64,000 nt of DNA, from contig DFIN01000001.1 of assembly GCA_002372135.1 (NCBI GenBank), positions 478 through 64,477 of the forward strand, in the 5' to 3' direction. Both the position numbers and the translations under genes were made by a program. This document shows positions 1 through 64,000 of the stretch, one piece after another; position 1 is the first letter of the stretch, and each line of letters begins with the position of its first letter. The stretch comes from Bacteroidales bacterium UBA3696 (GTDB lineage Bacteria; Bacteroidota; Bacteroidia; Bacteroidales; Paludibacteraceae). The notes beneath the pieces are model-generated. The model saw only the letters and a list, made by a program, of their open reading frames with translations, was not told the origin of the DNA and searched no databases.

Positions 1-127
1 CAAACGGCTTGATGAAGAACAATATCCCGTCTTCCAAAATACGTGATACATACCGTTCTTCCAGTTTTTGGGCATTCACACCGGCTATCGATAGGGTGAA
101 TGCAAGTAATAGAATTGATTTTTTCAT
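1..127 (-). CDS. secreted protein, N-terminal fragment (gene runs off the window start)
   Basis: Own minus-strand translation from ATG (plus-strand CAT at 125-127): MKKSILLLAFTLSIAGVNAQKLEERYVSRILEDGILFFIKPF..., a Sec-type signal peptide. It is open to the window edge, so it is absent from the ORF track. Confidence 0.5.
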   Translation of the reverse strand, partial: MKKSILLLAFTLSIAGVNAQKLEERYVSRILEDGILFFIKPF

Positions 128-188
128 CTTGTTGTTCCTGTTTACAGAAAGGAAACACCCGAACGGTGGTGTTTCCTCTTGTTATTGG

Positions 189-500
189 TTACTCGCCGTA
201 AACGATATATTCAAATGAAGAGTAGATACCGAGAACGCTGAAAGTCTTGCGGTCAATATGGCTGATTTTGGTGATACCGCCGTTCTTGGCGGCAGCATTG
301 ATACCGGCATCGCCATAGGCAGCAATACCCAATACACTAGCGCATTTAGCCGTTCCGACTTTCTTTCCCAATACATTTGATGTTACTGCAACAGGTTGTG
401 TGTCCCCCGTATAGATGGCACCTATCATTCCCACAGTCTCGCAACTGGTCATTGCTAATGCCACTACGGCAGCGCACACCATCATTTTAATTTTTTTCAT
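189..500 (-). CDS. TRL-like family lipoprotein
   Basis: 103-aa ORF. Lipoprotein signal MKKIKMMVCAAVVALAMTSC. C-terminal GDAGINAAAKNGGITKISHID...VYGE resembles the Bacteroides TRL-like small lipoprotein family. Confidence 0.75.
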   Translation of the reverse strand: MKKIKMMVCAAVVALAMTSCETVGMIGAIYTGDTQPVAVTSNVLGKKVGTAKCASVLGIAAYGDAGINAAAKNGGITKISHIDRKTFSVLGIYSSFEYIVYGE

Positions 501-1129
501 ATTCTTAATTTGTTAATGTGATAGCTCCCCATCTATCGTTTTACTCCATGATTATCAGCAGAGGAGATGTTGTATTGTCTTGTGAATTTGAAAAGCTTCC
601 TCTCATGTGCAATCTGTCATTCTTTCAGCCGTTTTTTCGGCTTAAAAATGCCGTTCGTACGGATTGCTGTTGATAAAAGAGTAATGCGATTCGTATCAAA
701 GAAGTACAACTTACTGATTGTTTGCTTATATATGGCTTTGTAGCATACAAAAAAAACGTGGATTCGACTTTTGCCAATTCCACGATTTGAGGCTCTCGCA
801 TTGCCCTTAAGATTAGAACCGGCAACGCGAAACCCACGCCGAATAGGATTGTACCTCCAATACCAGTACACACAATTACCCAATTGTGCATAACCCGTAG
901 ATGAGAAACATCCTTATCCCCGTAGAGCATCAATCGTTGCGTTGTCCTGAATCTTAATGAGAAATTTGCGAGATTTCAAATCGTCAGAACAAGCGTTGAT
1001 AAACGCTTACATTATGTCTGCCAACCCGCCTTTAAGAATGCCAACCAGACATCCCATGGCGCGGGTTTTGCGCCGCAAAGGTAGTGCAAACTTGTTATTC
1101 GACAAATAAAAAATGCGCGGCGATGTTTT

Positions 1130-1158
1130 TTTGAATCAGTAATATAGAATTATCTTTG
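1130..1158 (+). promoter_or_regulatory. candidate Bacteroidetes sigma-A promoter (-33 TTTG / -7 TAnnTTTG)
   Basis: TTTG at 1130-1133 and TATCTTTG at 1151-1158, 17-nt spacer, 24 nt upstream of the ATG at 1182. Confidence 0.4.
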
Positions 1159-1181
1159 CCCGCCAATCAAAAGGTATCATT

Positions 1182-1598
1182 ATGCTGACACAAACAGAAA
1201 TAGAGCAGCGCATACAACAAGCGCGAGAACTTCACAGAGCCGGTTTTAATTGTGCACAAGCCGTTTTTGCTGCCTGTGCGGACTTGTATGGTATAGATAA
1301 AGAGCAAGCTCTTCGGCTCGCAGCCTCGTTCGGAGGCGGCATAGGTGGTACACGTAGCGTGTGCGGTGCCGTCCTCGCTATGTGTATGGTAGAAGGACTG
1401 AACAGCGGTTCAGCGATTCAGGGTGATATCATCGGCAAGAAAGCCAACTACGCGCGTGTGCAGCAACTGCTTGAACAATTTAAGCAGCAGCACGGCGGCT
1501 CTGTTATCTGTGCCGAACTGCTGCAAAATCCCAATAATCCGTCCTGCAACGACAAAGTAGCCAATGCTACCCGTATCGCTCTGCAGGCGATGGATTAA
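1182..1598 (+). CDS. C_GCAxxG_C_C family putative redox protein
   Basis: 138-aa ORF with GFNCAQAV (C-GCAxxG-like), SVCGAV and ICAELL cysteine motifs typical of the family. Confidence 0.85.
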   Translation: MLTQTEIEQRIQQARELHRAGFNCAQAVFAACADLYGIDKEQALRLAASFGGGIGGTRSVCGAVLAMCMVEGLNSGSAIQGDIIGKKANYARVQQLLEQFKQQHGGSVICAELLQNPNNPSCNDKVANATRIALQAMD

Positions 1599-1608
1599 CT
1601 TTTTTTAA

Positions 1609-3063
1609 TTAGTGGGACTTGACCACTTTGCTGGCACCTTTGACTCCAGCTACCCGCACCATATAAACTCCTATGGGTAATTGTCGAAGGTTGAATGTGC
1701 TTGTGGTTGAACCTACTAACTTGCCGGCAGCATCGAATATGTTCATTCGCCCTTTGCCTTGATTGATGAGCATTGTTCCCTGCTGAATAACCGGTACATT
1801 ATCTTTATTGATGGTGCTGACTTCGGTGGGCAAATCGTGTTCTCCTTCGTTGAGGTAGAAAGACTCAATCGGTTCATAGCCTTTGGCTTGTGTCAGTTCG
1901 TTCCAGTCGGACGGCACCTGTACTTTAACGGTAGAATAGCCTCCGCCGGGCATGACTTGCACTTTGTTGCGTGCCGTATCGCCGGTGATGATGAATACGG
2001 TTTCCCCCTTTTTCATAGTGGCTATGGTCTGTATGGTGCTTTCTGAGCGGTCGTACCAAGGGGCGGTTGCCGTGTATTCGCCTCCTTCTTCTTGGGCTAT
2101 ATATCGTGTGTATTGGTTCATGTTGTAGCGGTCGTCCTTAGGTCCGCCCGTATTGGCGTAGAGATTGGCAAATGCACGTTCTTTAACAGGGCGACGCGAA
2201 CGAACAATCAGACTGTCTTCCAAGATGTCTAATGAGCTGTATGCTTGTGCCAGATTGCGTGCTAAGGGTTCGGTGATGAGGATGGTACGAGGTGTGGTTT
2301 GCTTGCCGCCGCTTCCTAGTGCCTGCTGTCCTCGTTCTGCACAGTCCCATGCAATGAGTTCCATCATCTTTTGGGGATTTTGGGTCGAAATAGCCATATT
2401 ATTCCCCCACAGCAATGCAGAGGTCACGGTAACGGCACTCTCGTTGATACCCATACCTTGTTGTACATGTCTCGGTTCCCAGCCTATGCGTTGGCAAGCG
2501 GCATCGTCTTCCAACAGGCACCATGCCATCGGGTATCCGAAGGTGCCCATACGGTTGGTTTTGATATATAGCCCCATCATATTGATGATGGCAAGGTTCA
2601 TGAATCGTCCGATTCGCATGTTGGCTGTTTCGTTGATTTGGCCCTGTCCGTTGTCTATCCCTAACTGACGCGCCATCGGTCCGTTGATAATGCAATAGGG
2701 AACCCAACCGTGGGTGGAGAGCAGCGGTGTGCGAAAATCCGTTCCGTTCATGGTCTTGACCATGGCAATGAGCAGGGGCATATATTCCGGTTTGCAGCCT
2801 GCCATAACCGCATTGACAGCCACATTCCAAGCTGTAATATGTCGCGAACTGGACTGCATGGTTACCACTGTTTCGTACCAAGCCATGTCGGTATATTACC
2901 TCCGTTGCCCGCGATGACAGCATCTACATGGTGCTCAATGAGTTTTTGCTTGAAGGCTTCGGCTTGCGGGCGGTCAATGCCCATACCGGGATAGGGGATC
3001 GGCATACCCCATCTCGTCGGTTAGCAGTACGGTTACTTCATTAAAAAAGTGCAAAAGTGTCAT
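1609..3063 (-). pseudogene. T9SS C-terminal-sorting-domain protein, frame-disrupted and without signal peptide
   Basis: 425-aa ORF 1609-2886 ends in a Por-secretion tail (LPIGVYMVRVAGVKGASKVVKSH). Hand translation shows the upstream continuation in two other frames: MPIPYPGMGIDRPQAEAFKQKLIEHHVDAVIAGNGGNIP, then MTLLHFFNEVTVLLTDEMG from ATG at 3063. Confidence 0.55.
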
Positions 3064-3218
3064 TATGGCAGGCGCAACTGCCGTTTTGGCGTACAAAAAT
3101 GCTATTTTTGAAGTTCGGCACGCATGTTGCATAGAGATAAGTGAACGACGAAAGTCGGGAAGTAAAACTAAAAAATGAAGTAATTATGTTGAACAACTTA
3201 AATATAGGAGGATTGATT

Positions 3219-3647
3219 ATGACACCTATGATGTATCGCAGAAACGGATGGTTTCCGACCGTATTTGACGAGTTTTTGAACTCTGACATTATGAATAGTG
3301 CAAGCACAACTGCTCCGTCAGTCAATGTGAAAGAGACAGAACATGCTTACATCGTTGAGTTGGCTGCTCCTGGCGTGAAGAAAGAGTATTGCCGCGTACA
3401 TATTGACGAGGATCACAACCTTTGTGTAGACATTGAGAACAAATTTGAGCACAAGGAGGAAGACAAACATGCCCACTACCTGCGCCGTGAGTTCTCCTAC
3501 ACCAACTATGAGCAGAAATACACTCTGCCTGAGGATGTGAACGAAGAGGCGATTAACGCCAAAGTGGAAGACGGTATATTGACCATTGAACTGCCCAAAG
3601 TGCAGAAGGTGGAAGGTAAAACCGCAAGGCAGATTAACATCCAATAA
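3219..3647 (+). CDS. Hsp20/alpha-crystallin family small heat-shock protein
   Basis: Alpha-crystallin domain (VNVKETEHAYIVELAAPGVKKE...AKVEDGILTIELPK). Start placed at ATG 3219, preceded by AGGAGG. Confidence 0.9.
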   Translation: MTPMMYRRNGWFPTVFDEFLNSDIMNSASTTAPSVNVKETEHAYIVELAAPGVKKEYCRVHIDEDHNLCVDIENKFEHKEEDKHAHYLRREFSYTNYEQKYTLPEDVNEEAINAKVEDGILTIELPKVQKVEGKTARQINIQ

Positions 3648-3668
3648 GCCTGCTTGAACAACCAATGT

Positions 3669-3705
3669 AAAAGAGAGTGTGTCGTAATCGGCACACTCTC
3701 TTTTT
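3669..3705. terminator. bidirectional intrinsic terminator between convergent genes
   Basis: AAAA-GAGAGTGTG...CACACTCTC-TTTTT hairpin between the hsp20 stop (3647) and the minus-strand stop at 3727. Confidence 0.6.
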
Positions 3706-3726
3706 ATCTGCTTAATGCGGAACGCC

Positions 3727-5170
3727 TTAGCGCACTTGCATGCCTTGGGCGTTGTATATCTTTCCGTCAGGGCGGATGATAAACAGCTGCCCGTTATAGA
3801 TCACTTTGCGTGTTTGATCCGTATTGATATCTCGAATCACGTTCTCTATTCCGTCCATGATATCTTCGGGGATAGGTTCAAACTCAGCGGTAAAGCCGAT
3901 GATATTATCATCGACGGCGGGAACATTGAGAAAGGCGTCGTCGGCATACTCGCTGTCGTTCCACGATTTCCAGCCGGCGAAGATGTAGCCTTCTAACTCG
4001 GGGGCGTCGGGTATGGTCACCTTGTCACCGCAGTTGATCACTTCAGCGTAGTAGCCGTTCACCTTGTAGAAACCTTGTGTGGTGAAGTCAAGAGGCTTGG
4101 GATAACCATTGCCATACACACCGTCAAAGACCACGAGTTTTTTGCTGACAGTAATATTGATAGTTTCCGTTTCTCCCGGGCAGATAAACCAAGCATTGCC
4201 GTTGTCGTCTATGCCGCTTTCTAATGCAAATACGACATTAGATGTGTCGCGCAGCCCGGTCTTGACATCTTGCACCAATAGTCGATAATGGATTTTGGCA
4301 GGCAGACCATTGTAGGTGAATGAATAGTGAAATTCCATTCCGTAATGATTCCTGACCATTGCTGTTGACATAGCACCTGATTCGAGTGTTTGCCACGAGA
4401 CACTATCCATACTCTGCTGCAACGCATAAGTAGTCTGTCCTGTTCCATATACCATCATCAATATCGGCATATCCTGCCCGTAACGAATTTCTTTGTTGGC
4501 GGAAAGTGATACTTTGGTAAATCCGCTGACTTCAATAACCAGCAGAGGGAGGCGTGGCAGAATTGCAGGTTAGTTCTTTGAGAAGAGTAGCTTTACTGAA
4601 AGCGTTGAATTCAATATATTTAATTTCGTCCGGGAAGACATACGAGGTGCGTGTATTTCCGGCGGGATAGCAGACTAAAGTATTCTTGTTTTTACTGAGC
4701 AACACATCATCAACAACAGTGAATTCTTCGTTTTCGGCGTCCACGTTGAAAGAAGTAAGACTTGGCATTTGGGCGAATGCGCTCATGCCTATTTCAGTTA
4801 CGGCAGCAGGTATTTGCATTGTTGTCATCGCCGAGCAACCATAAAATGCACCATCACCAATGCGGACAATAGTACTTGGCAAAGATATGGACGGCAGAGT
4901 ACTGCAGCCCGAAAAAGCTTGGTTGCCGATAGTGGTAATGTTACCGCTGAATGTTACAGAGGTGATTTTTTTGTGTGTATTTGCGCCATGGGATATTGTT
5001 TTGCTTAAAATCAGTCATATCTCCCGAGCCGGAGATAGTGAGTACTCCCGTTTGGGTGTCAAAGGTCCAAGTCATTGTTTCGCCGCAGGAGCCGTTGACT
5101 GTCTCGGCGTGGAGGGCGGTTGCTGTCGTCATACCTACGATGAGAGCAAATAGGAAGTAAAGTTTTTCAT
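3727..5170 (-). pseudogene. BspA-type leucine-rich-repeat / InlB-B-repeat surface protein, three frame disruptions
   Basis: Track ORFs 4941-5132, 4532-4882 and 3727-4470 are consecutive pieces. They give LRR motifs (ITSVTFSGNITTIGNQAFSGC, VRIGDGAFYGCS), a Listeria-Bacteroides repeat (GYIFAGW) and the tail RKVIYNGQLFIIRPDGKIYNAQGMQVR. ATG 5168-5170 is out of frame with the signal peptide KLYFLFALIVGMTTATALHA. Confidence 0.7.
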
Positions 5171-5206
5171 AAGCGTATAGTTTTTATGGTTGTGTATTGT
5201 GTGTGC

Positions 5207-5250
5207 AAAAAAAGCGGTAGCCCGTTTGTGTATATTGGATTACCGCTTTT
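5207..5250 (-). promoter_or_regulatory. terminator-like hairpin in the 5' leader of the 3727-5170 gene
   Basis: Minus strand reads AAAAGCGGTA-(21 nt)-TACCGCTTTTTTT, 36 nt before the ATG. It shares the 16-mer AAAGCGGTAATCCAAT with the leader of the giant gene (47951-47966). Confidence 0.45.
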
Positions 5251-5273
5251 AGGTCGTTTTGTACTTTCGATTG

Positions 5274-5705
5274 TTATGCTTCGGTAAACAAATCGTCTAA
5301 TGTGACTTGTTGTACCACATCGTTGGCGTACTCATTAGTCTGTAAACCGAAGGGGGTAACAAACGTTAGTTGCATGCTTTTATTCATGCCGGTCTCCGCC
5401 TGAAACGAGAACACACGATTTTTCAGTTTCTCATATTCACTTTTTTTAATAAGATAGGGTGTTGACGCGAACTTCATTTCGCAGATGTTAATTATTCCGT
5501 CCGCTCTATCTAAGATGAGGTCAATTTGCGCAGCGGGAGAGGAATAAGTGCTTCTCCATTGGTAGTGATTACGAAAATGCTCTGTTATTAAATAGGTTTT
5601 ACCTACGCGTCGCCTTCCATATACAGCTATGAACTCCGCTTTCGAGCTTTTCGCCAAAAGATTCAATTGCCGTTGTTCCTCCGATCTTCCGATAATAGCA
5701 GTCAT
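5274..5705 (-). pseudogene. AAA-ATPase (DUF234-type) remnant with internal deletion
   Basis: 143 aa. The Walker A N-terminus (FIAVYGRRRVGKTYLITEHF) is fused directly to the C-terminal module (QIDLILDRADGIINICEMKF...VTLDDLF). Family members I recall are about 400 aa. Confidence 0.55.
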
Positions 5706-5772
5706 ATTTATGACTCTTCTAAAATCCTATGCAAAGGTACAGCCTTTTTCCCTATATGCAAGAAAAATTTAC

Positions 5773-5873
5773 GAGTTTAAGCCAAAATAGATGATTTTTG
5801 TACAACTTTGGCTGAAACTGTTTTATGAGTTTAAGCCAAAACAAATGAATTTTATACTACTTTGGCTGAAACT
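5773..5873. repeat. two tandem 47-bp units (54-bp period), each an imperfect 13-bp inverted repeat
   Basis: GAGTTTAAGCCAAAATAGATGATTTTTGTACAACTTTGGCTGAAACT (5773-5819) and GAGTTTAAGCCAAAACAAATGAATTTTATACTACTTTGGCTGAAACT (5827-5873). Confidence 0.85.
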
Positions 5874-5944
5874 CATGCTTCTTTTAAGGTAATCCAATAT
5901 GTCAAAGGTCGTTTTGGGTGCTGTTTGCAACCCGTCTTTTGTAC

Positions 5945-5970
5945 CCCTGCGGGAAACCAATCCCGCAGGG
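5945..5970 (-). terminator. hairpin downstream of the 6007 stop (weak terminator candidate)
   Basis: CCCTGCGGGA-aaccaa-TCCCGCAGGG, 10-bp perfect stem. No clear U-run. Confidence 0.3.
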
Positions 5971-6006
5971 CTAATTATATTAGTGCTTAATACACTAACA
6001 TGTGCA

Positions 6007-8076
6007 TTAGCGCAGTTCAGCACCTTGTGCGTTATACAGCGTGCCGTTGCGCTCAATGTACAATACGCCGTTGCGAATGACCTTGCGGCTGTCCGTATCT
6101 GTGCCTGCTTCCACATTCTCCACATCGGTGGGAGTGCCCTCTTCCTCAACGGGTTGGAAAGTGGCGGTGATGACGAGGTCTGACAAAACTATTGAGAACT
6201 CGCGGTCCCAGCCGATGAAGTGATAGCCTTCGATATGAGGAACATCAGGCGGAGTGGCATTCAAGCCTTCTTCAATCTGTTGCGAGGCAAGCAGCGGGTC
6301 GGTGGCTGCCGGTGCACGCTTGGGACTGCCGAGTTGCGTACCGTCTGCGCCATAGAAATTGACGGTGTATTGGGGGGGCAGTGGGCAGTTCTTCAAATAG
6401 AGCGGTGAAACCTATCACATTGTCGCTGATGGCGGGTATGTTGAGATAAGCGGTGTCAGCATAGTCGGTGTTCCATGCTTCCCAACCTTTGAAGATATAG
6501 CCGTCCATAGTGGGGGCTTCGGGCAGCACTTTGCCTCCATAATTAGCAATCTCGGCATAGTATGCGTTGTTGATTTTTGCAAAGCCTTCAGCCGAGAAGT
6601 CAAATGGCTTGGGATAGCCGTTGCCATATACGCCGTCAAAGACGACCATTTTTTGAGCCACATTAATCTCGATAGTTTCTTTCTCGCCCGGGCAAATGAT
6701 GTAGGCAATACCTTTTTCGTCAATGCCGCTATAAAGGTCGCGTGAGGGTTGGTTCACGCGCGCATAGGTTAAGCAAGCACCATTGGCGCCTGACAGTTGG
6801 CTGATACGCACGGTATCATTATATCGTGCAGGGATAATTAACTCACTATCACCCATATTGATGTCGCGGTTGGTGTTCCATGCCATAAGCGATTTTTCCA
6901 TATCGCTTCCCTCAATTTTACTCTTAATGGTCAGGGCATAATACACATCGTATTCAAACGGGTCGCTATACACTCGTTCACCGTTGCAAACGACATAGAA
7001 GCGGAAGGCAAAACCGGGCACGAACGGGCTCTCGTAGTAGTTGCGAAATAGAGCGTAGCGGCTTGTGGCATACGCATTGTGGCTGTGAAGGTCAGCGAGT
7101 CGCCTACCATGGCGCGTGTTTGGCTGTTCTTGAATGCTTTGCTGTATTCAATCGCCATCGGATTGACGCTGTTGGTGTGAACAGTCTGACGGACATTAAA
7201 CTTATAATCACCACCTTGCAGTGTGTAGGTGGCATAGACGCTGAGGTTGCTGTGCACATTGGTGTAGTCGCGACTCCATTTCTTGAACTTCATTCCGTTC
7301 AGCGAAGACGTTTGGGGAGCGGTAGCATCATCGCCACATTCCACTTGTTCGCTCTTCAGCAGTGTGCCGTCCGCATTGACGAAACGCACCGTGTAGGTCT
7401 TTGTCTTGGTGCTAATCCACAGGTTGCAGGCAGGTTGTCTGATGAATCTTCCAAGTCAGTTTGCCCGTCCCCTGAATATGAGCGGTGATGACCATCTGCT
7501 CCCCGTAATTGACAAAGTCGGGGGTAGTAAGCGCAAGGTCAATGAGTGGCATATTAACATCTACATAGTTGTGCAGTCCGGGACGACTAACGCCGGATTG
7601 AATCTCGTATGGAGCCCAAGCCTTGAGCAACTGATCATGGTAATGTGCTTGCACGCAAATGCGAAGGTTCGTATAGCCTTTTTGGTAACACATAGCAATG
7701 GCATCACTGATATTGTCAATGGTAACCGCCCCACCTTTTCGAGTAGATTTATAAAAAGTGTTGACACGCTCAATCAAAGTGTTGGCAAACTGATAGGTTG
7801 ATACGCGTTTGCCATAGTCGTAAGAAACCGTGTCCTTGGAATACTGCGAATTGGACTCAACTTTGAAGAATTGGCTATTGTCGGTACGATATTAGATACG
7901 AACTTCATAATAGCGCTGCAGTTCGACATTCGGATAGAATGTGTCCTCAAAGGTGAGTTGCTTGGTCTTTTCGTCGTACTTGATGCTTTGCAAGTACTTC
8001 GGATAGGGCAGGCTGTTGCCCATGCCGGTGTTTGCCCATAAGCCGACAGCCATGACGGTTGCCGCAATGATACCAT
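6007..8076 (-). pseudogene. paralogous InlB-B-repeat surface protein, at least four frame disruptions
   Basis: Track ORFs 7774-8076, 7412-7777, 6931-7389, 6272-7021 and 6007-6396 tile one gene. 6272-7021 is paralogous to 3727-4470 (VVFDGVYGNGYPKP.DF, GYIFKGW). Tail is RKVIRNGVLYIERNGTLYNAQGAELR. The N-terminal limit is uncertain. Confidence 0.65.
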
Positions 8077-8174
8077 GAATTTCGCCGCAAAGGTAATGAT
8101 ATATTTGGATTAAAATGCAAAAAGTAGAAAGTACTTTGTTTTTAGATTAAGTAATCTATTAGATGTCGGGTTGG

Positions 8175-9059
8175 TTATTCTCTTTGTTGAGTCCGAAACA
8201 ATTTTGGTGTCAACCCGATACGTCGTTTGAAAAAACGGCAGAAGGAAGGTGAGTCGGCATAGCCAAGGAAGTCGGCTATTTGTTGTACAGAAAGGTCAGG
8301 GCGCGTTGAAAGTAGAAACTTAGCTTGCGAGGCAAGGTATTGCTCAATATAGTCGCTGGCAGACAGACCGATTGTGTTTTTGATGATAACAGCGAAATGC
8401 CGTGTCGTCAGGTTGAGCCGGTTTGCATAGAAAGCCACTTCGTGTTGCTCGCGGTAGTGCTTGGCAACAAGAGCGCAGAAATGACTAAATAGTTGGTTGC
8501 TTTTGCTATCTTTATGGTATTGCTCATCTATGTTTGCACGGCAGGCATCCACCATCTCCGCCATGATGTTGGTCTGCATAATGAGCATTTCGTGGCGTTT
8601 AGGGTATTGGGATATAGGTGTGCGACTGATGATATCAATGAGGTCTAACACTTTTGTTATTCGGCTCATGTTGTCTTCATTAATCGTACAGGCAGGAATG
8701 TCGTGAAACTTCGAGTAGTCGTGTGAGAGACGATGTTGCGTCAGTTTGCTGTGAAATGCCGTAGAGTGGACAATGATTGACACATCGTAGTCGGGGCTGC
8801 TCTCTAACGGATGAATGATATGATTGGGGAGTACTACCGCCACTTCGTTGGAAGCAAAGCATATCTCCCGCATATCATATAAGGCTCGTGCCGTACCGCT
8901 ATGGCAGATATAAACCATCAGGTAAGGCGATAGAATATCTTGGTGATAGACAGGGAAACCTTTCACATGCCGCATCACAACCACTTCCGCTGTCCGAATT
9001 GTGCGCTCCATCTCGTCAAATAATTGTTTCGTTTCCATGAAATCGTCATTTTTGAACAC
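8175..9059 (-). CDS. AraC family transcriptional regulator
   Basis: 294 aa with a C-terminal double HTH (LSASDYIEQYLASQAKFLL...IADFLGYADSPSFCRFFKRRIGLTP). Divergent from the 9212 operon. Confidence 0.9.
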   Translation of the reverse strand: MFKNDDFMETKQLFDEMERTIRTAEVVVMRHVKGFPVYHQDILSPYLMVYICHSGTARALYDMREICFASNEVAVVLPNHIIHPLESSPDYDVSIIVHSTAFHSKLTQHRLSHDYSKFHDIPACTINEDNMSRITKVLDLIDIISRTPISQYPKRHEMLIMQTNIMAEMVDACRANIDEQYHKDSKSNQLFSHFCALVAKHYREQHEVAFYANRLNLTTRHFAVIIKNTIGLSASDYIEQYLASQAKFLLSTRPDLSVQQIADFLGYADSPSFCRFFKRRIGLTPKLFRTQQRE

Positions 9060-9211
9060 AAAAGTACTGCTATTTTTGGTTTCTATGCGGTAAAAAGAGA
9101 AAAAATCTTACTTTTGGGTAATAACCTCACACGAATAGTTAATGTTAGTTTGTCGAATAATGTGCATTTTTGCGCCCGATTTTGATAATAATAAGTAAAT
9201 CAAATAATCCT

Positions 9212-9613
9212 ATGAAGAGAAGTCTATTTATTTTGTGGGTAACGGTGTGTGCTTGTGTGATGCAGGCTGTTGATTACCAGTATCTTGTGTTTGTCAACAC
9301 AAACGGCACAACCACTGCACTGTCTGTCAGCGATATGACACTGACGGTGAGTGGTGGCAATCTGGTGGTAGCGAATACTGACGGAACAGAAACGTTCATG
9401 CTGACCGACTTGGCTGCGATGCAATTCTCAAAGGACGGTACTTTTACGGCATTGGACAACGTTATTAACGGCGATGAGCCGGTGGATGTCTATACCATTG
9501 TCGGCACCACGATTGGGCATTTCGACAATTTATTGCAAGCCACTAAGCAACTCCAAGTCGGCGCGTATGTAATCAAACAAGGTCATAACACGCAAAAGAT
9601 TGTGGTAAAATGA
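9212..9613 (+). CDS. small secreted protein with T9SS-like C-terminal tail
   Basis: Signal peptide MKRSLFILWVTVCACVMQA. C-terminus VDVYTIVGTTIGHF...LQVGAYVIKQGHNTQKIVVK resembles a Por-secretion tail. ATGA overlap with the next gene. Confidence 0.7.
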   Translation: MKRSLFILWVTVCACVMQAVDYQYLVFVNTNGTTTALSVSDMTLTVSGGNLVVANTDGTETFMLTDLAAMQFSKDGTFTALDNVINGDEPVDVYTIVGTTIGHFDNLLQATKQLQVGAYVIKQGHNTQKIVVK

Positions 9614-10581
9614 TGAGTAGTAGTAAGTCGAAAGACAATTGTCGTAAGTCAAAAGTCGAGTACATATTATTCTATTGTTTGTTATCCATTGTTCTATGCC
9701 CGACAGCGCTACGCGCGCAAGTGACTATTGCAGATACAACCTATTATGTGTTAATTACATATAGTGGCAATACAGCAACGGTGGAGATGACTGACGATGT
9801 GAAGAGTTACGTTTCGGCAAGTGTAGATGGCGCTCACGTAACTATTACATCTACTGCTTCTGCCGCAGTCAACGAAATCACGTATGGTCTGGCAGGTAGT
9901 ACAACCAACGGCTCGTTCACGTTCAACGGCAGTTACAAGGCTACGGTGGAATTGTTCGGAGTTACCTTGACCAATCCTGCAGGACCGGCTATTGATATTC
10001 AGAACGGCAAGCGTATAGAGATAAGTGCCAAGAAAGAAACTGTTTCTACGCTAACCGACGGCACATCTACCGAAGAGAGTGCATGGAAAGGGGCTCTGTA
10101 TTGCAAAGGACATATTGAGTTTAAGGGAACACTCAATGTCTATGGTAACTATGCTCATGCTATCAAGGCGGGTAAATATATAGAAATGAAAAACTGCACC
10201 ATCAATGTCTATTCGGCGGTGAAGGACGCCATCAACTGCAATCAGTATTTCTTGATGGAGAGTGGTGAAATCAACCTCAGCGGCTTCGGCGACGATGGCA
10301 TACAGGTAGATATGGAGGATAATGACACATCAGCCGAGAACACAGGCAACTTTACGATGACCGGCGGCACGATTAACATCAACATGACCGGTGCTACCGG
10401 AGAGAGCGTCAAAGCCGATGGGAACCAATCCGTGGCGAGTGAAGCCTTGCTGAATCTAACCACAGGAATAGAGGATGTCCAATCCGCCCGCATGCTCGGT
10501 AACAAAGTGCTGCTTGACGGGAAAGTGCTCATCAAGAAAAACAATCAACTTTATACATTAACAGGCTATGAAATCCAATAA
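9610..10581 (+). CDS. Cthe_2159-like carbohydrate-binding beta-helix protein (secreted)
   Basis: Signal peptide. Repeated GG.I.I....DGI(Q/K) beta-helix rungs. N-terminal region is paralogous to 10568-12562 and 15034-16023. Tail is NKVLLDGKVLIKKNNQLYTLTGYEIQ. Confidence 0.75.
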   Translation: MMSSSKSKDNCRKSKVEYILFYCLLSIVLCPTALRAQVTIADTTYYVLITYSGNTATVEMTDDVKSYVSASVDGAHVTITSTASAAVNEITYGLAGSTTNGSFTFNGSYKATVELFGVTLTNPAGPAIDIQNGKRIEISAKKETVSTLTDGTSTEESAWKGALYCKGHIEFKGTLNVYGNYAHAIKAGKYIEMKNCTINVYSAVKDAINCNQYFLMESGEINLSGFGDDGIQVDMEDNDTSAENTGNFTMTGGTININMTGATGESVKADGNQSVASEALLNLTTGIEDVQSARMLGNKVLLDGKVLIKKNNQLYTLTGYEIQ

Positions 10582-12562
10582 TATGAGAAAATCGTTATTA
10601 ACTATTTGTCTCCTTTGGGGTACATTCTGCGGGGTGGCTCAGACCCTGAATATACAAGTAGGCAATGTAACGTATCAGTTCCCCGCTTCCGAAGCAGGCG
10701 TGATGCCTTTTTCGGACGGCACAACCCTTACCGTGATGGGCAAAGCCTTCACGCTGAGCGAAGTGGATGCCATGTATGTGGACGAAACGGAAGTAACAGA
10801 CAACTTGGTTCAGATTACGTATAGTTCGTCGTCTGCTACCATCCTCGTAGCAGGCAATGTGGCGCAGTATGTAACGCCGTCCCTTAACGGTGCGCATGTT
10901 ACCATTGCCCAAAGCAATACTACCGCCGTGAATGATGATGAGATAACCTACCAACTCACCGGCACTACCTCCAATGGTTCATTCTCCCTCTCCGGCTCAT
11001 ACAAGTGTACAGTGTCATTAGCAGGTGTAACGATGACCAATCCGAGCGGCGCAGCCATCAACATAACCAACTCCAAGCGCATCCAACTCAGTGCGAAGAA
11101 AAATACGACCAACACCCTTGCTGACTGTGCTTCCGGCTCGCAGAAAGCCTGTATATACAGCAAAGGACAGTTGCAACTGCAAGGCAACGGTACGCTCAAT
11201 GTGGTAGGTAACACCAAACATGGTATAAAGAGTGCGTCCTACATATCCGTTAAGAACTTGACGCTGAACATTACCTCCACTGTGGGCGATGGCATCAACT
11301 GCGAAGAGTATATGGAAATCAAAAGCGGTATGATTACGCTCTCCGGCATAGGGGACGATGGTATCCAGTGTGACCTTGGAGGCACCACCTCCACAGGCAT
11401 CACCACCGACCACGAAGACGAGGACACCGGCAATGTCTATATATCCGGCGGAAATATTACGATTACAGTTACGGCTACCGCAGCCAAGGGAATAAAGTGT
11501 GAAGGTGATCTGTATGTTACCGACGGAACGCTCAATGTTACGACCTCAGGCGCGGGCGAGTGGGATAGCGACGATAGTGAAACAAAAGCCGCCGCCGGAC
11601 TGAGTGCGGACGGCAATATGGCTATTTCCGGCGGTACGCTGACCCTCAGAGCAACCGGCTCCGGCGGAAAAGGACTGAAGTGTGACGGCACACTGGCAGT
11701 GAGCGATAGTGCCGTAATCATAGTTACCACGACGGGCGGACTTTATTACAACAATGGTTCCACCGAGAATACCAACTATACCGGCAATACCGATAACATC
11801 AGCAGTAACTATTATTCGTCGCCCAAAGGAATCAAAGCCGCAGGAGCGATTACTATTTCCGGGGGTAAGATATATGTTACCACTTCCGGTCGTAATGGTG
11901 AAGGTATTGAGTCCAAATCAACGCTTGATATAACCGGCGGTGAGGTGGCTGTAACAGCGTATGATGATGCCATCAACGCTGCCTCGCATCTTACCATCAG
12001 CGGCGGCTATGTCTATGCCTACGCCACCAACAACGACGGAATAGACGCCAACGGCAACTGCTACATCAAAGGCGGTCTTATTTATGCCATAGGTGCGTCT
12101 TCGCCTGAAGTAGCCATTGATGCCAACACGGAAGGTGGTTACAAACTGTATGTACAAGGCGGCACGCTCGTGGCTATTGGCGGTTTGGAGAATAATGCAA
12201 GTATCACGCAAACGTGCTATTCGGTAGGTTCTTCTTCCGGCGGTGGCGGCAGATGGTTCGCTCCGGCAGCAGGCCCCGGTGGTGGAGGCCCCGGTGGCAA
12301 TGGCGGTAGTTCATGGACTGCCAATACTTGGTATGCCCTCACCGTAGGAAGCACCACTTTCGCCTTCAAAACACCGAGCAGCGGCGGTACCGCCATGGTC
12401 GTTTCCGGCAGTACCACACCTACGCTCCAATCGGGCGTAACAGCTTCCGGCACAAGCATTTTTAACGGGGTAGGCTATTATCCCGCTACCGTTTCCGGTG
12501 GCTCAAGTGTAAGTTTGAGTTCCTATTCCGGCGGCGGCATGGGTGGTGGCTTTGGTTGGTAA
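10568..12562 (+). CDS. Cthe_2159-like carbohydrate-binding beta-helix protein with Gly/Ser/Pro-rich C-terminus
   Basis: 664 aa, signal peptide, many beta-helix rungs (ISGGNITITV...AKGIKCEGDL, ISGGKIYVTT...GEGIES). C-terminus is GGGGRWFAPAAGPGGGGPGGNGG...YSGGGMGGGFGW. Confidence 0.8.
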   Translation: MKSNNMRKSLLTICLLWGTFCGVAQTLNIQVGNVTYQFPASEAGVMPFSDGTTLTVMGKAFTLSEVDAMYVDETEVTDNLVQITYSSSSATILVAGNVAQYVTPSLNGAHVTIAQSNTTAVNDDEITYQLTGTTSNGSFSLSGSYKCTVSLAGVTMTNPSGAAINITNSKRIQLSAKKNTTNTLADCASGSQKACIYSKGQLQLQGNGTLNVVGNTKHGIKSASYISVKNLTLNITSTVGDGINCEEYMEIKSGMITLSGIGDDGIQCDLGGTTSTGITTDHEDEDTGNVYISGGNITITVTATAAKGIKCEGDLYVTDGTLNVTTSGAGEWDSDDSETKAAAGLSADGNMAISGGTLTLRATGSGGKGLKCDGTLAVSDSAVIIVTTTGGLYYNNGSTENTNYTGNTDNISSNYYSSPKGIKAAGAITISGGKIYVTTSGRNGEGIESKSTLDITGGEVAVTAYDDAINAASHLTISGGYVYAYATNNDGIDANGNCYIKGGLIYAIGASSPEVAIDANTEGGYKLYVQGGTLVAIGGLENNASITQTCYSVGSSSGGGGRWFAPAAGPGGGGPGGNGGSSWTANTWYALTVGSTTFAFKTPSSGGTAMVVSGSTTPTLQSGVTASGTSIFNGVGYYPATVSGGSSVSLSSYSGGGMGGGFGW

Positions 12563-12564
12563 GT

Positions 12565-13362
12565 ATGCAAACCATAGAAGATATCATTCGCCTGTTTGAG
12601 CCGATTGGTTTGTCGCAAATGGAAAGCGTCAAACTCATGAACCGTATCGACACAAAGTATGTGGTTTCGCTGTCGTCTCTCCCGCTTATTCTGCAAGCAG
12701 CCCAAGCGGATTATTACGCACAGGAGATTGATGGTAAGCGGATTGCGACCTATGACACCATGTATTACGATACGGACTCTTTGGACATGTACATCCGGCA
12801 CCATGACCGCCAACTGGCACGCCAGAAAATTCGCGTCCGTCAGTATGTGGATAGTAACCTCACGTTCTTGGAAATAAAACGTAAAAACAACAAAGGGCGT
12901 ACCAACAAGAAGCGGATTGTGGTACCCGGGTTTGACCTCACTGCCGAAACTCCTTCCGTCCTCAAACACAAGAAAAAAGAGGATGAGGCAGTAACGGTAG
13001 AGAGTTTTATTGACCTCAAAAGCCGGTACCATTGGAGCGACATTACTCCCCACTTATGGACCAAGTTCCACCGCATTACTTTGGTGAACAAGGCGAAAAC
13101 CGAACGCCTGACCATCGATTTGGATTTGCTGTGGGAGAACGTGGTTAGCAAGGAGTCGAAAATCTATCCCGACTTGGTCATCATCGAACTCAAGCGGGAT
13201 GGAAATGTGCCCAGCCGTATGACGGATATAATGCTTTCCTACCGAATCAAACCGCTGAAAATAAGCAAATATTGTATTGGTACGGCATTGACAACTCCCG
13301 GACTGAAACGAAACCGGTTCAAAAAGAAAATTCGTTCCATCGAAAAATTATTGAATCATTAA
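12565..13362 (+). CDS. VTC-domain (polyphosphate polymerase domain) protein
   Basis: RIDTKYVV, YDTMYYDTDSLDMY, RQKIRVRQY, FLEIKRKNNKGRTNKKR, RLTIDLDL, IIELKRDG and ISKYCIG match the bacterial VTC/CYTH-like tunnel family pattern. No signal peptide. Confidence 0.8.
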   Translation: MQTIEDIIRLFEPIGLSQMESVKLMNRIDTKYVVSLSSLPLILQAAQADYYAQEIDGKRIATYDTMYYDTDSLDMYIRHHDRQLARQKIRVRQYVDSNLTFLEIKRKNNKGRTNKKRIVVPGFDLTAETPSVLKHKKKEDEAVTVESFIDLKSRYHWSDITPHLWTKFHRITLVNKAKTERLTIDLDLLWENVVSKESKIYPDLVIIELKRDGNVPSRMTDIMLSYRIKPLKISKYCIGTALTTPGLKRNRFKKKIRSIEKLLNH

Positions 13363-13387
13363 ATCTTTGAATCATTAAATCACCAAT

Positions 13388-14143
13388 ATGTTATTTCAAG
13401 TTGATTTAGCCAATCCTACATTGGAGTTTTTGGAGAATGACCCGAGTATAGCTGCCCGTTTTGGTACGAGCGATAGTATTTCCTATATCATGCACTCGTT
13501 TGCCGACTGGTTGGGCGTAAGTGAAAACCTCATTACCATGCCGTTGATGTTCCTCTTCAACCTGTTGGTTTCTTGGGTTCTCATCTATTGCATCTATTAT
13601 CGTTATAGTCGCCGCCGCGATTACTATGTGCAGTTTATGCTGTTTTCAAGCGGTATGTTCTTGTTGCTGTGGCTGATGCAGATACTGGATATTCAAACAG
13701 GTTTTGTGCTCGGTCTGTTTGCCATCTTCGGCATGATTCGTTACCGCACGGAAACAGTGCCTATTCGCGAGATGAACTATATGTTCCTCATTATCGCTCT
13801 GTCGGTAATTAACTCGCTTAGTCTCAAGGCAGACGGTTTGGCGTGGTATTTGTTGCTTTTTGCAAATATACTGATGTTGGCTTTGGCATGGGGCTTTGAA
13901 CTATGGAACGGACGCAAACGCCAATCCACCAAGATTGTTCTCTATGAGAAAATCGAGAATATCAAACCCGAGAACCGTGAGGCACTAATTGCTGATTTGC
14001 AGGATCGTACAGGGCTGAAAGTGATAGATATAGAAATCGGGCATATTGATTTTCTGCGCGATGTGGCATACATCAAAATGACCTACCCCTTGGAAAAAGG
14101 CAAAACGGTCAATAGTATTGATTTGATAACGAAATTCAAATAA
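13388..14143 (+). CDS. DUF4956 family membrane protein
   Basis: Four to five predicted TM helices plus a soluble C-terminal domain. IFGMIRYRTETVPIREMNYMFLIIALSVIN resembles the DUF4956 core. The family commonly neighbours VTC-domain genes. Confidence 0.7.
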   Translation: MLFQVDLANPTLEFLENDPSIAARFGTSDSISYIMHSFADWLGVSENLITMPLMFLFNLLVSWVLIYCIYYRYSRRRDYYVQFMLFSSGMFLLLWLMQILDIQTGFVLGLFAIFGMIRYRTETVPIREMNYMFLIIALSVINSLSLKADGLAWYLLLFANILMLALAWGFELWNGRKRQSTKIVLYEKIENIKPENREALIADLQDRTGLKVIDIEIGHIDFLRDVAYIKMTYPLEKGKTVNSIDLITKFK

Positions 14144-14991
14144 TGAGTATCTCTAACAGCATAAGCGGTCGAGCAGCGAAGTGTTCTAATAGGTCGCTTT
14201 CAGCCGTTCTAATAGCGATAGCAGTCTTATTGGTTCTGCCCGCAAAGGCTTGGGACTATGACAGCGAGGCAGAAACAACCTCCCGTAGTGCTCAATGGCG
14301 TATGGAAGCCGATTTTACCAAGAAGTGGAAAAACGGTCTTCGGTTGGGCATCAACGAGGAGTTGCGTTTTGACCTCTACAATTCGGCAAATGGGGCTGCT
14401 TTCCGCAAGTCTTATACCACCCTGTCTTTTGGGTATGCGCCCATTCAGTATGTCAAGTTGGATGTCGGCTACTCGCTCAAAGTCCTCGGACCGGACAGCA
14501 CTTGGTCTGCCACCAAGAGAGCCGATATCAACGAATATCTGCGCCACCGCGTCTTTTTCACCGTTACCGCTTCCTATAAGTTTGACTATGCCAAACTCTA
14601 TCTTCGCGAGCGCGTGCTGATGGAAGCGCGTACCGATAGTGTCAATCCGCTGGAGAAAAATCAAGTAGATTGGCAGTTGCGCTCTCGTTTAGGTGCAGAC
14701 TTTTTAGTGCCCGGCAAACCCTATAAACCCTATCTGTGGGGGGAGATTGCCAATACACTTAATGCCCCTGAATATCAGCAGAAAAACGGACATCAGTTCA
14801 TCTGTAATGTCCGCGCACAAGCCGGAATAAAGTGGCGCGTGTCAAAACTCAGTTCACTGGATTTCTACTATCGATTCACATACGGATACGACCGAGATAT
14901 CAATATCACCAAGAAAAAAGGATATATCCAACTGACCGAAGAAAAACTGTATCAACATTCTATCGGCGTGGCGTATAATTTGGATTGGTAA
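14143..14991 (+). CDS. putative outer-membrane beta-barrel protein (DUF2490-like)
   Basis: Signal peptide (LIAIAVLLVLPAKA), alternating-hydrophobic strands, terminal aromatic (...IGVAYNLDW). TAATG overlap with the upstream gene. Confidence 0.6.
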   Translation: MSISNSISGRAAKCSNRSLSAVLIAIAVLLVLPAKAWDYDSEAETTSRSAQWRMEADFTKKWKNGLRLGINEELRFDLYNSANGAAFRKSYTTLSFGYAPIQYVKLDVGYSLKVLGPDSTWSATKRADINEYLRHRVFFTVTASYKFDYAKLYLRERVLMEARTDSVNPLEKNQVDWQLRSRLGADFLVPGKPYKPYLWGEIANTLNAPEYQQKNGHQFICNVRAQAGIKWRVSKLSSLDFYYRFTYGYDRDINITKKKGYIQLTEEKLYQHSIGVAYNLDW

Positions 14992-15033
14992 TGGGTGAAT
15001 AGTAAATTATGAACTTTGAAAAAGAAGTGAAAA

Positions 15034-16023
15034 ATGAACAAAATTTGGAAAATACTACCGTTGCTATTTCTCTCGGTGTTATTTATAGGTTGTGAGAACA
15101 AGAGCGAAGGTTCAGCAGCGTCTGATGTGACCAATAACGGGGACGATGCGTCCGACTTGGTGGAAAACGAGATGTGGAATAAGACGATAGACATCGTATG
15201 GAATGGAACAGACGTAACCGTAACAGGGAGTGCGGACGGCGTAAAGGTATCCCATTCAAACGGCTATGTGACCATCAACTCCAAGGCGGAGAAAGTGGAA
15301 TACATAGTTAGCGGAGCAGGAACAGGGCAACTCAGTATTTACGGCAACTACAAATACAAACTGCTCTTGGACGGACTCACGCTCGCTTGTCCTGACGGAC
15401 CGGCTATCAACAGTCAGTGCCCCAGAACGTGTTATGCCGTCTTACAAGGTACAAATATACTATCGGATGGTTCCTCCTATGCCGAATCAGAGGAAGACCG
15501 GAAAGCCGCCTTCTTCAGCGAAGGGAGGATTTGTTTCTCCGGTTCCGGTTCGTTGGAAGTTATCGGCAATTGCAAGCATGCCATCGCCAGCGATTATTAC
15601 ATTCGCTTGTGTTCCGGTACGGGGACGCTTAACCTGACGGCGAAAGCGAGCGATGGACTTCATACCAACCATGGCGTGATAATCAATGACGGTACACTAA
15701 CCATTAATGCCGCTGACGATGGCATCCAATGCGAAGCATCCGGCGTAGTGATTACAGGCGGAATAATCAATATTAACAGCAAATACAAATGTATCAAGAC
15801 GGAGGGTAACCTATCAATCTCCGGCGGAACGATTACGGCTGTTGCAAGCGCGACATCCTCATCCGACGGAACACCCGAAGGTATTGAAGCCAAAGGACAA
15901 ATCACTATTTCCGGCGGTTCGTCCGTTTCATTGTCTGCTTATAGTGGCGGCAATGCGGGAGGTGGATTCCCCGGTGGAAATAATCCTGGTGGGGGACATA
16001 AACCGGGCGGAGGTCCTAAGTAA
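15034..16023 (+). CDS. Cthe_2159-like beta-helix lipoprotein with Gly-rich C-terminus
   Basis: Lipobox LSVLFIGC. Paralogous to the 9610 and 10568 genes. C-terminus SLSAYSGGNAGGGFPGGNNPGGGHKPGGGPK. Confidence 0.75.
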   Translation: MNKIWKILPLLFLSVLFIGCENKSEGSAASDVTNNGDDASDLVENEMWNKTIDIVWNGTDVTVTGSADGVKVSHSNGYVTINSKAEKVEYIVSGAGTGQLSIYGNYKYKLLLDGLTLACPDGPAINSQCPRTCYAVLQGTNILSDGSSYAESEEDRKAAFFSEGRICFSGSGSLEVIGNCKHAIASDYYIRLCSGTGTLNLTAKASDGLHTNHGVIINDGTLTINAADDGIQCEASGVVITGGIININSKYKCIKTEGNLSISGGTITAVASATSSSDGTPEGIEAKGQITISGGSSVSLSAYSGGNAGGGFPGGNNPGGGHKPGGGPK

Positions 16024-16061
16024 TGGGGTAAAATCAAATCATTAAAAACAGTAAACAGACG

Positions 16062-16490
16062 ATGAAAAAATATCTTTTTCTTGTACTAACTACATTGCTC
16101 GCTGTGCCGGCTGTGGCTCAAAGTCTGCTGACACGCGAGCAACTCGCCAAACGCGAGAAACGCAAGAACCTGACGGTCAAAGAATGGAACACAGACGATA
16201 AGACAAAGACCCGTTGGTTAGACCGTATCAAGGTGTATGACAGCCAAGGCAGGTGCGTGGAGGAAATAGAGTATGCTACCTATGGTCAGAAATGGCGCGT
16301 TACCAGCACGTATGATGACGTAACGGGCAAAGTGGTGGAAGAAGTGGAATACAATGACCGCAATCGACCGGTCCGTATCCGCAAGTATGAATGGAACGAA
16401 GACGGCACGAAAGCCAAACAGTACAACTACCTACCGAACGGCAAACTCTTTTCCGTGAAAGTGTTTGAGTATATTTTCTCTGAGAAATAG
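16062..16490 (+). CDS. small secreted repeat protein (hypothetical)
   Basis: Signal peptide MKKYLFLVLTTLLAVPAVAQ. Repeated hairpin-like units (VEEIEY, VEEVEY, IRKYEW, VKVFEY). Confidence 0.6.
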   Translation: MKKYLFLVLTTLLAVPAVAQSLLTREQLAKREKRKNLTVKEWNTDDKTKTRWLDRIKVYDSQGRCVEEIEYATYGQKWRVTSTYDDVTGKVVEEVEYNDRNRPVRIRKYEWNEDGTKAKQYNYLPNGKLFSVKVFEYIFSEK

Positions 16491-16518
16491 GCTTTTTTTC
16501 CGTACCTATTGCGTGATT

Positions 16519-16545
16519 GCGGGGCAAATTCTACTTTTGCCCCGC
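16519..16545 (+). promoter_or_regulatory. 10-bp inverted repeat enclosing a TAnnTTTG -7 box upstream of the TonB-dependent receptor
   Basis: GCGGGGCAAA (16519-16528) / TTTGCCCCGC (16536-16545). TACTTTTG at 16532-16539, 36 nt before ATG 16575. Confidence 0.4.
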
Positions 16546-16574
16546 ATATTTTTATTCATAGATACACAACGGAT

Positions 16575-18968
16575 ATGGAAAAGTATGTTACGTTACTTAT
16601 CTTTGGTTGCATTTGTATCTCCCTTTCGGCGCAGAACAAAAAGTTGCTATCACCCGCTTCATACGTTGTCAGTGGCTATGTGTCCGATATCGAATCCGGC
16701 GAACGACTGATAGGGGCAGCCGTATATGATACGGTTTCGCACCAAGGTGCCGTAACCAATACGGCGGGTTTTTATACACTCACTATTCCTGCCGGTCAAT
16801 CGTGTGTATTGGTGGCTACGTATGTGGGGTATCAGCCTGCTGAATGGTGTGCACCTGCCGATACCAACCAAACTCACCATTTTGTGTTACATAGTGCGGC
16901 TTCCTTACAGGAAGTGGTCGTCAAAGGGCATAGGTCGTTGTCCGCACCCGATAATGTGCAAATGAGTGCCGTGGAAGTGCCGGTGAGCCAGATCCTCTCC
17001 ATTCCTGCCATAGGCGGCGAAGTGGATGTGCTCAAAGCCATACAATTGCTGCCCGGTGTGCAAAACGGCGGGGAAGGCAGTGCCGGTATCTATGTGCGCG
17101 GTGGAGGACCCGATGAGAATTTAATGATATTGGATGGCGCACCGCTCTACAATATCAACCATGCGCTGGGGATGTTCTCCGTCTTTAACGCCGATGCCAT
17201 CAAGAGCGTTACACTCTATAAGGGCAATTTTCCTGCCCGATTCGGCTCACGGCTCAGTTCGGTGGTGGACGTATGGCAGAAAGACGGCAATAAGTCATTT
17301 TGGCATGGCAGTGTATCTGCCGGACTTATCTCTGCCAAAGCCTATGTGGAAGGACCTATCTTGTCCAAAACAACATTTCATATCTCGGCACGTCGTACTT
17401 ATTTTGACTTGTTTACCGCTCCGATGATTGCTGCCGTGGCTGCCTCGCGTAATGATTTATCCCTTTGGGCAGGCTATTATTTCTACGATGTGAACGCCAA
17501 AGTCAGTCATACCTTCTCGGACGCGGATAGATTGACCGTAGGCGTATATACCGGTTCGGATGTGGAATATATGCGGGTAGGCAGAAAGAACCCTGCCAAA
17601 GACAGCAATAATACCTACAAGATGGGCATGCGCTACACGTGGGGGAACACCTTAGCCGTTGCCGATTGGCAGCATTGCTTCAATCATCGTCTGTTTCTCC
17701 ATACCCGTGCCTATTACAGCGGCTACCGCAGTGTACTCAAGCAGACACTCAATGTCGTTTCTGCCGATAATCAACAAGCAATCTTTGACCAAGGTATGGG
17801 CTACAACAGTCAGATTAACGATGTGTCGCTTTCGTCCCACTTGGAATATACCCCCGGCAGCAGGCATCAAGTACGAGCCGGATTGGAATATGTGTATCAC
17901 CATTTTCGACCGGCGGTACAAAGTACGTTTTTGATGGCTGTGGGCGACTCGACGAATGTGCTTTTGGATATGGATACCACGATTCATAACCATTCCTTAC
18001 ACGGGCATGAAGCGTCGGCGTATGTAGAAGATACATGGACACCCTGTTCATGGTACAGGCTCAACTACGGAGCACGCGTGGGAATGTACGGGATTCGCGG
18101 TAAAGTCTATCCCTCTTTTGAACCGCGTATAGGGATGCGTTTCCTCTTGCATCGTGATGTGGCGTTCAAACTCAGTTATTCCTATATGTCGCAGTATGTC
18201 CATCTGTTGAGCAACAGTTCGCTCTCGTTGCCAAGCGATATGTGGGTGCCCGTAACGCGTTCCGTACCGCCTATGCGCTCTATGCAGGTTGCGGCAGGAA
18301 TGAGTTATAACCTGCTTGACCAAGTCGAACTGAGCGTGGAAGGGTACTACAAGCGAAGTCTTAATCTCATTGAGTATAAGGATGGGGCTTCGTATTGGGG
18401 CTATACGGAAGATTGGGAGAAACAGATTTCTATCGGCAATGGCAATAGTTATGGGGTCGAAGTGCTTGCCCAGCGCACGGTAGGACCCGTTACAGGCTGG
18501 ATTGGCTATACATGGAGTCGGACCATGCGACAATTTGACGACATCAACTATGGCAAACCGTTTCATGCGAAATACGACCGCGAACACGACATCAGTATCA
18601 CGCTCCAATACCAAATCACTCCGCGTATTGATATTGCTGCCACGTGGGTCTATGCCACAGGCAATCGAGGTACTATCGTTACGCAAACCTATTTAGACCC
18701 CGTTGCAGGAGTCGTGGAGTATTTCAACGAACGGAACGGTTATGTTCTCCCCGATTATCACAGGTTAGATTTGGCTGCCAATTTTCATTTCCCGTTGAAA
18801 CATTTGCTCAACGGGCAGAAGGCGGAGCATGTACTCAACGTCAGTTGCTACAACGTCTATTGCCACCTCAATCCGATGTTTGTCCATACCGACCCCTATA
18901 CCGGCAAAATGTATCAAATCACACTTTTCCCTATTTTGCCCAGTATCAGTTATCAATTCTCATTCTAA
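16575..18968 (+). CDS. TonB-dependent receptor (CarboxypepD_reg-like N-terminal domain, plug, barrel)
   Basis: VVSGYVSDIESGERLIGAAVY (carboxypeptidase regulatory-like), plug motifs (LPGVQNGGEGSAGIYVRGGGPDENLMILDGAPLYN), terminal ...ISYQFSF. Confidence 0.9.
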   Translation: MEKYVTLLIFGCICISLSAQNKKLLSPASYVVSGYVSDIESGERLIGAAVYDTVSHQGAVTNTAGFYTLTIPAGQSCVLVATYVGYQPAEWCAPADTNQTHHFVLHSAASLQEVVVKGHRSLSAPDNVQMSAVEVPVSQILSIPAIGGEVDVLKAIQLLPGVQNGGEGSAGIYVRGGGPDENLMILDGAPLYNINHALGMFSVFNADAIKSVTLYKGNFPARFGSRLSSVVDVWQKDGNKSFWHGSVSAGLISAKAYVEGPILSKTTFHISARRTYFDLFTAPMIAAVAASRNDLSLWAGYYFYDVNAKVSHTFSDADRLTVGVYTGSDVEYMRVGRKNPAKDSNNTYKMGMRYTWGNTLAVADWQHCFNHRLFLHTRAYYSGYRSVLKQTLNVVSADNQQAIFDQGMGYNSQINDVSLSSHLEYTPGSRHQVRAGLEYVYHHFRPAVQSTFLMAVGDSTNVLLDMDTTIHNHSLHGHEASAYVEDTWTPCSWYRLNYGARVGMYGIRGKVYPSFEPRIGMRFLLHRDVAFKLSYSYMSQYVHLLSNSSLSLPSDMWVPVTRSVPPMRSMQVAAGMSYNLLDQVELSVEGYYKRSLNLIEYKDGASYWGYTEDWEKQISIGNGNSYGVEVLAQRTVGPVTGWIGYTWSRTMRQFDDINYGKPFHAKYDREHDISITLQYQITPRIDIAATWVYATGNRGTIVTQTYLDPVAGVVEYFNERNGYVLPDYHRLDLAANFHFPLKHLLNGQKAEHVLNVSCYNVYCHLNPMFVHTDPYTGKMYQITLFPILPSISYQFSF

Positions 18969-18980
18969 TACTTGTCTTCT

Positions 18981-19991
18981 ATGTCTCTTTTGCATAAACT
19001 ATTCTGCTTGGAAATCGTTGCTGTCGCTCTTTGCGCGTGTGAGGAGATGTTTTACCACGAAGTGGATTTTCGCGTGGAAGGCGGTCAGCCTAAGTTGGTG
19101 CTTCTGGCTGAGAGCAGGGTAGGGAATATACCCGCTTATCAGGTTACTCATACCAAACTGCTGGATGAAAATACCGGCTCGCAACCGTATTATTTATTGA
19201 TGGATGCCGATGTGCGCTTTCGCCGTAACGGCGGTGAATGGATTCGGCTTTATACGCTGAATGATACGAGTATCTATTGCCTGACCGAAAACGGCGCATT
19301 GCCCCCCGCTATTGGTCCGTTGGATACCATCGAGTTGAAAGTGTCTCATCCCGATTATCCTTCGCTCTACGCAAGGCAAGTGATGCCCGATTATGCCTAT
19401 GCCACTCTCACGCAATACGAAAAGCAGGACAACAATTCGGTACTTCTAACCCTGCATATTGAACCCTATCGTGGCAATGCGGACGATATGATTGCCATTC
19501 GTTCGCAGATGTGGAATGTGTATTCCGTGGACTCCGTATTCGCCAAGGCGCAAAACATGCAAGCCGGTGCCTACTACGGCGCTGACGAAACGTACAGCCT
19601 CTTTTTTCCGGCGGCGTTGTTGTCTCGTTCGTTGGATATACAACTCTTTGCAGATGGAGGAAAGCCCTTTTATACAGAAACGGATACAATCTTCCTGACT
19701 CCGAGAAATCTGAGTCTGACCTGCTCGGTTCTTACTCGCGACGGGTACTTGAATGAACTTTTCCGGCGCACTTATACCCAAACCGAATTGGATGTGCCGA
19801 GTTGGGTACCTCGGCAGAGTGGCAACTGGATGCAAATCATCTTGGAAGGGGTTACCGAAACTTTAGGACAACAGGAATTGCTGTCCGTCTATACCAACGT
19901 TGAGGGCGGGTTAGGCTATCTGTTCGGATGGAGTTCAATGCCTGTCGGCTGTCCGAATACGTTGTACCATGTACCTTCACGCAGGATGTAA
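18981..19991 (+). CDS. DUF4249-like lipoprotein (receptor partner)
   Basis: Lipobox VALCAC. The position immediately after a CarboxypepD_reg-type TonB receptor is typical of DUF4249. C-terminal EGGLGYLFGW. Confidence 0.65.
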   Translation: MSLLHKLFCLEIVAVALCACEEMFYHEVDFRVEGGQPKLVLLAESRVGNIPAYQVTHTKLLDENTGSQPYYLLMDADVRFRRNGGEWIRLYTLNDTSIYCLTENGALPPAIGPLDTIELKVSHPDYPSLYARQVMPDYAYATLTQYEKQDNNSVLLTLHIEPYRGNADDMIAIRSQMWNVYSVDSVFAKAQNMQAGAYYGADETYSLFFPAALLSRSLDIQLFADGGKPFYTETDTIFLTPRNLSLTCSVLTRDGYLNELFRRTYTQTELDVPSWVPRQSGNWMQIILEGVTETLGQQELLSVYTNVEGGLGYLFGWSSMPVGCPNTLYHVPSRRM

Positions 19992-22900
19992 AGCATACCG
20001 TTTTCCATCACTTTACGTACTGACCGATCGTCGGTTGACACAGCCTCGTGATCGGTAGGCGTCTGCGGACGGAATACCAATCTGGCAGGCGTACCACGAC
20101 GAACACTCATATAGCCGGTCTTAGGCACTTGGAAGTAGGCACGGAAACCACGGAGCGGATTGGTCGTATTGGGCCATAACAAGGTGTTGCCATCGCTCAC
20201 AAAGAGGTTGTCATGGTCATAATAAGCCATCTGAACGCGGCATACGTTGCCCACAAACTGAATTCCATCACCTATCGATTGACCGGCATCCGTGGTAATG
20301 GTCACGTTGTTGAATACTAAGTCGGTTAGCACTTCGCCCGTATTGTCCCATTTAATCAGATAGGGTACACCTGCTTCGATGGCGGTAACGGGAGTCATAT
20401 AGATGTCCAACTGCTTGTCCCCCAACTTGACTGCGCCATCGTAGGCGAATAACTGACATCCTGCCAACGGAGAGACGGCTATCTCAGCCTCCGACATACT
20501 GAATGGCAGACACAGCGTATTGAAACTACCGTCCTTGTAGAGCGTGCGCTCTATATGAAGGTTCGGCACGGTCACATTCAGCAGCGGAGTGAAGAACTCA
20601 GTAATCTGCATACTGGTCTCGCTGATGGTGAGCGTACTCTTAGAGCCGGTGGCTGTTCCGCCGTCGGTGTCCAAACGCTTGGCGCGAGGTGCTATGCGGA
20701 TATAAGCAGGGCGGACGGGAGCACCTGCGGGAGAAACCACCATGGCAGACGACACATGGAGGGTCAGTTGCTCACCAGCCTTTTTGCCTTCTAATAATAT
20801 ACCGCGAAAAGGAGGCAGCAGTATAGGCTCGGCATCGGTGGTTACATCGTGGTTAAAACTCGTCTCTGTCCATTTGGACGGAGCGGTAGCCGTTCCGTCA
20901 GGCTCGTAGTAGTACTTGCCTGTGAGTTGATCCGTATTGTCCGCCACCAAGCGGGCTATGTCTATGTAGCCGAAAGTGGGATTGCCAAATAGATAGACAC
21001 CCTCATACTGCTCGTTGAGCGTGAAGGTCGTGTTGCCCGTGAATGCCGGTTTGCCGTAGTCTTCGTCGCGAACGATGAACTCGCTTTCATCCAACCATTG
21101 GGCTGCCAAGCCGTCGTAGTAGTTATACATGTTGTCCACCTGGCAAACGAATCACGGGGGCAGGCGAACCGGCGGCACAATCTATTCCAATCATGCTGGC
21201 ATCACCCGGATGCATGGGACGGGTCAGCGTATTGGTGGCGCGAAGCCACAAGTCATTGGCAGCGTCGTATTCGGAGTTATACACCTCATAGGTATAGCGG
21301 TCGTCAGCATCAGTGCCAGCAATCTGGCGAATAGTCGCCACGGTGAACGGGTCGCTGCCCTCCCACTGCGAGGCAAACACATCGCCGCTGACTATCCCCT
21401 TCAAGGGAACGGATGCCAGAGTCCAACGCTCTGCATTTAGCGGCATATCCACAAAGGCCTGTCCATTGATATTCACCTGTTCTTGCCCTGCCATAGACGC
21501 TCCTGCGGGCAGGTATAGGTGGTGGCACTTGTTCTTAGTATAGTTGAAGTCATACGACTCAACAGCATCGTTCACAAACGTAACCGCATAGTCCTTAGGA
21601 AGCATCACCACATCGGTTTCTTCCATAGGAATAAACGAACTCCAGTTGGCATCTTGATTCCATTCGCCCCCCAACCATGTTACCACATCGGGGACGATGC
21701 GCAAAGTGAAATAGGTATAACCTCTATCGCACTTATCGTCTGCGCTTTCGCCGATGAAAGCGATGTGGAAAGTATAGTCGTATCCGGCAGCCAGGGAGGC
21801 GAGTCTCGCGCCGGAGAGAGTGATGGTATCCACTACATCGATGATTGCCTTGTTAGAGTTCAAGCGTATGGAACGCCATCTCGGGCAGGTAGAGGAAACG
21901 ATATAGATACTGTCCACTTCGTAGTGTTCGCCCGGATCGCCTTTGAGATAAAGGGGCAGGTCGAACGAGCCTCTGCGTTTCTGCGCGTCCGATATACGGA
22001 CGATACGCGGGCGACCGGCTACCACTTCGGGCAGCACTTCTGTTTTGTTGCCGACCGCCATCATATTAGACATCGGTACAGCGGGTTTGATATGCAGGAA
22101 TCGCGGCGAGGTACAAACCTGCTTGCTGCCTGCCGAGCCTGCCAAGGGGAAGGCGGTATAACTGAGTGAGACGGCGGCTTGCATACTGATGGACGCAGTG
22201 TCCAAAGTCAATAGCCCCTGACGAACAAGCGAATTGACGCTCTCAATGGCTGAGGGCACATTGTCGCGGTAGAAAATAAGCAGTCGCTGAATCTCGTCGA
22301 AGGTATGGTGATAGACTTCGGGGTGTTCGTTCACATAGACCGAGTCGCCAATCAGCCAGTCGGCACGGCAGTGGGTGGTGTCTATCTTCAAAGGATCATA
22401 CGGGTCAGTCTCATCACGGATGATCTGCGTTAGCACGATGTTGAGTGTATAGGAACGGTGTCCGCAGACGCTGACTACTGAGTCGCCAAGAGTGATGTCG
22501 TCGTTGATGGTGATGCGCGTACCGCCTGCCACCAGCATGTCGGAAAAGGTGCCGCACCCTTCCCGCTTGCCGAGTTCATCGTGCTGCTGCGATACGAAGC
22601 CGGTATAAGCGTAGTTAGTACGCACTTCCATCGGTTGGGCAATGTAGATGACGTAGCGTTCGGTAGTGGCATCAACCCGCTCTTTGACATAGCGATACAG
22701 AGGCACTTTTGTTTCGCGGTATGCGGCATCAAAAGCCAAAAGAGATGCACTTGTCAGCCCGCTTGCCTCAATCGCTTCGTCGGTGGTGAGAATGGGTACG
22801 CAACCGAACACGGTGGAAGCACTATCCTTGTTGAAGTATTTTGACCTGATGATATTTTCACCCTCGCGCCACTGGTAGAATAGTGGTTGCCCTTCGTGTT

Positions 22901-24728
22901 CGATGGCTTGATAGTCCACGCGCAGATAGGCACGTATGGTATCGCGGGCTTTGTCAATACAGTCGGATGTCGAAGCCTGCAAGGGCATAACCGGCGGCTT
23001 CTGCACATAGATACGTATGTCGTCAAGTGCAAAGTCATTGCCTTGCGAAGAACGCGCCTTGTTCACAATCTTCAAGCGATAGGTATGGTAGTCATTGGTC
23101 TTGTCTATTTCAACAGGAAAGATTACCTGAAACCACTCTCCTGTTTTCATTATCTTTCCTCTCTGACCGGTACTATTTTTCACATTAAAACCAAACTCAC
23201 CGGTGGTAAATCGCGTGAGACGATGCTCCACACCTTCATCATCAATACCGATAACAATAAAATCCATATTCGGTGCAGAACCATCGTTTGAAGAACCTGA
23301 CAAATCAACTAACCATGCAGAGAAGTACATTTTTGACCCAGGGCATAGGTCGGTATTTACTTTTAGGCTGAAAACCTCACCCGGGATCTCCGATCCATCG
23401 CAATAAAGCATATAACCTGACTTTGCGTTGTTCTCATCGGTTTCAGCGGCCAAATCATTGTGATTATACACCCATTTGGATGTATTTGCCCAAGATGTGC
23501 GTTGGTTACAAATGCCGTATTCACCCCAATAGACATCATGCGGGTTATATGCTCTGTAAGTTTTATCATTCTTGTCTTTTGTAGAAAACTCTTTGAAATA
23601 ATAGCCGTAAGTGGATTCTTCTGGGTGTAAATGACCTGCCCACCAACTTATAACTTTGCTTTCAAATTCAGGCTTATCAAAGTTGAAGGTCTGTTCATAG
23701 AGCAGTTCCATTCCGGCAAATGTATTGTCTGTAAGGTTTGCAAGCGGACCAACCTTGTTTACATCCATATACGTTACAACAAACTGGGCTATATTGTATA
23801 TCATTGTGCCGGTATTATATTGAAGCGTATAAGTGCGTACCCCCTCAACATCACTTTTTACACCTATGTACTGCCCCGAAGCAAATAGTTCAACATTAGA
23901 CAAAGTAACAGCACTCGCACCATTATCAGACCATTGCCATTTCGACCAATCACACATCTGAACAGGGGAGTTTTTGTCATAGTAGTAACTGCTGCGTGTA
24001 GCAAACCTGTACGATTGGTTATAATTGTAGATAGTGGAATCCACTATGGCGAACTCGGGTCCGAGATATAGCTGCCTTCCTGTAGGAGCAATGATGTGGT
24101 ACGTTTCCAAATAATTTTCCGTACAGGTGTCCACACGAGCAGCAATTTCTGATGCAGGATGGAATTCATATATTAAACGATTTGACAATGTCGGTTCTAC
24201 ATAAATGATATCGTTCACATAATCTTTATAGACTGACTGGTCACATGCAAGACGGAAAACACTGTCCTGCATAGTGTATGTAACTTCCCAAAAATAAGAA
24301 GATCCGCCCTCAAACCGATAATATCCGGCAGCAGTAGAATACCTAAACCCGTATGTACTGGTATTATACTCATGGGTTGTAGTATTATAAATAGGAGCCT
24401 TTCCAACCACTTCCGTTTCTTCATAACTCAATCTGTCCGTATCATAGTTGTATCAACGTATCCAACTCTGATAGGTTCGAAAATTCGGGCGATACAGACG
24501 AATCACTTCCCCCGGCGCGGCATAAACTATACTCGTCTTGGTATGTGTTGCCTGCATGCCGTTTTCCATCAACCCGTGCGGACCGGCTTTATGCTGAAAA
24601 CTCGCTTGCGCCTGTGCCATCAAAGGGCAAAACGCAAAGACCAGCACACATACAGCCCACCGCGTCAGCCACAGCCCGATACGCGTATTATTTCCTGTGT
24701 TCACTCCTTTCATACTCCTCAAATGCAT
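19916..24728 (-). pseudogene. large (about 1600 aa) surface protein interrupted by an in-frame TGA and a 1-nt frameshift
   Basis: Track ORFs 24453-24728 (signal peptide IGLWLTRWAVCVLVFAFCPLMAQA), 21123-24431 (1102 aa, GNDFALDDIRIY lectin/MAM-like motif) and 19916-21139 (407 aa, no signal peptide, C-terminal tail). The first two share one frame, separated by TGA at 24453-24455. Confidence 0.6.
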
Positions 24729-24890
24729 GGGATTATAATAAACGATTTGTTTTTAGCGAAAAAAACGCCGCGACAGTACGGCATAACCGACAATTGCACA
24801 AACAAAAACGTCTGTTTGATAACTTTTTTATTTTCAATCCCTACGAAAGTATTACTTTTGCCACCGCAATTCCATAATGCGTCGGATATT

Positions 24891-25952
24891 TTGAAAACGG
24901 AGTACACCATACGAATTAATAGCCATATTGACCGCTTGCAGTGGACGCAATTAGTCCAGACTTCCCCTACCGGATCGTGGTTTCAGACCCCCGATGCGTA
25001 TGACTTCTTTGCATCTCTTCCGCACCTATTCCTGCCGTTTGCCGTGGCTCTGTATGCGTGTTCCGAGAACCAAAAAGACACGTTGCGCGCCGTGTGTGTC
25101 GGCTTTGTAACAATGGACAGAAACAGCCTTATGCAATTCTTCACGCGCCGTGCTATCATCAACGGCGGACCGGCTCTGGCGAGCGACTGTACCGACGAAG
25201 AAGTGGTTCTCCTCATGCAGGCCGTTCGTAATCACTTTTCCCCTTCTGCATTTAGCAGCTCTTTAGCCCGTTCTCCTATTTATATCGAAACACGCAATTT
25301 TAACGACTTTGGTCGCTGGAAAACGGCATTTGAAAAAGCGGCGTTTCAATATATGCCTCATCTCAACTTCCATGTGGACTGTTCCGACAGCGATACAGTA
25401 TGGAATAACTTGAGTGAGAACAGAAGAAGACAAATTCGGAAAGCGCAGAAAAACGGCGTGCAGATCGTGGAACCCCACAGCGAACAGGAAATTGCCGACT
25501 GGTATCATATCCTACACGACTTGTATCGCACCAAAGTAAAAACACCATTATTCCCTGTGGAATTTTTCCATCAGTTCTATCGGCTGCAGGTAGGGCGATT
25601 CTTGTTTGTCAAATACGAAGGGAATGTAGTAGGCGGGATTATGTGCCCCATTTGGGAGGATAAATGTATTTACGAGTGGTACGTCTGCGGTAATGAAGCC
25701 GCTTATCGCCACCTAAACCCTTCGGTTATGGCTACCTATGCCGCTATGCAATATGGCAGTTCGCATGACTTACGGCGTTTTGACCTGATGGGAGCAGGCA
25801 AGCCCGATGAGCCGTATGGCGTGCGCGATTTTAAGTCCGAGTTCGGAGGCCAATTGGTGGAGCAGGGACGCTTCTTGTACATCTCTCACCCCCTGCTATA
25901 CAAAATTGGCACCCTCGGAGTGAAACTATTGAAGAAAAAGAAAATTTTTTAA
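24891..25952 (+). CDS. FemAB-family / GNAT-fold aminoacyl-transferase-like protein
   Basis: C-terminal 350 aa of track ORF 24372-25952 (RRRQIRKAQKNGVQIV, FLFVKYEGNVVGGIM, FDLMGAGKPDEPYGVRDFKSEFGG). Start placed at in-frame TTG 24891, 31 nt after TACTTTTG (24853-24860). The start is uncertain; the first ATG codes MDRNSLMQ. Confidence 0.65.
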   Translation: MKTEYTIRINSHIDRLQWTQLVQTSPTGSWFQTPDAYDFFASLPHLFLPFAVALYACSENQKDTLRAVCVGFVTMDRNSLMQFFTRRAIINGGPALASDCTDEEVVLLMQAVRNHFSPSAFSSSLARSPIYIETRNFNDFGRWKTAFEKAAFQYMPHLNFHVDCSDSDTVWNNLSENRRRQIRKAQKNGVQIVEPHSEQEIADWYHILHDLYRTKVKTPLFPVEFFHQFYRLQVGRFLFVKYEGNVVGGIMCPIWEDKCIYEWYVCGNEAAYRHLNPSVMATYAAMQYGSSHDLRRFDLMGAGKPDEPYGVRDFKSEFGGQLVEQGRFLYISHPLLYKIGTLGVKLLKKKKIF

Positions 25953-25982
25953 GCAATATAATCCTGTTATCAAAATACTTAC

Positions 25983-25990
25983 TACCTTTG
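25983..25990 (+). promoter_or_regulatory. TAnnTTTG -7 box upstream of hipB-like gene
   Basis: TACCTTTG, 75 nt upstream of ATG 26065, in an AT-rich spacer. Confidence 0.35.
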
Positions 25991-26064
25991 CGGCGAAATA
26001 AATATAATTGTAATATGTTTTAAACCTTAAAAATGGACTTAAAATAAAGTATAATTAGTATTAA

Positions 26065-26376
26065 ATGACGGACATTTATAATTATTCGACCACAGAAATA
26101 GTCCGCATGTTAGGGCAACGGGTACGTAAGTATCGTATCCTATCAGGACTTACTCAAAAAGAATTGGCTCAAAGGGCTGATGTGTCCGTTCCTACTTTGC
26201 AGGCTTTTGAGAAAGGACAAAACAAGGACATCTCTTTCTCAACACTATTGCGTTTACTGAGAGGATTGGGACAATTGGATAGGGTGGAGGATATATTATC
26301 TGATTTATGGGAATCACCCTATATGTTACGGAGCGATGGAGAGCAGGTAAAAAGAGTTAGACATAGTAAATCATGA
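26065..26376 (+). CDS. hipB: XRE-family HTH antitoxin (HipB-like)
   Basis: HTH core LTQKELAQRADVSVPTLQAFEKG. ATGA overlap with the downstream HipA-like gene. Confidence 0.8.
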   Translation: MTDIYNYSTTEIVRMLGQRVRKYRILSGLTQKELAQRADVSVPTLQAFEKGQNKDISFSTLLRLLRGLGQLDRVEDILSDLWESPYMLRSDGEQVKRVRHSKS

Positions 26377-27860
26377 GGCAATTTCTGCATATATATCTTT
26401 GGGGCAAGGAGATAGGGCAACTTGAATGGAAAGCGCGAGCCGGTCGGTCTGTTTTTGCGTATAATCCTACTTATCTGTCCGAAGTAGGTATTTCGCCGGC
26501 TCCCCTGATGGCTCCAATTCGTAAAGATGCTCTGTTTCGATCCTTTGTTAGCGAGGATGAACGTATATATCATCGCTTGCCGTCTTTCTTAGCCGATTCG
26601 TTACCCGATGACTGGGGAAATGCGTTGTTTGAGCAATGGAGAATGGAACAGCATTTATCCTCTGCGAACGTAACACCACTTGACAAACTGACTTTCATCG
26701 GTCAGCGAGGAATGGGTGCATTCGAATTTGTGCCGGATGCGCAGTTGGCTCCCCAAGCGGACGAGGTAAATATAGCAGCCTTAGCCCATTTGGCGCAACG
26801 TATATTCTTGGAACGCGAAAAAGTGGTGATTGACCCGTCTGAAACTTTGACGAAGAAATTACTTCTGGCAGTAGGTACTTCGGCAGGTGGACGACAACCC
26901 AAAGCGATTATTGCAATCAATCGGGAAACAGGTGAAATACGTTCCGGACAGATTGCAGGGCTTGACGGGTATGATTACTACATCCTTAAGTTCGGCGATA
27001 AAGACCGATCTTCTGCCGAACTGGAACAAACCTATTATCAGATGGCAATCAATGCAGGAATTGATATGATGCCTTGCCGATTGTTGGAAGCTGATGGAGA
27101 AAAACATTTCTTGACACAGCGTTTTGACCGACCGAACGGAGAAAAACTGCACATGCAAACGCTGGCTGCTATGGATCCCGATGCCAATAGTTATGAACAA
27201 CTGCTGCTGGTTTGCCGCAAACTGCAATTGCAGGAATCCGATACGGCTGAGGTATTCCGCCGTATGGTGTTCAATTACTTGGCGAACAATACCGATGACC
27301 ACCACAAAAACTTTTCGTTCCTCATGAATAAGAAAGGCGAATGGGCATTGGCTCCCGCCTATGATATGACCTATATATTCAACCGTGGTTACCAGCCGGA
27401 TACAGATCATTGTCTTTTGATGCGCGGTAAATATTCTTTGTGGACTAAAGACGATGTGCTGCAATTTGCTATTGATAATGGAATTGCCAACTACGAGAAA
27501 ATCATCCGTAAGGTGGCCGATGCGCTGATGCAGTTCCGTGAGTTAGCCGAAAAAAACGGCGTTAGGCAGGAATGGATAGGGCGCATTGAAAGTACGATTC
27601 AAACTCATTTGCGCGAGTGGGGATTCATTATTGAACATGTGGAAGACGAATGGACTACTCCGGCTGGCACGCATATATCCAAAGTCTATCTTGAGCAGGC
27701 ATACAAAGGGAACTACCATCTGTTCGCAACCGTGGACGGAAAACAAAAAAAATACATCATCCGCAAATCCACACCCGATTATGAACTAATTGAGCAAACC
27801 GGTCTCCATCACCTCAATAGCGAACAACTAAAGGAATTAGTGGAGAGTTGTATTTTATAA
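26373..27860 (+). CDS. hipA: HipA-family serine/threonine kinase toxin with C-terminal extension
   Basis: HipA N-terminal coupling domain. P-loop-like VGTSAGGRQPKA, catalytic NNTDDHHKNFSF, APAYDM. 495 aa, i.e. about 80 aa beyond the usual kinase core. Confidence 0.85.
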   Translation: MRQFLHIYLWGKEIGQLEWKARAGRSVFAYNPTYLSEVGISPAPLMAPIRKDALFRSFVSEDERIYHRLPSFLADSLPDDWGNALFEQWRMEQHLSSANVTPLDKLTFIGQRGMGAFEFVPDAQLAPQADEVNIAALAHLAQRIFLEREKVVIDPSETLTKKLLLAVGTSAGGRQPKAIIAINRETGEIRSGQIAGLDGYDYYILKFGDKDRSSAELEQTYYQMAINAGIDMMPCRLLEADGEKHFLTQRFDRPNGEKLHMQTLAAMDPDANSYEQLLLVCRKLQLQESDTAEVFRRMVFNYLANNTDDHHKNFSFLMNKKGEWALAPAYDMTYIFNRGYQPDTDHCLLMRGKYSLWTKDDVLQFAIDNGIANYEKIIRKVADALMQFRELAEKNGVRQEWIGRIESTIQTHLREWGFIIEHVEDEWTTPAGTHISKVYLEQAYKGNYHLFATVDGKQKKYIIRKSTPDYELIEQTGLHHLNSEQLKELVESCIL

Positions 27861-27891
27861 TAATGTAAGTAGAGAAAGAAAATTATTAAGT

Positions 27892-29400
27892 ATGCAAAAA
27901 TCAGTTGTAGAATATTTAACGAAAACAGTCGCTGCTTTTCCTAATAAAATTGCTGTTCATGATGAGAAAGAGGAAATCGCTTTCTCACAATTGTGGCAGA
28001 ATGCCACGAGCATAGCTAATGCTCTGCAAAACAGAGTAACTCCTCGCCAGCCCATCGGAGTGTATATCCCGAAAGGTTGCAAAATGGTGACCTCTTTTGC
28101 TGCAATCAATATGGCTGCAGATTTCTATGTGCCTTTGGATACCAAATCGCCCGCTCAACGCATAGCATCCATCTTAACCACTCTTGGAGCCAAAGTGGTG
28201 ATAACTGATGTGGCTCATAAAGAGGCATTGTCTGCGTTCTATCAAGGAGAGATATTGGTTTATGAGGAATGTATAAGTTCTGTTAATGAATCACAATTCT
28301 TGCGTTATGAGAGAGAGCAGATAGATACGGATCCTATTTATTCTATCTTTACATCCGGTAGCACCGGAGTTCCAAAAGGTGTTGTGGTCTCTCATCGCGG
28401 AGTAATAGATTATATCGATTGGGCTGTAGATACGTTTAAGATTGACTCCACGGCCGTTATTGGTAATCAGGCACCATTCTATTTCGATAACTCTACATTA
28501 GACATCTATTTGATGTATGCAACCGGTGCTACGCTGAATGTTATCCCCGAAATCAACTTTGCTTTCCCCGCCAAACTCATTGACTATCTCAACGATCAAA
28601 AGATAACCTTTGTATTCTGGGTGCCGTTTGTGTTAGTGAATGTGGCTAACATGGATATTTTGGCTTCAAAGAAGCCGCAATATCTGCGTGATATCTTTTT
28701 TGCCGGAGAAGTGATGCCGAATAAGCATCTAAACTATTGGCGTAAGCATCTGCCTAATTGCCGATATGCAAATCTTTATGGGCCTACAGAGATTACAGTG
28801 GATTGCACTTATTATCTTGTTGATAGAGAGTTCTCTGATGACGAACCATTGCCGATTGGCATTCCCTGCCGCAATAGCGATGTGCTGATACTGGTTGATA
28901 GAAAACGGTTCGCGCAACAAGGAGAGCAAGGAGAATTATGCGTTCGTGGAACCTCATTGGCTTTAGGCTATTACAATAATCCGAAGAAAACGGCAGAGGC
29001 GTTCATTCAAAACCCGCTTAATACACACTATCCTGAGACCATCTATTGTACAGGCGATGTGGTATATGAGAATGAACGAGGTGAGATGATGTATGTCGGA
29101 CGCATCGACTCGCAAATCAAGCACAATGGCTATCGCATCGAATTAGGAGAGATAGAGACTGCTATATTGGGAAGCAATTTAGTGGACAACTGTTGCGTAT
29201 TATACAACAATAAGGAGAAACAAATCGTGCTCGTATATCAGGCTGAACAAGAATTGAATATAGCAGCATTGCGCAAAGCAATTGGAGAAAAAATCCCTAA
29301 ATATATGCTTCCGACAGCATACCACCGAGAATATGTTCTCAAACAAAACAATAGTGGCAAGATAGATAGAGCACATTATAATAGGTATATAAATGGATAA
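27892..29400 (+). CDS. stand-alone amino-acid adenylation enzyme (DltA-like)
   Basis: A-domain core motifs FTSGSTGVPKGV, YGPTE, TGD, GRIDSQIKHNGYRIELGEIE, NSGKIDR. 502 aa, no condensation or thiolation domain. Confidence 0.85.
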   Translation: MQKSVVEYLTKTVAAFPNKIAVHDEKEEIAFSQLWQNATSIANALQNRVTPRQPIGVYIPKGCKMVTSFAAINMAADFYVPLDTKSPAQRIASILTTLGAKVVITDVAHKEALSAFYQGEILVYEECISSVNESQFLRYEREQIDTDPIYSIFTSGSTGVPKGVVVSHRGVIDYIDWAVDTFKIDSTAVIGNQAPFYFDNSTLDIYLMYATGATLNVIPEINFAFPAKLIDYLNDQKITFVFWVPFVLVNVANMDILASKKPQYLRDIFFAGEVMPNKHLNYWRKHLPNCRYANLYGPTEITVDCTYYLVDREFSDDEPLPIGIPCRNSDVLILVDRKRFAQQGEQGELCVRGTSLALGYYNNPKKTAEAFIQNPLNTHYPETIYCTGDVVYENERGEMMYVGRIDSQIKHNGYRIELGEIETAILGSNLVDNCCVLYNNKEKQIVLVYQAEQELNIAALRKAIGEKIPKYMLPTAYHREYVLKQNNSGKIDRAHYNRYING

Positions 29401-30223
29401 AGTAACTTCCATAGAACAACTGAAAGAACTGATATCGGGTATCCGTAATCTGCGTCAGGGTTTCGTAACCAATTTCTATTTGGATGAGGTGAAGCATAGG
29501 GCTTGGATTCAAACCGGCAAATTCTTATATGCTAAGCACGATGATGCCGTATTCCTGTTCTTTGATCATGAAGCCGAGAATATAGAGAACTACTTTACGA
29601 ATTTGTTTTATATGGCAACTTCTGAAGAAGTTATGTTAAAGCACCTAAAAGCGTATCCGGAAATGTATATATATGATTTATACATATTGGATATAGTAGG
29701 ACGTAAAGAGATATGTGAACCGCTGGTAGAAAAACTGAAATCAATAGGTGGTCATGATGACGCGCATGTGTGTAGAATGACACGAATTGGAGAAGTGAAT
29801 GTGGAGTTGGCTGTTCGAGGAACAAATATTCACTATGCAGATGAAGTAGACTTGGAGCAGATAGAGTCGCTATTGCATATACATTTTGATGAACAACTGG
29901 AGCAAATACCACTAAGAGATGAGTTAGCGCAAATGGTAGCGGATAAACATATATTACTATGTCAGCGCGAAGGGAAGAATGCCGGAATATTGCTTTTCGA
30001 GCATAATGCAACGACTCTATATTTGCGGTATTGGTTGGTACTCCCTGAATGTAGAAACAAAGGAGTGGGTAGCGAACTATTGAGACATTTTTTATGGGAA
30101 GGTCGTGAAACCAAAAGGCAGATACTATGGGTGAACCAAGCCAATGAAAATGCGATCGTTCGTTACGAACACTATGGATTTAAACAAGAAAATATGTATG
30201 ACTATATAGTAAAATATTGTTAA
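29393..30223 (+). CDS. GNAT-family acyltransferase (two-lobed)
   Basis: C-terminal lobe with acyl-CoA motif A (VLPECRNKGVGSELL) and ...NENAIVRYEHYGF. Overlaps the upstream stop by 8 nt. Confidence 0.65.
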   Translation: MDKVTSIEQLKELISGIRNLRQGFVTNFYLDEVKHRAWIQTGKFLYAKHDDAVFLFFDHEAENIENYFTNLFYMATSEEVMLKHLKAYPEMYIYDLYILDIVGRKEICEPLVEKLKSIGGHDDAHVCRMTRIGEVNVELAVRGTNIHYADEVDLEQIESLLHIHFDEQLEQIPLRDELAQMVADKHILLCQREGKNAGILLFEHNATTLYLRYWLVLPECRNKGVGSELLRHFLWEGRETKRQILWVNQANENAIVRYEHYGFKQENMYDYIVKYC

Positions 30224-30224
30224 A

Positions 30225-30458
30225 ATGAGAGAAAAAATAATTGAAATTTTGACGGACTTGCGTCCCGAGTTTGACTTCTCGCAAGAAGGCATTAACTTCA
30301 TTGATGAAGGCATGTTAGATAGTTTTGATTTAGTTGCTTTAGTCAGTGATATAGAGACTCAATTCGGCATAAAAATAGATGGAGTAGATGTAGTCCCCGA
30401 AAATTTTTGTTCGATAGATGCCATAGTAAGTTTATTAAGCAAAAATGGAGTAAAATAA
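30225..30458 (+). CDS. carrier protein (DltC/ACP-like)
   Basis: 77 aa. Phosphopantetheine-attachment context EGMLDSFDLVALV. Confidence 0.8.
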   Translation: MREKIIEILTDLRPEFDFSQEGINFIDEGMLDSFDLVALVSDIETQFGIKIDGVDVVPENFCSIDAIVSLLSKNGVK

Positions 30459-31522
30459 TGGATTTCGTATTTCATAATAAGCGTATAGCCGGTATTTTAA
30501 CAGTACTTCCACACCAATCCGTGCCTTTTGAAGACGAGATGGGAAACTATAATTTTTCACCCGTAAAGTGCCAGAAACTGAAATTGGCGATGGGATATCG
30601 CGAACATCGTGTTGCGCAAAAAGGTCAGACATCGTATGACTTCTGTGTATATGGTATGCAGTATTTATTTGATGAAGGATTGCTGAAACCCGAAGAAATA
30701 GATGCTTTGCTATTCGTCAGTCAGAGTCCGGATTATTTTATCCCACCGACAAGTAATTTGATACAAGGATATTTTGGACTCAAAAGCGATATGCTGTGTT
30801 TGGATATCAACCAAGGTTGTGCCGGATTTGAGGTGGGATTGATTCAGGCATTTATGTTGTTGGATCAACCGGCTATCAATAAAGTGGTGTTACTCAATGC
30901 CGATGTGTTAAGTTCGAAAGTGTCTGACTACGACAGAAACAGCAAACCGCTAATCGGAGATGCTGCATCGGTAACTATCGTAGAGAAAGCCAATGAGGAT
31001 AATGCAATCTATGCCAATATAAAAATGGATGGAACCGGAGCGTTGGCCTTGAATATTCCCGCAGGGGGATTTCGTATGCCATCCACACCCCAAACGGCTG
31101 AAATGGAGGAGGACCTATCCGGTAATAAGCGTTCCAAAGATAATTTGGTTATGCGAGGCGATGATGTGTTTAACTTTGTTCAACGTGAAGTACCGCCGAT
31201 GATTGAGCATTTAATGGAGCAAGCCCATATAAGTGGTGATGATATTGATTGGTATATGTTTCACCAGCCTAACAAATTTATGCTCCATAAATTGGCAGAA
31301 AAATTGAATGTTTCCTACGATAAGATGCCTGCTAATATAGTGGAGAATTTTGGGAATGCCAGTGGTGTGACCGTGCCGACGAACATCTCATTTAATCTTG
31401 GTGAGGCGGTAGTGAATGGTTCGGTACGCGTGTGTATGGCAGGGTTTGGAGTCGGATTAACATGGGCAAGTATCTATATGAAACTGGAGAAAATGATGTT
31501 TAACAAAATAATTGAATTTTGA
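30458..31522 (+). CDS. KAS III (FabH-like) 3-oxoacyl-ACP synthase family protein
   Basis: Cys-His-Asn triad contexts NQGCAGF, MFHQPN, FGNASGV. Start ATG 30458 overlaps the upstream TAA (TAATG). Confidence 0.85.
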   Translation: MDFVFHNKRIAGILTVLPHQSVPFEDEMGNYNFSPVKCQKLKLAMGYREHRVAQKGQTSYDFCVYGMQYLFDEGLLKPEEIDALLFVSQSPDYFIPPTSNLIQGYFGLKSDMLCLDINQGCAGFEVGLIQAFMLLDQPAINKVVLLNADVLSSKVSDYDRNSKPLIGDAASVTIVEKANEDNAIYANIKMDGTGALALNIPAGGFRMPSTPQTAEMEEDLSGNKRSKDNLVMRGDDVFNFVQREVPPMIEHLMEQAHISGDDIDWYMFHQPNKFMLHKLAEKLNVSYDKMPANIVENFGNASGVTVPTNISFNLGEAVVNGSVRVCMAGFGVGLTWASIYMKLEKMMFNKIIEF

Positions 31523-31523
31523 T

Positions 31524-31733
31524 ATGGAAGAGTTATTGAATAAGATGGCCGACTTATTAGAAGTAGAGTCAATTGATCCGCAGAAGAAATTTAAGGATTA
31601 TGAAGAGTGGGATTCCTTTACGCGGCTATCCGTATTAGCGATGTTGGATGCTGACTATCATGTGCAGATGACCTACGAGCAATTAGAGGCTTTCCCTTCG
31701 ATAGAAGATTTCTGCAAAAAAGTCTTAGGATAA
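31524..31733 (+). CDS. second acyl carrier protein
   Basis: 69 aa from ATG 31524. Serine context YEEWDSFTRLSVLAML. Confidence 0.7.
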   Translation: MEELLNKMADLLEVESIDPQKKFKDYEEWDSFTRLSVLAMLDADYHVQMTYEQLEAFPSIEDFCKKVLG

Positions 31734-32461
31734 TGGCTACATGCTATACGCTAATCACCGGTGCAAGTTCCGGCATAGGAGCAGCATGCGCTAAGTTGCT
31801 ATCAACCCAATCACGTTTAATATTGTGCGGGTCAAATCGTGAACGCCTTGAACAATCGCTTGCGCAATGCGCCCAACAAGAAAAGCATCTATTATGGGTA
31901 TGCGATTTTGACGCACAATTTGATGAAGTGTTCGATGGGTTAAGTGCGTTTCTGAAGGATAACGATGCGGTAGTGGATAATTATGTTCATTGTGCGGGAT
32001 TAACACGCATATTGCCGCTAAAAGATTTTACTCCTACGTATACGAAAACAGTGTTTCAGGTGAACTTTTTCTCCATCGTAGAGATATTGCGCGTGCTGTT
32101 GAAACGTATGAATCAGAAGGCATTGCGTAATGTGGTCTTGATTTCCGCTTTGGTAAGTCAGCGTGGAGATAGAGGAAATGCTATCTATGCGGCATCCAAA
32201 GGCGCCGTCAATGGAATGGTTTATTCGTTGGCGCAGGAATTGGCTCCGATACGGATAAACGCAGTAATGCCGGGTTTAGTCAATACGCCTATGGCACAAC
32301 GAACACCTGAAGAGTTTCGTGAAAAGATATGGGCAAAAATTCCATTAGGTAAAGGCGAACCGGAAGATATAGCCAACTATGTGGCGTTTCTGCTGAGTGA
32401 TAAAGCACGATGGATAACCGGTCAAACAATATTTGTAGATGGAGGACAGAGCACATTATGA
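31733..32461 (+). CDS. SDR-family oxidoreductase (FabG-like ketoreductase)
   Basis: TGASSGIGAA cofactor motif, YAASKGAV catalytic YxxxK. TAATG overlap upstream. Confidence 0.85.
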   Translation: MATCYTLITGASSGIGAACAKLLSTQSRLILCGSNRERLEQSLAQCAQQEKHLLWVCDFDAQFDEVFDGLSAFLKDNDAVVDNYVHCAGLTRILPLKDFTPTYTKTVFQVNFFSIVEILRVLLKRMNQKALRNVVLISALVSQRGDRGNAIYAASKGAVNGMVYSLAQELAPIRINAVMPGLVNTPMAQRTPEEFREKIWAKIPLGKGEPEDIANYVAFLLSDKARWITGQTIFVDGGQSTL

Positions 32462-32988
32462 GTAATTGTAAGGAGTGGGTAATCCCTAATGAACCGATTA
32501 CGATTGGTTATGGTCATCAGAAACGCAGTTTTCGAGAGAAAGTGCGTAAAGTAAGAAATACATTATTGGCTCGATGGGCATATGCATGTCCGATAAACAA
32601 ACTGCGAGTGCAATTCCATCGTTGGCGGGGTATGCATATCGGAGATAATGTGTATATCGGAATGTATTGTATTTTTGACAACTTGTCCCCTGAGTATATC
32701 TATATTATGGACAATGTTTCAGTCAATGCCAATACAATGATCATCACTCATTTCAATCCGGTTGACCGATTCAATAAGATGTTTGAGGCACAGATTCGAC
32801 CTGTCGTGATAAAAGAAAAGGCTATGGTAGCCGTTCGCTGCACGATCTTGCCCGGTGTAACAATAGGTGAATATTCAATCGTGAGTGCCGGAATGGTAAT
32901 TGACAAAGATGTTCCCGATTATACGATGGTGCGAGAGAAGCAAAAACGACAGGAAGTAGATATGCATTTTATGTTTAGAAGTTTATAA
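32458..32988 (+). CDS. left-handed beta-helix (hexapeptide) acyltransferase
   Basis: Hexapeptide repeats (IGDNVYIGMYCIF, VRCTILPGVTIGEYSIVSAGMVI). ATGA overlap with the SDR stop. Confidence 0.8.
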   Translation: MSNCKEWVIPNEPITIGYGHQKRSFREKVRKVRNTLLARWAYACPINKLRVQFHRWRGMHIGDNVYIGMYCIFDNLSPEYIYIMDNVSVNANTMIITHFNPVDRFNKMFEAQIRPVVIKEKAMVAVRCTILPGVTIGEYSIVSAGMVIDKDVPDYTMVREKQKRQEVDMHFMFRSL

Positions 32989-32990
32989 AG

Positions 32991-34154
32991 ATGAATATAT
33001 TGATTCAACTTTCTCATCCTGCACATTTTCACTTGTATAAGAATGTCGCAAAAAACTTGATAGCAAATGGACACCATGTGCTATTTGTAATTAAGACGAA
33101 GGATATATTGGAGCAACTATTGAAAAATGCAGGGTTGCCCTATGAAAATATCAATCAATATGCCCACAGAGGTTCCAAATTAGGTGTCTTGTGGGATATG
33201 TTGGTGAGAGAATGGCGGATTGTGCGCCTGTGCAGAAAACATCACATTGATTTATTGACCGGTTCCACCCCGGATGTTGCGCATGTCGGGTGGCTACTTA
33301 GAAAAATGAGAGTTAATATCGGTGAAGATGATTTGAATGTTGTTCCTGCATTTGATATTATCGCTTCTTATTTTGTACAGACATTAGTTGCACCATCCAC
33401 CTGTGGCTTGGGACATATTGAGTATAAGGCTGTTCATTACCCCGGCTATCACGAGTTGGCGTATTTGCATCCGAACCATTTTACGCCTTCGCGCGAGGTG
33501 GTAGAAGGGTATGGAATGCCTTATCCATTGGCTCCATATTTTATTTTACGTTTTGCGTCTTTGAACGCCCACCACGATACTGGCATTAAAGGTATCAATG
33601 CAGAAGTGGCACAACGGCTGATTGATATTCTTTCCCCATACGGACGGATATATATCACCTCAGAGCGACCTTTAGAACCACAATTTGAGCAGTATAGAAT
33701 CCATATCAACCCATTGGATATGCACCATGTGATGGCTTTCGCATCGCTTTATATTGGGGATAGTCAGACTATGGCTGCTGAAGCAGGTGTGCTTGGTGTA
33801 CCTTTTGTTCGGTTCAACGACTTCGTAGGGCGCATAGGTTATCTCCGTGAGTTGGAAGGTGTGTATGAATTGGGTTACGGCATCCACGCAACGCCCCTTG
33901 CTGCGGATAGTCCTATTCGTCGTACCGATGGCTCTGTGCAGCCGAGTGGAGTAGAGGCTTTGTATCAGACCATGGAACGGCTTGTTGCTATGTCGGCGGA
34001 AGAACGAAGAAGTACTTTCCAAGCAAGGCGTGAGAAAATGCTTTCAGAAAAGATTGATTGTGCCAAGTTCCTGACGTGGTTTATCGAAAATTATCCCGCT
34101 TCGGTAGAGCAGACAAGAATGGCGAATACAGCCTTTTGGGAGTCGTTCAAATAA
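32991..34154 (+). CDS. DUF354 domain protein (GT-B / epimerase-like fold)
   Basis: NILIQLSHPAHFHLYKNVAKNLIANGHHVLFV, YPGYHELAYLHPNHF and IGDSQTMAAEAGVLGVPFVRF match my recollection of the DUF354 pattern. Confidence 0.65.
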   Translation: MNILIQLSHPAHFHLYKNVAKNLIANGHHVLFVIKTKDILEQLLKNAGLPYENINQYAHRGSKLGVLWDMLVREWRIVRLCRKHHIDLLTGSTPDVAHVGWLLRKMRVNIGEDDLNVVPAFDIIASYFVQTLVAPSTCGLGHIEYKAVHYPGYHELAYLHPNHFTPSREVVEGYGMPYPLAPYFILRFASLNAHHDTGIKGINAEVAQRLIDILSPYGRIYITSERPLEPQFEQYRIHINPLDMHHVMAFASLYIGDSQTMAAEAGVLGVPFVRFNDFVGRIGYLRELEGVYELGYGIHATPLAADSPIRRTDGSVQPSGVEALYQTMERLVAMSAEERRSTFQARREKMLSEKIDCAKFLTWFIENYPASVEQTRMANTAFWESFK

Positions 34155-34199
34155 GATACTTCTCGATCATTCCTACGTAAGATACTCTATCATTCCTAC
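34152..34199. repeat. imperfect tandem duplication (25 + 22 bp) at a convergent gene junction
   Basis: TAAGATACTTCTCGATCATTCCTAC (34152-34176) and TAAGATACTCTATCATTCCTAC (34178-34199). The second encodes the last residues (GMIEYL) of the minus-strand chromate transporter. The first contains the DUF354 stop. Confidence 0.8.
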
Positions 34200-34769
34200 A
34201 GCAGCGGCGAGGAGAATAAGATAGATAGGGTGGCTGATTGTATCCAACCACTTGCGGCGGGACGTACCTTGTTTGGCCGGGATAAATACAGGCAACAGCA
34301 TACATACAAACACGACGGCAAAAATGACCCAACTCTGCCCGTCAGGGAAAGTGGCAGGGGACATGAGCGTGTAGGCTGCATGCGCGATAAGCACCACGAC
34401 CATCAGCCGAATGGCGCGCATCGTCCATACAAACACGGGGTTATTCTGCCAGCGGTCGCGTATATGGTCATAAATGTAGCATATAATGCTCATTATGAGT
34501 AGAGAAGGCAGAACGATCGCAGCGGAAGCCAGTAGGCTACCCCCCACACCCCCTACCGTATAACCCACATACGTGGCACAGTTCATTCCAATCGGTCCCG
34601 GGGTAACTTGACTGATTGCCACGATGTCCACAAACTCTTGTTCGGTAACCCAACCATATCGCAGCACGTCTTGCTGTATGAGGGATATGACTGCCATTCC
34701 TCCACCAAAACCGATGAAGCCCACTTTGAGAAACGAGAGGAAGAGTTGCAGATACACCATGTTTACCAA
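34173..34769 (-). CDS. chrA: chromate transporter family protein (half-size, C-terminal partner)
   Basis: FLKVGFIGFGGGMAVISLIQ CHR motif, multi-TM. Confidence 0.85.
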   Translation of the reverse strand: MVNMVYLQLFLSFLKVGFIGFGGGMAVISLIQQDVLRYGWVTEQEFVDIVAISQVTPGPIGMNCATYVGYTVGGVGGSLLASAAIVLPSLLIMSIICYIYDHIRDRWQNNPVFVWTMRAIRLMVVVLIAHAAYTLMSPATFPDGQSWVIFAVVFVCMLLPVFIPAKQGTSRRKWLDTISHPIYLILLAAAVGMIEYLT

Positions 34770-35176
34770 ATGTTTTTAGCCAGTCGTACTACCGTGGCGG
34801 CAATCAAAGCCACAACGGCAGGTCTAACGCACCGAAATACGGCTTCCACGGCGGGAAGCGATTTGTATTGGGAGAAACACATCGCTATGATTAGGATGAT
34901 GCCCACCGAAGGCAATACTGCCCCCACTAATGCCGCTAATACCCCGCGCCAACCGGCTATGCGATGACCGATAAAGATGGCACTATTGACTGCAATCAGC
35001 CCCGGGGCGGCTTGCGCTAATGCCATCATGTTGAGGAACTCTTTCTCGTCCAACCAGTGGCGGCGATCCACTACTTCGCGTTGCACCAACGCCAACATAG
35101 CATACCCTCCACCGATGGTGAAGGTGCCAATCTTAAGGTAGGTAAGGAAAAGTGTGAGCAGTCGGTTATTTTTCAC
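34763..35176 (-). CDS. chrA: chromate transporter family protein (half-size, N-terminal partner)
   Basis: YLKIGTFTIGGGYAMLALVQ CHR motif. Overlaps its partner by 7 nt. Confidence 0.85.
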   Translation of the reverse strand: MKNNRLLTLFLTYLKIGTFTIGGGYAMLALVQREVVDRRHWLDEKEFLNMMALAQAAPGLIAVNSAIFIGHRIAGWRGVLAALVGAVLPSVGIILIIAMCFSQYKSLPAVEAVFRCVRPAVVALIAATVVRLAKNIW

Positions 35177-35780
35177 GCAGTTGTTGTTTGATGAACTTCG
35201 CCATCATGTTGATGGCTGCGTTGTTGTGTCCGCCTTGTGGAATGATGACGTTGGCAAATCGTTTGCAGGGCTCGATGAACTGTTCGTGCATCGGTTTGAG
35301 GACGTGTTGATAGCGTTCGATGACGGCTTCTACGGTGCGCCCGCGCTCTACAATATCGCGTTTGATAACGCGTATGAGGCGGTCGTCGGCATCGGCATCT
35401 ACAAAGACTTTCAGGTCCATTTCTTCGCGCAGCCGAGGGTGGTGTAGAGTCATAATGCCTTCTACTATAATGATCTCGCTGGGCTCCACGTGTATGGTTT
35501 CTTTCAGGCGCGATGAGGTGATGTAGTCGTATTGGGGTTGCTCAACGGCGTGCCCCTCTTTGAGCAGTTGAAGGTGTTGGATGAGCAGTTTCCACTCAAA
35601 GGCATCGGGGTGGTCGAAGTTGATTTTTTGCCTTTCCTCCATGGGAATATGGCTGGAGTCGTTGTAGTAGGAATCCAAGGGGATAACGGTTACTTCGCCT
35701 TTGGGTAGGCGTTCAATCAGTTTTCTTACCACCGTTGTTTTGCCCGAGCCGGTGCCGCCCGCAATACCAATGATGAACAT
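35166..35780 (-). CDS. udk: uridine kinase
   Basis: MFIIGIAGGTGSGKTT P-loop start (internal ATG of track ORF 35166-35909). 204 aa. Confidence 0.9.
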   Translation of the reverse strand: MFIIGIAGGTGSGKTTVVRKLIERLPKGEVTVIPLDSYYNDSSHIPMEERQKINFDHPDAFEWKLLIQHLQLLKEGHAVEQPQYDYITSSRLKETIHVEPSEIIIVEGIMTLHHPRLREEMDLKVFVDADADDRLIRVIKRDIVERGRTVEAVIERYQHVLKPMHEQFIEPCKRFANVIIPQGGHNNAAINMMAKFIKQQLREK

Positions 35781-35869
35781 AATGGAGGGATTTGTTTGAG
35801 CGCACAAAGGTAGAACTTTTTGCATATTGTACAAAAACCTATTATTTTTGCCGCCGAATACGTGATTAG

Positions 35870-36244
35870 ATGCAAATCGGACAGGGACTATATAAGAGCA
35901 AAGGTTCAAAGTTTATTTCTTTTGCAGAGACTGTTTCTTCGGAAACGATAGCGAAGGAGCGCATAGCGTGGTATAAGAAGAAGTACCACGATGCACGCCA
36001 TGTTTGCTATGCCTATCGGCTTAGTGCTGACCTTTGGCGCACGAAGGATGACGGCGAGCCGCACGGTACGGCCGGTCTGCCTATTTTGCGTACGATGGAT
36101 GCGTATCTGACTACACACCCCATGCCGGAAGGTTCGGGGCTATTGATTGTAGTGGTGCGCTATTTTGGGGGTACCCTGCTCGGTACGGGCGGACTGATGG
36201 TCGCTTATCACGAAGCCGCCAAAGACGCTCTAAACAACGGCTAA
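35870..36244 (+). CDS. IMPACT/YigZ family N-terminal-domain protein (short form)
   Basis: KGSKFISFA...ARHVCYAYRL...DDGEPHGTAGLPIL...VVVVRYFGGTLLGTGGL. In-frame TAG immediately upstream. TATTTTTG box at 35843-35850. Confidence 0.75.
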   Translation: MQIGQGLYKSKGSKFISFAETVSSETIAKERIAWYKKKYHDARHVCYAYRLSADLWRTKDDGEPHGTAGLPILRTMDAYLTTHPMPEGSGLLIVVVRYFGGTLLGTGGLMVAYHEAAKDALNNG

Positions 36245-36296
36245 ACTATCGTTAAACTATTGTGAAACTATCGTTAAACAACTGTTAAACTATCGT
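36242..36296. repeat. five tandem 11-bp repeats (TAAACTATCGT consensus)
   Basis: TAAACTATCGT TAAACTATTGT GAAACTATCGT TAAACAACTGT TAAACTATCGT. They span from the yigZ-like stop codon to the GTG start of the acyltransferase. Confidence 0.9.
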
Positions 36297-37311
36297 GAGA
36301 CAATCCTATACCGACATACAAGCCTATCCGGTCAGCGGGTTGCTATGGTTGACCGACCATTTGTTTATGTTTCCTTTTTTGCGCCGGTTAGCCCGCAAAA
36401 AGACGAGTTCGCTGGAGTTCTGTCTGGGCGGTGGCGAATCGCCGTGGCAAAGCGATGCGGACAAGCAGCAAATTGAGCAGGATATACGCAACGGAGCCAC
36501 TTTTTTGACCAACCACCGCGATATAATCATGGATGCTGCGTGGCTTAGTTACCTGCTGCGGACGCGTTATGGTATTCGTCCTTATATGGGGATAGGAAAC
36601 AATCTGTTAGGACTTCATTGGGTAGAGTTTTTGGTGCGTTTTAACCGTTGCTTCGTCGTGGTTCGTGACGGTGGTCCGAAGGAAGTGCTGGCGAATGCAA
36701 AGCATCTGTCAGATTATATTGGTTATCTGCGCGATAAACAGAAAAGTATATGGTTGGCACAGCGTGAGGGGCGAGCCAAGGACGGTAATGACCGCACCCA
36801 ATTGTCGGTGCTCAAGATGCTGACCCTTGGTAGCAACGATTTCTTGGCAGCTGTTCGCAGGCTCAATATATGTCCTGTGAGTATCAGTTATGAGTATGAC
36901 CCGTGCGATTACCTCAAGGCGCGTGAGATGCAGTGCCGCCGCGATAATCCGGCGTGGCATAAAGCCAAGGGGGAAGACGAAAGGTCGATGAAAACAGGGA
37001 TTACGGGTTGGAAAGGACGGGTGGTACATCGGTTGACACCGAGTTTGAACCACTGGTTAGACCGCCATCCTGAATTGGTGCAGATGTCGCGCAACGAGCA
37101 GATCGCCGCTGTGGCTAAGCGGATAGATTATCAGATTCATAGTGCCTACGAAATATACAATAGGGGACATGAGTTTGAGCAGTACCTGCAAAGTCGTCTT
37201 GACTTGATTGATTTACCGAACAAGGACGATGAATTTTTGCGAGATTGTCTGCGGATGATGTACCTGAACCCCGTTCGGAATCACGAAATAGCTCTTCAAA
37301 CCGCGCCGTAA
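36295..37311 (+). CDS. glycerolipid/lysophospholipid acyltransferase family protein
   Basis: HX4D motif NHRDIIMD. WLAQREGRAKDG second acyltransferase block. GTG start from the track is uncertain. Confidence 0.75.
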   Translation: MRQSYTDIQAYPVSGLLWLTDHLFMFPFLRRLARKKTSSLEFCLGGGESPWQSDADKQQIEQDIRNGATFLTNHRDIIMDAAWLSYLLRTRYGIRPYMGIGNNLLGLHWVEFLVRFNRCFVVVRDGGPKEVLANAKHLSDYIGYLRDKQKSIWLAQREGRAKDGNDRTQLSVLKMLTLGSNDFLAAVRRLNICPVSISYEYDPCDYLKAREMQCRRDNPAWHKAKGEDERSMKTGITGWKGRVVHRLTPSLNHWLDRHPELVQMSRNEQIAAVAKRIDYQIHSAYEIYNRGHEFEQYLQSRLDLIDLPNKDDEFLRDCLRMMYLNPVRNHEIALQTAP

Positions 37312-37464
37312 TAAGGCGTATTTTTACCCCATATCTCCGTTTTTTACCCCTTATTTGCCCGCCATGTCCCATAGGGGTGAAATCAGTCGGAAAGGTTTGA
37401 CCGTAGAAAGCGGGTGTTGTATTTTTGCATTCGATTGTTGATAAAAACTAAATGCAAGAGTACG

Positions 37465-39090
37465 ATGAAACACTACATGACCTTTATCCAGGATGCAGTC
37501 CGCATGAATTGGGACGGGGATGCATTGACCGATTTTCAGGGTAAGATCAATTATACCTACGGGCAGATGGCTCAGAAGGTGGAGTGGTTGGGAATTCTTT
37601 ATTCGCAGTTGGGCTTGCGTGCCGGCGACAAGATTGCCATTTGCGGTCGCAATGCCAGCAACTGGGGTGTGGCTTATCTGTCAATAGCCGCCTATCGGGG
37701 CGTGGCTGTCAGCATATTGCCGGAGTTTACGAGCGAGAGTATTCATGAGTTGGTTACCCATTCGGAGGCGAAGGTTCTGTTTGTAGGACCGTGGGTAAAA
37801 GGCAGGATTGATATGGACAGTATGCCTCTGGTTGAAACCTTCATCTCGTTGGAGGATTTCAGTATTCTTCGCAGCCGCAAGCCCGTGCAGCCGGAGCAGA
37901 TTGATGCGTTGTTCAAGGAGCGTCATCCGCAGGGTTATAGACCGCAGGATGTGCACTTCCCGGTGGATAATATGGACGAAGTGGCTCTAATCAACTATAC
38001 CTCGGGCAGTACGGGTTCGCCCAAGGGGGTGATGGTAACGCACAAGAACCTGTCAACCAATGTTGTTTTCGGACAAGCCAATATCCCCAACGACCCGAGC
38101 AAGCGTATCGTGTCTATGTTGCCTTTGGCGCACATGTTCGGCTTGATGTTTGAGTTCCTGTATCAGTTGGCAGGCGGTACGCATGTCTATTTTATTACTA
38201 CCGGCATCACCCCGTCGCTGTTGATGAAGGCGTTTGCGGAGGTCAAACCCTATATGATTCTGACTGTTCCGTTGGTGATAGAAAAGATTTTCAAGAAGAG
38301 TATTTTCCCTGTGATTCATAAGCCGTTGGTGAATCTGCTATGGCATACGCCGATAGTTCGTGTGCCTATTCGCCGCAAGGTATATAAGCAACTGATGAAC
38401 GCTTTTGGCGGTCAGTTGGAAGTACTCATCATTGGCGGTGCGGCTTTGAACAAGGACGTGGAGCGGTGCCTGAGGCAGATTCATTTCCCCTATACTTGCG
38501 GATATGGTATGACCGAATGTGCTCCGTTGCTTTGCTATGCTTCGTGGCAGACCTATAAGGAGGGGTCGTGCGGACGTCCTATCACGCGGCTTGAGATGAA
38601 GGTGGATAGTCCCAATCCGGCTACCATAGAGGGTGAGATTTTGGTTCGGGGCGATGGCGTGATGCGCGGTTACTACAAGAACTTGCAAGCCACCGACAAT
38701 ATATTCACCCGCGACGGATGGATGCGAACGGGCGATGTGGGAATCATTGACAAGCAGCGAAATGTCTTTCTCCGAGGTAGAAGCAAAAATATGATCTTAG
38801 GCGCCAGCGGTCAGAATATCTATCCCGAAGAGATAGAGGATAAACTCAATTCGTTGGACGGTGTGTCGGAGTCGGTTGTGGTGGATCGCAACGGCAAGTT
38901 GGTGGCTTTGGTGTATCCGGAGGATTATTCGCCGGAGCGTTTGCCTCAGATTAAGGAACAGATGCAACTAAACCTGCAGCGTCTGAACGAGATGATGCCC
39001 ACCTATTCGAAGGTGAGCGATATAGAGATTCGGGATCAGGAGTTTGAAAAAACGCCGAAGAAAAGTATCAAACGCTTTATGTACAAATAG
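37465..39090 (+). CDS. AMP-dependent long-chain-fatty-acid--CoA ligase-like enzyme
   Basis: YTSGSTGSPKGV, GYGMTE, TGD. Start at ATG 37465, 38 nt after TATTTTTG (37420-37427). Confidence 0.85.
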   Translation: MKHYMTFIQDAVRMNWDGDALTDFQGKINYTYGQMAQKVEWLGILYSQLGLRAGDKIAICGRNASNWGVAYLSIAAYRGVAVSILPEFTSESIHELVTHSEAKVLFVGPWVKGRIDMDSMPLVETFISLEDFSILRSRKPVQPEQIDALFKERHPQGYRPQDVHFPVDNMDEVALINYTSGSTGSPKGVMVTHKNLSTNVVFGQANIPNDPSKRIVSMLPLAHMFGLMFEFLYQLAGGTHVYFITTGITPSLLMKAFAEVKPYMILTVPLVIEKIFKKSIFPVIHKPLVNLLWHTPIVRVPIRRKVYKQLMNAFGGQLEVLIIGGAALNKDVERCLRQIHFPYTCGYGMTECAPLLCYASWQTYKEGSCGRPITRLEMKVDSPNPATIEGEILVRGDGVMRGYYKNLQATDNIFTRDGWMRTGDVGIIDKQRNVFLRGRSKNMILGASGQNIYPEEIEDKLNSLDGVSESVVVDRNGKLVALVYPEDYSPERLPQIKEQMQLNLQRLNEMMPTYSKVSDIEIRDQEFEKTPKKSIKRFMYK

Positions 39091-39096
39091 CGTCAA

Positions 39097-40239
39097 TTAG
39101 GCGTTTATCAGTTCAATAACGGCTTGCGCTGCGTTTTTAGCAGCAGGTTGCGTACCGAGGATGGCTTGCAGTTGCTGCAAGTCATCTTTTTGTGCCTTGC
39201 GGTAGGCGTTGTCGTCCAAAAGGCGATTCACTTCGTAGGCTATATTTGTTGCCGTAAACCGCTCGGCTATCAGTTCCTGTATCGCCTCTTTGCGTAAGAG
39301 GATATTGACCAAGGTAAAGTAGCCGTCGTGAAAGAGGAAGTGCTTGAAGAGGTTGACTACGTGTTTGCCGAAAAAGCGGCTCGTGGCGATGTGATAGACG
39401 GCTGTGAGCGGACAACCCAATAGGGCAGTTTCGAGGGTGGCGGTGCCCGAATTGACGATGGCTACTTGGGCACGCTGTACTGTGCCATACGTGTCGCGTG
39501 TGAGCAGAATGTCCTCTGTCAGCCATTGGCGGTAGAACGCGTCAGGCATACTTGGGGCGGCTGTAACGGCGATACGATAGTCAGGATGCTGCTCTTGTAC
39601 CATTCGCGCGGCTTGCAGCATAGTCGGCAGACAATTCGTTATTTCGCTTTTGCGGCTTCCGGGTAAAATGGCGATATGAGGGTGGGGCGATGGGACAGCA
39701 TCAGTTGCATTTGGGTGCGTGTCCAGGTAGTCGCGAATGCTGTCCACCGTAGGATTGCCCACATAGCGACAACGATAACCATAGCGGGCGTAATAGGTTT
39801 CCTCAAAGGGAAAGATACCTAATATGAGGTCGGAATAGCGGGCAATCTTATGCACGCGCCATGACTTCCAAGCCCACACCTTCGGGGGAATGTAATAGAC
39901 AATTTTTGTGCGGGGTAAATGCTTGTGGCAAAAGGCTGCTATACGTAGGTTAAAACTCGGATAATCAATGAGGATGAGTACATCCGGCTGCATCTGTATA
40001 AGGGCTTGGCGGGCTATGCGGAAATTGCGGCGCACCTTATTCAGATTGCGTAGTACTGCCACTATGCCCATATAAGCCATCTCGCGGTAGTGTTGCACCA
40101 AGCGGCAACCCGCCTGTTGCATTTTGTCGCCCCCCATACCGGCGAAATCGGCATGCCTGTCTTTTTGCGACAAGGCTTGTATCAGCCTCGAGGCGTGCAA
40201 GTCTCCGGAGGCTTCACCGGCTATGAGGAAGTATTTCAT
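39097..40239 (-). CDS. lpxB: lipid-A-disaccharide synthase
   Basis: MKYFLIAGEASGDLHASRLIQAL N-terminus and GT-B layout typical of LpxB. 380 aa. Confidence 0.9.
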   Translation of the reverse strand: MKYFLIAGEASGDLHASRLIQALSQKDRHADFAGMGGDKMQQAGCRLVQHYREMAYMGIVAVLRNLNKVRRNFRIARQALIQMQPDVLILIDYPSFNLRIAAFCHKHLPRTKIVYYIPPKVWAWKSWRVHKIARYSDLILGIFPFEETYYARYGYRCRYVGNPTVDSIRDYLDTHPNATDAVPSPHPHIAILPGSRKSEITNCLPTMLQAARMVQEQHPDYRIAVTAAPSMPDAFYRQWLTEDILLTRDTYGTVQRAQVAIVNSGTATLETALLGCPLTAVYHIATSRFFGKHVVNLFKHFLFHDGYFTLVNILLRKEAIQELIAERFTATNIAYEVNRLLDDNAYRKAQKDDLQQLQAILGTQPAAKNAAQAVIELINA

Positions 40240-40267
40240 CGTTTGGGTTATTGGGGCACTATCCTTT

Positions 40268-40546
40268 TTATAATATGACCGCTATCGATGCCAGCAGATA
40301 CGGAAAAGCACCGATGAGCAAGCCTTTGCTCACTTTCCACATATCGGCGGCGTAAAACACAAAAATGAATGCCATATCCGGGAATACGCTCACTATCAGT
40401 AGTTTGCTCAGTGTCTTGCCCAACGCCAATCCGAAGGTGGATAGAGCGTAATAAAGGTTGTAGGTATCAATATAGATATATCCTACCACGGCGGGGAGAA
40501 TGAGTCCCACCACGATGCCAATCCAATATTTATCCAATCGTTCCAT
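40268..40546 (-). CDS. small three-TM membrane protein (hypothetical)
   Basis: 92-aa ORF with three hydrophobic helices. Overlaps the surE stop by 17 nt, in the same orientation as lpxB and surE. Confidence 0.55.
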   Translation of the reverse strand: MERLDKYWIGIVVGLILPAVVGYIYIDTYNLYYALSTFGLALGKTLSKLLIVSVFPDMAFIFVFYAADMWKVSKGLLIGAFPYLLASIAVIL

Positions 40547-41276
40547 AGTAGGTCATATCCACGCTGCAGGGTTGTACGGACAGGTATCCGTGAGCCAGTG
40601 CCCATTCGTCGGTATCTTGGGCTTCGGGCTCGTCGTTCACCAAGTAGCCGGTCATCCGATAGGCTGTTTCGCCGTTGTCTAACCGAATAGGGCGCATCTC
40701 TTTTTCCCAGTGACTGACGCATTGACGGGTGTAGCGTATGTCCCGTATCGGTCCTTTGGGGGCATTGACGTTGTAGCAGACGGTGCGGGGCATGCCCTTG
40801 ACGTATAATTCTTTGACGAGTGGTACAATATAAGATTCCATATACGAGAAGTCGGGATTGGCATCCATGTCGTAAATGGAGAAGCCGATGGCGGGAATAC
40901 CTTGTTCGGCTGCCACAAAGCAGGCACCCATCGTCCCTGAGTAGATGATGTTGATGGCGGCGTTGCTGCCGTGGTTGATACCGCTTACTACGAGGTCAAT
41001 GCGGCTGCTGTCTTCTCCAAACAGCACATTAACGGCTAACTTGATGCAGTCGGAAGGGGTGCCGGAGGTGATATAAATATCTGCCCCTTGCAAGTCGGGT
41101 GGGGTAGGGATTTTTTTGAATGTGATATCATCTACGGCAGAAATGGCGTTCGACATTCCGCTTCGTGCTCCATCGGGTGCCACGACGGTTACGTGCCCCA
41201 GAGGCAATAACAGCCGCGTGAGCAGCAATATGCCTTTGCTTCCCCAGCCGTCGTCGTTGGTTATAAGGATTTCCAT
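40530..41276 (-). CDS. surE: 5'/3'-nucleotidase SurE
   Basis: ILITNDDGWGSKGI N-terminal motif, GINHGSN, YSGTMGA. Confidence 0.9.
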   Translation of the reverse strand: MEILITNDDGWGSKGILLLTRLLLPLGHVTVVAPDGARSGMSNAISAVDDITFKKIPTPPDLQGADIYITSGTPSDCIKLAVNVLFGEDSSRIDLVVSGINHGSNAAINIIYSGTMGACFVAAEQGIPAIGFSIYDMDANPDFSYMESYIVPLVKELYVKGMPRTVCYNVNAPKGPIRDIRYTRQCVSHWEKEMRPIRLDNGETAYRMTGYLVNDEPEAQDTDEWALAHGYLSVQPCSVDMTYYGTIG

Positions 41277-42637
41277 TGTTCAATAACTTGTTGTGCCAAG
41301 AGGTTGGCTTGTTCTGAGGTTGCTGCTTCCGAATAGACACGTATGATGGGTTCTGTGTTGCTTTTACGCAGGTGTACCCAGCCTTGCTCAAAGTCAATCT
41401 TAACGCCGTCTATATCGTTGATACGCTCGTTGCGGTAAATCGTTTTCAGTCGATTGAGTTTGGACTCAATGGCTTCGTTGTCCGTGAGGTCAATGCGGTT
41501 CTTCGAGATGGCATATTGAGGTAGCCGGCTTTTCCACTCACAGACCGTGCACCCCTTTTCAGCTAATGCGGACAAGAAAAGGGCTATTCCTACCAATGCA
41601 TCACGACCATAATGACATTCGGGATAGATAACTCCGCCATTGCCTTCCCCCCCTATGATAGCGTGGGTGCGCTTCATCTCAGCCACTACATTGACTTCGC
41701 CCACTGCTGCCGCACTGTATTCGCCTCCGTGCATGCGCGTGATGTCGCTCAATGCGCGGGTGGAACTGAGGTTGCTTACCGTATTGCCCTTCGTGTACGA
41801 CAATACGTAATCTGCCACGCTGACCAGCGTATATTCTTCCACGAACATCTCGCCCGTTTCGCATACGATAGCCAAACGATCCACATCCGGATCGACCACG
41901 AATCCTACATCGGCTTTCCGTTCGCGCACGATACGACTGATGTCGGTCAAGTTTTGCGGAATGGGTTCCGGGTTGTGGGCAAACTGACCGGTCGGGTCGG
42001 TGTTCAGTTCGATGATGTTCTTAACCCCTAACGCTTTCAGCAAAGCCGGAATAGCCAATCCGCCAACCGAATTAACGCAGTCAACGGCAACCGTAAAATC
42101 TTTCCCCGCAATGGCTTCTTTGTGGACGAGCGGCAGTTGCAGCACGCGGTCAATATGGTAGGGGAGGTAGTCCCGGCGCGTTATGTGTCCCAATCGGTCC
42201 ACTTCGGCAAACGTAAAGTCCTCTTTTTCGGCTATTTGCAGAACGGCTTTGCCTTCTTCATCGTTGAGAAACTCGCCCTGCTCGTTGAGCAGTTTGAGGG
42301 CGTTCCACTGTTTGGGATTATGGCTGGCGGTCAGTATGATACCTCCTGCAGCGTGTTCGGCGGTCACAGCCAATTCGGTGGTGGGGGTGGTGGCTAACCC
42401 TATGTTCACCACGTCGTAACCCATGCTGATTAGTGTACCTGTGACCAACAAGTCCACCATCTCTCCGCTTACGCGGGCATCTCTGCCCACTACGATGGTA
42501 TGGTTATTCGGAATGGCTTGCCCGCGTTGTACGCAGTAGGCGGCAGTGAAGCGAACGATGTCCACGCTGCTCAACCCTTCGCCTACACGACCACCTATGG
42601 TGCCGCGTATGCCGGATATGCTTTTGATTAAACTCAT
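41261..42637 (-). CDS. glmM: phosphoglucosamine mutase
   Basis: SISGIRGTIGG start region, active-site TASHNP. Start placed at ATG 42637 inside track ORF 41261-42652. Confidence 0.9.
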   Translation of the reverse strand: MSLIKSISGIRGTIGGRVGEGLSSVDIVRFTAAYCVQRGQAIPNNHTIVVGRDARVSGEMVDLLVTGTLISMGYDVVNIGLATTPTTELAVTAEHAAGGIILTASHNPKQWNALKLLNEQGEFLNDEEGKAVLQIAEKEDFTFAEVDRLGHITRRDYLPYHIDRVLQLPLVHKEAIAGKDFTVAVDCVNSVGGLAIPALLKALGVKNIIELNTDPTGQFAHNPEPIPQNLTDISRIVRERKADVGFVVDPDVDRLAIVCETGEMFVEEYTLVSVADYVLSYTKGNTVSNLSSTRALSDITRMHGGEYSAAAVGEVNVVAEMKRTHAIIGGEGNGGVIYPECHYGRDALVGIALFLSALAEKGCTVCEWKSRLPQYAISKNRIDLTDNEAIESKLNRLKTIYRNERINDIDGVKIDFEQGWVHLRKSNTEPIIRVYSEAATSEQANLLAQQVIEQWKSL

Positions 42638-42664
42638 GTCTATCAGTATCAAGTTGTGTGAATG

Positions 42665-43207
42665 TTATCTTTTCTTTGTGATTCTCAGGTCGTAGCCGTA
42701 TGGGGTTACGGATGCGTTGTCGGCTGACGGACCATAGACGCTCGGGCAGATGATTTTGCACTCGCCCTCATAGCCCATTGCCAAGATGGCGGCTTGCCAG
42801 CCGGTGCAGTTATAGTTGCCTGTGGTAGGACCTACAGTGAGCGTGATGGGGTCACCTGCGTCGTCCGTTGTCCAATAACTGATAGTGTCAGCATTGGCCG
42901 TCAAGGCATACTTGCGAAAACGGATATTGACCTTGTCGCCTGCCACGAGTGAGGTGGTAGAGTCCACAGGGGATGTCAGGTGAAAATAGAGTTGGTCATA
43001 TTCGGGGAGAGCCACATAGATGTTGTCGTCCCATCGTTCGCCTTGACGAACAGCGGGCATGGTGTTCCTTACTTGAATATGTTGTCTTGCTATATAACTA
43101 TCTATCAGTTGTTTCTCTCGGTTGCGCAACTTGGAGTAGGTGTTACCTGAGCAGCCGCTCATAGTCAATAGAATCGTTACGCATGCGATGGATATCAGTT
43201 TTTTCAT
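42665..43207 (-). CDS. lipoprotein (DUF4827-like)
   Basis: Lipobox LTMSGC. 180 aa. Family assignment is from memory of glmM neighbours in Bacteroidales. Confidence 0.6.
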   Translation of the reverse strand: MKKLISIACVTILLTMSGCSGNTYSKLRNREKQLIDSYIARQHIQVRNTMPAVRQGERWDDNIYVALPEYDQLYFHLTSPVDSTTSLVAGDKVNIRFRKYALTANADTISYWTTDDAGDPITLTVGPTTGNYNCTGWQAAILAMGYEGECKIICPSVYGPSADNASVTPYGYDLRITKKR

Positions 43208-43227
43208 GGTTCGTTATTTAGGATTGT

Positions 43228-43767
43228 TTACTGAACGCTCAACTCTATTCGCACATTGGTGTAAGGTGGCACACGGTCGGTTCCCGTAGTGCCGTATGCC
43301 AAGTACCACGGGACGAGCAAACTGACGGTTTGTGGTCGTTCCATTTGCAGCAGTGCATCTTCTACGGCTTGAATCATTTGAGTTTTGCCTACTGTGACTT
43401 GCTCTGTGGTTTCCAGTAGCAATTCGCCGCCGAGGCTATATACTTGTAGTCTTACCGTGGCTTGTTCGCCGGCTTGCAGCGGACGATCAACTGCGTACAT
43501 CCCTTTTGTCCAGTAGCCTAACTCCTGTTGGGCATAGCCCTCGCTGACAAAGGTACTGAGTGCACGGTCTGCCTCTTCTGCGAGGTGTTGGTTCGTCTCA
43601 ATGGCTTGCAGCAGTGAACTATCCGTCTCGCTTGTAGGTTTGCCGCTGCGGTAGGAAGGGGTTTGCGGCTGCGTCTTGTGGCAAGCTGTCAGCGTGCCGA
43701 TAGCGAGTATACACAGCCCGACCAGTAGGTGCTTAGCGCTGTGCCAGTTGTTCAAGGTAGGCTCCAT
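43228..43767 (-). CDS. FKBP-type PPIase-like lipoprotein
   Basis: Lipobox GTLTAC. C-terminal LLVPWYLAYGTTGTDRVPPYTNVRIELSV resembles the FKBP fold signature. Overlaps the rfbA stop by 35 nt. Confidence 0.5.
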   Translation of the reverse strand: MEPTLNNWHSAKHLLVGLCILAIGTLTACHKTQPQTPSYRSGKPTSETDSSLLQAIETNQHLAEEADRALSTFVSEGYAQQELGYWTKGMYAVDRPLQAGEQATVRLQVYSLGGELLLETTEQVTVGKTQMIQAVEDALLQMERPQTVSLLVPWYLAYGTTGTDRVPPYTNVRIELSVQ

Positions 43768-44611
43768 AACGTGTCTTCATCTCTTTGCCCAAGGTGAGCA
43801 GTTGGTCGGTGGTGATCCAACCGTTGCGCCATGCAATCTCTTCGATACAAGCCACATACATGCCCTGCCGGTTCTGTATGGTGGCTACAAAATTGCCGGC
43901 ATCGAGCAGGCTGTCGCAGTTGCCGGTATCCAACCAAGCGAATCCTCTGCCGAAGAGTTGGACATGGAGTGTACCTTCGTTGAGATAGAGGCGGTTGAGG
44001 TCGGTTATCTCGTATTCGCCGCGTGCGGAGGGTTGGAGGGCAGCGGCTTTGTCGCACACGGTATGATCGTAGAAATACAGACCGGGAACGGCATAGCGGC
44101 TCTTCGGGTGTTCCGGCTTTTCTTCCAGACTGAGCACCTTGCCGTCGGCATCAAATTCGACGACTCCGTATGCGCGCGGATCGCTCACTTCGTAGCCGAA
44201 GATGCAGGCACCTCGTTGGTCACTACCCTCTATCATACTGACGGCAGTCTGAAGCATGTTGGTAAAGTTCTGACCATAGAACAGGTTGTCGCCCAAGATG
44301 AGGCATCCCGGCTCGCCTTGCAGGAAGTCGGCTCCTAAGACGAAGGCTTGTGCCAATCCGTTGGGAACGAGTTGCACTTTGTATTCAAGGCGCATACCCA
44401 GGCGTGAACCATCGCCTAAAAGTTCGCGGAACATAGGCAAGTCGCGCGGGGTGGAGATGATGAGAACTTCGCGGATGCCGGCGAGCATCAATGTGGACAA
44501 GGGGTAGTAAATCATCGGCTTGTCATAGACGGGCATGATCTGTTTGCTGATGGCTTTACTGAGCGGGTAAAGGCGTGTCGCACTACCGCCTGCAAGGATA
44601 ATTCCTTTCAT
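43733..44611 (-). CDS. rfbA: glucose-1-phosphate thymidylyltransferase
   Basis: [24 protein letters not shown] start (internal ATG 44611 of track ORF). 292 aa. [18 protein letters not shown]. Confidence 0.9.
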
Positions 44612-44786
44612 AAGGTTATTGTATTGGAAAAATCGTGTTTCGTTTTGCGCCGCAAAGATAAGGCATGTCTGGCATACATACAACAACATTTTTTTGCAAC
44701 CTCCAATGGCAAAAATGAAGATATTTGATTTTATCATTTGCCGAATGTGGGATACGGAATACCTTTGCCGCAAAAACAAATTGAAA

Positions 44787-46364
44787 ATGAAGATAACCAT
44801 GAAAACATTACTTGCTATTCTTGACGGGTGGGGCATCGGCTTGCCGAATGATGCCAATGCTATCTATTCCACCTCTACGCCCCATTGGGACGCATTACTC
44901 AATACTTATCCCCATAGTCAGTTGCAAGCCTCCGGGCTTAACGTAGGGCTGCCCGACGGGCAAATGGGCAACTCTGAAGTGGGACACCTCAATATAGGTG
45001 CCGGACGAGTAGTCTATCAGGACCTTGTTAAGATTAACCGCGCCATTGAGGACGGTTCCATCAAACGTAACCCCGAAATCGTGTCGGCTTTTACCACTGC
45101 GCAAAAACAGGGTGTCCGCCTGCATATCATGGGCTTGACCTCTAACGGCGGCGTTCACTCATCCTTAGAGCACCTCTTTGCCCTCTTGGATATAGCCAAG
45201 GAGTACGGCTTGGAAGGCAAGACGTTTGTTCACTGTTTTATGGACGGACGCGACACTGACCCGCGTTCCGGCATCGGCTTTATTGACCAATTGGAAGCGC
45301 ACATGCAGCAGTCCTGCGGCGAAATAGCCTCCATACAAGGCCGTTTCTATGCCATGGACCGCGATAAACGCTGGGAGCGTATCCAAAAAGCATACGACTG
45401 CCTCGTGCACGGGCAAGGCGACCATTATGAAAGCATGCACCAAGCCATGCAAGCCTCCTACGACAACGAGGTTACCGACGAGTTTATCCTGCCTATCGTT
45501 CATACCCGCAACGGGCAGCCGATTGCCACCATTCAGGAAGGCGATGTGGTCATCTTCTTCAACTACCGCAACGACCGTGCCCGCGAAATCACCGAAGTGC
45601 TCACCCAGAAAGACCATATTGATATGGGCATGCGTACCCTGCCCCTGCATTACTACTGCATGACTCCCTACGAATCCTCATTCACGGGTGTGCATATCCT
45701 ATTCCCCAAAGATAACGTTACCAATACATTGGGCGAGATTCTTGCCCGTCAGGGGATGCGTCAGTTGCGTATTGCCGAAACGGAGAAGTTTGCCCATGTT
45801 ACTTTCTTCTTCTCCGGCGGACGCGACCTGCCCTTTGAGAACGAGGACCGCATACTCATTCCTTCTCCAAAAGTGAAGACCTATGACATGCAACCCGAGA
45901 TGTCTGCTCCCGAAGTGGCGGCTGCCTTGTGCGAGGATATGGATACGCAAAAGCATGAATGTATCATCCTCAATTTTGCCAACGGCGACATGGTAGGTCA
46001 TACGGGTGTGTATGAGGCTATTCGTCAGGCGGTTGTGACTATTGATATCTGCCTTGACCGTGTCGTCAAGTCGGCGCAGAAGAATGGGTATGAGGTTATT
46101 ATTATTGCCGACCACGGCAATGCCGATGTGGCGAAGAACGAGGATGGGTCTAAGAACACCCAACACTCGCTCAATCCCGTGCCCTTCATCTATGTCCCCT
46201 CGCCTCTGAATCATCCCGAGTGGAATGGTCAGACACCTGATTTGCAGTCGCTTTATCGTATAAGTGACGGTATTCTTGCCGATGTGGCACCCTCTATGTG
46301 CGCCTTGCTCGGTATTGACCAACCTGAGGAAATGACCGGTAAGAACCTCATTGCATGCAACTAA
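44787..46364 (+). CDS. gpmI: 2,3-bisphosphoglycerate-independent phosphoglycerate mutase
   Basis: [34 protein letters not shown] box at 44760-44767. ATG 44787 or 44799. Confidence 0.9.
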
Positions 46365-47263
46365 AAGGCAGATACGCCCACTCACGCCCCTTCGTCAAGG
46401 TCTTGCAGTGGATGGCAGTTATCGTCTGCTTAACCTTGCTTTCCGTGCTGCTCATAAACCTATTGCAAAGTCTGACGGGGTGGAGTAGTGCCGATATGGC
46501 TTATTTGAAGACCGTGCAGGCGTTGCAGACGGTCAGTGTTTTTCTCTTGCCCCCCCTGCTGTTGGCTTATGTTTGGTCGGACAAACCTTGGCAATGGTTG
46601 CACCTTGCTAAGGTTCGCCCCGTAGATAGTCTGGTTCAGAAAAAAATCACGGCGGTTTGGTGGTTAGTGCCCATCAGTATCGTGTCGGCGATGCCGGCTA
46701 TTAACCTGCTCGTGTATATCAACGAGCAGATTAGTCTGCCCGCTTTCTTAGCCCCTATGGAGGCGTGGATGCAGCAGATGGAGGAGAATGCGGCTGTGCT
46801 AACCGAGCGTTTCTTGCAGGTGGACAATGGTTGGGGCTTGCTTTTTAATCTGTTCGTAATGGCTTTGCTGCCGGCATTGGGGGAAGAACTGACTTTTCGC
46901 GGCATCCTGCTCAACGGTTTGAACCGGCATCAGCAGCTACACCTTGCCATCTGGGTGGTCGCCGTCCTCTTCTCGGCTATGCACATGCAGTTCTACGGCT
47001 TTATTCCTCGTATGTTGTTAGGGGCATACTTCGGCTATTTGGTGGTATGGAGCGGTTCGCTGTGGTTGCCAGTATTGGCGCACCTAACCAATAATGCGAT
47101 GGCTGTTATCGGCAATTATGTCGTTTTTAAGACCCAATCGGATACCCAATGGCTTGAGTCGTTTGGCACCGGGGATACACTATGGGTCGGAATAGTCAGT
47201 CTGCTCGTTTCGCTGTTCATGATAGCGATTATTTCCCGTCTTATGAATAAACGTTGCTGTTAG
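46355..47263 (+). CDS. CPBP-family intramembrane glutamic endopeptidase
   Basis: EELTFRG, FSAMH and HLTNN motifs in a multi-TM protein. Confidence 0.8.
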
Positions 47264-47293
47264 ATCGCTTCGCTGTTAGAAGTTAGAAATAAT

Positions 47294-47327
47294 TGGCACC
47301 AATCAAACGACCCTTTGATTGGTGCCA
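47294..47327. repeat. perfect palindromic site: 14-bp arm / 6-bp spacer CGACCC / 14-bp arm
   Basis: TGGCACCAATCAAA-CGACCC-TTTGATTGGTGCCA. The palindrome extends to 17 bp per arm (47291-47330). No following U-run, so it is not a canonical terminator. Confidence 0.85.
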
Positions 47328-47478
47328 ATTATTTAAGTTGAAAGAAGATGGCAAGTATGTAAGTGGAAAAATTTGAGAATTATGCAGTATTACTGTATTC
47401 AAATAGTTAGTAAATTCTCCAAAAACACCACTCAAAATGCTTGAATATAAATGAAAAATCAAAAAATGTGCATGAAAA

Positions 47479-47510
47479 TTTGGCTGTTTTTGTTTCATGT
47501 TGTAATTTTG
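47479..47510 (+). promoter_or_regulatory. candidate promoter inside the IR-flanked segment, pointing at the giant gene
   Basis: TTTG (47479-47482), 20-nt spacer, TAATTTTG (47503-47510). I found no equivalent box on the opposite strand of the segment. Confidence 0.45.
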
Positions 47511-47614
47511 CAGCCACATTAGATGTGAAGGATTGCAGTTCTGCAAATCACGAAGTGTGAATTCTTTAATACAAAAAAATGAGGGATAAGAATCCCTCAT
47601 GACCACAAAAACAG

Positions 47615-47648
47615 TGGCACCAATCAAAGGGTCGTTTTTTAGGTGCCA
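47615..47648. repeat. second site: 14-bp arm / inverted spacer GGGTCG / degenerate arm
   Basis: TGGCACCAATCAAA-GGGTCG-TTTTTTAGGTGCCA. 47615-47637 is the exact reverse complement of 47305-47327 (23 bp). The second arm matches 11/14. Confidence 0.85.
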
Positions 47649-47950
47649 CACGGGGTGCGAATATTGCCGGGGATGAATAGTCCTTTGACGTATTGGATTA
47701 CCGTAAAAATTGTATTTTTTCAACGAAAAAGTTGAAAAACGCTTATTATATCATATCGAATGTCGGCGGTCGGAATGTCTCGGGTGTTAGGATTTGGGGA
47801 TAACCAATACCGCCTTTATGAAGACGGTGAGATGTCCTCTGAAGCGATAGGCAAGATGTTATTTTCAATGGCTGCACGAGTTCTTCTCTTTCGGAGGATT
47901 TGTGAATAAAGTGGCGATGTGATAAGACGCTCGTTCAAGAGCAGAAAATG

Positions 47951-47990
47951 AAAGCGGTAATCCAATCAGTGAGCGGATTACCGCTTTTTT
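47951..47990 (+). terminator. intrinsic-terminator-like hairpin in the 5' leader of the giant gene
   Basis: AAAGCGGTAATCC-(11 nt)-GGATTACCGCTTT followed by TTT. Ends 42 nt before ATG 48033. Confidence 0.55.
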
Positions 47991-48032
47991 ATGTGCACGG
48001 TGCACGCTACTAACTCAAAAAACAATATACGT

Positions 48033-51000
48033 ATGAAAAAATTTTTCTCCTTTTGTTTGGTGATTGCCGCCGTGTTTCTGACCCTATCTCCGCAGATAGC
48101 GCGGGCGCAGTTAAATGAGTATTTTTCTATCCGAAGTACGTGGTCGGGGGCAACTACGACCATTACGTTCAACGGGAGTGTCAGTGTGGATTTGTGGTAC
48201 TCTACCGACAAGTCCAACTGGACGCAGATTACCGAGACAACCAATATCCCCACGTACAACAAAACCTATTTCAAGGGAAACAACCCGACCGGTTTCAGCA
48301 CAAGTACAACGGATTTTGTGCAGTTCTTGGCAGGAGGGACAAGTCAGGTTTACTACCTTGAGGGCAACATCATGTCGCTCATTAACGGCAATGATTTTGC
48401 GACTAATTATTCCACAATCCCGTCTGATTATTGCTTTTATTCCTTGTTTACCAATAAAGCGGGGTTGAGTAGTGGATATACAGAAACCAATTGGTATGCC
48501 GGCGATTTACTACTACCGGCGGATTATCTGACTCCGCACTGTTACGAGTCGATGTTTGAGCGAACATACGTCAAGACGCAGCCGCAACTGCCTGCGCAGC
48601 ATTTGGCGGAGTATTGCTATCATAAAATGTACTATACCAGTATGTCATTGGATATGCGTACCTCTTATCCCGCTACGCCGATAGAGTATATCCTTCCGGC
48701 GGAGGAGTTGGTGCCGCACTGCTATGAGCATATGTTCGGCATATACAACAACAATCCGACTATTTACCAATATGTAACCATTATGGCAACCTCTTTGCAA
48801 GACCGCAGAGGTGAAGATATTGAAAATTGCCTGAAAGAGATGTTCTATTATGGTGTCGCTCTTAGCTCTACATCCGGCAAATATACCAAATATTTTGTAC
48901 AACTGTTCTTTACGAATTGGGGGGATGTCAGCAAGACAACTTGTCCGACATACAACTGGTTCGGTGGAAATTATAATTGTTCCGGTAACTATTTCTTCTA
49001 TGACGCAAACCTTTCTTGGTCAGTATCTAATATTAAATTGGGATACAGCGGTATTAAATCTCAATTCCCGAATGGAGCATATAGTTGCGAAACGAACAAT
49101 TGTACGAGCTTCTGGGTGCCTGAAGATTACAACTACCTCACTTTCGACTGTAAGACCAACGGCGGCACATGGGAGGCGGATGACGACTACAACACCGACC
49201 TCCGCCGCGTGGTGCGTGCCGGCTACACTGCCAAGACGGTGCCTGCCGCTCCGCACAAGTTAGGTTGCACCTTCCTCGGCTGGTACACCGCTCCCTCTGG
49301 AGGTACGAAAGTGGATAACGCCACTATCCTCTCACAGACAACGGCGCAAACCTACTACGCGCAGTTCATACCTAACGATGTGGACTACACCATCACCATC
49401 GCCAACGGCGAACACGGACACGTAGTCGTAACGCGCAACAACGAACCGACTGCCACTTACACCACCACCTCTTCGGTGCACAATATGTCCGAACTGACTA
49501 TCACTGCCGTTCCCGATGCAGGCTACCGCTTCAAAGCATGGACAGGCGATGCCGCCACTATCAAAACAGCTGAAGACAATGGCACCACCTACTACCTTGT
49601 TAACGACATCACCGTAGGTGCCACCTTCGAAGCCGACGAATGCACCGTGACGATTAACACCCCTGCATCCAACGGTACGCTGGCTGCATCCGACGGCACG
49701 AACAACTACGCTTCGGGCAATACCTACACTTTCAACCGCCAATTAGACCTCAACAAGGTGCTGACCTTTACTGCCACACCTGCCACACACCGCCTCTTCA
49801 CAGGCTTCACGGTAACGGGTGCGGAATTGAGCAACATTACAGCAGCCCACACCCCGTATCAATATGATGATGTGGTAACGGCTCAATACACCATCACCGC
49901 CTCCACACCGGACGAGGTGACGGTAGACGCGACCTTCGTCAAACCGACCTACACAGTCTCCACGTCCATCACCGGCAAGAACGGCGGTTATGTCACCCTG
50001 ACAGCCGACGGCTATGCTGACCAGACCGGCAGCGGAACGTATGACATCGACACCCGCGTGACCCTGACCGCCACGCCGAACAACGCGATGTTCAAATTCG
50101 TCAAATGGACTGACAATGACAGCGACAACCCCGTGCGTGTCATTACAGCGCTGACTAGTGATATAGCTCTCTCAGCCGAGTTTGACTTGGAGGGCGAACT
50201 CTGGTCCGCTCCCGCTACGGTGGATGTCTATTCGTCAGGTGTCACCCCGACCTGCACTTCTACTATTACAACATCCAACTATCGCATCCTGTATAATTTG
50301 GATCCCGTTAAAGGTAGTGACAACATTACCTATACGCCTGTGGATATGGGTGCAGGTGTCGCTTGGGCGGACAAGAACATCGGTGCCACCGACCCGACCA
50401 AGGCGGGCAGTTACTTCTATTGGGGAGGCACAAAAGCCTACGGGGAAGAAGGTTATACAACGGTATCAAGTTCAAACTACTATAAAGGAGTGGCGGATAT
50501 GACGGCGACCACATCAACAGCTGTCGCCGCGCAGTATCCTTTACCCACTGAAGCTGATGCCGCAACGCAAAAGATGGGCGGGCAATGGCGTATGCCTACT
50601 TACTATGAGATGAATAATCTCATTTCTTCCACTTACACAAGTAGTGCGCAGGTTAATTATAACTATACAGTTACCAACAAGTACTACACAGACGATAAGA
50701 TTTTTATTCCTGCCGGAGGACGATATGAAACCACTTTGTCCAAAGGTGCGGCATACCTTTGGACAAGTACCGTAGCTGGTAAGAACGGAGCCAGCAGCAA
50801 ACCGTGGGTATATTATAATCACGCGATGAGAGGCAATGTTACTACCACTGGAAATTCTGTGGCTTATTATGCTCTGCCTGTCCGTGCCGTCTATGTCCCG
50901 TCGTTCGAGACCTGCACGCTGCAAGTGCTTGTCTATTGGGCATCTACGCTGAAATGGACTTACAACTACATCTGTGAGGTCGGTCAGACCGTCACCATCC

Positions 51001-54000
51001 GTCAGCATCCTGCCGCAAGCGGATACAAGTTGTCGGCTTGGAGGGAGAACACTTACTCGGGTACCGAACTCTCCACGGACAATAGTTATACTGTGACGCT
51101 TACAGGGAACCAGACGATAGCGGCGCATTACATCTCCGCCACCACCTATCAGCTGACCACCAAAGCCTCTCCGCTCAAGGGCGGAACGGTGGATGGCGGT
51201 GGTTATTACCCAACCGGTACAAGCGTTACGCTTACCGCCACACCGAATGCCAACTACCGCTTTGTGCGCTGGTCGGACGGCAATACCGACAATCCGCGTA
51301 CTTACACTACCACAAACGCGGCTGTTACGCTTACGGCGGAGTTTGAAGGCTATGTGACGGGCGTTACATCCTCTACAGCCAACGTGGATGTGTTCGCTTA
51401 CACCGCTAACACCAACTGCTACAAGATTCTCTACGACCTGCCATCAGAGGTGAACGGCTACCGTCCTGTGGATATGGGTAATGGCGTGGCCTGGGCTAAC
51501 AAGAACCTCGGTGCAGCCGATAGTACGGCTTCGGGCAACTACTATGTCTGGGGCACGACCTCTCCGTTCACATCGGTGGCCACAGGCACTTATTATGCAG
51601 GCGCAATGGATATACCGCTGACCACCTCAACGACTCTCAGTGCGCAATATGCTTTGCCTGCCGATTCGGATGCCGCTACGGTGAATATGGGTGAGCGGTG
51701 GCGTATGCCGAATTATGCGGAAATCTATTACCTCGCCAATCCTAACGGAGCCACGGAAGCAGGTGCTGCCGCAACGGGTTTCACATATACCAACAAACTC
51801 AGTGGCGAGAAATTGTTCATTCCGGCAGCAGGTTACCATAACAAAGTTGGGAATACTCCCTCCTCAACACCTACATCCGGAACGTACTTCTGGGGTAGCA
51901 CGGTTGGAAAATTCAATGCCAACGGCTATCAGTGTGTAGCTTCCTGCTATCAAAGCGGTGGGGCGTTGTATAACAATACAACATACGGATATGTGTATTA
52001 CGCCATGCCTGTCCGTGCTGTCTATGTGCCGCCGTTCGAGACCTGCACGCTGAAAGTAACCGTGACAGGTCTTAACCAGGTAGGCAACGGCACAAGCACC
52101 TATTACTATTATTATATCTGCGAAGTAGGTCAGCGCATTCGTATCACCGCGCAACCGCACTCCGTGGGTTCTACGGGCTTTACCTACGCCTTCACGCAGT
52201 GGACCGATGATGACAATAGCAGTGCCGTGGTGGGGACGGACCCGACTCTCGACTTCGTCATCGCGGGCAACACCAACTACACCGCCACTTTTGCTTCCAC
52301 CACCAATTTCTCCACCATTCACGCTTTGCCACAACCCCGCTCCGGCGGATATGTCTATGGCGTAGGGCGTTATAAGAATGGCGTTACTACGCGGCTGCAC
52401 GCTGTGCCGGAAGAGGGCTGGACTTTCGTCCGCTGGGAGGACAACAACTCTACCAACCCCTACCGTGAGATAACCGTCAATGGCGATGCATCCTACAATG
52501 CCGTCTTCACCTCTGCCGTACCCGCTGCGGCTTCGGCACACAAGTACGTCAATGTATGGCACGAAGCAACCACCACCACAACGGAAACACTCTATGACGG
52601 TTCGCCCCTTGAGACTTGCACGCTGACGGTCAAGACTTATCAGTCGAATAGCGCCAAGGCTACCTACAACTTCGTTTGCGAAAAAGGACAAACCGTCACG
52701 GTGAGTGCGTTCACCAACACCGCCAACTACTCGCTCCTGCACTGGACCAATTTGGAGTACGACATAATGAGTTACGACCCGACAGTGGAGTTGGTGGTAA
52801 CGGAAGACATCACCTACATCGCTACGTTCTATACCACGCGTGCAACGACCCGTACACTGACGCTTGACTGTACGCCGCGAGAGGGAGCAATTTTTGATGG
52901 TGCTATTAAGGGGAACACCAACCATATCGGCGTGTATGAGGACGGTCAGGTGACCAAACTTGTCTGCCATCCGAATCCGCACTACCGCTTCCTCTATTGG
53001 GACGATGACCACTCGCTGACTGACACGGCGCGTATCGTCACTGTAACGGAGGATAGGACATATACCGCTGTATTGGAGATGGATTATGACCTCACTACCG
53101 TACATTCCGAGGATGCTTTCGCGCAGGTTTATCAAGGCGGTACTTATCAGGGTACGTACCTGCGTTACGCCCTGCCGGGCTATGATGCCAACGGCTACCG
53201 CCCCGTGGATGTGGGTGTCGGTGTGGCATGGGCGAACAAGAACATCGGAGCCGCTGACAGCACCAAGGCGGGCGACTATTTTGTCTGGGGTCTTACCACT
53301 CCCGCCACTACGGTCAGCAGCAGCGGAACCAACTACTGGACGGGTGTCACCTCAATGTCCTCAACCCTGACTTCAAGCAACACAGCTGTGCAGTATCCGC
53401 TTCCCGCCGCCAATGATGCCGCAACGCAGATTATGGGCGAGCGGTGGCGTATGGCGACTTATCAGGAGATATACAATCTGGCTAATGTGACAGGCAGCGG
53501 TTCCACCGAGGAAGGCCAGGCATCAGCAGGATTCAGATATACCAACAAGGAGGACAATTCGCAGTTCATCTTTATCCCTGCAGCCGGATGCAAGAAGACA
53601 TCGGGTACGGAAACGGTAACAACCGGTACAACCCACTTCTGGGGCAGCACGGTCAAGTCTGTCAGTGCCGCTTCATCCCAGCCTACATACTACTTGAATG
53701 GCGGTTGTTCAGCGGGTTCCACCACTTACTATGCATGGAACGCCATGCCAATCCGCGCCGTCTATGTGCCGCCGTTCCAGACCTGCTCCGTAACGGTGAA
53801 GACTCCTACCAATCAGTATATGTACATCTGCGAGGTAGGTCAGCGCATCACCATCACCGCTTTCTATGGGGCTGCCACGGCAACCAGTCAGAATTATCGT
53901 GTGCGTGACTGGATAGACCAGAACAATGTCATTGTTTCCACCGACCAGACCTATTCCTTCATCGCTCTGTCGAATGTGACACTGACAGTGAATTTTGTCG

Positions 54001-57000
54001 CTCCCACTACGAAACGCACGCTTACCTTCAATGTGTCGCCTGCCGGAACAGGTACAGTGAACAACCTTGCGACTTTTGTCGGCAACTATGAGGACGGTCA
54101 GCATGTGCGTATTCCCGTGAAGGCTGCGGAGAACTACCGCTTCTCGCATTGGTCGGACGATGAAAACAACACCGATCCGAATCGTATCTTCACTGCCACA
54201 GCCAATGCTACTTACACCGCAGTCTTCGAACCCGATGAAGCACAAGCCGCTGACGCACACATAGCACAGGCTGCCACTCGTGACACAACGAAGATTCTCT
54301 ATCCGCTGCCCGTATTGACGAAGAACAATATGTTCTATACGCCGGTGGATATGGGTACGGGTACCGCTTGGTGCGACTACAATGTGGGCGTTACCAATCC
54401 GACCAGTCCTAACGGATATTATTTCCTTTGGGGTGGAAATGCCAACAAGACTTCCACCTATAAGACAACCACTTACACATCAGGAGCAGTTACAAATACC
54501 ACAGAAGGCGGCGATTTGCCATACAACACCACTTACGATGCCGCTTTGTATCAAATGGGTACAGGTTGGCGCGTACCGAGTAAAGAGCAGTGGGATGCCC
54601 TTGTGGATAAGTGCTCAACGGAAACAGAGAACACTTTTGTCAATCCTACGGATGCTACTAAGTCCATCACCTTGCCTAAGGCGGGTTCGTATGCACCGAA
54701 TACCACATCCAATTATAGCACGCTATCCAATAATCCTGCTTTAGCAGCCTATTGGAGTCGCACTTTGGCTCATAAAGACAATACGGCATACAATAGTCAG
54801 CCGTGGTGCTATCTTGACGGAGAAGTGAAGTATGGCGCGGATATACCTATATCAGGTCGTCAAGGTTATGTCAGCTACGGTATGCCTGTCCGTGCCGTCT
54901 ATCAACCTTCGTTCACGCCTTGCACGCTCACCGTGCGTTACACCAACGATGAGGAAGTAACCCGCACCAATACCTATCTCTGCCAGCCCGGACAGCCCGT
55001 CCGCATCACAGCCATTCCGTCAGAAGGCTATGTCTTCAAGAAATGGAACGACAACGATACGCACGCCGAGCGCACTATCTTCATCTCTGAAGATATGACC
55101 CTCACCGCCGAGTTCGAGGAAGCCAATGCAGGTTCCGCTCTGATTATCACGCAGGTGAACAACGGCGAGTGGGGTAGTGTAACCGGCGGCGGCGAATATG
55201 ATAAAGGTGCTGCCGTGACGCTGACCGCACAACCCGAAGAGCATTACCACTTCGTTAAGTGGCAACTCAACGATGCGGACATAGTGGGCGGTGCCACGCT
55301 TAATTTCACCGCGACCGCTATCGCCACCTACAAGGCGTTCTTCGCCATTGACGAGCATACCCTCACCACAACCGCGACGAACGGAACGGTAACAGGCGGC
55401 GGTACCTACGACTACGGCACCACAGGCGTTACGCTAACTGCCACAGCCGACGACCATTACCACTTCGTCAAATGGCAACTCAACGGCGAGGACATACCGG
55501 GCGAAGCCTCCCTCACGGTGGACGTAACTGCCGATGCAACTTATAATGCCGTCTTCGCTATCGACCGCCATACGCTTTCCGTCACCGCTACCAACGGAAC
55601 GGCAACCGGCAGTGGCGAGTATGACTACGGCACCGTGGTAACGCTCGGCGTGACACCCGACGAACACTACCATTTCGTTTCGTGGTCGGACGACGGCGCA
55701 CAGAGCCACAGCGTAACCGTAACCGCTGATGCCGAATACACGGCAACCTGCTCTATTGACCGCTTCACGCTGACCGTCAACGGCTCGAACGCCACTGTCA
55801 CAGGTGCGGGCGAGTACGACTACAACACGCAGGTAACGGTTACCGTCTCGCCCGATATGGGCTATAACTTCGTCCGCTGGACCGACGGTGAGACCAACCC
55901 GTCGCGCATCGTAACAATGACGGAGAACAAGACGCTTGCTTATGAGACCGTTTATGTGCCTTCGTATGCGATTACGACCGTAGCCAACGGCGGTGTTATT
56001 TATCAGACAGCTGACCGCTACGAACAGCAGAACGGTCCGACTACCTATAGTTATATGAACGGTACGGTGCTGACCCTTGAGGTGGCTGCTTCCTTCGGCT
56101 ATGCGTTCACGGGCTGGTCAGATGGCAACAGCGACAACCCGCGTGTCGTAACCGTGACGGAGGCAAAGACCTACACCGCCGAGTTCGACGAGCAGACGCA
56201 TATCGTGTTCCATAAGACCACGGGTGTATTGGACTTCCCGACCTATGCGAAGAACACGTTTGCCGTTATAGGCGAGACAGACGATGTGACGTTCCGTCTG
56301 TACTTCAATACGGCTATCAGCACCAACAAGACCGACTACCTGTCGAACCTCTCGCTCGATGCTTCGCAGTCGTATATTCAACCTACGGTAGGAGCTAAAC
56401 GCACCATCGCTTCCGCGACCGTAGCGAATGTAGAATACTTCGGAAATCAGATTCGTGCGGCACACCTTACGGCAATGCTGACTGACACGGAAGGCAGAAC
56501 ATACGATGTGGATATCTATACCAATGAGATGATTAACTATGCCACCTATCAAGAAGATTATACGTATAAGTATTATTCGTCTTATTTGTCCACAGAGTCA
56601 AGTTGGGTAAGCGGTCGCACGCTATTCAAGGCAGGTGAAGAAAACAACTTCCCGCTGAATATAGTCAATGCCAACTACCATACCTTGGGTTATTGGTACA
56701 GCATTGCAGGTTCGTCCGCATACGATATTATCAATATCAAGTTGCAGTTTATAACGGACGAAAGCAAGCCCGGTGTTGTGCCGACAGGAGTTTATCCTAT
56801 CAATAGCACGCAACAACCCGGTACGGCTTTCATTGGTGTGATACCGTCTAACTACATAGAGCGTCAAACCAATAACAATGCATTGAACTATGGCTGTGTA
56901 GTCTTCCGGGATTACCACGACCAAAGCACCTATGTGCGTACAACAGACAACTGGACGCTGCGCGGCGGATATATTGAGGTAGTCAATGTGGACGAACAGT

Positions 57001-59606
57001 ACTATGTTCACGTTCACGCCACTGCTGACGCTTATCGCACCAACGGAGAAGCCGCCAATACATTGTTAGACTTCACTTTGGGTGGTAGCGGCAATAATGA
57101 CGTGCCGCAACCTGTTGCCATTACGCTTTCCGCACAAACCGTAGGTGGCGAGGCACTGACCGATGCCGTTACGGCTACCCTTGCAGGCGCAAGCAACTGG
57201 ACGGATGTCGAGATAGGTCAAGGCAGTCACACTTTCTTTAGCGGCAATACGCTCAACCTGACCGCCGCCAAACCCGGCTATGTGTTCAGCCATTGGACCG
57301 TAAACGGCATCACCGTGGCGGGCGAGGATTACACCTACGCTTATACGGTAGGCGCAGCCGATGCCGCCATCGTAGCCGTCTTCGAGTTGGATACCCGTCC
57401 GTTCTACACCATCGCTGCCGAGACAGGCGGTCGCGGTACGGCAACGCTCACGGCAGACGGCTACAAGCCGCAGACCGGCAGCGGCTATTATGCCGAGAAC
57501 ACCAACGTAACGATAACCGTTGCAGCCGGTACGGGGGCTACCTTCCTCGGCTGGGACGACAATAACGACGGCACGGTTGACAACACGCAGAACCCGCGCA
57601 CCGTTACCGCTACGGCAGACAAGACCTATACGGCAGTCTTCGGTCTCGAATCGGCTGACCAAGCAGTCAATGTCTATCAGGCGGCTGCGGCAGACACCAC
57701 CAAGATTCTCTATAACCTCGACCCGAAGACAGGTGCTGACGGACTGACCTACCAACCCGTGGATATGGGTTACGGCGTGGCTTGGGCAGACCGCAATGTG
57801 GGTGCAAATCAGCCGACCAATGTAGGTAAGTATTTCTATTGGGGCGATACCGAAGGACATACGTCGTTTAATGCCTATCAGGCTTTGAACACGAGTAGTT
57901 ATACTTCGGGTACGACCTTGACACCTGATTTGGATGCTGCCACGCAACAGATAGGAACGGCTTGGCGTATGCCGACAGATGAAGAGTGGCTCGATTTGAG
58001 AAAAAACACCACCCAATCGGCTGATCACGGTACATTTATGAATAAAACCTATGCAGGAAATACCATTTATTTGCCCGCGAGCGGATTCTATGGTACAACG
58101 TATAGGAATTTGTATCTATATGGCGATGAGGGTCCGTGGACTTCTAAATTATTTACTAACTACCGTTTCTATTGGTCAAGTGTTTATTTCGTGCAGAATG
58201 CTTCTAATGGTCTTGCTTTCCCATATACGTTTGAAGATGTCGAAGCCGATGCTAACAACTACTATCATGTCAATACAAACGTAACGCTCAACAGCACATC
58301 CTACGGCTTCTTCGACTGTTTCGGTATGCCTGTCCGCGCTATCTACGAACCTGAATATCCGACTTATACGCTGACTATCAAGGTTGGCGGGCAGCAGTAC
58401 AAGTACATCTGCCAAGCCGGTCAGAACATCACTGTAACCGCCAATGCCACCACTGAAGGTTATGTCTTCGACGAATGGAAGATGGAAGACGGTACCACCA
58501 CCGATGAGACGGATACCCACCTTGCTACCCGCACGTTCACGATGACCGGTAACATCACCCGCACTGCCACCTTCAAGGAGGGGCAGTCAACCTTCACCGT
58601 TACATGGAAGAACGCAGACGGTACGACCCTCGAAACGGATGAACAGGTAGAAGCAGGTGCTACGCCTGCTTACGATGGCGAAACACCCGCTAAGGTGTCC
58701 GACGAGACGTATTACTACACCTTCGTAGGTTGGACCGATGGAGTTACCGACTATGCCGCTGACGAGGCTCTGCCTGCCGTAACCGGCGATGTTACCTATA
58801 CAGCCCGTTTCCAAGCCTACTTACGTGAACTCCTGCTCTTGGATTCGGAGGATGCAGACTATTACGACAATATCCGTCTGCTGAACGGTCAGCACTTCGA
58901 GCAAATCACCTATCGTCGCTCCGTGGCATACACCAAGGACGACAACGGCAATGCACGTTGGTACACGCTCACCCTGCCTTTCAATGCAGACCAAAGCCAA
59001 TTAGCAACCAACGGGCTGCTCCGCAAGGTCTATGAATACCGCTATGCCGAAGGTTCGGCGGACGAGAACGACCATGTTACCTTCCACTTCCGCGCTGCCA
59101 CCTCTATCATAGCCGGACGTGGTTATCTGGTCAAAGCCACTTCGCTTATGCCTACCGACTATGCCTTCGCGGATGTTACACTCGATACGGGTAAGGATAC
59201 AGAAACGGATGTCAATAAACTCAAATACAATTCCGCTAACGCTTACAAAGAGAGTGGCGATATAGCCATCGTGGGTGTATTGCGCCACGGCACATTGAGT
59301 CAAGACGGACGCAAAGTGATGGGCTTGGCAAACAATAAGATTTGGTATCCGCACACGAATGGTAACCCCATGCCTGCTTACCGCGCGTACTTCTACAACC
59401 CCAATGCTACCAAGAATATACCTCGTGTACGCATTGTAGTAGAGGGTGAAGGAGAGACCGAGTTGGAAGTAGTGGATGGCGAACTCTATGATGCAGGCGG
59501 GGACGACCGCGCTCCCGGCAACAATGTGCGCAAGTACATGGAGAACGGCATTCTTATCATTGAGCGCAACGGCGAACGCTTCAACGCACAAGGAAAGAGG
59601 CTATAG
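48033..59606 (+). CDS. giant (3857 aa) modular surface protein: signal peptide, degenerate LRR region, InlB-B repeats, five FISUMP/DUF1566-like modules, shared C-terminal domain and tail
   Basis: MKKFFSFCLVIAAVFLTLSPQIARAQ. LP..L...CY..MF repeats. Many G/HY.F..W repeats. Five Y.PVDMG.GVAWA.KN.G...WRMP...E...L...FIPAAG...PVRAVY modules. Tail is VRKYMENGILIIERNGERFNAQGKRL. Uninterrupted 11.6-kb ORF. Confidence 0.9.
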   Translation: MKKFFSFCLVIAAVFLTLSPQIARAQLNEYFSIRSTWSGATTTITFNGSVSVDLWYSTDKSNWTQITETTNIPTYNKTYFKGNNPTGFSTSTTDFVQFLAGGTSQVYYLEGNIMSLINGNDFATNYSTIPSDYCFYSLFTNKAGLSSGYTETNWYAGDLLLPADYLTPHCYESMFERTYVKTQPQLPAQHLAEYCYHKMYYTSMSLDMRTSYPATPIEYILPAEELVPHCYEHMFGIYNNNPTIYQYVTIMATSLQDRRGEDIENCLKEMFYYGVALSSTSGKYTKYFVQLFFTNWGDVSKTTCPTYNWFGGNYNCSGNYFFYDANLSWSVSNIKLGYSGIKSQFPNGAYSCETNNCTSFWVPEDYNYLTFDCKTNGGTWEADDDYNTDLRRVVRAGYTAKTVPAAPHKLGCTFLGWYTAPSGGTKVDNATILSQTTAQTYYAQFIPNDVDYTITIANGEHGHVVVTRNNEPTATYTTTSSVHNMSELTITAVPDAGYRFKAWTGDAATIKTAEDNGTTYYLVNDITVGATFEADECTVTINTPASNGTLAASDGTNNYASGNTYTFNRQLDLNKVLTFTATPATHRLFTGFTVTGAELSNITAAHTPYQYDDVVTAQYTITASTPDEVTVDATFVKPTYTVSTSITGKNGGYVTLTADGYADQTGSGTYDIDTRVTLTATPNNAMFKFVKWTDNDSDNPVRVITALTSDIALSAEFDLEGELWSAPATVDVYSSGVTPTCTSTITTSNYRILYNLDPVKGSDNITYTPVDMGAGVAWADKNIGATDPTKAGSYFYWGGTKAYGEEGYTTVSSSNYYKGVADMTATTSTAVAAQYPLPTEADAATQKMGGQWRMPTYYEMNNLISSTYTSSAQVNYNYTVTNKYYTDDKIFIPAGGRYETTLSKGAAYLWTSTVAGKNGASSKPWVYYNHAMRGNVTTTGNSVAYYALPVRAVYVPSFETCTLQVLVYWASTLKWTYNYICEVGQTVTIRQHPAASGYKLSAWRENTYSGTELSTDNSYTVTLTGNQTIAAHYISATTYQLTTKASPLKGGTVDGGGYYPTGTSVTLTATPNANYRFVRWSDGNTDNPRTYTTTNAAVTLTAEFEGYVTGVTSSTANVDVFAYTANTNCYKILYDLPSEVNGYRPVDMGNGVAWANKNLGAADSTASGNYYVWGTTSPFTSVATGTYYAGAMDIPLTTSTTLSAQYALPADSDAATVNMGERWRMPNYAEIYYLANPNGATEAGAAATGFTYTNKLSGEKLFIPAAGYHNKVGNTPSSTPTSGTYFWGSTVGKFNANGYQCVASCYQSGGALYNNTTYGYVYYAMPVRAVYVPPFETCTLKVTVTGLNQVGNGTSTYYYYYICEVGQRIRITAQPHSVGSTGFTYAFTQWTDDDNSSAVVGTDPTLDFVIAGNTNYTATFASTTNFSTIHALPQPRSGGYVYGVGRYKNGVTTRLHAVPEEGWTFVRWEDNNSTNPYREITVNGDASYNAVFTSAVPAAASAHKYVNVWHEATTTTTETLYDGSPLETCTLTVKTYQSNSAKATYNFVCEKGQTVTVSAFTNTANYSLLHWTNLEYDIMSYDPTVELVVTEDITYIATFYTTRATTRTLTLDCTPREGAIFDGAIKGNTNHIGVYEDGQVTKLVCHPNPHYRFLYWDDDHSLTDTARIVTVTEDRTYTAVLEMDYDLTTVHSEDAFAQVYQGGTYQGTYLRYALPGYDANGYRPVDVGVGVAWANKNIGAADSTKAGDYFVWGLTTPATTVSSSGTNYWTGVTSMSSTLTSSNTAVQYPLPAANDAATQIMGERWRMATYQEIYNLANVTGSGSTEEGQASAGFRYTNKEDNSQFIFIPAAGCKKTSGTETVTTGTTHFWGSTVKSVSAASSQPTYYLNGGCSAGSTTYYAWNAMPIRAVYVPPFQTCSVTVKTPTNQYMYICEVGQRITITAFYGAATATSQNYRVRDWIDQNNVIVSTDQTYSFIALSNVTLTVNFVAPTTKRTLTFNVSPAGTGTVNNLATFVGNYEDGQHVRIPVKAAENYRFSHWSDDENNTDPNRIFTATANATYTAVFEPDEAQAADAHIAQAATRDTTKILYPLPVLTKNNMFYTPVDMGTGTAWCDYNVGVTNPTSPNGYYFLWGGNANKTSTYKTTTYTSGAVTNTTEGGDLPYNTTYDAALYQMGTGWRVPSKEQWDALVDKCSTETENTFVNPTDATKSITLPKAGSYAPNTTSNYSTLSNNPALAAYWSRTLAHKDNTAYNSQPWCYLDGEVKYGADIPISGRQGYVSYGMPVRAVYQPSFTPCTLTVRYTNDEEVTRTNTYLCQPGQPVRITAIPSEGYVFKKWNDNDTHAERTIFISEDMTLTAEFEEANAGSALIITQVNNGEWGSVTGGGEYDKGAAVTLTAQPEEHYHFVKWQLNDADIVGGATLNFTATAIATYKAFFAIDEHTLTTTATNGTVTGGGTYDYGTTGVTLTATADDHYHFVKWQLNGEDIPGEASLTVDVTADATYNAVFAIDRHTLSVTATNGTATGSGEYDYGTVVTLGVTPDEHYHFVSWSDDGAQSHSVTVTADAEYTATCSIDRFTLTVNGSNATVTGAGEYDYNTQVTVTVSPDMGYNFVRWTDGETNPSRIVTMTENKTLAYETVYVPSYAITTVANGGVIYQTADRYEQQNGPTTYSYMNGTVLTLEVAASFGYAFTGWSDGNSDNPRVVTVTEAKTYTAEFDEQTHIVFHKTTGVLDFPTYAKNTFAVIGETDDVTFRLYFNTAISTNKTDYLSNLSLDASQSYIQPTVGAKRTIASATVANVEYFGNQIRAAHLTAMLTDTEGRTYDVDIYTNEMINYATYQEDYTYKYYSSYLSTESSWVSGRTLFKAGEENNFPLNIVNANYHTLGYWYSIAGSSAYDIINIKLQFITDESKPGVVPTGVYPINSTQQPGTAFIGVIPSNYIERQTNNNALNYGCVVFRDYHDQSTYVRTTDNWTLRGGYIEVVNVDEQYYVHVHATADAYRTNGEAANTLLDFTLGGSGNNDVPQPVAITLSAQTVGGEALTDAVTATLAGASNWTDVEIGQGSHTFFSGNTLNLTAAKPGYVFSHWTVNGITVAGEDYTYAYTVGAADAAIVAVFELDTRPFYTIAAETGGRGTATLTADGYKPQTGSGYYAENTNVTITVAAGTGATFLGWDDNNDGTVDNTQNPRTVTATADKTYTAVFGLESADQAVNVYQAAAADTTKILYNLDPKTGADGLTYQPVDMGYGVAWADRNVGANQPTNVGKYFYWGDTEGHTSFNAYQALNTSSYTSGTTLTPDLDAATQQIGTAWRMPTDEEWLDLRKNTTQSADHGTFMNKTYAGNTIYLPASGFYGTTYRNLYLYGDEGPWTSKLFTNYRFYWSSVYFVQNASNGLAFPYTFEDVEADANNYYHVNTNVTLNSTSYGFFDCFGMPVRAIYEPEYPTYTLTIKVGGQQYKYICQAGQNITVTANATTEGYVFDEWKMEDGTTTDETDTHLATRTFTMTGNITRTATFKEGQSTFTVTWKNADGTTLETDEQVEAGATPAYDGETPAKVSDETYYYTFVGWTDGVTDYAADEALPAVTGDVTYTARFQAYLRELLLLDSEDADYYDNIRLLNGQHFEQITYRRSVAYTKDDNGNARWYTLTLPFNADQSQLATNGLLRKVYEYRYAEGSADENDHVTFHFRAATSIIAGRGYLVKATSLMPTDYAFADVTLDTGKDTETDVNKLKYNSANAYKESGDIAIVGVLRHGTLSQDGRKVMGLANNKIWYPHTNGNPMPAYRAYFYNPNATKNIPRVRIVVEGEGETELEVVDGELYDAGGDDRAPGNNVRKYMENGILIIERNGERFNAQGKRL

Positions 59607-59675
59607 AAGTAAGAGGTTAGACCACTGCGTTGTTAGAAGTAAGAACCTAACCTCTAACAGCGTAGCGGTCTATCT

Positions 59676-59713
59676 AAAAGGAGAGTGTGCCAAGATTGGC
59701 ACACTCTCTTTTT
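59676..59713. terminator. bidirectional intrinsic terminator after the giant gene
   Basis: AAAAG-GAGAGTGTGCC-aagatt-GGCACACTCTC-TTTTT. Confidence 0.7.
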
Positions 59714-59745
59714 AGATATTCCGTTTTTATTACCCTAATATCTGA

Positions 59746-59883
59746 TTAAAACAAGTCCTCGGTATTTGCCGCGTGATAAACCTTGCCGTTTCTCGCATCT
59801 TCAATGGCTTTCAATGTTTCTGCATTAGGCACATCAACAGCTGTATCATTGATAATCTTTATTTTTTTGATGGAACGAATCAT
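59746..59883 (-). CDS. 45-aa orphan ORF resembling the C-terminal part of RelB/DinJ-type antitoxins
   Basis: MIRSIKKIKIINDTAVDVPNAETLKAIEDARNGKVYHAANTEDLF. The NAET..AIE.AR.G......EDLF pattern is common in small antitoxins. No partner toxin is seen. Confidence 0.3.
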   Translation of the reverse strand: MIRSIKKIKIINDTAVDVPNAETLKAIEDARNGKVYHAANTEDLF

Positions 59884-59913
59884 TTCAACAAGATTAATAT
59901 TTACAAAAAAAAG

Positions 59914-59984
59914 AGCGGCATAAGGGAGTCGAACCCTCCTCCTCAGCTTGGGAAGCTGATGCACTACCGATGTGCTAATGCCGC
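59914..59984 (-). tRNA. tRNA-Gly (anticodon CCC)
   Basis: Hand-folded 71 nt: GCGGCAT/ATGCCGC acceptor, GCAC/GTGC D stem, TCAGC-TTCCCAA-GCTGA anticodon arm, GAGGG-TTCGACT-CCCTT T arm, discriminator T. No encoded CCA. Confidence 0.85.
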
Positions 59985-60078
59985 AATTATTCGTTATCAA
60001 ATACGGCGCAAAAGTAGAGCAATTAGCTGGGTGTAGCAAATTTTTTGCAAAAAACTTGGCATTTTTCTTGCAACCCGC

Positions 60079-60086
60079 TACTTTTG
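60079..60086 (+). promoter_or_regulatory. TAnnTTTG -7 box upstream of the TrmH-family gene
   Basis: TACTTTTG, 28 nt before ATG 60114. Confidence 0.4.
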
Positions 60087-60113
60087 CCCGCGTTTTAATC
60101 GGTTGAATAGCCT

Positions 60114-60902
60114 ATGACACCTTTCTTGCAAGAGATGCCGCTGACCCGCGCGGAAAGCAAATGGATCAGTAGGTTGCGACAGAAGAAATACCGCGACGAA
60201 ACAGGCTGCTTTATGGCGGAGGGACGTAAGTGTATCGAAGAGTTAGCGGCAGGATTTGACGGACGTTTGTTGGTTGTTCGCGACCAAGCCCCCGACTTAG
60301 AAGGATTTGCGTCGCTCAGACAAGTAACCGCCAGGCAGATGGCTGAACTCTCGTTGCTGACCACCCCTACCGACTACCTCGCTGTGTTTCTGTCCGCACC
60401 TGTCCGCCGTGCGGAAAACACGGATTCGCTGATTCTGGCGTTGGATGGGGTGCAAGACCCCGGCAACATGGGCACTATTCTGCGCACTTGCGACTGGATG
60501 GGGGTAAGTCAAGTGCTTTGTTCCCGCCAGACAGCCGACTGTTTTGCTCCCAAAGTGGTGCAAGCCACCATGGGAGCCCTCGCGCACCTTACCGTCACCT
60601 ATACCGACCTGCCCGAAACACTCTGCCAACTTCGCTCCGAACAAGGATATGCTGTGTTGGGTACCACCCTTGAAGGGCACGATATCTACCAATCTGCCGC
60701 CTTGGCAGATGCCGAGAAAGTCGTATTGGTTATGGGTAACGAAGGTAATGGACTGACGCCTGCAGTTCGTCAATGCCTTGACGAGCAACTGTTCCTGCCC
60801 GCCTACGGAGTCAGCCATGTGGAGAGCCTCAATGTAGCCGTGGCTACAGCGTGGGTGTTGGCAGAATATCGCCGAATCCATTCGTCTGCTATCACTCTTT
60901 AG
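60114..60902 (+). CDS. TrmH/SpoU-family RNA 2'-O-methyltransferase
   Basis: GVQDPGNMGTILRTCDWMGV, VLVMGNEGNGL, ESLNVAVATAWVLAEY. Confidence 0.85.
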   Translation: MTPFLQEMPLTRAESKWISRLRQKKYRDETGCFMAEGRKCIEELAAGFDGRLLVVRDQAPDLEGFASLRQVTARQMAELSLLTTPTDYLAVFLSAPVRRAENTDSLILALDGVQDPGNMGTILRTCDWMGVSQVLCSRQTADCFAPKVVQATMGALAHLTVTYTDLPETLCQLRSEQGYAVLGTTLEGHDIYQSAALADAEKVVLVMGNEGNGLTPAVRQCLDEQLFLPAYGVSHVESLNVAVATAWVLAEYRRIHSSAITL

Positions 60903-60911
60903 ACTGCTTGT

Positions 60912-61499
60912 ATGATGAAGATAGGTATTTACGGCGGTTCGTTTAATCCCATTCATTTCGGACACATCGGATTGGCAGTGTGGACCCTGACCCATACTGA
61001 CTTGGACGAACTATGGCTGATGGTTACTCCGTCCAATCCCCTCAAAGATGCCGAGATGTTGCAAGCCAACGAGCAGCAACGCCTCCGTGCAGCACGGCAT
61101 ACCGTTGAGCAAGTAAATGAGCAGTATGCCGGCGAATTGAACGGCAAACGGCTGCGGGTCAGCGATTGGGAGTTCCATCTTCCCCGTCCGTCCTATACGG
61201 CACAAACGCTGCGTACACTCATGCAGCAATTCCCCGAACACGCTTTTACGCTCCTTATCGGCGAAGATAATTGGCAACTCTTCCCACGGTGGCGGGAATG
61301 GCAATGGATCGTGCAGCATGTGCCCATCCTTGTTTATCCCCGCCATACCTCTGCTTTATCTTCTGATAATAATCCCGTTTCTACGGCAGAGTCAAAGGAA
61401 TTTCTTCCTGAAAGCGCCTCCGTGATATTCCTAAAAGATGCACCTTATTTCGATATAAGCAGTACGCAACTACGCGCTGAGGCAGAAAAAACGACTTAA
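60912..61499 (+). CDS. nadD: nicotinate-nucleotide adenylyltransferase
   Basis: IGIYGGSFNPIHFGHIGLA (H/TxGH motif), ISSTQLR. Confidence 0.9.
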   Translation: MMKIGIYGGSFNPIHFGHIGLAVWTLTHTDLDELWLMVTPSNPLKDAEMLQANEQQRLRAARHTVEQVNEQYAGELNGKRLRVSDWEFHLPRPSYTAQTLRTLMQQFPEHAFTLLIGEDNWQLFPRWREWQWIVQHVPILVYPRHTSALSSDNNPVSTAESKEFLPESASVIFLKDAPYFDISSTQLRAEAEKTT

Positions 61500-61590
61500 C
61501 CGAAAATAAATTTGCATACCCGCTGAAAAGACTCTACTTTTGCCGCCGCTTTTCAAAAAGGCATATTAACTTCAAAAGAAACACGTATAA

Positions 61591-61839
61591 ATGACCAGAA
61601 CCACTTTTAATCGTTTGCGGGAGGTGAAAGATGCGCTTCCGCACGGTAGTTCGGCTGTGATTGCTGCCGAACTGGGTATCACAGCCGATGATGTAAGAGA
61701 CTTCTTTCGGGGTACGGCAACGCCCGAAACAGGCTATCACATTGAGTCCGGACCGGACGGAGGCATTGTTGTAATGGAGAATACACGAATCTTAGAGGTC
61801 GCCCTACGCCTTGCATGGGAACAGAAAAATGGATTGTAA
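61591..61839 (+). CDS. small hypothetical protein
   Basis: 82-aa ORF 49 nt after TACTTTTG (61535-61542). No recognisable domain. Confidence 0.4.
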   Translation: MTRTTFNRLREVKDALPHGSSAVIAAELGITADDVRDFFRGTATPETGYHIESGPDGGIVVMENTRILEVALRLAWEQKNGL

Positions 61840-62791
61840 GAAGATGTTTGCGGCAGCCCTTGTGTTAGCAGGACTGTCTTGGGGGCAGAGTGAGATGGTG
61901 GCCCAAAACGGTTCGACCGGCAGTAGCGATATTGAGTTTGCCTACGATGCCGGTGCAGAGGTGGTAAGTGCCTACTTGTGGCGCGGACAATACTTGGGCG
62001 GACTTAGTTTTCAACCCGATGCCGAAGTGGGCTTTAATGCTTTGGGCGGCGATGTTACGTTCCGTGCCGGTTTGTGGGCTAACATAGGTGCTTCGGACTG
62101 GAAATTCCAAAAAGATTTGGCCGAATTGCCAGGGTATAATCCCAATACCTATTTTGTTCCTGAGTTAGACGTGATGCTTACCGCCACCGCCTATGGCGCC
62201 AGCGTAGGTTTCACCCACTATTACTATTGCGACGGCACAAACTTCTTCGCATGGAAGAATGCTACTGACAATGCAATGGACGACAACTCGTCGTCCACCG
62301 AATTCTGGTTCGGCTACAACTTCGACCACTTCTTCGGCGTAGGGGCTTACATCAACTGGTACACCACCATCGCCGGTCGCGACCTGTTGCCTGAAACAGA
62401 CCTGAAGAAATTAGCGAATGGACAGACGCATCGCAATGCCTTTTCCACTTACATCGAACTGGGTTATGACTATGACTTGAGCCAAACGGGCATCCAATGG
62501 ATGGACGGCATTACCGTAGGTGCACAGATGGGCATTTCGCCTTGGGAGAGCGAGGAGATGTACTACAACACCCGCTTTGCCGTGGTCAATTTGGCTCTGT
62601 CGTTGCACAAGGAATGGGAGTTTGACATCTGCACGCTCGACCTATTCGCCGTAGGCAGTCTCAACCCCTACCAAATGAATGACAAGAACGGCTATTGCTA
62701 TAGTTCGGACGCCTTTGTAGATGCTGCCGGTGACGACAAACGCTATATGCAACCGCTCAACGGCACCATCGGTTTGGGCGTGTGGTTCTAA
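61829..62791 (+). CDS. outer-membrane beta-barrel protein (hypothetical)
   Basis: Signal peptide MDCKKMFAAALVLAGLSWGQSEMVAQ, aromatic-rich strands, terminal ...GLGVWF. Confidence 0.65.
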   Translation: MDCKKMFAAALVLAGLSWGQSEMVAQNGSTGSSDIEFAYDAGAEVVSAYLWRGQYLGGLSFQPDAEVGFNALGGDVTFRAGLWANIGASDWKFQKDLAELPGYNPNTYFVPELDVMLTATAYGASVGFTHYYYCDGTNFFAWKNATDNAMDDNSSSTEFWFGYNFDHFFGVGAYINWYTTIAGRDLLPETDLKKLANGQTHRNAFSTYIELGYDYDLSQTGIQWMDGITVGAQMGISPWESEEMYYNTRFAVVNLALSLHKEWEFDICTLDLFAVGSLNPYQMNDKNGYCYSSDAFVDAAGDDKRYMQPLNGTIGLGVWF

Positions 62792-62822
62792 ACACAGTGC
62801 CTAATCCGTTCAAACAAAGACT

Positions 62823-63824
62823 ATGAACCGCCAACGTATGTTGATATCGCTCACGCTGATAGCCCTCACAGTAGGGCTATTGGTGTGGAATCAAACGGCC
62901 GAACAGCCCGCTCGCTATTTCCGCAACGAAGGGCGTATCTTCGGCACGGTGTACAACATACAGTATGAGGCGCATAAAGACCTGCACGATAGTATTCTTG
63001 CCACACTCCGACAAGTTGATTCCACCCTCTCTATGTTCAATAGTCGTTCCTTGATTGCCCGTATCAACCGAGGAGAAGACATCGCCACTACCGCAGACTT
63101 TGAAGCGGTGTTCCAAGAAGCGCAGCGTATATCCGTATTGTCCGACGGGGCATTTGATATCACGGTCGCACCCCTGGTAAACGCATGGGGATTTGGATTT
63201 CAGAACAAGGCTACCATCACGCCGCAGCGTATTGACTCGTTGCGCGAACTGGTGGGCTACGACAAAGTGTCGCTTGTACAGCACCATATCCGCAAAACGG
63301 ACATCCGCGTCCAAATGGATGCGGGAGCGATAGCCAAAGGATTTGCCTGCGACCAAGTAGCCAAACGGTTGCAGCAGTTGGGGTGTCAGAACCTGTTGGT
63401 GGAAATAGGTGGGGAAATAGTGGCTAAAGGCACTAACAGTCAAGGGCAACCATGGACAATCGGTATTTCCAAACCCGTGGATGACCCGGCAGGTATGCAA
63501 CGCCAACTGCAAGACAAACTGACCACTACCGATTTGTGTATGGCAACTTCGGGTAACTACCGCAATTTTTACTACGAAGGAACGGAACGACGAAGCCATA
63601 CCATCGACCCGCGAACCGGCTATCCGGTGCAACACTCGCTCCTATCCGCCTCGGTAACTGCCTCCTCTTGTATGCGCGCTGACGCATTGGCTACGGCTTG
63701 TATGGTCATGGGTGAAGACGATGCTATTCGGTTGATAGACAAAGTGGCAGATGCTGAATGTTACCTTATCATTGCCGAACAGGATAGTCTGCGCATACGA
63801 ACGTCAACTCATTGGCTGAAATAA
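62823..63824 (+). CDS. apbE: FAD:protein FMN transferase
   Basis: FDITVAPLVNAWGFG, IAKGFACD, SGNYRNF, HTIDPRTGYP. Confidence 0.9.
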   Translation: MNRQRMLISLTLIALTVGLLVWNQTAEQPARYFRNEGRIFGTVYNIQYEAHKDLHDSILATLRQVDSTLSMFNSRSLIARINRGEDIATTADFEAVFQEAQRISVLSDGAFDITVAPLVNAWGFGFQNKATITPQRIDSLRELVGYDKVSLVQHHIRKTDIRVQMDAGAIAKGFACDQVAKRLQQLGCQNLLVEIGGEIVAKGTNSQGQPWTIGISKPVDDPAGMQRQLQDKLTTTDLCMATSGNYRNFYYEGTERRSHTIDPRTGYPVQHSLLSASVTASSCMRADALATACMVMGEDDAIRLIDKVADAECYLIIAEQDSLRIRTSTHWLK

Positions 63825-63836
63825 GAAAATCATCGG

Positions 63837-64000
63837 ATGAACCGTATTCACACATATCTGCTCTTGCTCCTTGTATGCTGTTGCACGGCATGCAGTGAGT
63901 ACCAGAAAGTGCTCAAATCCAAAGACCCCGAACTCAAGTACGAGAAGGCTTTGGACTACTTTAACAGCAAAGAGTATGTGCGCTCGCAGACTCTGTTGGA
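63837..64000 (+). CDS. bamD: outer membrane protein assembly factor BamD, N-terminal fragment
   Basis: MNRIHTYLLLLLVCCCTACSEYQKVLKSKDPELKYEKALDYFNSKEYVRSQTLL. Lipobox plus the typical BamD/YfiO opening TPR. Truncated by the window end. Confidence 0.7.
   Translation, partial: MNRIHTYLLLLLVCCCTACSEYQKVLKSKDPELKYEKALDYFNSKEYVRSQTLL

Follow-up and report, generated by a model that had tools for sequence, protein, structure and literature searches.

A Bacteroidales operon combining a Vtc4-like triphosphate-tunnel enzyme and a DUF4956 membrane protein with a DUF2490 barrel and exported proteins: a possible route for polyphosphate into or through the envelope

The question raised by this locus is what a predicted polyphosphate polymerase does in one operon with a protein of the inner membrane, a barrel of the outer membrane and a set of exported products. 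The operon may represent an uncharacterised route for polyphosphate (polyP) into or through the bacterial envelope. The window (the whole analysed stretch, 64,000 nucleotides from a rumen Bacteroidales bacterium) was read directly, and eight intact ORFs, all on the plus strand, spanned 9212-16490, with genes and junctions exactly as the first-pass annotation had given them. The features were as follows.

8175-9059, minus strand: AraC-family regulator, divergent from the operon (Pfam HTH_18 E 3.6e-17, HTH_AraC E 9e-9)
9060-9211, unstranded: putative divergent promoter region, three TAnnTTTG matches within 152 nt
9212-9613, plus strand: small exported protein sm1, 133 aa, signal-peptide-like N-terminus
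9610-10581, plus strand: Cthe_2159 beta-helix protein A, 323 aa, exported (Pfam PF14262 E 2.2e-32; signal peptide)
10568-12562, plus strand: Cthe_2159 beta-helix protein B, 664 aa, exported (Pfam PF14262 E 1.3e-58; signal peptide; Gly-rich C-terminal part)
12565-13362, plus strand: Vtc4-like triphosphate-tunnel enzyme, predicted polyphosphate polymerase, 265 aa (Pfam VTC E 1.5e-32)
13388-14143, plus strand: DUF4956 inner-membrane protein (Pfam PF16316 E 1.2e-45)
14143-14991, plus strand: DUF2490 outer-membrane beta-barrel, 282 aa (Pfam PF10677 E 3.2e-14; signal peptide; C-terminal aromatic residue)
15034-16023, plus strand: Cthe_2159 beta-helix lipoprotein C, 329 aa (Pfam PF14262 E 2.5e-42; lipobox LFIG-C20)
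16062-16490, plus strand: small exported beta-hairpin-repeat protein sm2, 142 aa (signal peptide)
16518-16546, plus strand: intrinsic-terminator-like hairpin, 11-bp stem with 7 G-C pairs, then TATTTTTATT

The sm1 and protein A genes were joined by an ATGA overlap (9610-9613), and the protein A and B genes overlapped by 14 nt (10568-10581); if the second Met of protein B (10583) is the real start, this overlap becomes a 1-nt gap. The protein B and VTC genes were separated by 2 nt (12563-12564), and the VTC and DUF4956 genes by 25 nt (13363-13387). The DUF4956 and DUF2490 genes shared 1 nt at 14143 (TAATG), and the last two intergenic gaps were 42 and 38 nt. Every Pfam assignment across the locus exceeded the gathering score, and the domains called earlier (AraC, three Cthe_2159, VTC, DUF4956 and DUF2490) were correct by Pfam. 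Export signals were called by inspection and hydropathy, and an N-terminal hydrophobic signal was seen in all operon products except the VTC enzyme. The VTC protein had been named as the only cytoplasmic enzyme, and it was indeed the only product with neither export signal nor membrane segment. Two Cthe_2159 genes lay 5' of VTC and the third 3' of the DUF2490 gene; the earlier gene content was right, but the beta-helix trio does not follow the barrel as a block.

The AraC gene is divergent from the operon, as had been noted, but only its nearest relatives shared this link (5 of the 81 loci surveyed, and 4 of the 63 that had full flanks), and LytTR/histidine-kinase pairs replaced AraC at other VTC loci. 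The annotated AraC start is a GTG overlapped by a TAnnTTTG box, and translation may therefore begin further downstream, at Met8. We take TAnnTTTG to be the Bacteroidetes -7 consensus. Matches were located at 9059-9066 (minus), 9071-9078 (plus) and 9109-9116 (plus). With 59 matches per 64 kb on both strands across the window, about 0.14 would be expected in 152 nt, against three observed, and 9060-9211 would presumably function as a promoter region. At the other end, the hairpin lies 28 nt past the last operon stop codon; it was the strongest such site in 8000-20500 and probably closes the transcription unit as a terminator-like element. The TonB-dependent receptor gene downstream of it probably starts at ATG 16575. 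This gene and the DUF4249 gene, both downstream here, were linked to VTC in none of the relatives' 81 loci.

The VTC-like enzyme matched positions 1-233 of the 235-position Pfam VTC profile, and no Pfam match to CYTH was obtained. Its AF2 model had a pLDDT of 94.2 and a pTM of 0.90. In a PDB fold search, the top 13 matches were all Vtc4, Vtc3 or Vtc2 (best 3g3r_B, E 5.9e-12, TM 0.62), and the hydrolases E. coli YgiF (E 5.7e-9), AtTTM3 and thiamine triphosphatase ranked below every VTC chain. The catalytic tunnel, a check proposed with the first-pass annotation, was compared with the Vtc4 ligand list of a cryo-EM preprint. Eight of the nine triphosphate/Mn2+ ligands were invariant among 106 diverse bacterial homologues (36-50% identity); K31, R90, R92, K105, R170, E208, S234 and K235 corresponded to Vtc4 K200, R264, R266, K281, R361, E426, S457 and K458, respectively. 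According to the cryo-EM preprint, K458 is the single residue replaced in inactive Vtc2 and Vtc3; its equivalent K235 was present in the window enzyme and in all 106 homologues. Phe occupied the position of Vtc4 Y359, and the yeast Y359F exchange lowers polyP. Furthermore, an extra conserved Asp (D29, 104 of 106 homologues) stood two residues ahead of K31, at the site that is Thr in Vtc4 and the second ExExK Glu in hydrolases; the first Glu position was Arg, as in Vtc4. The net charge of the enzyme was +15. Judged by predicted fold and conserved active-site residues, 12565-13362 encodes a Vtc4-like triphosphate-tunnel enzyme. Its predicted synthesis of polyphosphate at the membrane is well supported, and the protein would act as a polymerase.

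For DUF4956, the AF2 model (pLDDT 78.5) had helices at 46-74, 77-100, 104-120, 126-147 and 153-175 and strands and a helix at 179-234, and the protein is predicted to consist of five TM helices and a cytoplasmic beta-alpha-beta-beta (ACT-like) domain. Positive-inside counts in 92 homologues gave an N-out/C-in topology. The turn between TM3 and TM4, which carries the invariant motif GLFAIF..RYRTE..REM (109-129), is cytoplasmic. In the homologue alignment, conserved charges were found at helix ends, the membrane core kept only Asn, Ser and Gly, and no conserved basic lining was present; such a core appears unlike that expected of a polyanion pore. Homology of DUF4956 to the VTC channel was not supported: neither the DUF202-type eukaryotic channel nor any solved transporter showed detectable similarity to it. 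The fold matches were to ACT or ferredoxin-like domains alone, weak and not significant. A Pfam match to MgtC was not obtained at E<=10, and the hhalign probability for E. coli YhiD was 0.1%. A preprint on Streptococcus intermedius reported that CDD places the homologue of that species in MgtC/ACT and suggested that polyP stays cytoplasmic.

The 69 orthologues of the barrel downstream of DUF4956 all matched DUF2490, and 22 matched OMP_b-brl too. Profile similarity was weak, with E 0.0015-0.1 for porins and OmpG and E 0.39 for KdgM; in size the protein matched monomeric channels of 12-14 strands, OmpG and KdgM among them. RHR, RER and RSR alternations were conserved across three consecutive predicted strands. 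In a 2026 preprint, a buried salt-bridge network was described in 238 of 2,789 DUF2490 proteins with AlphaFold models; if present in the window protein, it could make a plugged barrel.

The three beta-helix proteins were paralogues, as had been claimed, with 47% identity between A and B over 250 aa and about 31% between C and each of them. Protein B matched the solved Cthe_2159 structure 4PEU/4PHB by sequence (E 4e-10). Of 53 family members encoded near VTC genes, 25 had a lipobox-like motif. The C-terminal motif of protein A (about 38 aa) was common to other putative surface proteins and did not match T9SS sorting models. Binding of a phosphate polyanion by these proteins, held at the surface, had been proposed, and neither part fared well. 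The family is strongly acidic (mean net charge -18), so that cations would have to bridge any direct contact with a polyanion. In two of the three proteins, the signal peptide is of the plain type and no surface-sorting domain was recognised. In VTC-adjacent members, the N-terminal turns shared a conserved K, N, D, E, H patch that would fit a catalytic or binding site. To our knowledge, no member of the family is an enzyme, and the founding member reportedly binds cellulosic and pectic polymers. Among the small proteins, sm1 belonged to no Pfam or NCBIfam family found, and its homologues lay directly upstream of Cthe_2159 genes in seven related loci. The sm2 family had weak matches to DUF2963, RHS_repeat and MORN_2. 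It was present in 47 of 81 loci, mostly directly upstream of VTC; sm2, not singled out in the first-pass annotation, is a conserved partner of the core.

Linkage was surveyed in 81 Bacteroidales VTC loci, 63 of which had enough flank. DUF4956 followed VTC in 63/63 full-flank loci (median gap 21 nt) and was immediately downstream in 77 of all 81. The barrel gene was found in 62/63, at a median spacing of -4 nt (a 4-nt overlap) from DUF4956, and a small exported protein in 38/63. The core order was kept down to 45% (VTC) and 14-25% (DUF2490) protein identity, and its recurrence in 62-63 of 63 loci despite such low identity places the arrangement far beyond chance. The check for conserved synteny proposed earlier was passed by VTC-DUF4956-DUF2490; the Cthe_2159 proteins are accessory to the core (35/63 loci). 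In other phyla, VTC and DUF4956 were adjacent in either order: with a CotH kinase in Deinococcus, and with a phytase-like esterase in the alphaproteobacteria Aminobacter, Shinella and Nitratireductor, the last of which also had a Pi transporter next to the pair. Not every related VTC gene had DUF4956 beside it: at least one stood alone. De novo clustering of flanking ORFs gave no conserved CotH-like family in the 81 Bacteroidales loci. Most likely, a two-gene core that is widespread in bacteria, VTC-like enzyme plus DUF4956, is seen here in its Bacteroidales version, to which the DUF2490 barrel, the small exported repeat protein and the exported Cthe_2159 proteins have been added. As stated earlier, no characterised bacterial VTC/DUF4956 system was found in the literature. 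The pair itself is not new: it has been reported alongside Gram-positive Pel operons, with CotH as partner, and no clear phenotype followed when the homologues were deleted in S. intermedius.

The gene content tentatively suggests that a phosphate polymer is exported across the envelope. Using ATP, the tunnel enzyme would polymerise polyP on the cytoplasmic side of the inner membrane while docked on DUF4956, whose invariant basic RYRTE/REM turn and C-terminal ACT-like domain face the cytoplasm and could receive the +15 enzyme. The chain, either by itself or complexed with cations, would leave the cytoplasm via a DUF4956 oligomer as it grows, the barrel and the small exported protein would carry it to or through the outer membrane, and there the beta-helix proteins might bind or process it. 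Polymerase activity, docking, passage across either membrane and the beta-helix roles are what we infer, and the whole reading, synthesis at the inner membrane and export via DUF4956 and DUF2490, is given somewhat less than an even chance. Counted for it were the VTC fold and invariant active site, the linkage in Bacteroidales and in other phyla, the enzyme as the sole product lacking export signal and membrane segment, the DUF4956 topology, and the conserved R-x-R pairs and channel-like size of the barrel. Counted against it were the Phe for Y359, the extra D29, the acidic beta-helix proteins missing in almost half of the loci, the DUF4956 core unlike a polyanion pore and its lack of similarity to the VTC channel or solved transporters, the MgtC-like build of DUF4956, the salt-bridge network that could plug the barrel if it is present here, the lone VTC gene and the S. 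intermedius deletion.

A rival reading is polyP synthesis that is membrane-tethered but cytoplasmic. DUF4956 would then anchor or regulate the polymerase in the manner of MgtC, turning it on or off as the ACT-like domain senses a ligand; nothing would be exported, and the envelope genes would share regulation with the pair since an envelope process responds to polyP or phosphate status. The five-TM build with its beta-alpha-beta-beta domain, the weak ACT or ferredoxin-like fold matches, the missing basic pore lining, the S. intermedius proposal and the Nitratireductor Pi transporter are consistent with this. However, MgtC homology was tested for and none was found, and the idea explains neither a barrel translationally coupled to DUF4956 in 62/63 loci nor the constant company of secreted proteins around the VTC-DUF4956 pair in unrelated phyla; we consider it rather unlikely. 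It is also conceivable that exported polyP is not an end product but a phosphoryl or energy donor outside the cytoplasm, where there is no ATP, used or trimmed by CotH kinases, phytase-like esterases and Cthe_2159 proteins, for instance in phosphorylating a surface protein or polysaccharide. Partners that vary by phylum and are all secreted, two of them from phosphate-chemistry families (CotH kinase and phytase-like esterase), and the conserved Cthe_2159 patch point this way. Yet no Cthe_2159 member is known to be an enzyme, the genes are missing in 28/63 loci, and the export step is presupposed here too; we consider this distinctly unlikely. Slightly less probable still is a hydrolase or cyclase (tripolyphosphatase, ATPase), as most bacterial tunnel enzymes are, working with DUF4956 in phosphate scavenging or signalling. 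D29 at the hydrolase Glu site, the Phe, hydrolases as the next-best folds and the alphaproteobacterial esterase and transporter neighbours favour it, but the VTC profile was matched end to end and CYTH not at all, Arg replaces the first ExExK Glu, the invariant K458 equivalent is specific to the active polymerase subunit, and every VTC chain outranks the hydrolases.

Compared with eukaryotic VTC (yeast Vtc4/Vtc3 or Vtc2/Vtc1), the window system has the same catalytic fold and triphosphate/Mn2+ ligands, including the K458 equivalent, and an enzyme likewise encoded or assembled with a membrane partner. However, it lacks the SPX sensor domain and the DUF202-type three-helix TM domain, its enzyme is a separate soluble protein with Phe at Y359 and D29 lining the tunnel, its DUF4956 partner is unrelated in sequence and fold, and the bacterial operon adds an outer-membrane barrel and exported proteins. 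The MgtC family (Salmonella MgtC, E. coli YhiD) resembles DUF4956 in having about five TM helices and then a small cytoplasmic ACT-like domain, but shows no detectable sequence or profile similarity and is not known to have a tunnel-enzyme partner. PPK1 and PPK2, the canonical bacterial polyphosphate kinases, share the expected product, polyP from a nucleoside triphosphate; their folds are unrelated, they are not known to be encoded with envelope proteins, and their polyP is deposited in the cytoplasm. In synthase-dependent exopolymer systems, a polymerase, an inner-membrane passage and a dedicated outer-membrane barrel are encoded together. The Bcs cellulose, alginate, PNAG and Pel systems are like the window operon by analogy only, with a cytoplasmic-face polymerase, inner-membrane passage and outer-membrane beta-barrel in one operon; the proteins are unrelated, the window polymer would be inorganic, and neither a tetratricopeptide scaffold nor a glycosyltransferase is encoded in the window operon. 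The Gram-positive Pel-adjacent cluster, cotH-'polyphosphate polymerase'-DUF4956(-DUF4832) (S. intermedius SIR_1592-1594; C. perfringens NELoc-2 CP4_0460-0465), differs in its CotH and pel genes, which the window operon lacks, and the Bacteroidales partners DUF2490, small repeat protein and Cthe_2159 are not reported as partners in the literature found; it shares with the window operon the VTC-DUF4956 pair and a linked secreted protein.

The operon at 9212–16490 appeared in the ORF listing as eight intact genes on the plus strand. The tight packing claimed in the first-pass annotation was confirmed, and all its overlaps and gaps matched when the junctions were read directly from the sequence. 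By inspection, a signal peptide or membrane helices were present in every operon product except the VTC protein. The features are listed below.

8175–9059, opposite strand to the operon: AraC-family gene
9212–9613, plus strand: sm1, small protein with a signal peptide, no family
9610–9613, plus strand: ATGA overlap
9610–10581, plus strand: beta-helix protein A, Cthe_2159 (PF14262; Pfam E 2e-32 to 1e-58 over A, B and C)
10568–10581, plus strand: 14-nt overlap
10568–12562, plus strand: beta-helix protein B, Cthe_2159 (PF14262)
before 12565, plus strand: 2-nt gap
12565–13362, plus strand: VTC (PF09359), above the curated Pfam threshold
before 13388, plus strand: 25-nt gap
13388–14143, plus strand: DUF4956 (PF16316), Pfam 155.7 bits, cut-off 30.6
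14143, plus strand: TAATG overlap
14143–14991, plus strand: DUF2490 (PF10677, TC 1.B.81), Pfam 53.5 bits, cut-off 29.8
15034–16023, plus strand: beta-helix protein C, Cthe_2159 (PF14262)
16062–16490, plus strand: sm2, small protein with a signal peptide and weak matches to the beta-hairpin-repeat families DUF2963, RHS_repeat and MORN_2
remaining two gaps in the operon, plus strand: 42 nt and 38 nt

The spacer between the AraC-family gene and the operon was 152 nt long and held three matches to TAnnTTTG, which we take to be the Bacteroidetes −7 box, against about 0.14 expected. Another match at 12510–12517 (+) lies within the 3′ end of the beta-helix gene B, 48 nt 5′ of the VTC start, and may serve the conserved VTC-DUF4956-DUF2490 core as a promoter inside the operon. 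A sigma-70 promoter scan, with 27 sites against 20 expected, was uninformative for a Bacteroidetes genome, and the Rfam scan of the window returned tRNA only and no regulatory RNA. A strong terminator-like hairpin (16518–16546, 11 bp stem with 7 G-C pairs, T-run) was found 3′ of the last stop codon, indicating that the downstream TonB-dependent receptor and DUF4249 gene form a separate unit. Both were rejected as operon members, since the terminator lies between and linkage to VTC was 0/81 among the loci listed. The receptor ORF was listed at 16509–18968 (+) with a TTG start 5′ of the hairpin, so that it spans the hairpin; the true start is probably the ATG at 16575 (MEKYVTLL..., signal peptide).

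The gene order was compared in at least 80 loci from one scan with one genome per species, a set biased toward close relatives. The scan was seeded with a 16-sequence VTC alignment, the 106-sequence alignment being too diverse for seeding, and the counts were obtained by ORF calling, phmmer and de novo clustering. All of these loci came from Bacteroidales or related MAGs by label, except one Bifidobacteriaceae-labelled MAG. The closest genomes among the matches listed were rumen Paludibacteraceae MAGs, with VTC protein identity up to 85%.

Table. Partners of the VTC gene in the 63 loci, among the matches listed, with at least 3 kb either side of VTC
DUF4956 directly 3′ of VTC: 63/63
DUF2490-family gene next: 62/63
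sm2: 38/63
At least one Cthe_2159 gene: 35/63
AraC: 4/63

In the loci listed, VTC and DUF4956 were separated by a median of 21 nt, DUF4956 and DUF2490 overlapped by a median of 4 nt, and sm2 was mostly immediately 5′ of VTC. According to the partner counts, the conserved unit is (sm2)-VTC-DUF4956-DUF2490, with a variable complement of beta-helix genes and regulator. The conserved synteny anticipated in the first-pass annotation was thus found for VTC-DUF4956-DUF2490, and gene linkage is firm; its AraC link proved not to be a defining component, and LytTR/histidine-kinase pairs replace AraC in other loci among the matches listed. Chance adjacency of the operon genes was excluded by synteny. When the ORFs lying up to 7 kb from VTC in the 81 loci listed were clustered de novo, no further gene family proved consistently linked. 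Several antisense ORF "families" from this clustering were spurious, lying on the opposite strand within real genes.

The 265-aa VTC enzyme matched PF09359 with 113.5 bits (cut-off 23) over profile positions 1–233 of 235. As a single query it had no match among PDB sequences. A profile of 106 bacterial homologues, 36–50% identical to the window protein, matched only the catalytic domains of yeast Vtc2 (E 6.5e-5) and Vtc4 (E 1.3e-4) in the PDB. The AF2 model was of high confidence (pLDDT 94.2, pTM 0.90), and the top 13 Foldseek hits were Vtc4, Vtc3 and Vtc2 chains (best E 5.9e-12, TM 0.62). A cryo-EM preprint lists the triphosphate and Mn2+ ligands of Vtc4 as K200, R264, R266, K281, Y359, R361, E426, S457 and K458, among which K458 alone is not retained in Vtc2 and Vtc3, the inactive subunits. 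Residues K31, R90, R92 and K105 of the window enzyme corresponded to Vtc4 K200, R264, R266 and K281, and R170, E208, S234 and K235 to R361, E426, S457 and K458; a count along the 3g3q chain of the profile alignment (chain position +185) confirmed these pairings. All eight mapped residues were invariant across the 106 homologues. At the position of Y359 the window enzyme has F168, and of the 106 homologues 83 have F and 23 have Y, the equivalence being less certain in this low-scoring stretch of the alignment; in the same preprint, yeast Vtc4 Y359F made less polyphosphate (polyP). The net charge was +15, with a family mean of +12.

The fold, closest to Vtc4 in AF2 and Foldseek, and the active site with its eight invariant ligands are therefore established, and bear out the catalytic tunnel put forward in the first-pass annotation. 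The protein is assigned, from sequence and model, to a known kind, the Vtc4-type polymerase, and is predicted to synthesize polyP. Such Vtc4-like enzymes are common in bacteria, with 3,932 clusters (50% identity) matching at E ≤ 0.001. A VTC gene at 8001–8750 of a Bacteroidota-like contig (L083), 37% identical, was without DUF4956 and adjoined a beta-lactamase-family gene and a SusC/SusD pair, which indicates that not all bacterial VTC enzymes have a membrane partner.

The AF2 model of the DUF4956 protein (pLDDT 78.5), whose alignment was built from database matches, had five membrane helices and a C-terminal beta-alpha-beta-beta domain. Its fold search gave no significant match (best E 0.12), the C-terminal domain resembling only ACT or ferredoxin-like domains, non-significantly. 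Likewise, the DUF4956 profile found no relative in the PDB, VTC cryo-EM chains included. Across 92 homologues, the K+R counts were 4.5, 3.0 and 2.0 in the loops after TM1, TM3 and TM5 and about 0–0.5 in the N-terminus and the other loops, which establishes an N-out/C-in topology. The most conserved element, GLFAIF..RYRTE..REM (109–129), lies at the cytoplasmic TM3-TM4 turn, and it is plausible that the basic VTC enzyme docks on the cytoplasmic DUF4956 face. Conserved basic residues were absent from the membrane core, which counts against a simple polyanion pore. One database match, P0391 (384 aa), was well over the family-norm length and scored 488 bits against about 350 for others with the family profile; it may be a duplication or fusion.

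The DUF2490 protein had a signal peptide and the C-terminus ...YNLDW with an aromatic last residue, and the DUF2490-family ORFs matched PF10677 in 69/69 orthologues. The profile showed a weak likeness to porins and OmpG (E 0.0015–0.1) and a fainter one to KdgM (E 0.39), and TCDB describes the family as a putative porin without assigned function. Conserved R-x-R pairs occurred on three consecutive predicted strands, where the alternation places them on the polar face. These pairs would fit an anion track or, alternatively, a buried charge network, and a 2026 preprint describes such a network in a subset of DUF2490 family models.

Proteins A, B and C are paralogous, with 47% identity between A and B and about 31% between either and C, and the Cthe_2159 sequence match to the solved structure 4PEU/4PHB had an E of 4e-10. 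The family is acidic, with a mean net charge of −18, and about half of the members near VTC genes are lipoprotein-like; by inspection, the product of 15034–16023 has a lipobox. The original Cthe_2159 study reportedly found binding of polyanionic or cellulosic polymers. None of the beta-helix or small proteins carried a recognisable T9SS or other sorting domain at its C-terminus, so that A and B are only putatively surface-exposed. A C-terminal motif of about 38 aa (..VIRDGQVLIEKNGKTYNALGAEV..) occurred at window positions 10462–10575 (+) and 6013–6129 (−) and at 5727–5840 (−) of a relative's contig (L001). It was common to beta-helix protein A, to a minus-strand ORF upstream and, in the relative, to a 435-aa protein with a signal peptide and no Pfam match, at 44–51% identity. 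The motif looks like a sorting or anchoring tag, and had no match to T9SS sorting-domain models.

Elsewhere in the window, the neighbouring ORFs at 1609–2886 (−) and 3727–4470 (−) had a weak T9SS C-terminal sorting domain match (E 7e-4) and a Listeria-Bacteroides repeat, which hints at T9SS cargo proteins in this organism. An overlapping ORF chain in different frames at 5800–8100 (−), comprising 6007–6396, 6272–7021, 6931–7389, 7412–7777 and 7774–8076, had no Pfam matches and is probably one large surface-protein gene split by frameshifts, through pseudogene formation or assembly errors. In addition, a single 3871-aa ORF at 47991–59606 (+), with at least 13 divergent InlB B-repeat (Flg_new_2) domains (E 1e-124) and also Lcl_C and Listeria-Bacteroides repeat domains, probably encodes a giant surface adhesin.

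Outside Bacteroidales, the VTC-DUF4956 pair was found on annotated megaplasmids with different secreted partners, DUF4956 lying ahead of VTC in the alphaproteobacterial order.

Table. Gene order of the pair in other phyla
Deinococcus: CotH-VTC-DUF4956
Aminobacter, Shinella: DUF4956-VTC-phytase-like esterase
Nitratireductor: DUF4956-VTC-Pi transporter-phytase-like esterase
Pair regions on the contigs: L086, 5608–8418; L087, 6397–8709; L088, 4390–8430; L089, 4397–6723

In previous studies, the pair and CotH were described as an accessory group beside Gram-positive Pel operons, and the pair occurs, partly misannotated, in C. perfringens NELoc-2. A 2024 preprint on S. intermedius noted that the enzyme has a VTC-like fold with the catalytic residues and that the membrane protein is MgtC/ACT-like; deletion of each gene gave no clear aggregation or Pel phenotype. 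The annotation of B. thetaiotaomicron places a DUF4956 gene beside a DUF2490 gene at BT3498-BT3499. Another 2026 preprint reported extracellular, PPK-independent polyP in B. cereus, called its origin unclear and stated that a VTC4 homologue is absent from that species. No characterised bacterial VTC/DUF4956 system was found in the literature, in agreement with the first-pass annotation, and no description of the Bacteroidales module with its outer-membrane barrel, small repeat protein and beta-helix paralogues was found in the searchable literature.

We tentatively read the operon as a trans-envelope polyP pathway, to which we give somewhat less than an even chance. The polymerase would make polyP on the inner membrane face, DUF4956 would move it out of the cytoplasm, DUF2490 and sm2 would handle outer membrane passage, and the beta-helix proteins would bind or process it. 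Activity, docking and translocation are proposed because envelope and secreted proteins always accompany the cytoplasmic enzyme. A fuller form of this proposal, which we consider doubtful, is a dedicated two-membrane secretion machine running from the Vtc4-like polymerase through DUF4956 to DUF2490, with surface or released polyP in gut and rumen Bacteroidales including B. thetaiotaomicron. The core would then be a PPK-independent source of extracellular polyP in several phyla, and, in prokaryotes, a counterpart to or forerunner of the VTC/acidocalcisome system of eukaryotes.

A membrane-tethered yet cytoplasmic polymerase under MgtC-like control is rather unlikely. The S. intermedius preprint does propose cytoplasmic retention of polyP, and a DUF4956 membrane core lacking conserved basic residues would suit a tether. 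A relationship of DUF4956 to MgtC was not detectable, with no match of the MgtC profile (PF02308) at E ≤ 10 and a probability of 0.1% in hhalign of 92 DUF4956 sequences against E. coli YhiD, a weak test given the single-sequence template; as a control, YhiD itself matched the MgtC profile at 5e-39. It is unlikely that exported polyP serves as a phosphoryl donor for secreted partners, a variant of the export reading; the partners of the pair are indeed secreted, and they differ among phyla. Still less probable is that the tunnel enzyme is a hydrolase and not a polymerase. An invariant D29 stands at the position of the second Glu of the hydrolase ExExK motif, where Vtc4 has Thr, and YgiF was hit at E 5.7e-9. 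The window enzyme reads R27-I-D29-T-K31 at the N-terminal motif, hydrolytic tunnel enzymes ranked under the VTC chains in Foldseek, and the CYTH profile had no match in it at E ≤ 0.01.

PPK1 and PPK2 have received almost all the credit for polyP synthesis in bacteria, and polymerases of the VTC type are regarded as eukaryotic. Vtc4-like enzymes whose active site is intact are common among bacteria, and in Bacteroidales the enzyme is firmly linked to an outer-membrane barrel as well as an inner-membrane protein. Export of polyP by the module, if real, would account for the way a host-active polyanion gets outside bacterial cells, and would be a second, non-homologous solution to coupling polyP synthesis with membrane passage. 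A PPK-independent extracellular polyP source in bacteria has long been sought, and the VTC-DUF4956 core would, if this is true, supply one. The question is directly testable in B. thetaiotaomicron, which is genetically tractable and has BT3498-BT3499. Compared with known systems, the operon, in which no protein matched an SPX domain or a DUF202-type channel, differs from the eukaryotic VTC complex, which has both. Furthermore, being without a CotH or Pel domain, it is different from the Gram-positive cotH-VTC-DUF4956 Pel cluster, which has CotH and pel genes.

Follow-up and report, generated by a model that had tools for sequence, protein, structure and literature searches.

Eight closely packed genes lie at positions 27892-34154 of the 64-kb stretch of sheep-rumen metagenome DNA analysed here (the window), and they raise the question of whether they constitute a new stand-alone system, as an earlier note on this sequence had held, or a part of a glycan locus that has become separated from its usual surroundings. 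The eight ORFs proposed in that note are real, each being recovered on the + strand at the coordinates proposed for it, and the claim of translational coupling held at all seven junctions: an 8-nt overlap at 29393 (adenylase/GNAT), TAATG at 30458 (carrier 1/KAS III) and at 31733 (carrier 2/SDR), ATGA at 32458 (SDR/LbH), gaps of 1 nt at 30225 (GNAT/carrier 1) and 31524 (KAS III/carrier 2), and a gap of 2 nt at 32991 (LbH/DUF354). The boundary of the operon was drawn too narrowly, as a FemAB-like gene and a hipBA module precede the eight genes on the same strand. The features of the locus are:

24816..25952, + strand: FemAB-family / Acetyltransf_6 gene, start TTG 24816 or ATG 24877 (Pfam)
26065-26376, + strand: hipB (Pfam HTH_3)
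26373-27860, + strand: hipA (Pfam HipA_C and Couple_hipA)
27892..29400, + strand: stand-alone NRPS-type amino-acid adenylation enzyme, 502 aa (TIGR01733, core motifs)
29393..30223, + strand: tandem (two-lobed) GNAT acyltransferase, 276 aa (Pfam GNAT, structural model)
30225..30458, + strand: carrier protein 1, 77 aa, LDSFD, partner of the adenylase (PP-binding)
30458..31522, + strand: KAS III-type condensing enzyme, 354 aa, Cys-His-Asn (ACP_syn_III, ACP_syn_III_C)
31524..31733, + strand: carrier protein 2, 69 aa, WDSF, elongation ACP (PP-binding)
31733..32461, + strand: SDR ketoreductase, 242 aa (adh_short, adh_short_C2 8.4e-47, KR domain)
32458..32988, + strand: left-handed beta-helix (LbH) acyltransferase, 176 aa (Hexapep 36.3 bits)
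32991..34154, + strand: DUF354-related GT-B-fold protein, 387 aa, 3' frame gene (phmmer relatives, AF2)
34173..35176, - strand: chromate-transporter gene pair (chrA), convergent (Pfam Chromate_transp)

Profile searches and reading of motifs bore out the gene-by-gene assignments, and the active sites of the adenylase and KAS III proved intact rather than degenerate, on reading and, for KAS III, also on alignment. The adenylase scores 347 bits against TIGR01733 (AMP-binding / amino-acid adenylation domain; cut-off 317.4) and carries the complete core set of motifs, namely TSGSTGVPKG, FDNS, NLYGPTE, YCTGD, GRIDSQIKHNGYRIELGEIE and NSGKIDR, with both Asp235 (FDNS) and Lys517 (NSGKIDR) present. Its motif-anchored ten-residue code reads D-N-L-F-F-A-L-V-D-K, which is not known to match any specificity. 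Carrier 1, which is always positioned between the GNAT and KAS III genes, is recognized by the PP-binding profile at 22.8 bits (cut-off 20.8). The earlier labels of "DltA-like" and "DltC-like" are apt for the architecture but not for the family, since both proteins fall far under the equivalog cut-offs (290.8 against 559.85 bits for DltA and 31.2 against 68 for DltC). The best PDB matches of the adenylase are the A domains of LgrA (1e-117), with DltA at 1e-57. In the GNAT protein, which has 317 homologs, Pfam matches cover residues 166-266, and its description as two-lobed is supported by a confident AF2 model (pLDDT 92.3), for which Foldseek recovered the tandem GNATs MAB_4324 (TM 0.70), MshD (TM 0.67) and VipF.

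The KAS III motifs NQGCAGF, FHQPN and FGNASG align with the Cys, His and Asn positions of PDB 4efi, in agreement with the triad read earlier. Carrier 2 scores 27 bits against PP-binding (cut-off 20.8), and its single-sequence profile labels the ACPs of ACP/KAS III/SDR cassettes that have no loading enzyme (for example L087). The SDR displays the motifs TGASSGIG and YAASK and is FabG-like, yet it remains under the equivalog cut-offs. The best PDB match of the LbH protein is the UDP-sugar N-acetyltransferase WlbB (3mqg, 6e-12), followed by maltose/galactoside O-acetyltransferases, a WxcM-like protein (4mzu), QdtC and PerB; because the likeness to the maltose/galactoside enzymes is nearly as strong, both N- and O-acylation are possible. 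The earlier assignment of the last gene to DUF354 holds only indirectly: the protein itself has no Pfam match above threshold (only Glyco_transf_28, E=0.0035), but its phmmer relatives (E=1e-51 to 1e-80) pass the PF04007 cut-off. It has more than 6600 homologs at 63-98% identity, and its AF2 model, of medium confidence (pLDDT 67), shows the two Rossmann lobes of a GT-B fold, with GT1, MurG and UDP-GlcNAc 2-epimerases matched by Foldseek at TM of about 0.5.

The earlier note was correct that the window holds no glycan locus. Neither Pfam nor custom HMMs (GT2, GT4, PMT_2-like, DXD-GT, Bac_transf, Wza, Wzc, epimerase, DegT and deacetylase families) detected genes for a glycosyltransferase, a flippase, a polymerase or export anywhere in the 64 kb. 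The Pfam scan took in large ORFs across the window; the remaining ORFs either had precomputed Pfam calls or lie nested within longer ones. Beyond the window, the following 10 kb of the contig carries housekeeping genes and no glycan genes. The situation in relatives is different. All eight genes occur in the same order, at 66-88% identity, inside glycosyltransferase-rich glycan loci: in L092/L097 they are flanked by a PMT_2-like gene and a GT4 gene, in L098, L170 and L176 they stand within a full glycan frame, and in L178 a partial copy (80% nucleotide identity) ends with DUF354 followed by Epimerase_2. The occurrence of similar sets in glycan loci, as stated earlier, is thus borne out, while the proposal of a stand-alone eight-gene system is contradicted by these loci.

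A conserved core consists of the genes for the adenylase, the tandem GNAT, carrier 1 and KAS III; a second carrier and an SDR usually accompany it. The adenylase gene is directly upstream of that for the GNAT in 43 of 47 loci, and the KAS III gene follows the GNAT gene within 1.3 kb, likewise in 43 of the 47. Among the 39 long metagenome loci with the adenylase-GNAT core (15 kb or more), 38 have glycan-locus genes within 10 kb, and glycosyltransferase-type markers are found in the flanks of 33. Bacteroidales glycan loci share a frame to which DUF354 belongs as a conserved gene, in the order GT2, DXD-GT, PMT_2-like GT-C, GT4, a variable acyl cassette (often preceded by a FemAB-like gene), DUF354 (usually accompanied by an LbH gene) and UDP-GlcNAc 2-epimerase. 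Of these elements the window has only the FemAB-like gene, the cassette, LbH and DUF354. Across 80 Bacteroidales species genomes the neighbors of DUF354 are Epimerase_2 (53), GT4 (51), LbH (51), FemAB (42), PMT_2-like (41), GT2 (34), Wza (19), Wzc (17) and Bac_transf (13). The FemAB-like gene (FemAB 5.9e-14; Acetyltransf_6 8.2e-12), which the earlier note missed, is also part of this frame, with homologs of 41-58% identity among those DUF354 neighbors and one directly upstream of the adenylase gene in L104. Other cassettes occupy the same frame. In some the adenylase and carrier 1 are replaced by an FkbH-domain loader (TIGR01686, 290 bits) and a second ACP. L093 has a FabD-like malonyl transferase in addition, and loci of its type have an MBL-fold hydrolase and ATP-grasp enzymes in place of the LbH gene. 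The eight genes are therefore an unusual copy, set apart from the sugar-assembly genes, of a common and uncharacterised module, and not a new stand-alone system.

The cassette is probably a side-chain tailoring unit of a Bacteroidales surface-polysaccharide locus, providing an unusual acyl chain for a sugar; the organism that carries it is probably Paludibacteraceae-like. The general logic put forward earlier, in which one carrier would hold an amino acid and the second a beta-keto/beta-hydroxy unit before transfer, is supported. In the proposed pathway the adenylase would place an alpha-amino acid on carrier 1, and the tandem GNAT would acylate, probably acetylate, its amino group, in the manner of MshD acting on a cysteinyl group. 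We infer that the unit on carrier 1 is then the starter that a dedicated KAS III condenses with malonyl-carrier 2, which the housekeeping FabD would supply; gene order alone is insufficient as proof of this use. A dedicated KAS III is supported by the conserved GNAT-carrier 1-KAS III order, by the replacement of the loader by FkbH, and by a neighbor-joining tree in which the 56 KAS III genes following GNAT and carrier 1 group, together with 3 more, in a single clade distinct from the 49 further KAS III genes found in these loci. Reduction of the 3-keto group by the SDR would give a 4-acylamino-3-hydroxyacyl thioester, which the LbH enzyme might move to a nucleotide-linked sugar, at an amino group or else at a hydroxyl. 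As an LbH gene is near the core in only 24 of the 39 long loci, this enzyme may not be the transferase for this product. The sugar nucleotide would be transferred or converted by the DUF354 GT-B protein, whose family has no known function, and backbone glycosyltransferases and export genes would act from elsewhere in the genome, where the acceptor pathway is assumed to lie because the window lacks glycan-assembly genes.

A less probable, though possible, alternative is that two separately built units are joined within the glycan pathway, which is essentially the scheme of the earlier note. KAS III would condense acetyl-CoA with malonyl-carrier 2 to acetoacetyl-carrier 2, the SDR would reduce this to 3-hydroxybutanoyl-carrier 2, the GNAT would transfer the 3-hydroxybutanoyl group to the amino group of aminoacyl-carrier 1, and the LbH enzyme would move the resulting N-(3-hydroxybutanoyl)-aminoacyl group to an amino sugar. 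Counting in its favor are the occurrence of N-(3-hydroxybutanoyl)-alanyl substituents of amino sugars in O-antigen chemistry, the intact pantetheine-binding-type motif RNKGVG of the GNAT and the loader-less ACP, KAS III, SDR and LbH cassettes in the same frame (L006, L012, L087), which would most simply yield 3-hydroxyacyl groups from acetyl-CoA. However, the KAS III clade linked to GNAT and carrier 1 is separate from the loader-less enzymes (27-34% identity), which argues for a different substrate; moreover, the gene following carrier 1 is always KAS III, and neither the SDR nor carrier 2, and FkbH and adenylase loaders hold equivalent positions.

It is unlikely that the locus is a decaying remnant without function that has lost its glycosyltransferase half. 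Such a fate would fit the absence of the frame genes PMT_2-like, GT4 and Epimerase_2, as well as the neighboring gene of about 1,580 aa that is split into three ORFs, the toxin-antitoxin module within the unit and the lower G+C of the unit (0.39-0.43 versus about 0.50 in the flanks). Yet its eleven ORFs have no frameshift or premature stop and retain all catalytic motifs and overlapping junctions, the identical arrangement recurs in seven contigs that were assembled independently from sheep-rumen samples, and the protein identities to relatives are typical of functional genes. We consider it least likely that, as the stand-alone reading would have it, the island from FemAB to DUF354 is self-contained and makes something other than a polysaccharide side chain, such as a lipo-amino acid, glycolipid or small secreted metabolite, or an envelope decoration in the style of DltABCD/AlmEFG. 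The lack of glycosyltransferase, flippase, polymerase and export genes from both the window and the following 10 kb, the intact and coupled genes, the DUF354-chrA junction kept in sister strains, and the lipid A / acyl-lipid genes 2-6 kb downstream (LpxB, an acyltransferase and a fatty-acid ligase) would all suit this explanation. Against it, this single locus is set against 38 of 39 that have a glycan context, each of the genes has its closest relatives in glycan loci, and the LbH protein is closest to sugar acyltransferases; the island has no MBOAT/DltB-like or LpxL-like transferase and no transporter, and the downstream lipid genes belong to other transcription units, some on the opposite strand.

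Comparison with known systems places the tailoring unit among several partial parallels. ACP, FabH-like, adenylase and carrier gene sets are present in the flagellin-glycosylation island of Campylobacter jejuni (Cj1299-Cj1308 region), where their presumed role is the synthesis of unusual N-acyl groups on amino sugars, with products largely unassigned; a literature search on these sets returned incidental mentions only. Like the cassette, that island combines a stand-alone amino-acid activator, small carriers and KAS III in a glycan locus. Compared by description, it differs in phylum and in its glycan, a nonulosonate on flagellin, and it has neither a tandem GNAT fixed between adenylase and carrier nor the DUF354, FemAB and PMT_2-like frame. 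Further parallels are the loader-less and FkbH-type (L005, L026, L089) cassettes, which share the frame (GT4 ... LbH-DUF354-epimerase) and the ACP, KAS III, SDR and LbH logic, but lack adenylase and GNAT, presumably start from acetyl-CoA or glyceryl-ACP, and have KAS III enzymes of other clades, with only 27-34% identity in both types. DltA/DltC in D-alanylation and Vibrio cholerae AlmE/AlmF, which add glycine to lipid A, likewise rely on a stand-alone adenylase, which loads a small amino acid onto a dedicated 8-kDa carrier so that an envelope polymer can be decorated. Unlike these, the cassette has best matches to NRPS A domains and scores far from DltA/DltC, has no DltB/DltD or AlmG-type transferase, and adds KAS III, an SDR and a second carrier. 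In tetronate-type FkbH, ACP and FabH-like priming and in the R1128-type KAS III and priming-ACP initiation modules of type II PKS, too, a dedicated loader charges a separate carrier with a non-acetate unit, which a KAS III-family enzyme links to a malonyl- or beta-ketoacyl-carrier unit. These systems make polyketide antibiotics, whereas the cassette probably serves glycan decoration, has an adenylase with tandem GNAT as its loader and has no downstream PKS genes. MshD, matched by the GNAT model, is likewise a tandem GNAT, and its acetylation target is the amino group of an aminoacyl-sugar; the LbH enzyme resembles WlbB and, more weakly, QdtC/PerB. Sequence identity is 10-16%, and the donors in the cassette are probably carrier-bound and not CoA-bound.

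In this lineage the chrA pair forms a fixed flank downstream of the locus, its junction with DUF354 being repeated in independent assemblies and in the sister-strain contigs L179 and L180. L179 and L181 are 95-96% identical in nucleotide sequence to the window only from 33438 through chrA and differ upstream, which points to a recombination breakpoint near 33438, inside the DUF354 gene. Sharing of the chrA flank with a break in the DUF354 gene fits the expectation for a polymorphic locus. The hipBA toxin-antitoxin module is an insertion between the FemAB-like gene and the cassette, with only 31 nt from hipA to the adenylase gene, and TAnnTTTG motifs occur at 24853 near the FemAB-like start and at 25983 near hipBA. 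A hipBA module also adjoins such loci in L005, L053, L057 and L085.

The eight-gene cassette was confirmed by reading the open reading frames (ORFs) of the window, and the junctions are as the earlier note had given them, namely one 8-nt overlap, 1-nt gaps, two TAATG overlaps, one ATGA and a 2-nt gap. The gene-by-gene logic proposed for it also holds, backed by Pfam and NCBIfam assignments, and the active sites are intact rather than degenerate, with the adenylase, the KAS III, the SDR and both carriers keeping their catalytic motifs. The genes of the cassette and its immediate surroundings are:

19916–24728, minus strand: ~1,580-aa gene in three ORFs (91, 1102 and 407 aa), without Pfam or NCBIfam family; upstream boundary
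24816/24877–25952, plus strand: FemAB-family gene, upstream of hipBA
26065–27860, plus strand: hipB-hipA toxin-antitoxin pair, with 31 nt between hipA and the adenylase gene
27892–34154, plus strand: the eight cassette ORFs, in the order of the following lines
Adenylase: AMP-binding, 502 residues, TIGR01733 at 347 bits (cut-off 317.4)
Tandem GNAT: 276 aa, Pfam matches at residues 166–266 with an RNKGVG motif there (C-terminal lobe)
Carrier 1 (CP1): 77 aa, LDSFD
KAS III: Pfam ACP_syn_III and ACP_syn_III_C at 47 and 70.9 bits, above the cut-offs
Carrier 2 (CP2): 69 aa, WDSF
SDR: Pfam adh_short_C2 at 160 bits, TGASSGIG and YAASK motifs
LbH acyltransferase: hexapeptide repeat (Pfam)
DUF354-related protein: 387 aa, without any Pfam or NCBIfam family above threshold
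34173–35176, minus strand: chromate transporter (chrA) pair, two adjacent ORFs (195–198 aa and 137 aa), convergent; downstream boundary

As criteria for an adenylation domain we used the TIGR01733 cut-off, the motifs A3, A5, A7, A8 and A10, and, for α-amino-acid substrates, Asp235 and Lys517. The adenylase passes the curated cut-off and is a member of the NRPS-type amino-acid adenylation domains (TIGR01733) of the ANL superfamily; all of these motifs can be read in its translation, as can the Asp of the FDNS motif, which contacts the substrate α-amino group. Its best PDB matches in sequence comparisons were the NRPS A domains LgrA and GrsA. The specificity code, anchored on the motifs and checked on the LgrA alignment, reads D-N-L-F-F-A-L-V-D-K, suggesting a pocket with a bulky hydrophobic lining, and is not known to correspond to any established specificity code. 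The descriptions 'DltA-like' and 'DltC-like' given earlier to the adenylase and CP1 are apt as to architecture but not as to membership, as both proteins fall far below the equivalog cut-offs: the adenylase reaches 290.8 against 559.85 for TIGR01734 and 306.5 against 476 bits for NF003417, and CP1 scores 31.2 bits with the DltC model, for which the cut-off is 68. The cassette further differs from the Dlt system in lacking DltB and DltD, neither dltB nor dltD being found by domain annotation of the 64-kb window.

The two small proteins exceed the Pfam PP-binding cut-off of 20.8 (22.8 and 27 bits), have the serine of the DSF motif, and are predicted to be carrier proteins outside DltC. The two-lobed form ascribed to the GNAT is borne out by a confident AF2 model (pLDDT 92.3), which in Foldseek searches retrieved the tandem GNATs MAB_4324 (TM 0.70), the mycothiol synthase MshD (TM 0.67), VipF and the clavulanate tandem GNAT. 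The Cys-His-Asn triad of the KAS III aligns in register with that of PDB 4efi; its FabH score of 162.6 against 249 lies under both the subfamily and the equivalog cut-offs for FabH, indicating that it is not the housekeeping FabH. Similarly, the SDR reaches 150.8 against 297.75 for the FabG equivalog; it is not a FabG, though a ketoreductase function is probable. Among solved structures the LbH acyltransferase is closest to WlbB, a UDP-sugar N-acetyltransferase, with O-acetyltransferases scoring nearly as high.

The last protein of the cassette has no direct Pfam match at E≤0.01 (for PF04007, 22 bits or more was required). Its phmmer relatives (E=1e-51 to 1e-80) reach 34–59 bits on PF04007, and its DUF354 membership thus appears to be a transitive one only, through these relatives. 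Its structural model, which was built from only 30 close homologs with residues 111–163 unmodelled, has a GT-B topology with a pLDDT of only 67; in Foldseek it gave generic GT-B matches alone (TM ~0.5 to GT1 enzymes, MurG and UDP-GlcNAc 2-epimerases) and no specific function, and a PDB search with the sequence returned zero matches. The model would therefore make it a GT-B protein handling a sugar nucleotide, and nothing more specific. A whole-word literature search on DUF354 recovered a single item, a fold prediction describing it as 'glycosyltransferase-like, function obscure'. Members of the family are also found fused to sugar formyltransferase, SAM methyltransferase, GT4 glycosyltransferase or VanZ domains (P0138, P0250, P0252 and P0161/P0174), fusions that would fit a function in the metabolism of sugar nucleotides or glycans.

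Using the GNAT as query we recovered 317 homologs, and a metagenome scan added 80 loci. At least one glycan-locus marker lies within 10 kb of the adenylase-GNAT core in 38 of the 39 loci of at least 15 kb, and a glycosyltransferase-type marker in 33 of them; the copy in the window is a 1-in-40 exception to this context. The locus L092 repeats the full eight-gene series in unchanged order (66–88% identity), with a PMT_2-like gene directly upstream, a GT4 gene downstream, and aminotransferase, ATP-grasp and HAD genes around them. In L091 the series LbH, adenylase, GNAT, carrier, KAS III, carrier and SDR is flanked by GT2, GT4, DegT and GtrA genes. The more distant L093 (44% identity) combines a FabD-like (malonyl-CoA:ACP transacylase-like) gene, ACP, SDR, adenylase, GNAT, carrier, KAS III and an MBL hydrolase with DegT, ATP-grasp, GT2 and NeuB genes nearby. 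The earlier note had taken the cassette to be a stand-alone system unless relatives were to carry it within a larger capsule locus; as the same eight genes do lie in larger glycan loci of relatives, that claim fails by its own standard, and a self-contained pathway separate from glycans is very improbable.

Comparison of these loci also delimited an invariant core of the cassette, consisting of the adenylase, the tandem GNAT, CP1 and the KAS III: in 43 of 47 loci the gene immediately 5' of the GNAT is the adenylase, and the KAS III is found at most 1.3 kb downstream, again in 43 of 47. In nearly all cases a second carrier and an SDR stand beside the core, with LbH near it in 24 of 39 loci, DUF354 in four and FemAB in three. 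In a simple neighbor-joining tree with midpoint root, the KAS III genes 3' of GNAT-CP1 (n=56) formed one clade together with three others, of which one stems from a locus whose GNAT had escaped detection, while 49 other KAS III genes from the same kinds of loci fell outside. Some loci show multi-round sets around the core (L109–L111, L149, L161 and L175); L175, with about four KAS III, six SDR and four carrier genes, suggests that longer polyhydroxy acyl chains are made within the glycan locus.

Close homologs of the DUF354-related protein number in thousands. We collected DUF354 loci from 80 species-representative genomes, all of them labelled Bacteroidales or probably mis-binned, clustered the neighboring ORFs and named the cluster representatives by Pfam.

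Genes neighboring DUF354, with the number of genomes (of 80) in which each was found
UDP-GlcNAc 2-epimerase, directly downstream: 53
315-aa GT4: 51
LbH acyltransferase: 51
FemAB-like gene: 42
PMT_2-like GT-C membrane protein: 41
GT2: 34
KAS III: 27
SDR: 27
DXD-GT: 23
Wza: 19
Polysaccharide deacetylase: 17
Wzc: 17
Bac_transf: 13
CpsB: 11
DegT: 10

The usual gene order is GT2, DXD-GT, PMT_2-like, GT4, (FemAB), variable genes, DUF354 and epimerase. Taken with the neighbor counts, this order marks DUF354 as a conserved 3' gene of a glycan-locus frame with the variable region directly upstream of it. Neither the adenylase nor the GNAT occurs in any of these 80 loci. Three loci recovered otherwise (L098, L170 and L176) show the complete frame, its variable part being the eight genes. 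Alternative cassettes of the frame (L005, L026 and L089) contain an FkbH-domain protein of ~520 aa and a second ACP in place of the adenylase and CP1, with TIGR01686 scores of 288–290 bits against 146.65 in the two tested (L026 and L089). A 620-aa FkbH-like protein slightly under the TIGR01686 cut-off is seen in L034, and in L089 the FkbH loader and second ACP adjoin a phosphocholine set (LicC-like, choline kinase, BCCT and LicD). FACL-like matches 3' of DUF354 in L015 and L025 were considered as shared synteny and dropped, the other flanking genes being unmatched, and are treated as paralogs.

With regard to the window, genes for glycosyltransferases, initiating transferases, flippases, polymerases, export or sugar modification were not detected in its 64 kb by annotation of large ORFs or with HMMs made from the glycan-locus clusters of relatives, and the following 10 kb of the source contig hold housekeeping genes. 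The absence of a glycan locus reported by the earlier note is thus upheld for the window, and the cassette as found there is not a capsule locus. The frame is only partly represented, with FemAB, LbH and DUF354 present and PMT_2-like, GT4 and Epimerase_2 absent. The operon limits first assigned were too narrow, since the FemAB-family gene and hipBA lie upstream on the same strand; in L104, too, a FemAB-like gene precedes the adenylase gene, but it adjoins it directly and hipBA is missing. The unit from FemAB to DUF354 has a G+C content of 0.39–0.43, against ~0.50 in its flanks. The two intergenic Bacteroidota-type TAnnTTTG motifs precede the FemAB-like gene and hipB, with none before the adenylase gene; as the motif occurs 32 times per 64 kb, its placement is weak evidence. 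A scan for sigma-70 promoters, whose consensus is unsuited to Bacteroidota, stayed at chance level in the window (31 found against 28.8 expected), and most terminator-like sites there fall within genes.

At the upstream boundary, the ~1,580-aa gene has an in-frame stop near 24432–24452 and a frameshift near 21141–21169. Intact homologs of 1,400–1,630 aa occur in Paludibacteraceae MAGs, and the split in the window reflects either pseudogenization or an error in sequencing. Its orthologs are at most 60% identical, and the single context inspected has no gene in common with the window. Elsewhere in the window, the plus-strand gene at 47991–59606 codes for a 3,871-aa protein, probably a giant surface adhesin, that has an Lcl_C domain and at least 13 divergent InlB B-repeats (Flg_new_2) and whose C-terminal part is weakly similar to the C-terminus of the ~1,580-aa gene's family. 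In the plus-strand stretch 9610–19991, three proteins with the Cthe_2159 carbohydrate-binding domain are encoded in a cluster with VTC-domain, DUF4956 and DUF2490 proteins; genes for a SusC-like TonB-dependent receptor and a DUF4249 protein come next.

The same gene arrangement recurs in seven contigs of independent assemblies (the source being a sheep-rumen metagenome scaffold) and is hence not an assembly artefact; the chromate transporter is likewise split into two ORFs in sister strains. In short contigs from other studies (L179–L183), a DUF354 protein 85% identical to that of the window adjoins the same chrA pair. L179 and L181 match the window at 95–96% nucleotide identity from position 33438 on, a point inside the DUF354 gene; in L179 the match extends through chrA to 35420. 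Upstream of 33438 neither can be aligned with the window, and a different 238-aa LbH is found there. The point at about 33438 thus looks like a recombination breakpoint within a conserved frame gene, and the switch in identity fits a variable glycan locus recombining inside a conserved flanking gene. By nucleotide sequence the cassette is closest to L178 (80% over 30086–34141), where DUF354 is followed by an epimerase gene and not by chrA. Judging from these alignments, the site by chrA is a fixed locus end in the lineage of the window, and the window carries one of its alleles. The absence of glycan genes around the cassette is best explained by such locus polymorphism together with action in trans. 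The cassette might otherwise be a dead remnant, an improbable reading given eleven intact, tightly coupled ORFs with all their motifs.

Enzymes of the FkbH type charge dedicated ACPs with glyceryl units, and those of the KAS III family, in initiation modules, take carrier- or CoA-bound starters. It is on account of these precedents that we propose a mechanism for the cassette, whose initiation logic resembles that of FkbH- or KAS III-primed polyketide modules. The adenylase would load an α-amino acid on CP1, and the tandem GNAT would acylate the free amino group of the CP1-bound unit, in a manner similar to MshD, which acetylates a cysteinyl amine. The dedicated KAS III would then condense this starter with malonyl-CP2, the SDR would reduce the 3-keto group, and the resulting 4-acylamino-3-hydroxyacyl chain would be transferred to a sugar, probably by the LbH enzyme in the lineage of the window. 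On this basis we tentatively view the core as an amino-acid-primed mini assembly line for γ-(acyl)amino-β-hydroxy acyl decorations on Bacteroidales surface glycans, in which loaders (adenylase and GNAT, or FkbH) and KAS III/SDR rounds may be swapped between strains, diversifying the glycan, while the orphan copy in the window may act in trans on a glycan encoded at another site of the genome; as a whole, this is a possibility and less than a probable account. The two-unit model of the earlier note, in which 3-hydroxybutanoyl is built on CP2 from acetyl-CoA and joined by the GNAT to the aminoacyl-CP1, makes chemical sense, and O-antigen chemistry offers precedents for it. It explains less well both the tie of the KAS III to CP1 and the separate clade formed by the CP1-linked KAS III genes.

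The cassette is a widespread, uncharacterised and putatively amino-acid-primed acyl cassette of Bacteroidales glycan loci, of which the window holds an orphan allele by chrA with a hipBA insertion. It works like other acyl-tailoring sets of glycan loci, such as that of the Campylobacter flagellin-glycosylation island with its carrier/FabH/adenylase genes, and like the ACP/KAS III/SDR/LbH sets of the same Bacteroidales frame. The literature searched, which omits most subscription journals, held no paper giving a function to DUF354 or the cassette, and nothing usable on hydroxybutanoyl/ACP/polysaccharide, Cj1303/Cj1307, Bacteroides capsule KAS III or 3-hydroxybutanoyl N-acyltransferases. Much of how gut and rumen Bacteroidales interact with phages, the immune system and competitors depends on their surface glycans, the non-sugar decorations of which are poorly known. 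As the stand-alone claim does not survive, the main value of the finding is as an instance of a common module: a six-to-eight-gene cassette recurring in many rumen and gut glycan loci, with potentially new chemistry as proposed, a dedicated KAS III clade tied to an amino-acid loader, and DUF354 as the conserved 3' boundary of a hypervariable region for acyl decoration. Reconstitution in vitro is feasible, with four small soluble proteins being enough.

Finally, toxin-antitoxin and defence genes were observed in or beside several of the glycan loci. In addition to the window, hipBA is found in L005, L053, L057 and L085; L006 has a CBASS system (SMODS/SAVED/E2), L092 Hachiman (HamA/DEAD) and L091 GmrSD/AAA_15, and Fic and Bro-N genes occur in several of these loci.

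Follow-up and report, generated by a model that had tools for sequence, protein, structure and literature searches.

A probable invertible promoter between 34-bp dyad sites ahead of the gene for a giant surface protein of an uncultured Bacteroidales bacterium

Phase-variable promoters are a means of surface diversification in gut Bacteroidales and are well charted in cultured human-gut species; to our knowledge, they are hardly charted in uncultured rumen lineages. In Bacteroides fragilis, invertible promoters consist of a short segment bounded by inverted repeats, which carries a promoter of the Bacteroidetes -33/-7 type and is located beside genes for surface structures (PMC4747536, PMC12632263). 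Many distant promoters are acted upon by master invertases, i.e. by Mpi (13 regions), Tsr0667 and Tsr19 (PMC4747536). The locus addressed here is located in a 64-kb stretch of DNA (64,000 nucleotides; hereafter the window), between the gene of an Rce1-like CPBP intramembrane protease (46355–47263, plus strand; PF02517), which is the upstream neighbor and the last of an iPGM-CPBP gene pair, and the gene of a giant surface protein. We propose, with a probability of roughly 0.7, that positions 47328–47614 between these two genes form a site-specific invertible promoter (inverton), which acts as a phase-variation switch. As in the Mpi, Tsr19 (IVp-I/IVp-II) and Tsr0667 systems of B. fragilis, distant loci share the repeat and would be served by one recombinase, which is not necessarily encoded adjacently. 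The locus differs from the B. fragilis systems by a terminator-like hairpin and an apparently decayed cassette, which intervene between promoter and gene, and by its host, seemingly an uncultured rumen Bacteroidales bacterium. Moreover, its site, TGGCACCAATCAAA-CGACCC-TTTGATTGGTGCCA, is unrelated to the Mpi-type repeat ARACGTWCGT.

Further described systems resemble single aspects of the locus. Core sites of tyrosine recombinases comprise two inverted arms and a short asymmetric center, as in loxP and FRT (13-8-13) or dif (11-6-11), and identical centers that are inverted in the partner sites predict inversion; fimS of E. coli, which is served by FimB and FimE, is an invertase switch of this kind. 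Serine invertases of the Hin, Gin and Mpi type use sites such as hix and gix, which consist of a dyad of about 26 bp with a 2-bp crossover and usually cooperate with an enhancer. Switches of the cwpV type in Clostridioides difficile rely on an orientation-dependent terminator. Finally, the pdif modules of Acinetobacter plasmids and integron arrays are composed of small modules, often encoding toxin-antitoxin pairs, which carry short conserved repeats and occur in varied contexts.

The left putative recombination site of the locus possesses a core at 47294–47327, in which two 14-bp arms flank a 6-bp spacer. Application of a repeat finder and reading of positions 46900–48100 revealed that the palindrome is perfect and extends beyond the core arms, resulting in 21-bp arms at 47287–47334. 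When folded as RNA, the site reaches -29.3 kcal/mol. The right putative site (47615–47648) reads TGGCACCAATCAAA-GGGTCG-TTTTTTAGGTGCCA; its outer arm is degenerate with 11 of 14 matching positions, which is a property of all sister right sites (see below) as well. The spacers of the two sites, CGACCC and GGGTCG, are reverse complements of each other. Three nucleotides of the outer arm, the spacer and the inner arm of the left site (47305–47327) form a perfect 23-bp inverted repeat with positions 47615–47637 of the right site, and in a longer form this repeat comprises 41 nt at 85%. It encloses 287 bp. Both sites, the 11/14 arm, the reverse-complementary spacers and the 23-bp repeat had been proposed in a preliminary description of this DNA, and all of them were found as described. 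The 14-mer of the arms, for which a search had been suggested there, is confined to the two sites within the 64 kb, and allowing up to two mismatches yielded four matches versus 0.59 expected. Likewise, a 22-mer with up to three mismatches matched only the two sites in the window, with no match expected. In addition, the whole window contains only two long-range inverted repeats (at least 20 nt long, at most 800 bp apart), i.e. the repeat described above and an adjacent one at a cassette boundary. Therefore, the site pair and its inverted repeat exceed chance expectation. The arrangement is that of an inverton, in which inverted repeats surround a short intergenic segment of about 100–700 bp.

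The enclosed candidate invertible interior (47328–47614) is AT-rich, with a G+C content of about 30% as compared to about 50% in the flanks. On its plus strand it carries a promoter of the Bacteroidetes type (47479–47510), which can be read as TTTG-N20-TAATTTTG(C) or as TTTG-N20-TAATTTTGC and which faces the right site and the giant gene. The promoter fits the published -7 consensus TANNTTTGY (PMC12632263). Motifs of the type TTTG-N19-21-TAnnTTTG occur eight times in the window versus 0.55 expected, and 47479–47510 is the sole canonical match on either strand of the 770-bp interval between the CPBP gene and the ATG of the giant gene, which bears out the earlier proposal of one promoter without counterpart on the other strand. 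The segment thus contains an outward-facing promoter of host type beside a drivable gene, as invertons do, with a terminator-like hairpin intervening before this gene. A second element, deduced from module alignment, adjoins the site opposite to the promoter exit (47335–47351, plus strand; AAGTTGAAAGAAGATGG). This promoter-distal motif is possibly a site for an accessory protein and could then correspond to the accessory site of a serine invertase system. Finally, the minus strand encodes a hairpin followed by a T-run (ATGAGGGATTCTTATCCCTCAT; 47569–47600; -13.2 kcal/mol), which according to the alignment is present in the window module only and absent from the sister modules. As in the cwpV-type switch, this hairpin is predicted to terminate transcription in one orientation only; unlike in the latter, the segment also carries a promoter, and the terminator is not kept in the sister modules.

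Scanning of JGI metagenome contigs with a 20-mer common to both sites delivered three short contigs, and protein-guided look-ups delivered more. Four independent modules were obtained in this way: that of the window, L083, L085 (also L119) and L090/L095 (also L084 and L091–L097). All of them share one plan, comprising a left dyad (CGACCC), an AT-rich interior of 160–310 bp with a promoter, a distal motif and a right dyad (GGGTCG) with slightly degenerate outer arm. The left site of the window is also present in L085 and L090. The promoter sequence TTTG-N20-TAnnTTTG is kept in 4/4 modules, and so is the promoter-distal motif, which is AGTTGAAAGAAGTTGG-like and reads CCAACTTCTTTCAACT in the other orientation.

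Comparison of these modules by blastn revealed a change of strand. The right flank of the window (47605–47718) aligns in plus orientation with L085 (275–390) and L083 (335–432). The adjoining part aligns with the minus strands, i.e. 47294–47518 with L085 (318 to 132) and 47294–47510 with L083 (368 to 69). Accordingly, the right site and about 70 nt of right flank are collinear with L083 and L085, while the window interior is on the opposite strand. Flipping of 47305–47637 in silico rendered the window module collinear with L083, L085 and L090. Relative to the window, the interior is inverted in all three sister modules, and the promoter, which points rightward to the cargo in the window, points leftward in L083, L085, L090 and L095. 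As the strand change falls inside the sites in the comparisons with L083 and L085, the breakpoints are located within the sites. The right outer arm (TTTTTTAGG in the window, TTTTTCAGG in L085) travels with the conserved right flank rather than with the interior, indicating that the breakpoint is internal to the site and that the element was not flipped as a whole. Identity between modules amounts to 92–100% in the sites and to 59–81%, with many indels, in the interiors. The spacer is invariant in every recovered site, and the arms exhibit few substitutions, which are non-compensatory (left inner arm of L085; all right outer arms). The much stronger conservation of the sites as compared to the interior and the non-compensatory nature of the arm changes argue for selection on the DNA sequence and not on hairpin stability, a pattern that would be expected for protein-recognition and crossover sites. 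The central idea of the preliminary description, namely that a promoter segment inverts between recombinase-type sites, is supported by the opposite interiors of the sister modules, by the breakpoints inside the sites and by the far stronger conservation of the sites. Cassette arrays of more distant Paludibacteraceae (L099–L116) contained neither a TGGCACC-type site nor another promoter between inverted repeats.

According to the mechanism that we propose, a recombinase encoded outside of the 64-kb window would bind the two 34-bp dyad sites as dimers. Strand exchange in or beside the CGACCC/GGGTCG centers would flip the interior together with both inner arms, leaving the outer arms in place. 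In the present orientation, the promoter at 47479–47510 would fire to the right, through the weakened right site, toward the giant gene, and its transcripts would have to pass a terminator-like hairpin at 47951–47992, where a motif at 47678–47703 is a possible antiterminator. In the flipped orientation, the promoter would fire to the left and antisense into the end of the CPBP gene. At the same time, the hairpin with T-run of 47569–47600 would lie on the plus strand behind the left site and act there as a terminator, which may insulate the giant gene from CPBP read-through.

At the window locus, the ON orientation was found in 6/6 assemblies that cross or enter the segment (window, L001, L002, L086, L087, L124); L001, L002 and L087 are identical to the window and L086 represents a strain with 98% identity. 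No OFF assembly of this locus was retrieved when the CPBP, giant and ApbE proteins were used for exact-protein look-ups, as all hits were ON or ended before the segment. The opposite orientation is seen in sister modules only, and ongoing inversion at the window locus is inferred. The predicted OFF form carries 47305–47637 in reverse-complemented form, with a left junction at which TTTGATTGGTGCCA, also written GAAATAATTGGCACCAATCAAACGACCCTTTGATTGGTGCCA, is followed by CTGTTTTTGTGG. The strain L086 deviates at 4261–4292 by a C-to-T exchange just inside the segment and by a G-to-A exchange in the right inner arm (TGACACC), equivalent to window positions 47612 and 47617, respectively. With the latter exchange, the perfect repeat becomes shorter, and switching could be diminished or locked.

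The same site pair and promoter are found at a second locus, L090 393–925 (also L095; L084, L091–L097). This locus is placed between the 3' end of a gene encoding a giant-protein paralogue, whose C-terminus is similar to that of the giant protein of the window, and a four-gene operon for a 267-aa protein, an Hsp70-like protein, a membrane protein and an SH3_3 protein, followed by rimP-nusA-infB. No match to this operon was obtained in PADLOC or NCBIfam. The three samples in which this locus was detected are those of the window locus, and its tetranucleotide composition is compatible; it probably belongs to the same genome or to that of a very close relative. Its promoter aims away from the operon. 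Only L090 and L095 read through the locus, both with the promoter leftward (OFF). All other contigs of this locus start in the right site, two at position 858, three at 865 and two at 875. Position 858, at which L084 and L091 (146-kb scaffold) start, is the first base that the predicted ON and OFF forms share, the predicted ON junction being CCTGCAAAAACA followed by GTGGCACCAATC. These starts are what orientation heterogeneity at the L090 locus predicts and are suggestive in this respect. Contig ends are also seen among the Logan contigs (k=31), of which L088 and L089 end at window position 47323, and L093, L094 and L096 start at L090 position 865. We considered these ends as inversion signatures and rejected them, because they coincide with the points where 31-mers become wholly site-internal; consequently, they reflect identical sites at other loci of the same samples and not inversion. 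Judged from these ends, the contigs imply further such loci, at least one of which would have another perfect left-type site.

No tyrosine or serine recombinase (Pfam families Phage_integrase and Resolvase) was detected among the about 45 ORFs of the window, with relaxed thresholds applied to unannotated ones, and none among the genes called on the scaffold over the adjoining 10 kb (74 kb in total). Hence, the earlier statement that the window encodes no recombinase held and extends to the following 10 kb. The corresponding suggestion that the enzyme acts in trans is supported by the multi-copy nature of the site family in the same samples. Since the members of this multi-copy family have near-identical sites, one trans-acting 'master' invertase is implied, which appears to be the natural reading of a site family distributed over several loci. 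As for its class, the sites share the arm/asymmetric center/arm plan of tyrosine core sites, with centers of 6–8 bp that are identical and inverted in the partners, a likeness in geometry alone and with arms of 14 bp in our case. This 14-6-14 geometry together with the identical inverted asymmetric centers would slightly favor a tyrosine recombinase. Alternatively, a serine invertase may cross over at the central AC. This dinucleotide is asymmetric, as required for such an enzyme, and the dyad symmetry ends 2 bp short of it on each side.

The candidate regulated gene (48033–59606, plus strand) encodes a protein of 3857 aa with Listeria-Bacteroides/InlB B-repeat domains. Its start had been placed at 47991, but is likely the ATG at 48033, from which a signal-peptide-like N-terminus (MKKFFSF...) is read. 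Pieces of the protein gave no match in PADLOC or NCBIfam. The -7 box of the promoter is separated from this ATG by 523 nt, which include a right flank (47649–47720, plus strand) containing G-rich GGGGAT-type repeats. The flank is common to L083 and L085 and collinear with them although the interior is flipped, and it includes the cassette 5' boundary motif (47678–47703, plus strand; TAGTCCTTTGACGTATTGGATTACCG). It is followed by an apparently decayed cassette body (47721–47950, plus strand) without canonical promoter, which contains a 49-aa ORF without family match; the homologous interval in L083 and L085 harbors toxin-antitoxin genes with a promoter of their own and the same closing hairpin. 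In the window, this terminator-like hairpin (47951–47992, plus strand) has a 14-bp stem, a U6 run and -22 kcal/mol. It is homologous to the cassette-end hairpins of L083, L085, L099 and L107 and is contained in both the MFE and the centroid structure of the whole leader. As a whole, positions 47650–47992 look like one decayed cassette. It is plausible that the promoter, as presently oriented, is ON for the giant gene; this assignment is uncertain because the decayed cassette and the strong terminator-like hairpin are located between the promoter and the ATG at 48033.

The 5' motif at 47678–47703 is complementary to the 5' half of the hairpin at 47951–47992. In 5/5 cassettes examined, the predicted RNA duplex of motif and terminator is stronger than the terminator itself, and among the cassettes compared, the motif of the window fits best to its own terminator. 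As the cassette promoters are located downstream of the 5' motif, the latter is carried only by transcripts that start upstream, e.g. at the switch. On the basis of these RNA predictions, the motif might serve as antiterminator. The same complementarity could equally reflect terminal repeats of mobile cassettes. The giant surface-protein genes of the clade lack a canonical TAnnTTTG promoter just upstream and exhibit a small palindrome 30–70 nt before the ATG, which may have a regulatory role or represent a non-canonical element of a promoter. Such palindromes are found at window positions 47993–48005 (GTGCACGGTGCAC) as well as at L107 8003–8020 and L109 5344–5361 (CGCGTACGTGTACGCG). Given this constellation in the relatives, the giant gene may have another promoter.

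Additional elements were observed in the surroundings. Purine-rich degenerate repeats (GTTAGAAGTTAGA / AGAAGTAAGA) occur in the left flank of the window locus (47277–47293), at L090 575–621 and at window positions 59606–59660, that is, just outside of left sites, in interiors beside sites and after giant-gene stops. Behind the giant gene, a hairpin with 28-nt arms and T-runs on both sides (59666–59723) resembles a bidirectional terminator, followed by a tRNA-Gly(CCC) gene (59913–59984, minus strand) with its own Bacteroidetes promoter (60009–60040). At the other end of the window, adjacent ORFs on the minus strand (1609–8076) exhibit weak matches to Flg_new repeats and to Por_Secre_tail (T9SS sorting). 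They look like a second large surface-protein gene that was broken by frameshifts or stops, and an AraC-type regulator gene (8175–9059) adjoins them.

Contigs of related rumen Paludibacteraceae carry an identical HEPN-MNT toxin-antitoxin block, with at least five different neighborhoods (L107 5483–6405, L109 1321–2195; also L111, L113, L115, L116). It is always part of an array of small toxin-antitoxin, ATPase or defense-like genes directly 5' of giant Flg_new genes. Cassettes begin with the motif GnnCTTTGAYRTAYTGATATTACCG and end with a hairpin (GCGGTAATATCAGT...ACCGC-T-run), both together forming an inverted repeat. This arrangement resembles an integron-like or shuffling cassette array. Similar to pdif modules and integrons, the array beside the switch, but not the switch itself, consists of small toxin-antitoxin modules in different contexts; the cassette boundaries, however, are a 5' motif and a terminator hairpin rather than XerC/D or attC sites, and no integrase was seen. 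A far-reaching and in our view unlikely scenario unites these observations: the module would be a self-contained transposable invertible promoter, which its recombinase can insert at new loci and which heads an integron-like array of shuffling toxin-antitoxin and defense cassettes before giant adhesin genes. The 5' motifs would antiterminate only transcripts started upstream, so that transcription from the switch would pass all cassette terminators and reach the giant gene, whereas transcripts from within the cassettes would stop.

The features of the locus may also be explained without an active switch. Static repeats, e.g. terminator hairpins surrounding a promoter, could have undergone one ancient and rare homologous or illegitimate recombination, leaving behind a fossil inversion. 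This would agree with the single orientation per locus in all assemblies reading through (six ON at the window locus; L090 and L095 OFF), with the missing recombinase gene in the window and the next 10 kb, and with the left site, which at -29.3 kcal/mol sits where the terminator of the CPBP gene is expected. However, 23 bp are a very poor substrate for homologous recombination, and the 34-bp sites, including a non-pairing 6-nt center, are kept at 92–100% identity next to interiors that diverged to 59–81% with many indels. The arm differences are non-compensatory and thereby point to selection on sequence instead of hairpin stability, and the ends of two assemblies of the sister locus coincide precisely with the inner repeat boundary. 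On balance, we regard a fossil inversion as unlikely. A further view assigns the repeats to RNA, with the promoter driving a short non-coding RNA or leader and the repeats acting as stems or terminators therein. Indeed, compared with shuffled sequences, folding is significantly better for both sites and for several other hairpins, and in L090 a T-rich run follows the promoter-proximal site on the transcribed strand. Structured RNAs or pairs of intrinsic terminators should display compensatory changes and belong to a curated family, but the arms lack compensatory substitutions, and searches returned no Rfam family and only chance matches to miRNA hairpins far below threshold. In addition, the untranscribed site is as well conserved as the transcribed one, and an inverted interior with collinear flanks would be left without explanation, which makes a function at the RNA level very improbable.

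Mobility has to be considered as well. The module might be a small non-autonomous promoter cassette whose sites are the ends recognized by a transposase or integrase, in which case its orientation would reflect insertion and not switching. The module was found in at least three different genomic contexts, and identical sites exist at several loci in the same samples. Moreover, L125, which represents the orthologous locus in a relative with about 70% identity, does not contain the module. There, positions 700–1075 correspond to the L090 locus and retain the end of the giant paralogue gene and both terminator hairpins, with the site-promoter-site module missing entirely, from which it follows that the module was gained or lost between orthologous loci. 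MITE-like elements possess simple terminal repeats, duplicate their target and insert as a whole in either orientation; in contrast, each end of the module is a full dyad with the arm-spacer-arm design of recombinase core sites, and neither the window nor L090 shows a target-site duplication. In the comparison of the window with L085, the inversion is confined to the stretch between the site centers, and the right outer arm and 70 nt of flank are collinear, a pattern that insertion of the whole element in opposite orientation cannot produce. An insertion-determined orientation therefore appears quite improbable to us. Mobility and invertibility of the module are not mutually exclusive, and the preferred reading, a site-specific invertible promoter, would be compatible with a module that also moves.

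The exact 23-mer was without match among the GTDB species genomes (representatives). A scan of the same genomes with the CPBP protein detected relatives with at most 57% identity, the best being a yak-rumen Paludibacteraceae MAG, and none of them carries the site. Both scans together indicate that there is no close reference genome among the species representatives. Viral contigs and PLSDB plasmids gave no match. By exact-protein look-ups, the locus was traced to a handful of metagenome assemblies, i.e. the ENA SHIW14-1 series, ERZ123028xx and the Logan assemblies SRR873601 and SRR873595, which we take to be sheep-rumen data sets. The small number of carrying assemblies and their presumed origin suggest as the host a rumen member of the Bacteroidales that is uncultured and rarely sampled. 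Most likely, the site family has not been recorded before, while the type of switch, the Bacteroidales inverton, is well known.

The locus thus appears to represent a new family of recombination sites, a 34-bp dyad with the consensus given above, which marks loci before a giant adhesin-like gene, an Hsp70-like operon and toxin-antitoxin cassettes. The comparison illustrates that differences in orientation between paralogous modules can support the assignment of an inverton without recourse to reads. The site sequence provides a handle to find the whole regulon and the invertase in rumen metagenomes, and it allows one to ask whether giant surface proteins of the rumen are phase-variable.

Follow-up and report, generated by a model that had tools for sequence, protein, structure and literature searches.

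The window, by which we mean the whole stretch of 64,000 nucleotides analysed here, contains on its plus strand an open reading frame that extends from 47991 to 59606 without an internal stop codon. Translation was taken to start at the ATG at 48033, giving a product of 3857 aa that begins MKKFF...ARA|QLNEY. The in-frame start at 47991 was rejected because it lies inside the T-run region of the terminator and because the homolog P0266 begins at the position equivalent to MKKFF. The coding sequence, its parts and the large paralogs in the window are the following:

48033..59606 (+): coding sequence of the giant protein, stop codon counted; same protein in three metagenome assemblies
48033..48110 (+): signal peptide with predicted cleavage ARA|Q, by sequence reading; mature N-terminus conserved in P0266
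48111..49133 (+): N-terminal head (cap, about three degenerate 26-aa BspA-type LRR repeats, Cys-rich C-cap), by homology to LRR_5-bearing relatives
48513..48740 (+): the ~3 degenerate BspA-type LRR repeats, 26 aa each (aa 161-236), by homology via relatives
49134..50189 (+): one Flg_new repeat, then B-repeats, one of them divergent (aa 368-719), by Pfam and self-built HMM
50205..50909 (+): lectin-like module 1, DUF1566/FISUMP-like, then Cys-B repeat 50910-51137 and B-repeat 51144-51350
51351..52040 (+): lectin-like module 2, then Cys-B repeat 52041-52298 and B-repeat 52317-52514
52515..52835 (+): coreless module, a lectin-module leader strand running straight into a Cys-B repeat (aa 1495-1601), by sequence reading and self-built HMM
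53082..53780 (+): lectin-like module 3, then Cys-B repeat 53781-54002 and B-repeat 54015-54233
54234..54917 (+): lectin-like module 4, then Cys-B repeat 54918-55121
55140..56192 (+): six tandem B-repeats (aa 2370-2720), by self-built HMM
56193..57164 (+): central domain (aa 2721-3044), no Pfam, NCBIfam or PDB match; single homolog P0267
57648..58361 (+): lectin-like module 5, then one-Cys B-repeat 58362-58580 and Flg_new-like repeat 58590-58817
58818..59471 (+): C-terminal beta-rich domain of an undescribed family (aa 3596-3813), 5616 cluster representatives, AF2 pLDDT 86
59517..59603 (+): terminal tail (aa 3829-3857), preceded by a disordered linker, by family consensus
19916..24728 (-): decayed paralog with full C-terminal domain and tail; one in-frame TGA (~24453), one frameshift (~21139)
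3727..8121 (-): two tandem decayed tail-bearing paralogs (tails 3730-3830 and 6010-6150), in multiple frames; promoter 8121-8087

The giant gene and its modular product

An earlier note on this DNA had described a single intact 11.6-kb ORF of 3857 aa, and this was borne out without interruption. The note had also named collapse or expansion of the repeats during assembly as what would undo this picture. Since the DNA repeats within the gene are only 60-89% identical over stretches of at most 208 nt, and since three independent metagenome assemblies agree on an identical 3857-aa protein, collapse was ruled out; no tandem DNA repeats were found in the gene. The closest relatives, named 'InlB B-repeat-containing protein [Paludibacteraceae bacterium]' at NCBI, come from Paludibacteraceae MAGs of gut or rumen-type metagenomes, and the gene of the closest homolog looks split in its contig (L009).

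The signal peptide that had been noticed before was supported by the sequence, and the mature N-terminus QLNEYFSIRSTW is kept in P0266. In the head that follows, the degenerate LRR region proposed earlier could be substantiated by transitive homology, but not by a direct Pfam match: a Pfam profile search with LRR_5 (PF13306) found nothing in the head at E 1. Alignment of the head with LRR_5 proteins by hhalign was likewise negative (probability 0.1), and a PDB profile search returned 4fs7 at E 0.026. The homology became apparent through relatives, as aa 161-236 align repeatedly to the tandem 26-aa repeats of P0294, P0304 and P0284 (E down to 1e-60 per protein), which are precisely where Pfam puts LRR_5. 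Furthermore, the repeat LPAxxLxxxCYxxMFxxCxxL occurs in tandem in 80 homologs, exactly at the Pfam LRR_5 positions.

As a test for InlB B-repeats we used the Pfam gathering cutoff together with a repeating unit of ~70 aa. Flg_new_2 (PF18998) matched 14 stretches far above this threshold (E 1e-124, 407 bits against a cutoff of 23.6), and both Flg_new (PF09479; 33.1 bits against 27) and the Listeria-Bacteroides repeat model TIGR02543 (23.1 bits against a curated cutoff of 20.95) exceeded theirs. An HMM built from the protein's own repeats recovered 20 significant B-repeats and two weak ones, in agreement with the more than 20 InlB-B or Listeria-Bacteroides repeats counted before, and the HYHFVKW run formerly placed at about 55140-56210 corresponds to the six tandem B-repeats. 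One assignment had to be revised, as the 'TCTL..YICE.GQ' unit is not a beta-sandwich with a fold of its own but a Cys-bearing InlB B-repeat (Flg_new_2, E 7e-8). Repeats with such a Cys pair follow each of lectin-like modules 1-4 and a repeat with one Cys follows module 5, just as the earlier description of four TCTL units and a fifth, related unit would have it. A sixth Cys-B unit (aa 1528-1601) had been overlooked; it is preceded by a lectin-module leader without the core.

All five lectin-like modules were placed by the motifs PVD[MV]G...AW and MP[VI]RA[VI]Y, so that their number stands, but the FISUMP/DUF1566 type assigned to them is met only by scores under the family thresholds. For Lcl_C (DUF1566, PF07603) the whole protein reached 35.3 bits against a gathering cutoff of 34.9, a value summed over weak copies, while single modules gave 12-21 bits (E 5e-4 to 0.25), below that cutoff, and the module consensus 25.7 bits (E 1.5e-5). 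FISUMP (TIGR02145) missed its curated cutoff at 22.5 bits against 41.65, and the module consensus missed that of Fib_succ_major (PF09603) at 20.4 bits against 33.9 (E 7e-4). These weak Lcl_C/FISUMP matches fall on the C-terminal half of each module. The profile searches and per-module structure prediction that had been suggested with the original reading thus annotated the domains, but did not confirm a lectin fold. The AF2 model of module 2 with its Cys-B repeat, computed from seven sequences only, had a pLDDT of 66 (40-78 in the lectin part), and Foldseek found no lectin for it, returning only weak beta-grasp or adhesin-like matches that we attribute to the B-repeat part of the model. A lectin-module profile searched against PDB sequences gave chance matches only (E>0.1) and did not retrieve Lcl.

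The central domain of ~320-324 aa, absent from the earlier note, is nearly an orphan, and PDB sequence searches with four unrecognised regions of the protein gave nothing or chance matches. The C-terminal domain belongs to a family with 5616 cluster representatives at E<=1e-3, for which we found no Pfam or NCBIfam model. In 145 of 149 representatives the module closes the protein chain, and its passengers are LRR_5, fn3, B-repeat or other domains; several copies occur per genome. Its tail follows the 26-aa family consensus K-x-I-x-N-G-Q-L-x-I-x-[KR]-[ND]-G-x-x-Y-N-x-x-G-Q-x-V-K. When the AF2 model of the domain was compared with the PDB by Foldseek, no counterpart emerged (best E 0.2) and no solved T9SS sorting domain was among the matches; in BFVD the one match was another family member, from a 'Siphoviridae' contig. 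A profile of the domain retrieved nothing from the PDB sequences. Neither the giant protein nor 40 family members matched the T9SS sorting-domain models TIGR04183 (type A), TIGR04131 (type B) or PF18962, and the last 68 aa of the giant protein had no family-model match even at E 1. A literature search for the tail motifs yielded nothing relevant. Because back-translated C-terminal patterns gave no confirmed locus in GTDB genomes, the taxonomic range of the family rests on few named matches; looking up the clusters added no organism names to these.

The C-terminal domain and tail had been described as shared within the window. Indeed, both recur at 19919-21151(-), and the tail alone at 6010-6411(-) and 3730-4569(-). 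The further statement that the giant gene is the only uninterrupted tail-bearing member holds with respect to the three large paralogs, all of which are broken, but a weakly matching tail (E 0.003) is also present in the Cthe_2159 protein of 323 aa at 9610-10581, which is intact. Three Cthe_2159 carbohydrate-binding proteins are encoded in the window. In addition, the ORF at 1609-2886(-) has a canonical T9SS-type C-terminus (Por_Secre_tail, PF18962, E 7e-4) that ends in ...LPIGVYMVRVAGVKGASKVVKSH.

The promoter segment and the leader

Upstream of the start codon we located the following elements:

47287..47334: left inverted repeat (IR-L), following the CAAX-protease gene and in itself a hairpin with a perfect stem of 21 bp; exact 20-nt core CGACCCTTTGATTGGTGCCA at 47308-47327
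47328..47614: putative invertible segment of 287 bp, here in the ON orientation; inverted repeat pair of 41 nt at 85%
47479..47511 (+): Bacteroidetes-type promoter (TTTG, 20 nt, TAATTTTGC) pointing at the giant gene, by motif pattern
47579..47600 (-): hairpin with T-run on the minus strand only, a terminator-like site of presumed function
47608..47648: right inverted repeat (IR-R), core TGGCACCAATCAAAGGGTCG at 47615-47634
47635..47706 (+): conserved leader start that ends in element A (47685-47703), 77-79% identical to L003 and L005 over ~100 nt
47951..47995 (+): terminator-like hairpin with T-run ~40 nt before the start codon (14-bp stem, -21.4 kcal/mol, UUUUUU)

The candidate switch that the earlier note had mentioned is thus present as inverted repeats around a promoter-bearing segment upstream of a gene, the arrangement that defines an inverton. 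The exact 20-nt inverted core occurs twice, against an expectation of 0.01. Each arm is a hairpin in its own right, and the asymmetric loops, CGACCC in one copy and GGGTCG in the other, indicate that the two are truly inverted relative to each other. The promoter pattern, which follows the Bacteroidetes consensus as quoted in PMC8748976, was found nine times in the window where 0.5 were expected, and every position is consistent with an intergenic site upstream of a gene. Between 47264 and 48040, the -7 box of this promoter is the only TAnnTTTG on either strand.

Further evidence came from other contigs. The repeats and the leader recur in L003 and L005, where the homologous end of the segment lies beside the opposite repeat and the -7 box is directed away. 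In assembly ERZ12302816 the same locus is covered by contig NODE_1458, which ends exactly at 47327, the inner edge of the left repeat and the base at which ON and OFF sequences would diverge. Contigs L003, L004, L008 and L002 start or stop at or in the element. In the OFF state, the left flank would be joined to CTGTTTTTGTGG...; the predicted junctions are ...CCAATCAAACGACCCTTTGATTGGTGCCA|CTGTTTTTGTGGTC... (left) and ...CTTAAATAAT|TGGCACCAATCAAAGGGTCGTTTTTT... (right). Each of the three full assemblies of the locus has the segment in the ON orientation, so that the giant gene itself was seen in one state only. Nevertheless, phase variation of this gene is well supported in silico, since inverted repeats surround its only promoter, homologous cassettes are oriented oppositely and an assembly breaks at the repeat.

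No site-specific recombinase was detected among the scanned ORFs of the window. Global invertases encoded elsewhere in the genome occur in Bacteroides, and the cognate recombinase may likewise be located elsewhere. A search of 185,579 reference genomes (GTDB) with the repeat core gave no match, and the switch is absent upstream of three homologous adhesin genes elsewhere; the cassette also precedes toxin-antitoxin genes.

A leader terminator and regulation of the gene through it had been proposed as well. The hairpin with its T-run is indeed there, but the regulation is so far a sequence feature. Element A matches the 5′ arm of the hairpin by base complementarity, and the alternative A:B duplex (-19.9 kcal/mol) is preserved, with covariation, in L003 and L005, which have a homologous hairpin at the equivalent place; hairpin and alternative are of similar energy in the three loci. 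At the sequence level, the leader therefore has the GC-rich hairpin with U-run and the mutually exclusive pairing that are expected of an attenuator. No Rfam family was found in it. With a strong terminator this close to the start codon, the yield of full-length mRNA could be low.

Proposed function and rival explanations

With moderate confidence, we read the giant gene as encoding a Sec-exported cell-surface fibre of Paludibacteraceae-like Bacteroidales that is switched by promoter inversion, with the leader hairpin downstream of the switch. The LRR head would lie at the far end of the fibre, the five DUF1566/FISUMP-type modules would be spaced on a stalk of ~22 small InlB-B (beta-grasp) repeats, and the C-terminal beta domain and 26-aa tail, at the cell-proximal end, would be the sorting or anchoring module of the family. 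A role in adhesion or in the binding of glycans may reasonably be inferred, since all recognisable domains (BspA-type LRR, InlB B-repeats, DUF1566/FISUMP) are of kinds found in bacterial surface adhesins. Of the phase-variable adhesin or glycan-binding fibre envisaged in the earlier note, the phase variation is thus backed by sequence, while binding is suggested by domain homology. Expression would be turned on and off by site-specific inversion of the 287-bp segment between the two repeats, carried out by a recombinase encoded elsewhere in the genome. In the sequenced, ON orientation the promoter would read into the giant gene. In the inverted state it would face away, and the hairpin and T-run of 47579..47600, then facing the plus direction, would stop read-through from the upstream gene. 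Transcripts from the ON state would still have to pass the hairpin 40 nt ahead of the start codon, for which element A might act as antiterminator.

The domain architecture and the regulation would be the same if the fibre bound plant or microbial polysaccharides or mediated cell-to-cell aggregation instead of adhering to a host, and we regard this as a possible, though not the probable, reading. It draws on an analogy with FISUMP-domain surface proteins of fibre-degrading bacteria, as the modules match Fib_succ_major/FISUMP as well as Lcl_C, on the gut or rumen-type origin of the closest relatives and on the three Cthe_2159 proteins in the window; the FISUMP score, however, is well under its cutoff. 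A divergent T9SS cargo signal, with export by the type IX secretion system and surface attachment as for other T9SS cargo, is a doubtful reading of the C-terminal domain and tail. The same genome does encode a canonical T9SS-type C-terminus (ORF 1609-2886), and a C-terminal module with many paralogs and varied passengers resembles T9SS sorting domains in its distribution, but none of the 40 family members matches a sorting-domain model, the last 68 aa match nothing, Foldseek retrieved no solved sorting domain and no PorP/SprF-like gene follows the giant gene.

A fixed promoter, with the left repeat serving as the terminator hairpin of the CAAX-protease gene and the right one another copy of a dispersed palindrome, appears improbable to us. 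The asymmetric loops show that the copies are inverted, in L003 and L005 these repeats enclose a segment that carries a promoter and has its homologous end at the opposite side, and the ERZ12302816 contig stops at the exact base of ON/OFF divergence. A fixed promoter would suit the hairpins formed by each arm, the single orientation of every complete assembly and the missing nearby recombinase, and palindromes by themselves can disturb assembly. That the gene, like its neighbours, is no more than a silent relic, open by chance or recently inactivated transcriptionally by the leader terminator, seems very improbable, for 3857 stop-free codons cannot last by chance, three independent samples have the identical sequence and the promoter in ON orientation is good; the three broken paralogs, the hairpin directly ahead of the start codon and the apparently split gene of the closest homolog would speak for it.

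Beyond the inversion-switched fibre that we favour, we tentatively raise a broader possibility. The ~210-aa C-terminal beta domain and the separable, strictly terminal 26-aa tail might constitute a previously undescribed surface-sorting or anchoring signal of thousands of surface proteins from Paludibacteraceae and other Bacteroidales, parallel to the T9SS sorting domains of the same genomes, and the unit of inverted repeats, promoter, leader and hairpin might be a portable cassette that joins DNA inversion to attenuation. Gut Bacteroidales are known to vary their surface by means of giant repetitive proteins under invertible promoters, and the giant ORF would be a further case of this, from an uncultured lineage of the rumen or gut type. 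Two-layer control, by DNA inversion and by attenuation, could be tested on the cassette, given its conserved leader and possible antiterminator. We judge the C-terminal domain and tail to be the more useful outcome, as they mark a whole class of surface proteins; the family has more than 5600 clusters, a confident predicted structure without PDB match and no family model.

Comparison with known systems

The type of surface protein encoded by the giant ORF is already familiar, whereas its C-terminal domain and tail are from a large undescribed family. With the BspA-type LRR proteins (LRR_5; BspA of Tannerella forsythia) the giant protein shares a homologous cap and 26-aa repeat in the head, and many LRR_5 proteins have its C-terminal domain and tail. 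It retains, however, just ~3 degenerate repeats without a direct LRR_5 match. BspA terminates in a T9SS sorting domain, which the C-terminus of the giant protein is not by model matching. The InlB B-repeat or Listeria-Bacteroides-repeat giants of Bacteroidales (PF18998, PF09479) resemble it in that 20-22 such repeats form its bulk. It differs from them in size, in the regular alternation of repeats with five lectin-like modules, in the Cys pairs of the repeats after modules 1-4 and the one Cys after module 5, and in its orphan central domain and undescribed C-terminal module.

The lectin-like modules have the motifs WRMPT..E, PAAG, [YF]W[ST]ST and PVRAVY in common with the C-terminal domain of Lcl (DUF1566, Legionella) and with FISUMP (Fibrobacter succinogenes). 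The DUF1566 domain of Lcl folds in the manner of C-type lectins and binds sulphated glycosaminoglycans (PMC11162425). The present modules, in contrast, score under the family cutoffs, are ~230 aa long with a long N-terminal extension, were not confirmed by AF2 and Foldseek to have that fold (model pLDDT 66), and are present in five copies per chain where Lcl has a single trimerising head. As in the SprB-type giant T9SS adhesins of Flavobacteriia, a very large repetitive Bacteroidota surface protein is combined with a dedicated C-terminal module, but the giant protein matches no type B sorting domain, has no adjacent PorP/SprF-like gene and is built from repeats of another type.

Invertible promoters that drive surface molecules are established in Bacteroidales (PMC7641763, PMC4611039). 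The invertons of capsules, fimbriae and the BT1927 S-layer share with the present locus inverted repeats around a ~290-bp segment on which a TTTG/TAnnTTTG promoter lies ahead of the gene for a surface protein (PMC7641763, PMC4611039, PMC8748976). The present switch differs in a repeat sequence unmatched in 185,579 reference genomes and in having no adjacent invertase, and its cassette is distinguished by a conserved leader and a terminator-like hairpin and by its occurrence ahead of toxin-antitoxin genes as well.

The giant gene and its neighbourhood

A stop-free plus-strand frame was found at 47991-59606 when the window was read for ORFs. The likely start is the ATG at 48033, giving MKKFFSFCLVIAAVFLTLSPQIARA|QLNEY and a protein of 3857 aa; P0266, an 83% identical homolog, starts at the position equivalent to 48033 and has the same mature N-terminus. 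An ATG at 47991 was rejected as the start, as it falls within the run of Ts belonging to a terminator-like hairpin. The uninterrupted 3857-aa ORF at 48033-59606 (plus strand) described in the earlier note is confirmed. Three metagenome assemblies, independent of one another (ERZ28612940, ERZ1756110 and ERZ12302816), contain exactly this protein sequence. Since the internal DNA repeats of the gene are divergent (60-89% identity over at most 208 nt), no tandem DNA repeats were found within it, and all three assemblies carry the exact protein, collapse or expansion of repeats during assembly is very unlikely. P0266 is the nearest homolog for the N-terminal third; its gene lies on metagenome contig L009 (L009:1-8380), where it is apparently split into overlapping ORFs and is located downstream of another B-repeat gene, with an ordinary, non-invertible promoter.

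The neighbours and paralogs of the giant gene in the window are as follows.

Upstream of the giant gene: iPGM and a CAAX protease, housekeeping
Downstream of the giant gene: a tRNA, a SpoU methylase, a cytidylyltransferase-like gene and ApbE, housekeeping
19916-24728, minus strand: decayed paralog with one in-frame TGA and one frameshift
3700-8100, minus strand: two tandem decayed paralog fragments in several frames

On reading, the cytidylyltransferase-like gene seems NadD-like. In the paralog of about 1600 aa, the TGA is at 24440-24460 (minus strand; ..YQSWIR*YNYDTD..) and the frameshift near 21139 (minus strand); this damage is slight and recent, and does not amount to extensive decay. The contrast between an intact gene and decayed paralogs is real, as shown by the TGA and frameshift in 19916-24728 and the broken frames in 3700-8100. 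The claim that the giant protein is the only uninterrupted tail-bearing member holds for the large paralogs, which are broken, but needs qualifying because a small intact Cthe_2159 protein (9610-10581) bears a weak copy of the tail at its C-terminus (..NKVLLDGKVLIKKNNQLYTLTGYEIQ).

Other observations were made along the window. Three Cthe_2159 carbohydrate-binding-domain proteins cluster around VTC, DUF4956 and DUF2490 genes at 9610-16023 (plus strand). The stretch 26065-27860 (plus strand) comprises a small ORF (26065-26376), whose translation reads like an XRE-type HTH regulator, and downstream of it a gene for a HipA-type toxin with HipA_C and Couple_hipA domains. At 27892-34154 (plus strand), translations resemble an AMP-dependent ligase, carrier proteins, a FabH-like ketosynthase, a short-chain dehydrogenase and an acetyltransferase; the GC content of 0.40-0.43 is below that of the rest of the window, and this may be an acquired lipid/glycan-modification cluster.

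Domain architecture of the giant protein

Against Pfam, the giant protein matched Flg_new_2 (E 1e-124, 14 stretches) as well as Flg_new and, marginally, Lcl_C (DUF1566). An iterative, self-built repeat HMM detected 20 significant and 2 weak InlB-B-type units. The 'TCTL...YICE.GQ.VTI' unit, formerly regarded as a separate beta-sandwich, proved to be a B-repeat (Flg_new_2, E 7e-8) in which a pair of Cys residues is conserved. A sixth such Cys-bearing unit was located at aa 1528-1601. In the stretch 52515-52835 (plus strand; aa 1495-1601), the leader strand of a lectin-like module (..KYVNVWHEATTTTTETLYDGSPL) passes directly into this repeat, and the stretch appears to be a module that has lost its lectin core.

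The five lectin-like modules, of about 230 aa each and bounded by PVD[MV]G.G.AW and MP[VI]RA[VI]Y, aligned well with one another. Their match to the FISUMP/DUF1566 type is weak: the C-terminal half of the consensus matched Lcl_C (E 1.5e-5) and Fib_succ_major (FISUMP; E 7e-4), single modules matched less well, and only the Lcl_C score summed over the whole protein exceeded its curated cutoff (35.3 versus 34.9 bits), all other scores being lower than theirs. The modules are therefore, at best, putative distant members of this superfamily. AlphaFold had only 7 sequences to work from; the resulting model could not be relied on across the lectin part, and no lectin was among its structural matches.

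The N-terminal 340 aa had no direct family match, and a comparison with LRR_5 (BspA-type LRR) proteins by hhalign failed. Among the 80 homologs found for this head, however, the equivalent of aa 161-236 (LPAxxLxxxCYxxMFxxCxxL) occurs in tandem with a 26-aa period, coinciding with Pfam BspA-type LRR_5 calls; the reading of a degenerate LRR is therefore right by transitive homology. A central domain of 324 aa (aa 2721-3044), missing from the earlier note, had a single homolog and no family or PDB relative.

For the last 262 aa, searches of Pfam, NCBIfam and PDB sequences gave no match. An exhaustive profile search recovered 5616 cluster representatives at E<=1e-3 (1927 at E<=1e-10), and the named members are nearly all Paludibacteraceae MAGs. 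Proteins among the 150 best listed range from 113 to 5415 aa, and the module ended within 5 residues of the protein end in 145 of the 149 top representatives, its fusion partners including LRR_5, fn3, B-repeats, Rha78A-like Ig and PhoD_N. In a confident AlphaFold model from 40 sequences (pLDDT 86, pTM 0.77), about 210 aa form a beta-rich domain, which a disordered linker joins to a terminal tail of three strands. Foldseek found no solved structure of this kind (best E 0.2), and its sole match in BFVD was another family member. This 385-aa 'bacterial repeat domain' protein (A0A8S5QQ35, Siphoviridae sp. ct6oU4; same C-terminal fold, E 3e-6) is on a phage-labelled contig, which could mean a copy in a prophage or phage, or else a misassigned contig.

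In the family proteins P0141 and P0040, the 26-aa tail is strictly terminal, whereas the beta domain of about 200 aa is internal or present as several partial copies. Because P0141 has the domain mid-protein and the tail at its end, and the tail is found without the domain in three other genes of the window, the two are, as judged from sequence, separable modules. None of 40 family members matched T9SS sorting-domain models. From its distribution, we infer that the C-terminal module is a family-specific sorting or anchoring device. Elsewhere in the window, a 425-aa ORF (1609-2886, minus strand) carries a canonical T9SS-type terminal sequence (..LPIGVYMVRVAGVKGASKVVKSH; Por_Secre_tail E 7e-4), which makes a type IX secretion system probable in this genome, besides the different tail of the giant protein.

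The promoter segment, leader and related cassettes

The same 20-mer is found without mismatch at 47308-47327 and, in inverted orientation, at 47615-47634, within arms that extend to 41 nt at 85% identity; the copies are truly inverted, because their centre is asymmetric. The 287-bp segment between them carries TTTG-N20-TAATTTTGC on the plus strand. This full promoter pattern was observed 9 times in the window versus 0.5 expected, and comparison with ORF coordinates placed every match in an intergenic region upstream of a gene. The -7 box (TAnnTTTG) of the segment is the sole one in the 770-nt intergenic region. In the sequenced, ON orientation the promoter faces the giant gene. Assembly ERZ12302816 breaks within the element: its left contig stops at 47327, the last base common to the ON and the reversed, OFF form, and the right contig starts at 47583. 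The two other assemblies of the locus are contiguous and ON. No recombinase genes were found among the ORFs of the window that were scanned.

The 20-mer was absent among 185,579 reference genomes and present in three JGI metagenome contigs. In L003 and L005, the repeat pair and leader match those at the giant gene, and the homologous A/T-rich segment end adjoins the opposite repeat with the -7 box directed away from the leader; these contigs carry a related cassette in its OFF form. The cassettes extend over 47287-47995 in the window, L003:1-1010, L005:80-1015 and L004:1-70, the L003 and L004 contigs starting inside a repeat. To judge from translations alone, the cassette precedes a GrpE-like ORF in L004 and toxin-antitoxin genes (HEPN/MNT-like in L005, YafQ/RelE-like in L003) that separate leader element A from the hairpin. 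Since the promoters of related adhesin genes elsewhere are ordinary ones, the unit of inverted repeats, promoter, leader and hairpin looks like a portable cassette.

The leader, about 400 nt from the right repeat to the start codon, had no Rfam match; at its 3′ side are a 14-bp hairpin and a U-run. The 5′ arm of this hairpin could instead pair with element A (47685-47703), at -19.9 kcal/mol versus -21.4 for the hairpin, and L003 and L005 have the same alternative pairing with different sequence. The 13-bp complementarity between 47685-47703 and the arm at 47951-47968 covaries over the three loci; it could reflect an RNA antiterminator or, alternatively, a second inverted-repeat pair in the DNA.

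Altogether, the observation in the earlier note was real and well described. Of the proposed phase-variable adhesin, phase variation is supported by comparative sequence, though not proven for this strain, while adhesion or glycan binding is plausible from the kind of domains present. The parts that deserve follow-up are the undescribed C-terminal domain with its tail and the inversion-plus-hairpin cassette; the giant gene itself is of a known type, a large repetitive Bacteroidales surface protein with an invertible promoter.
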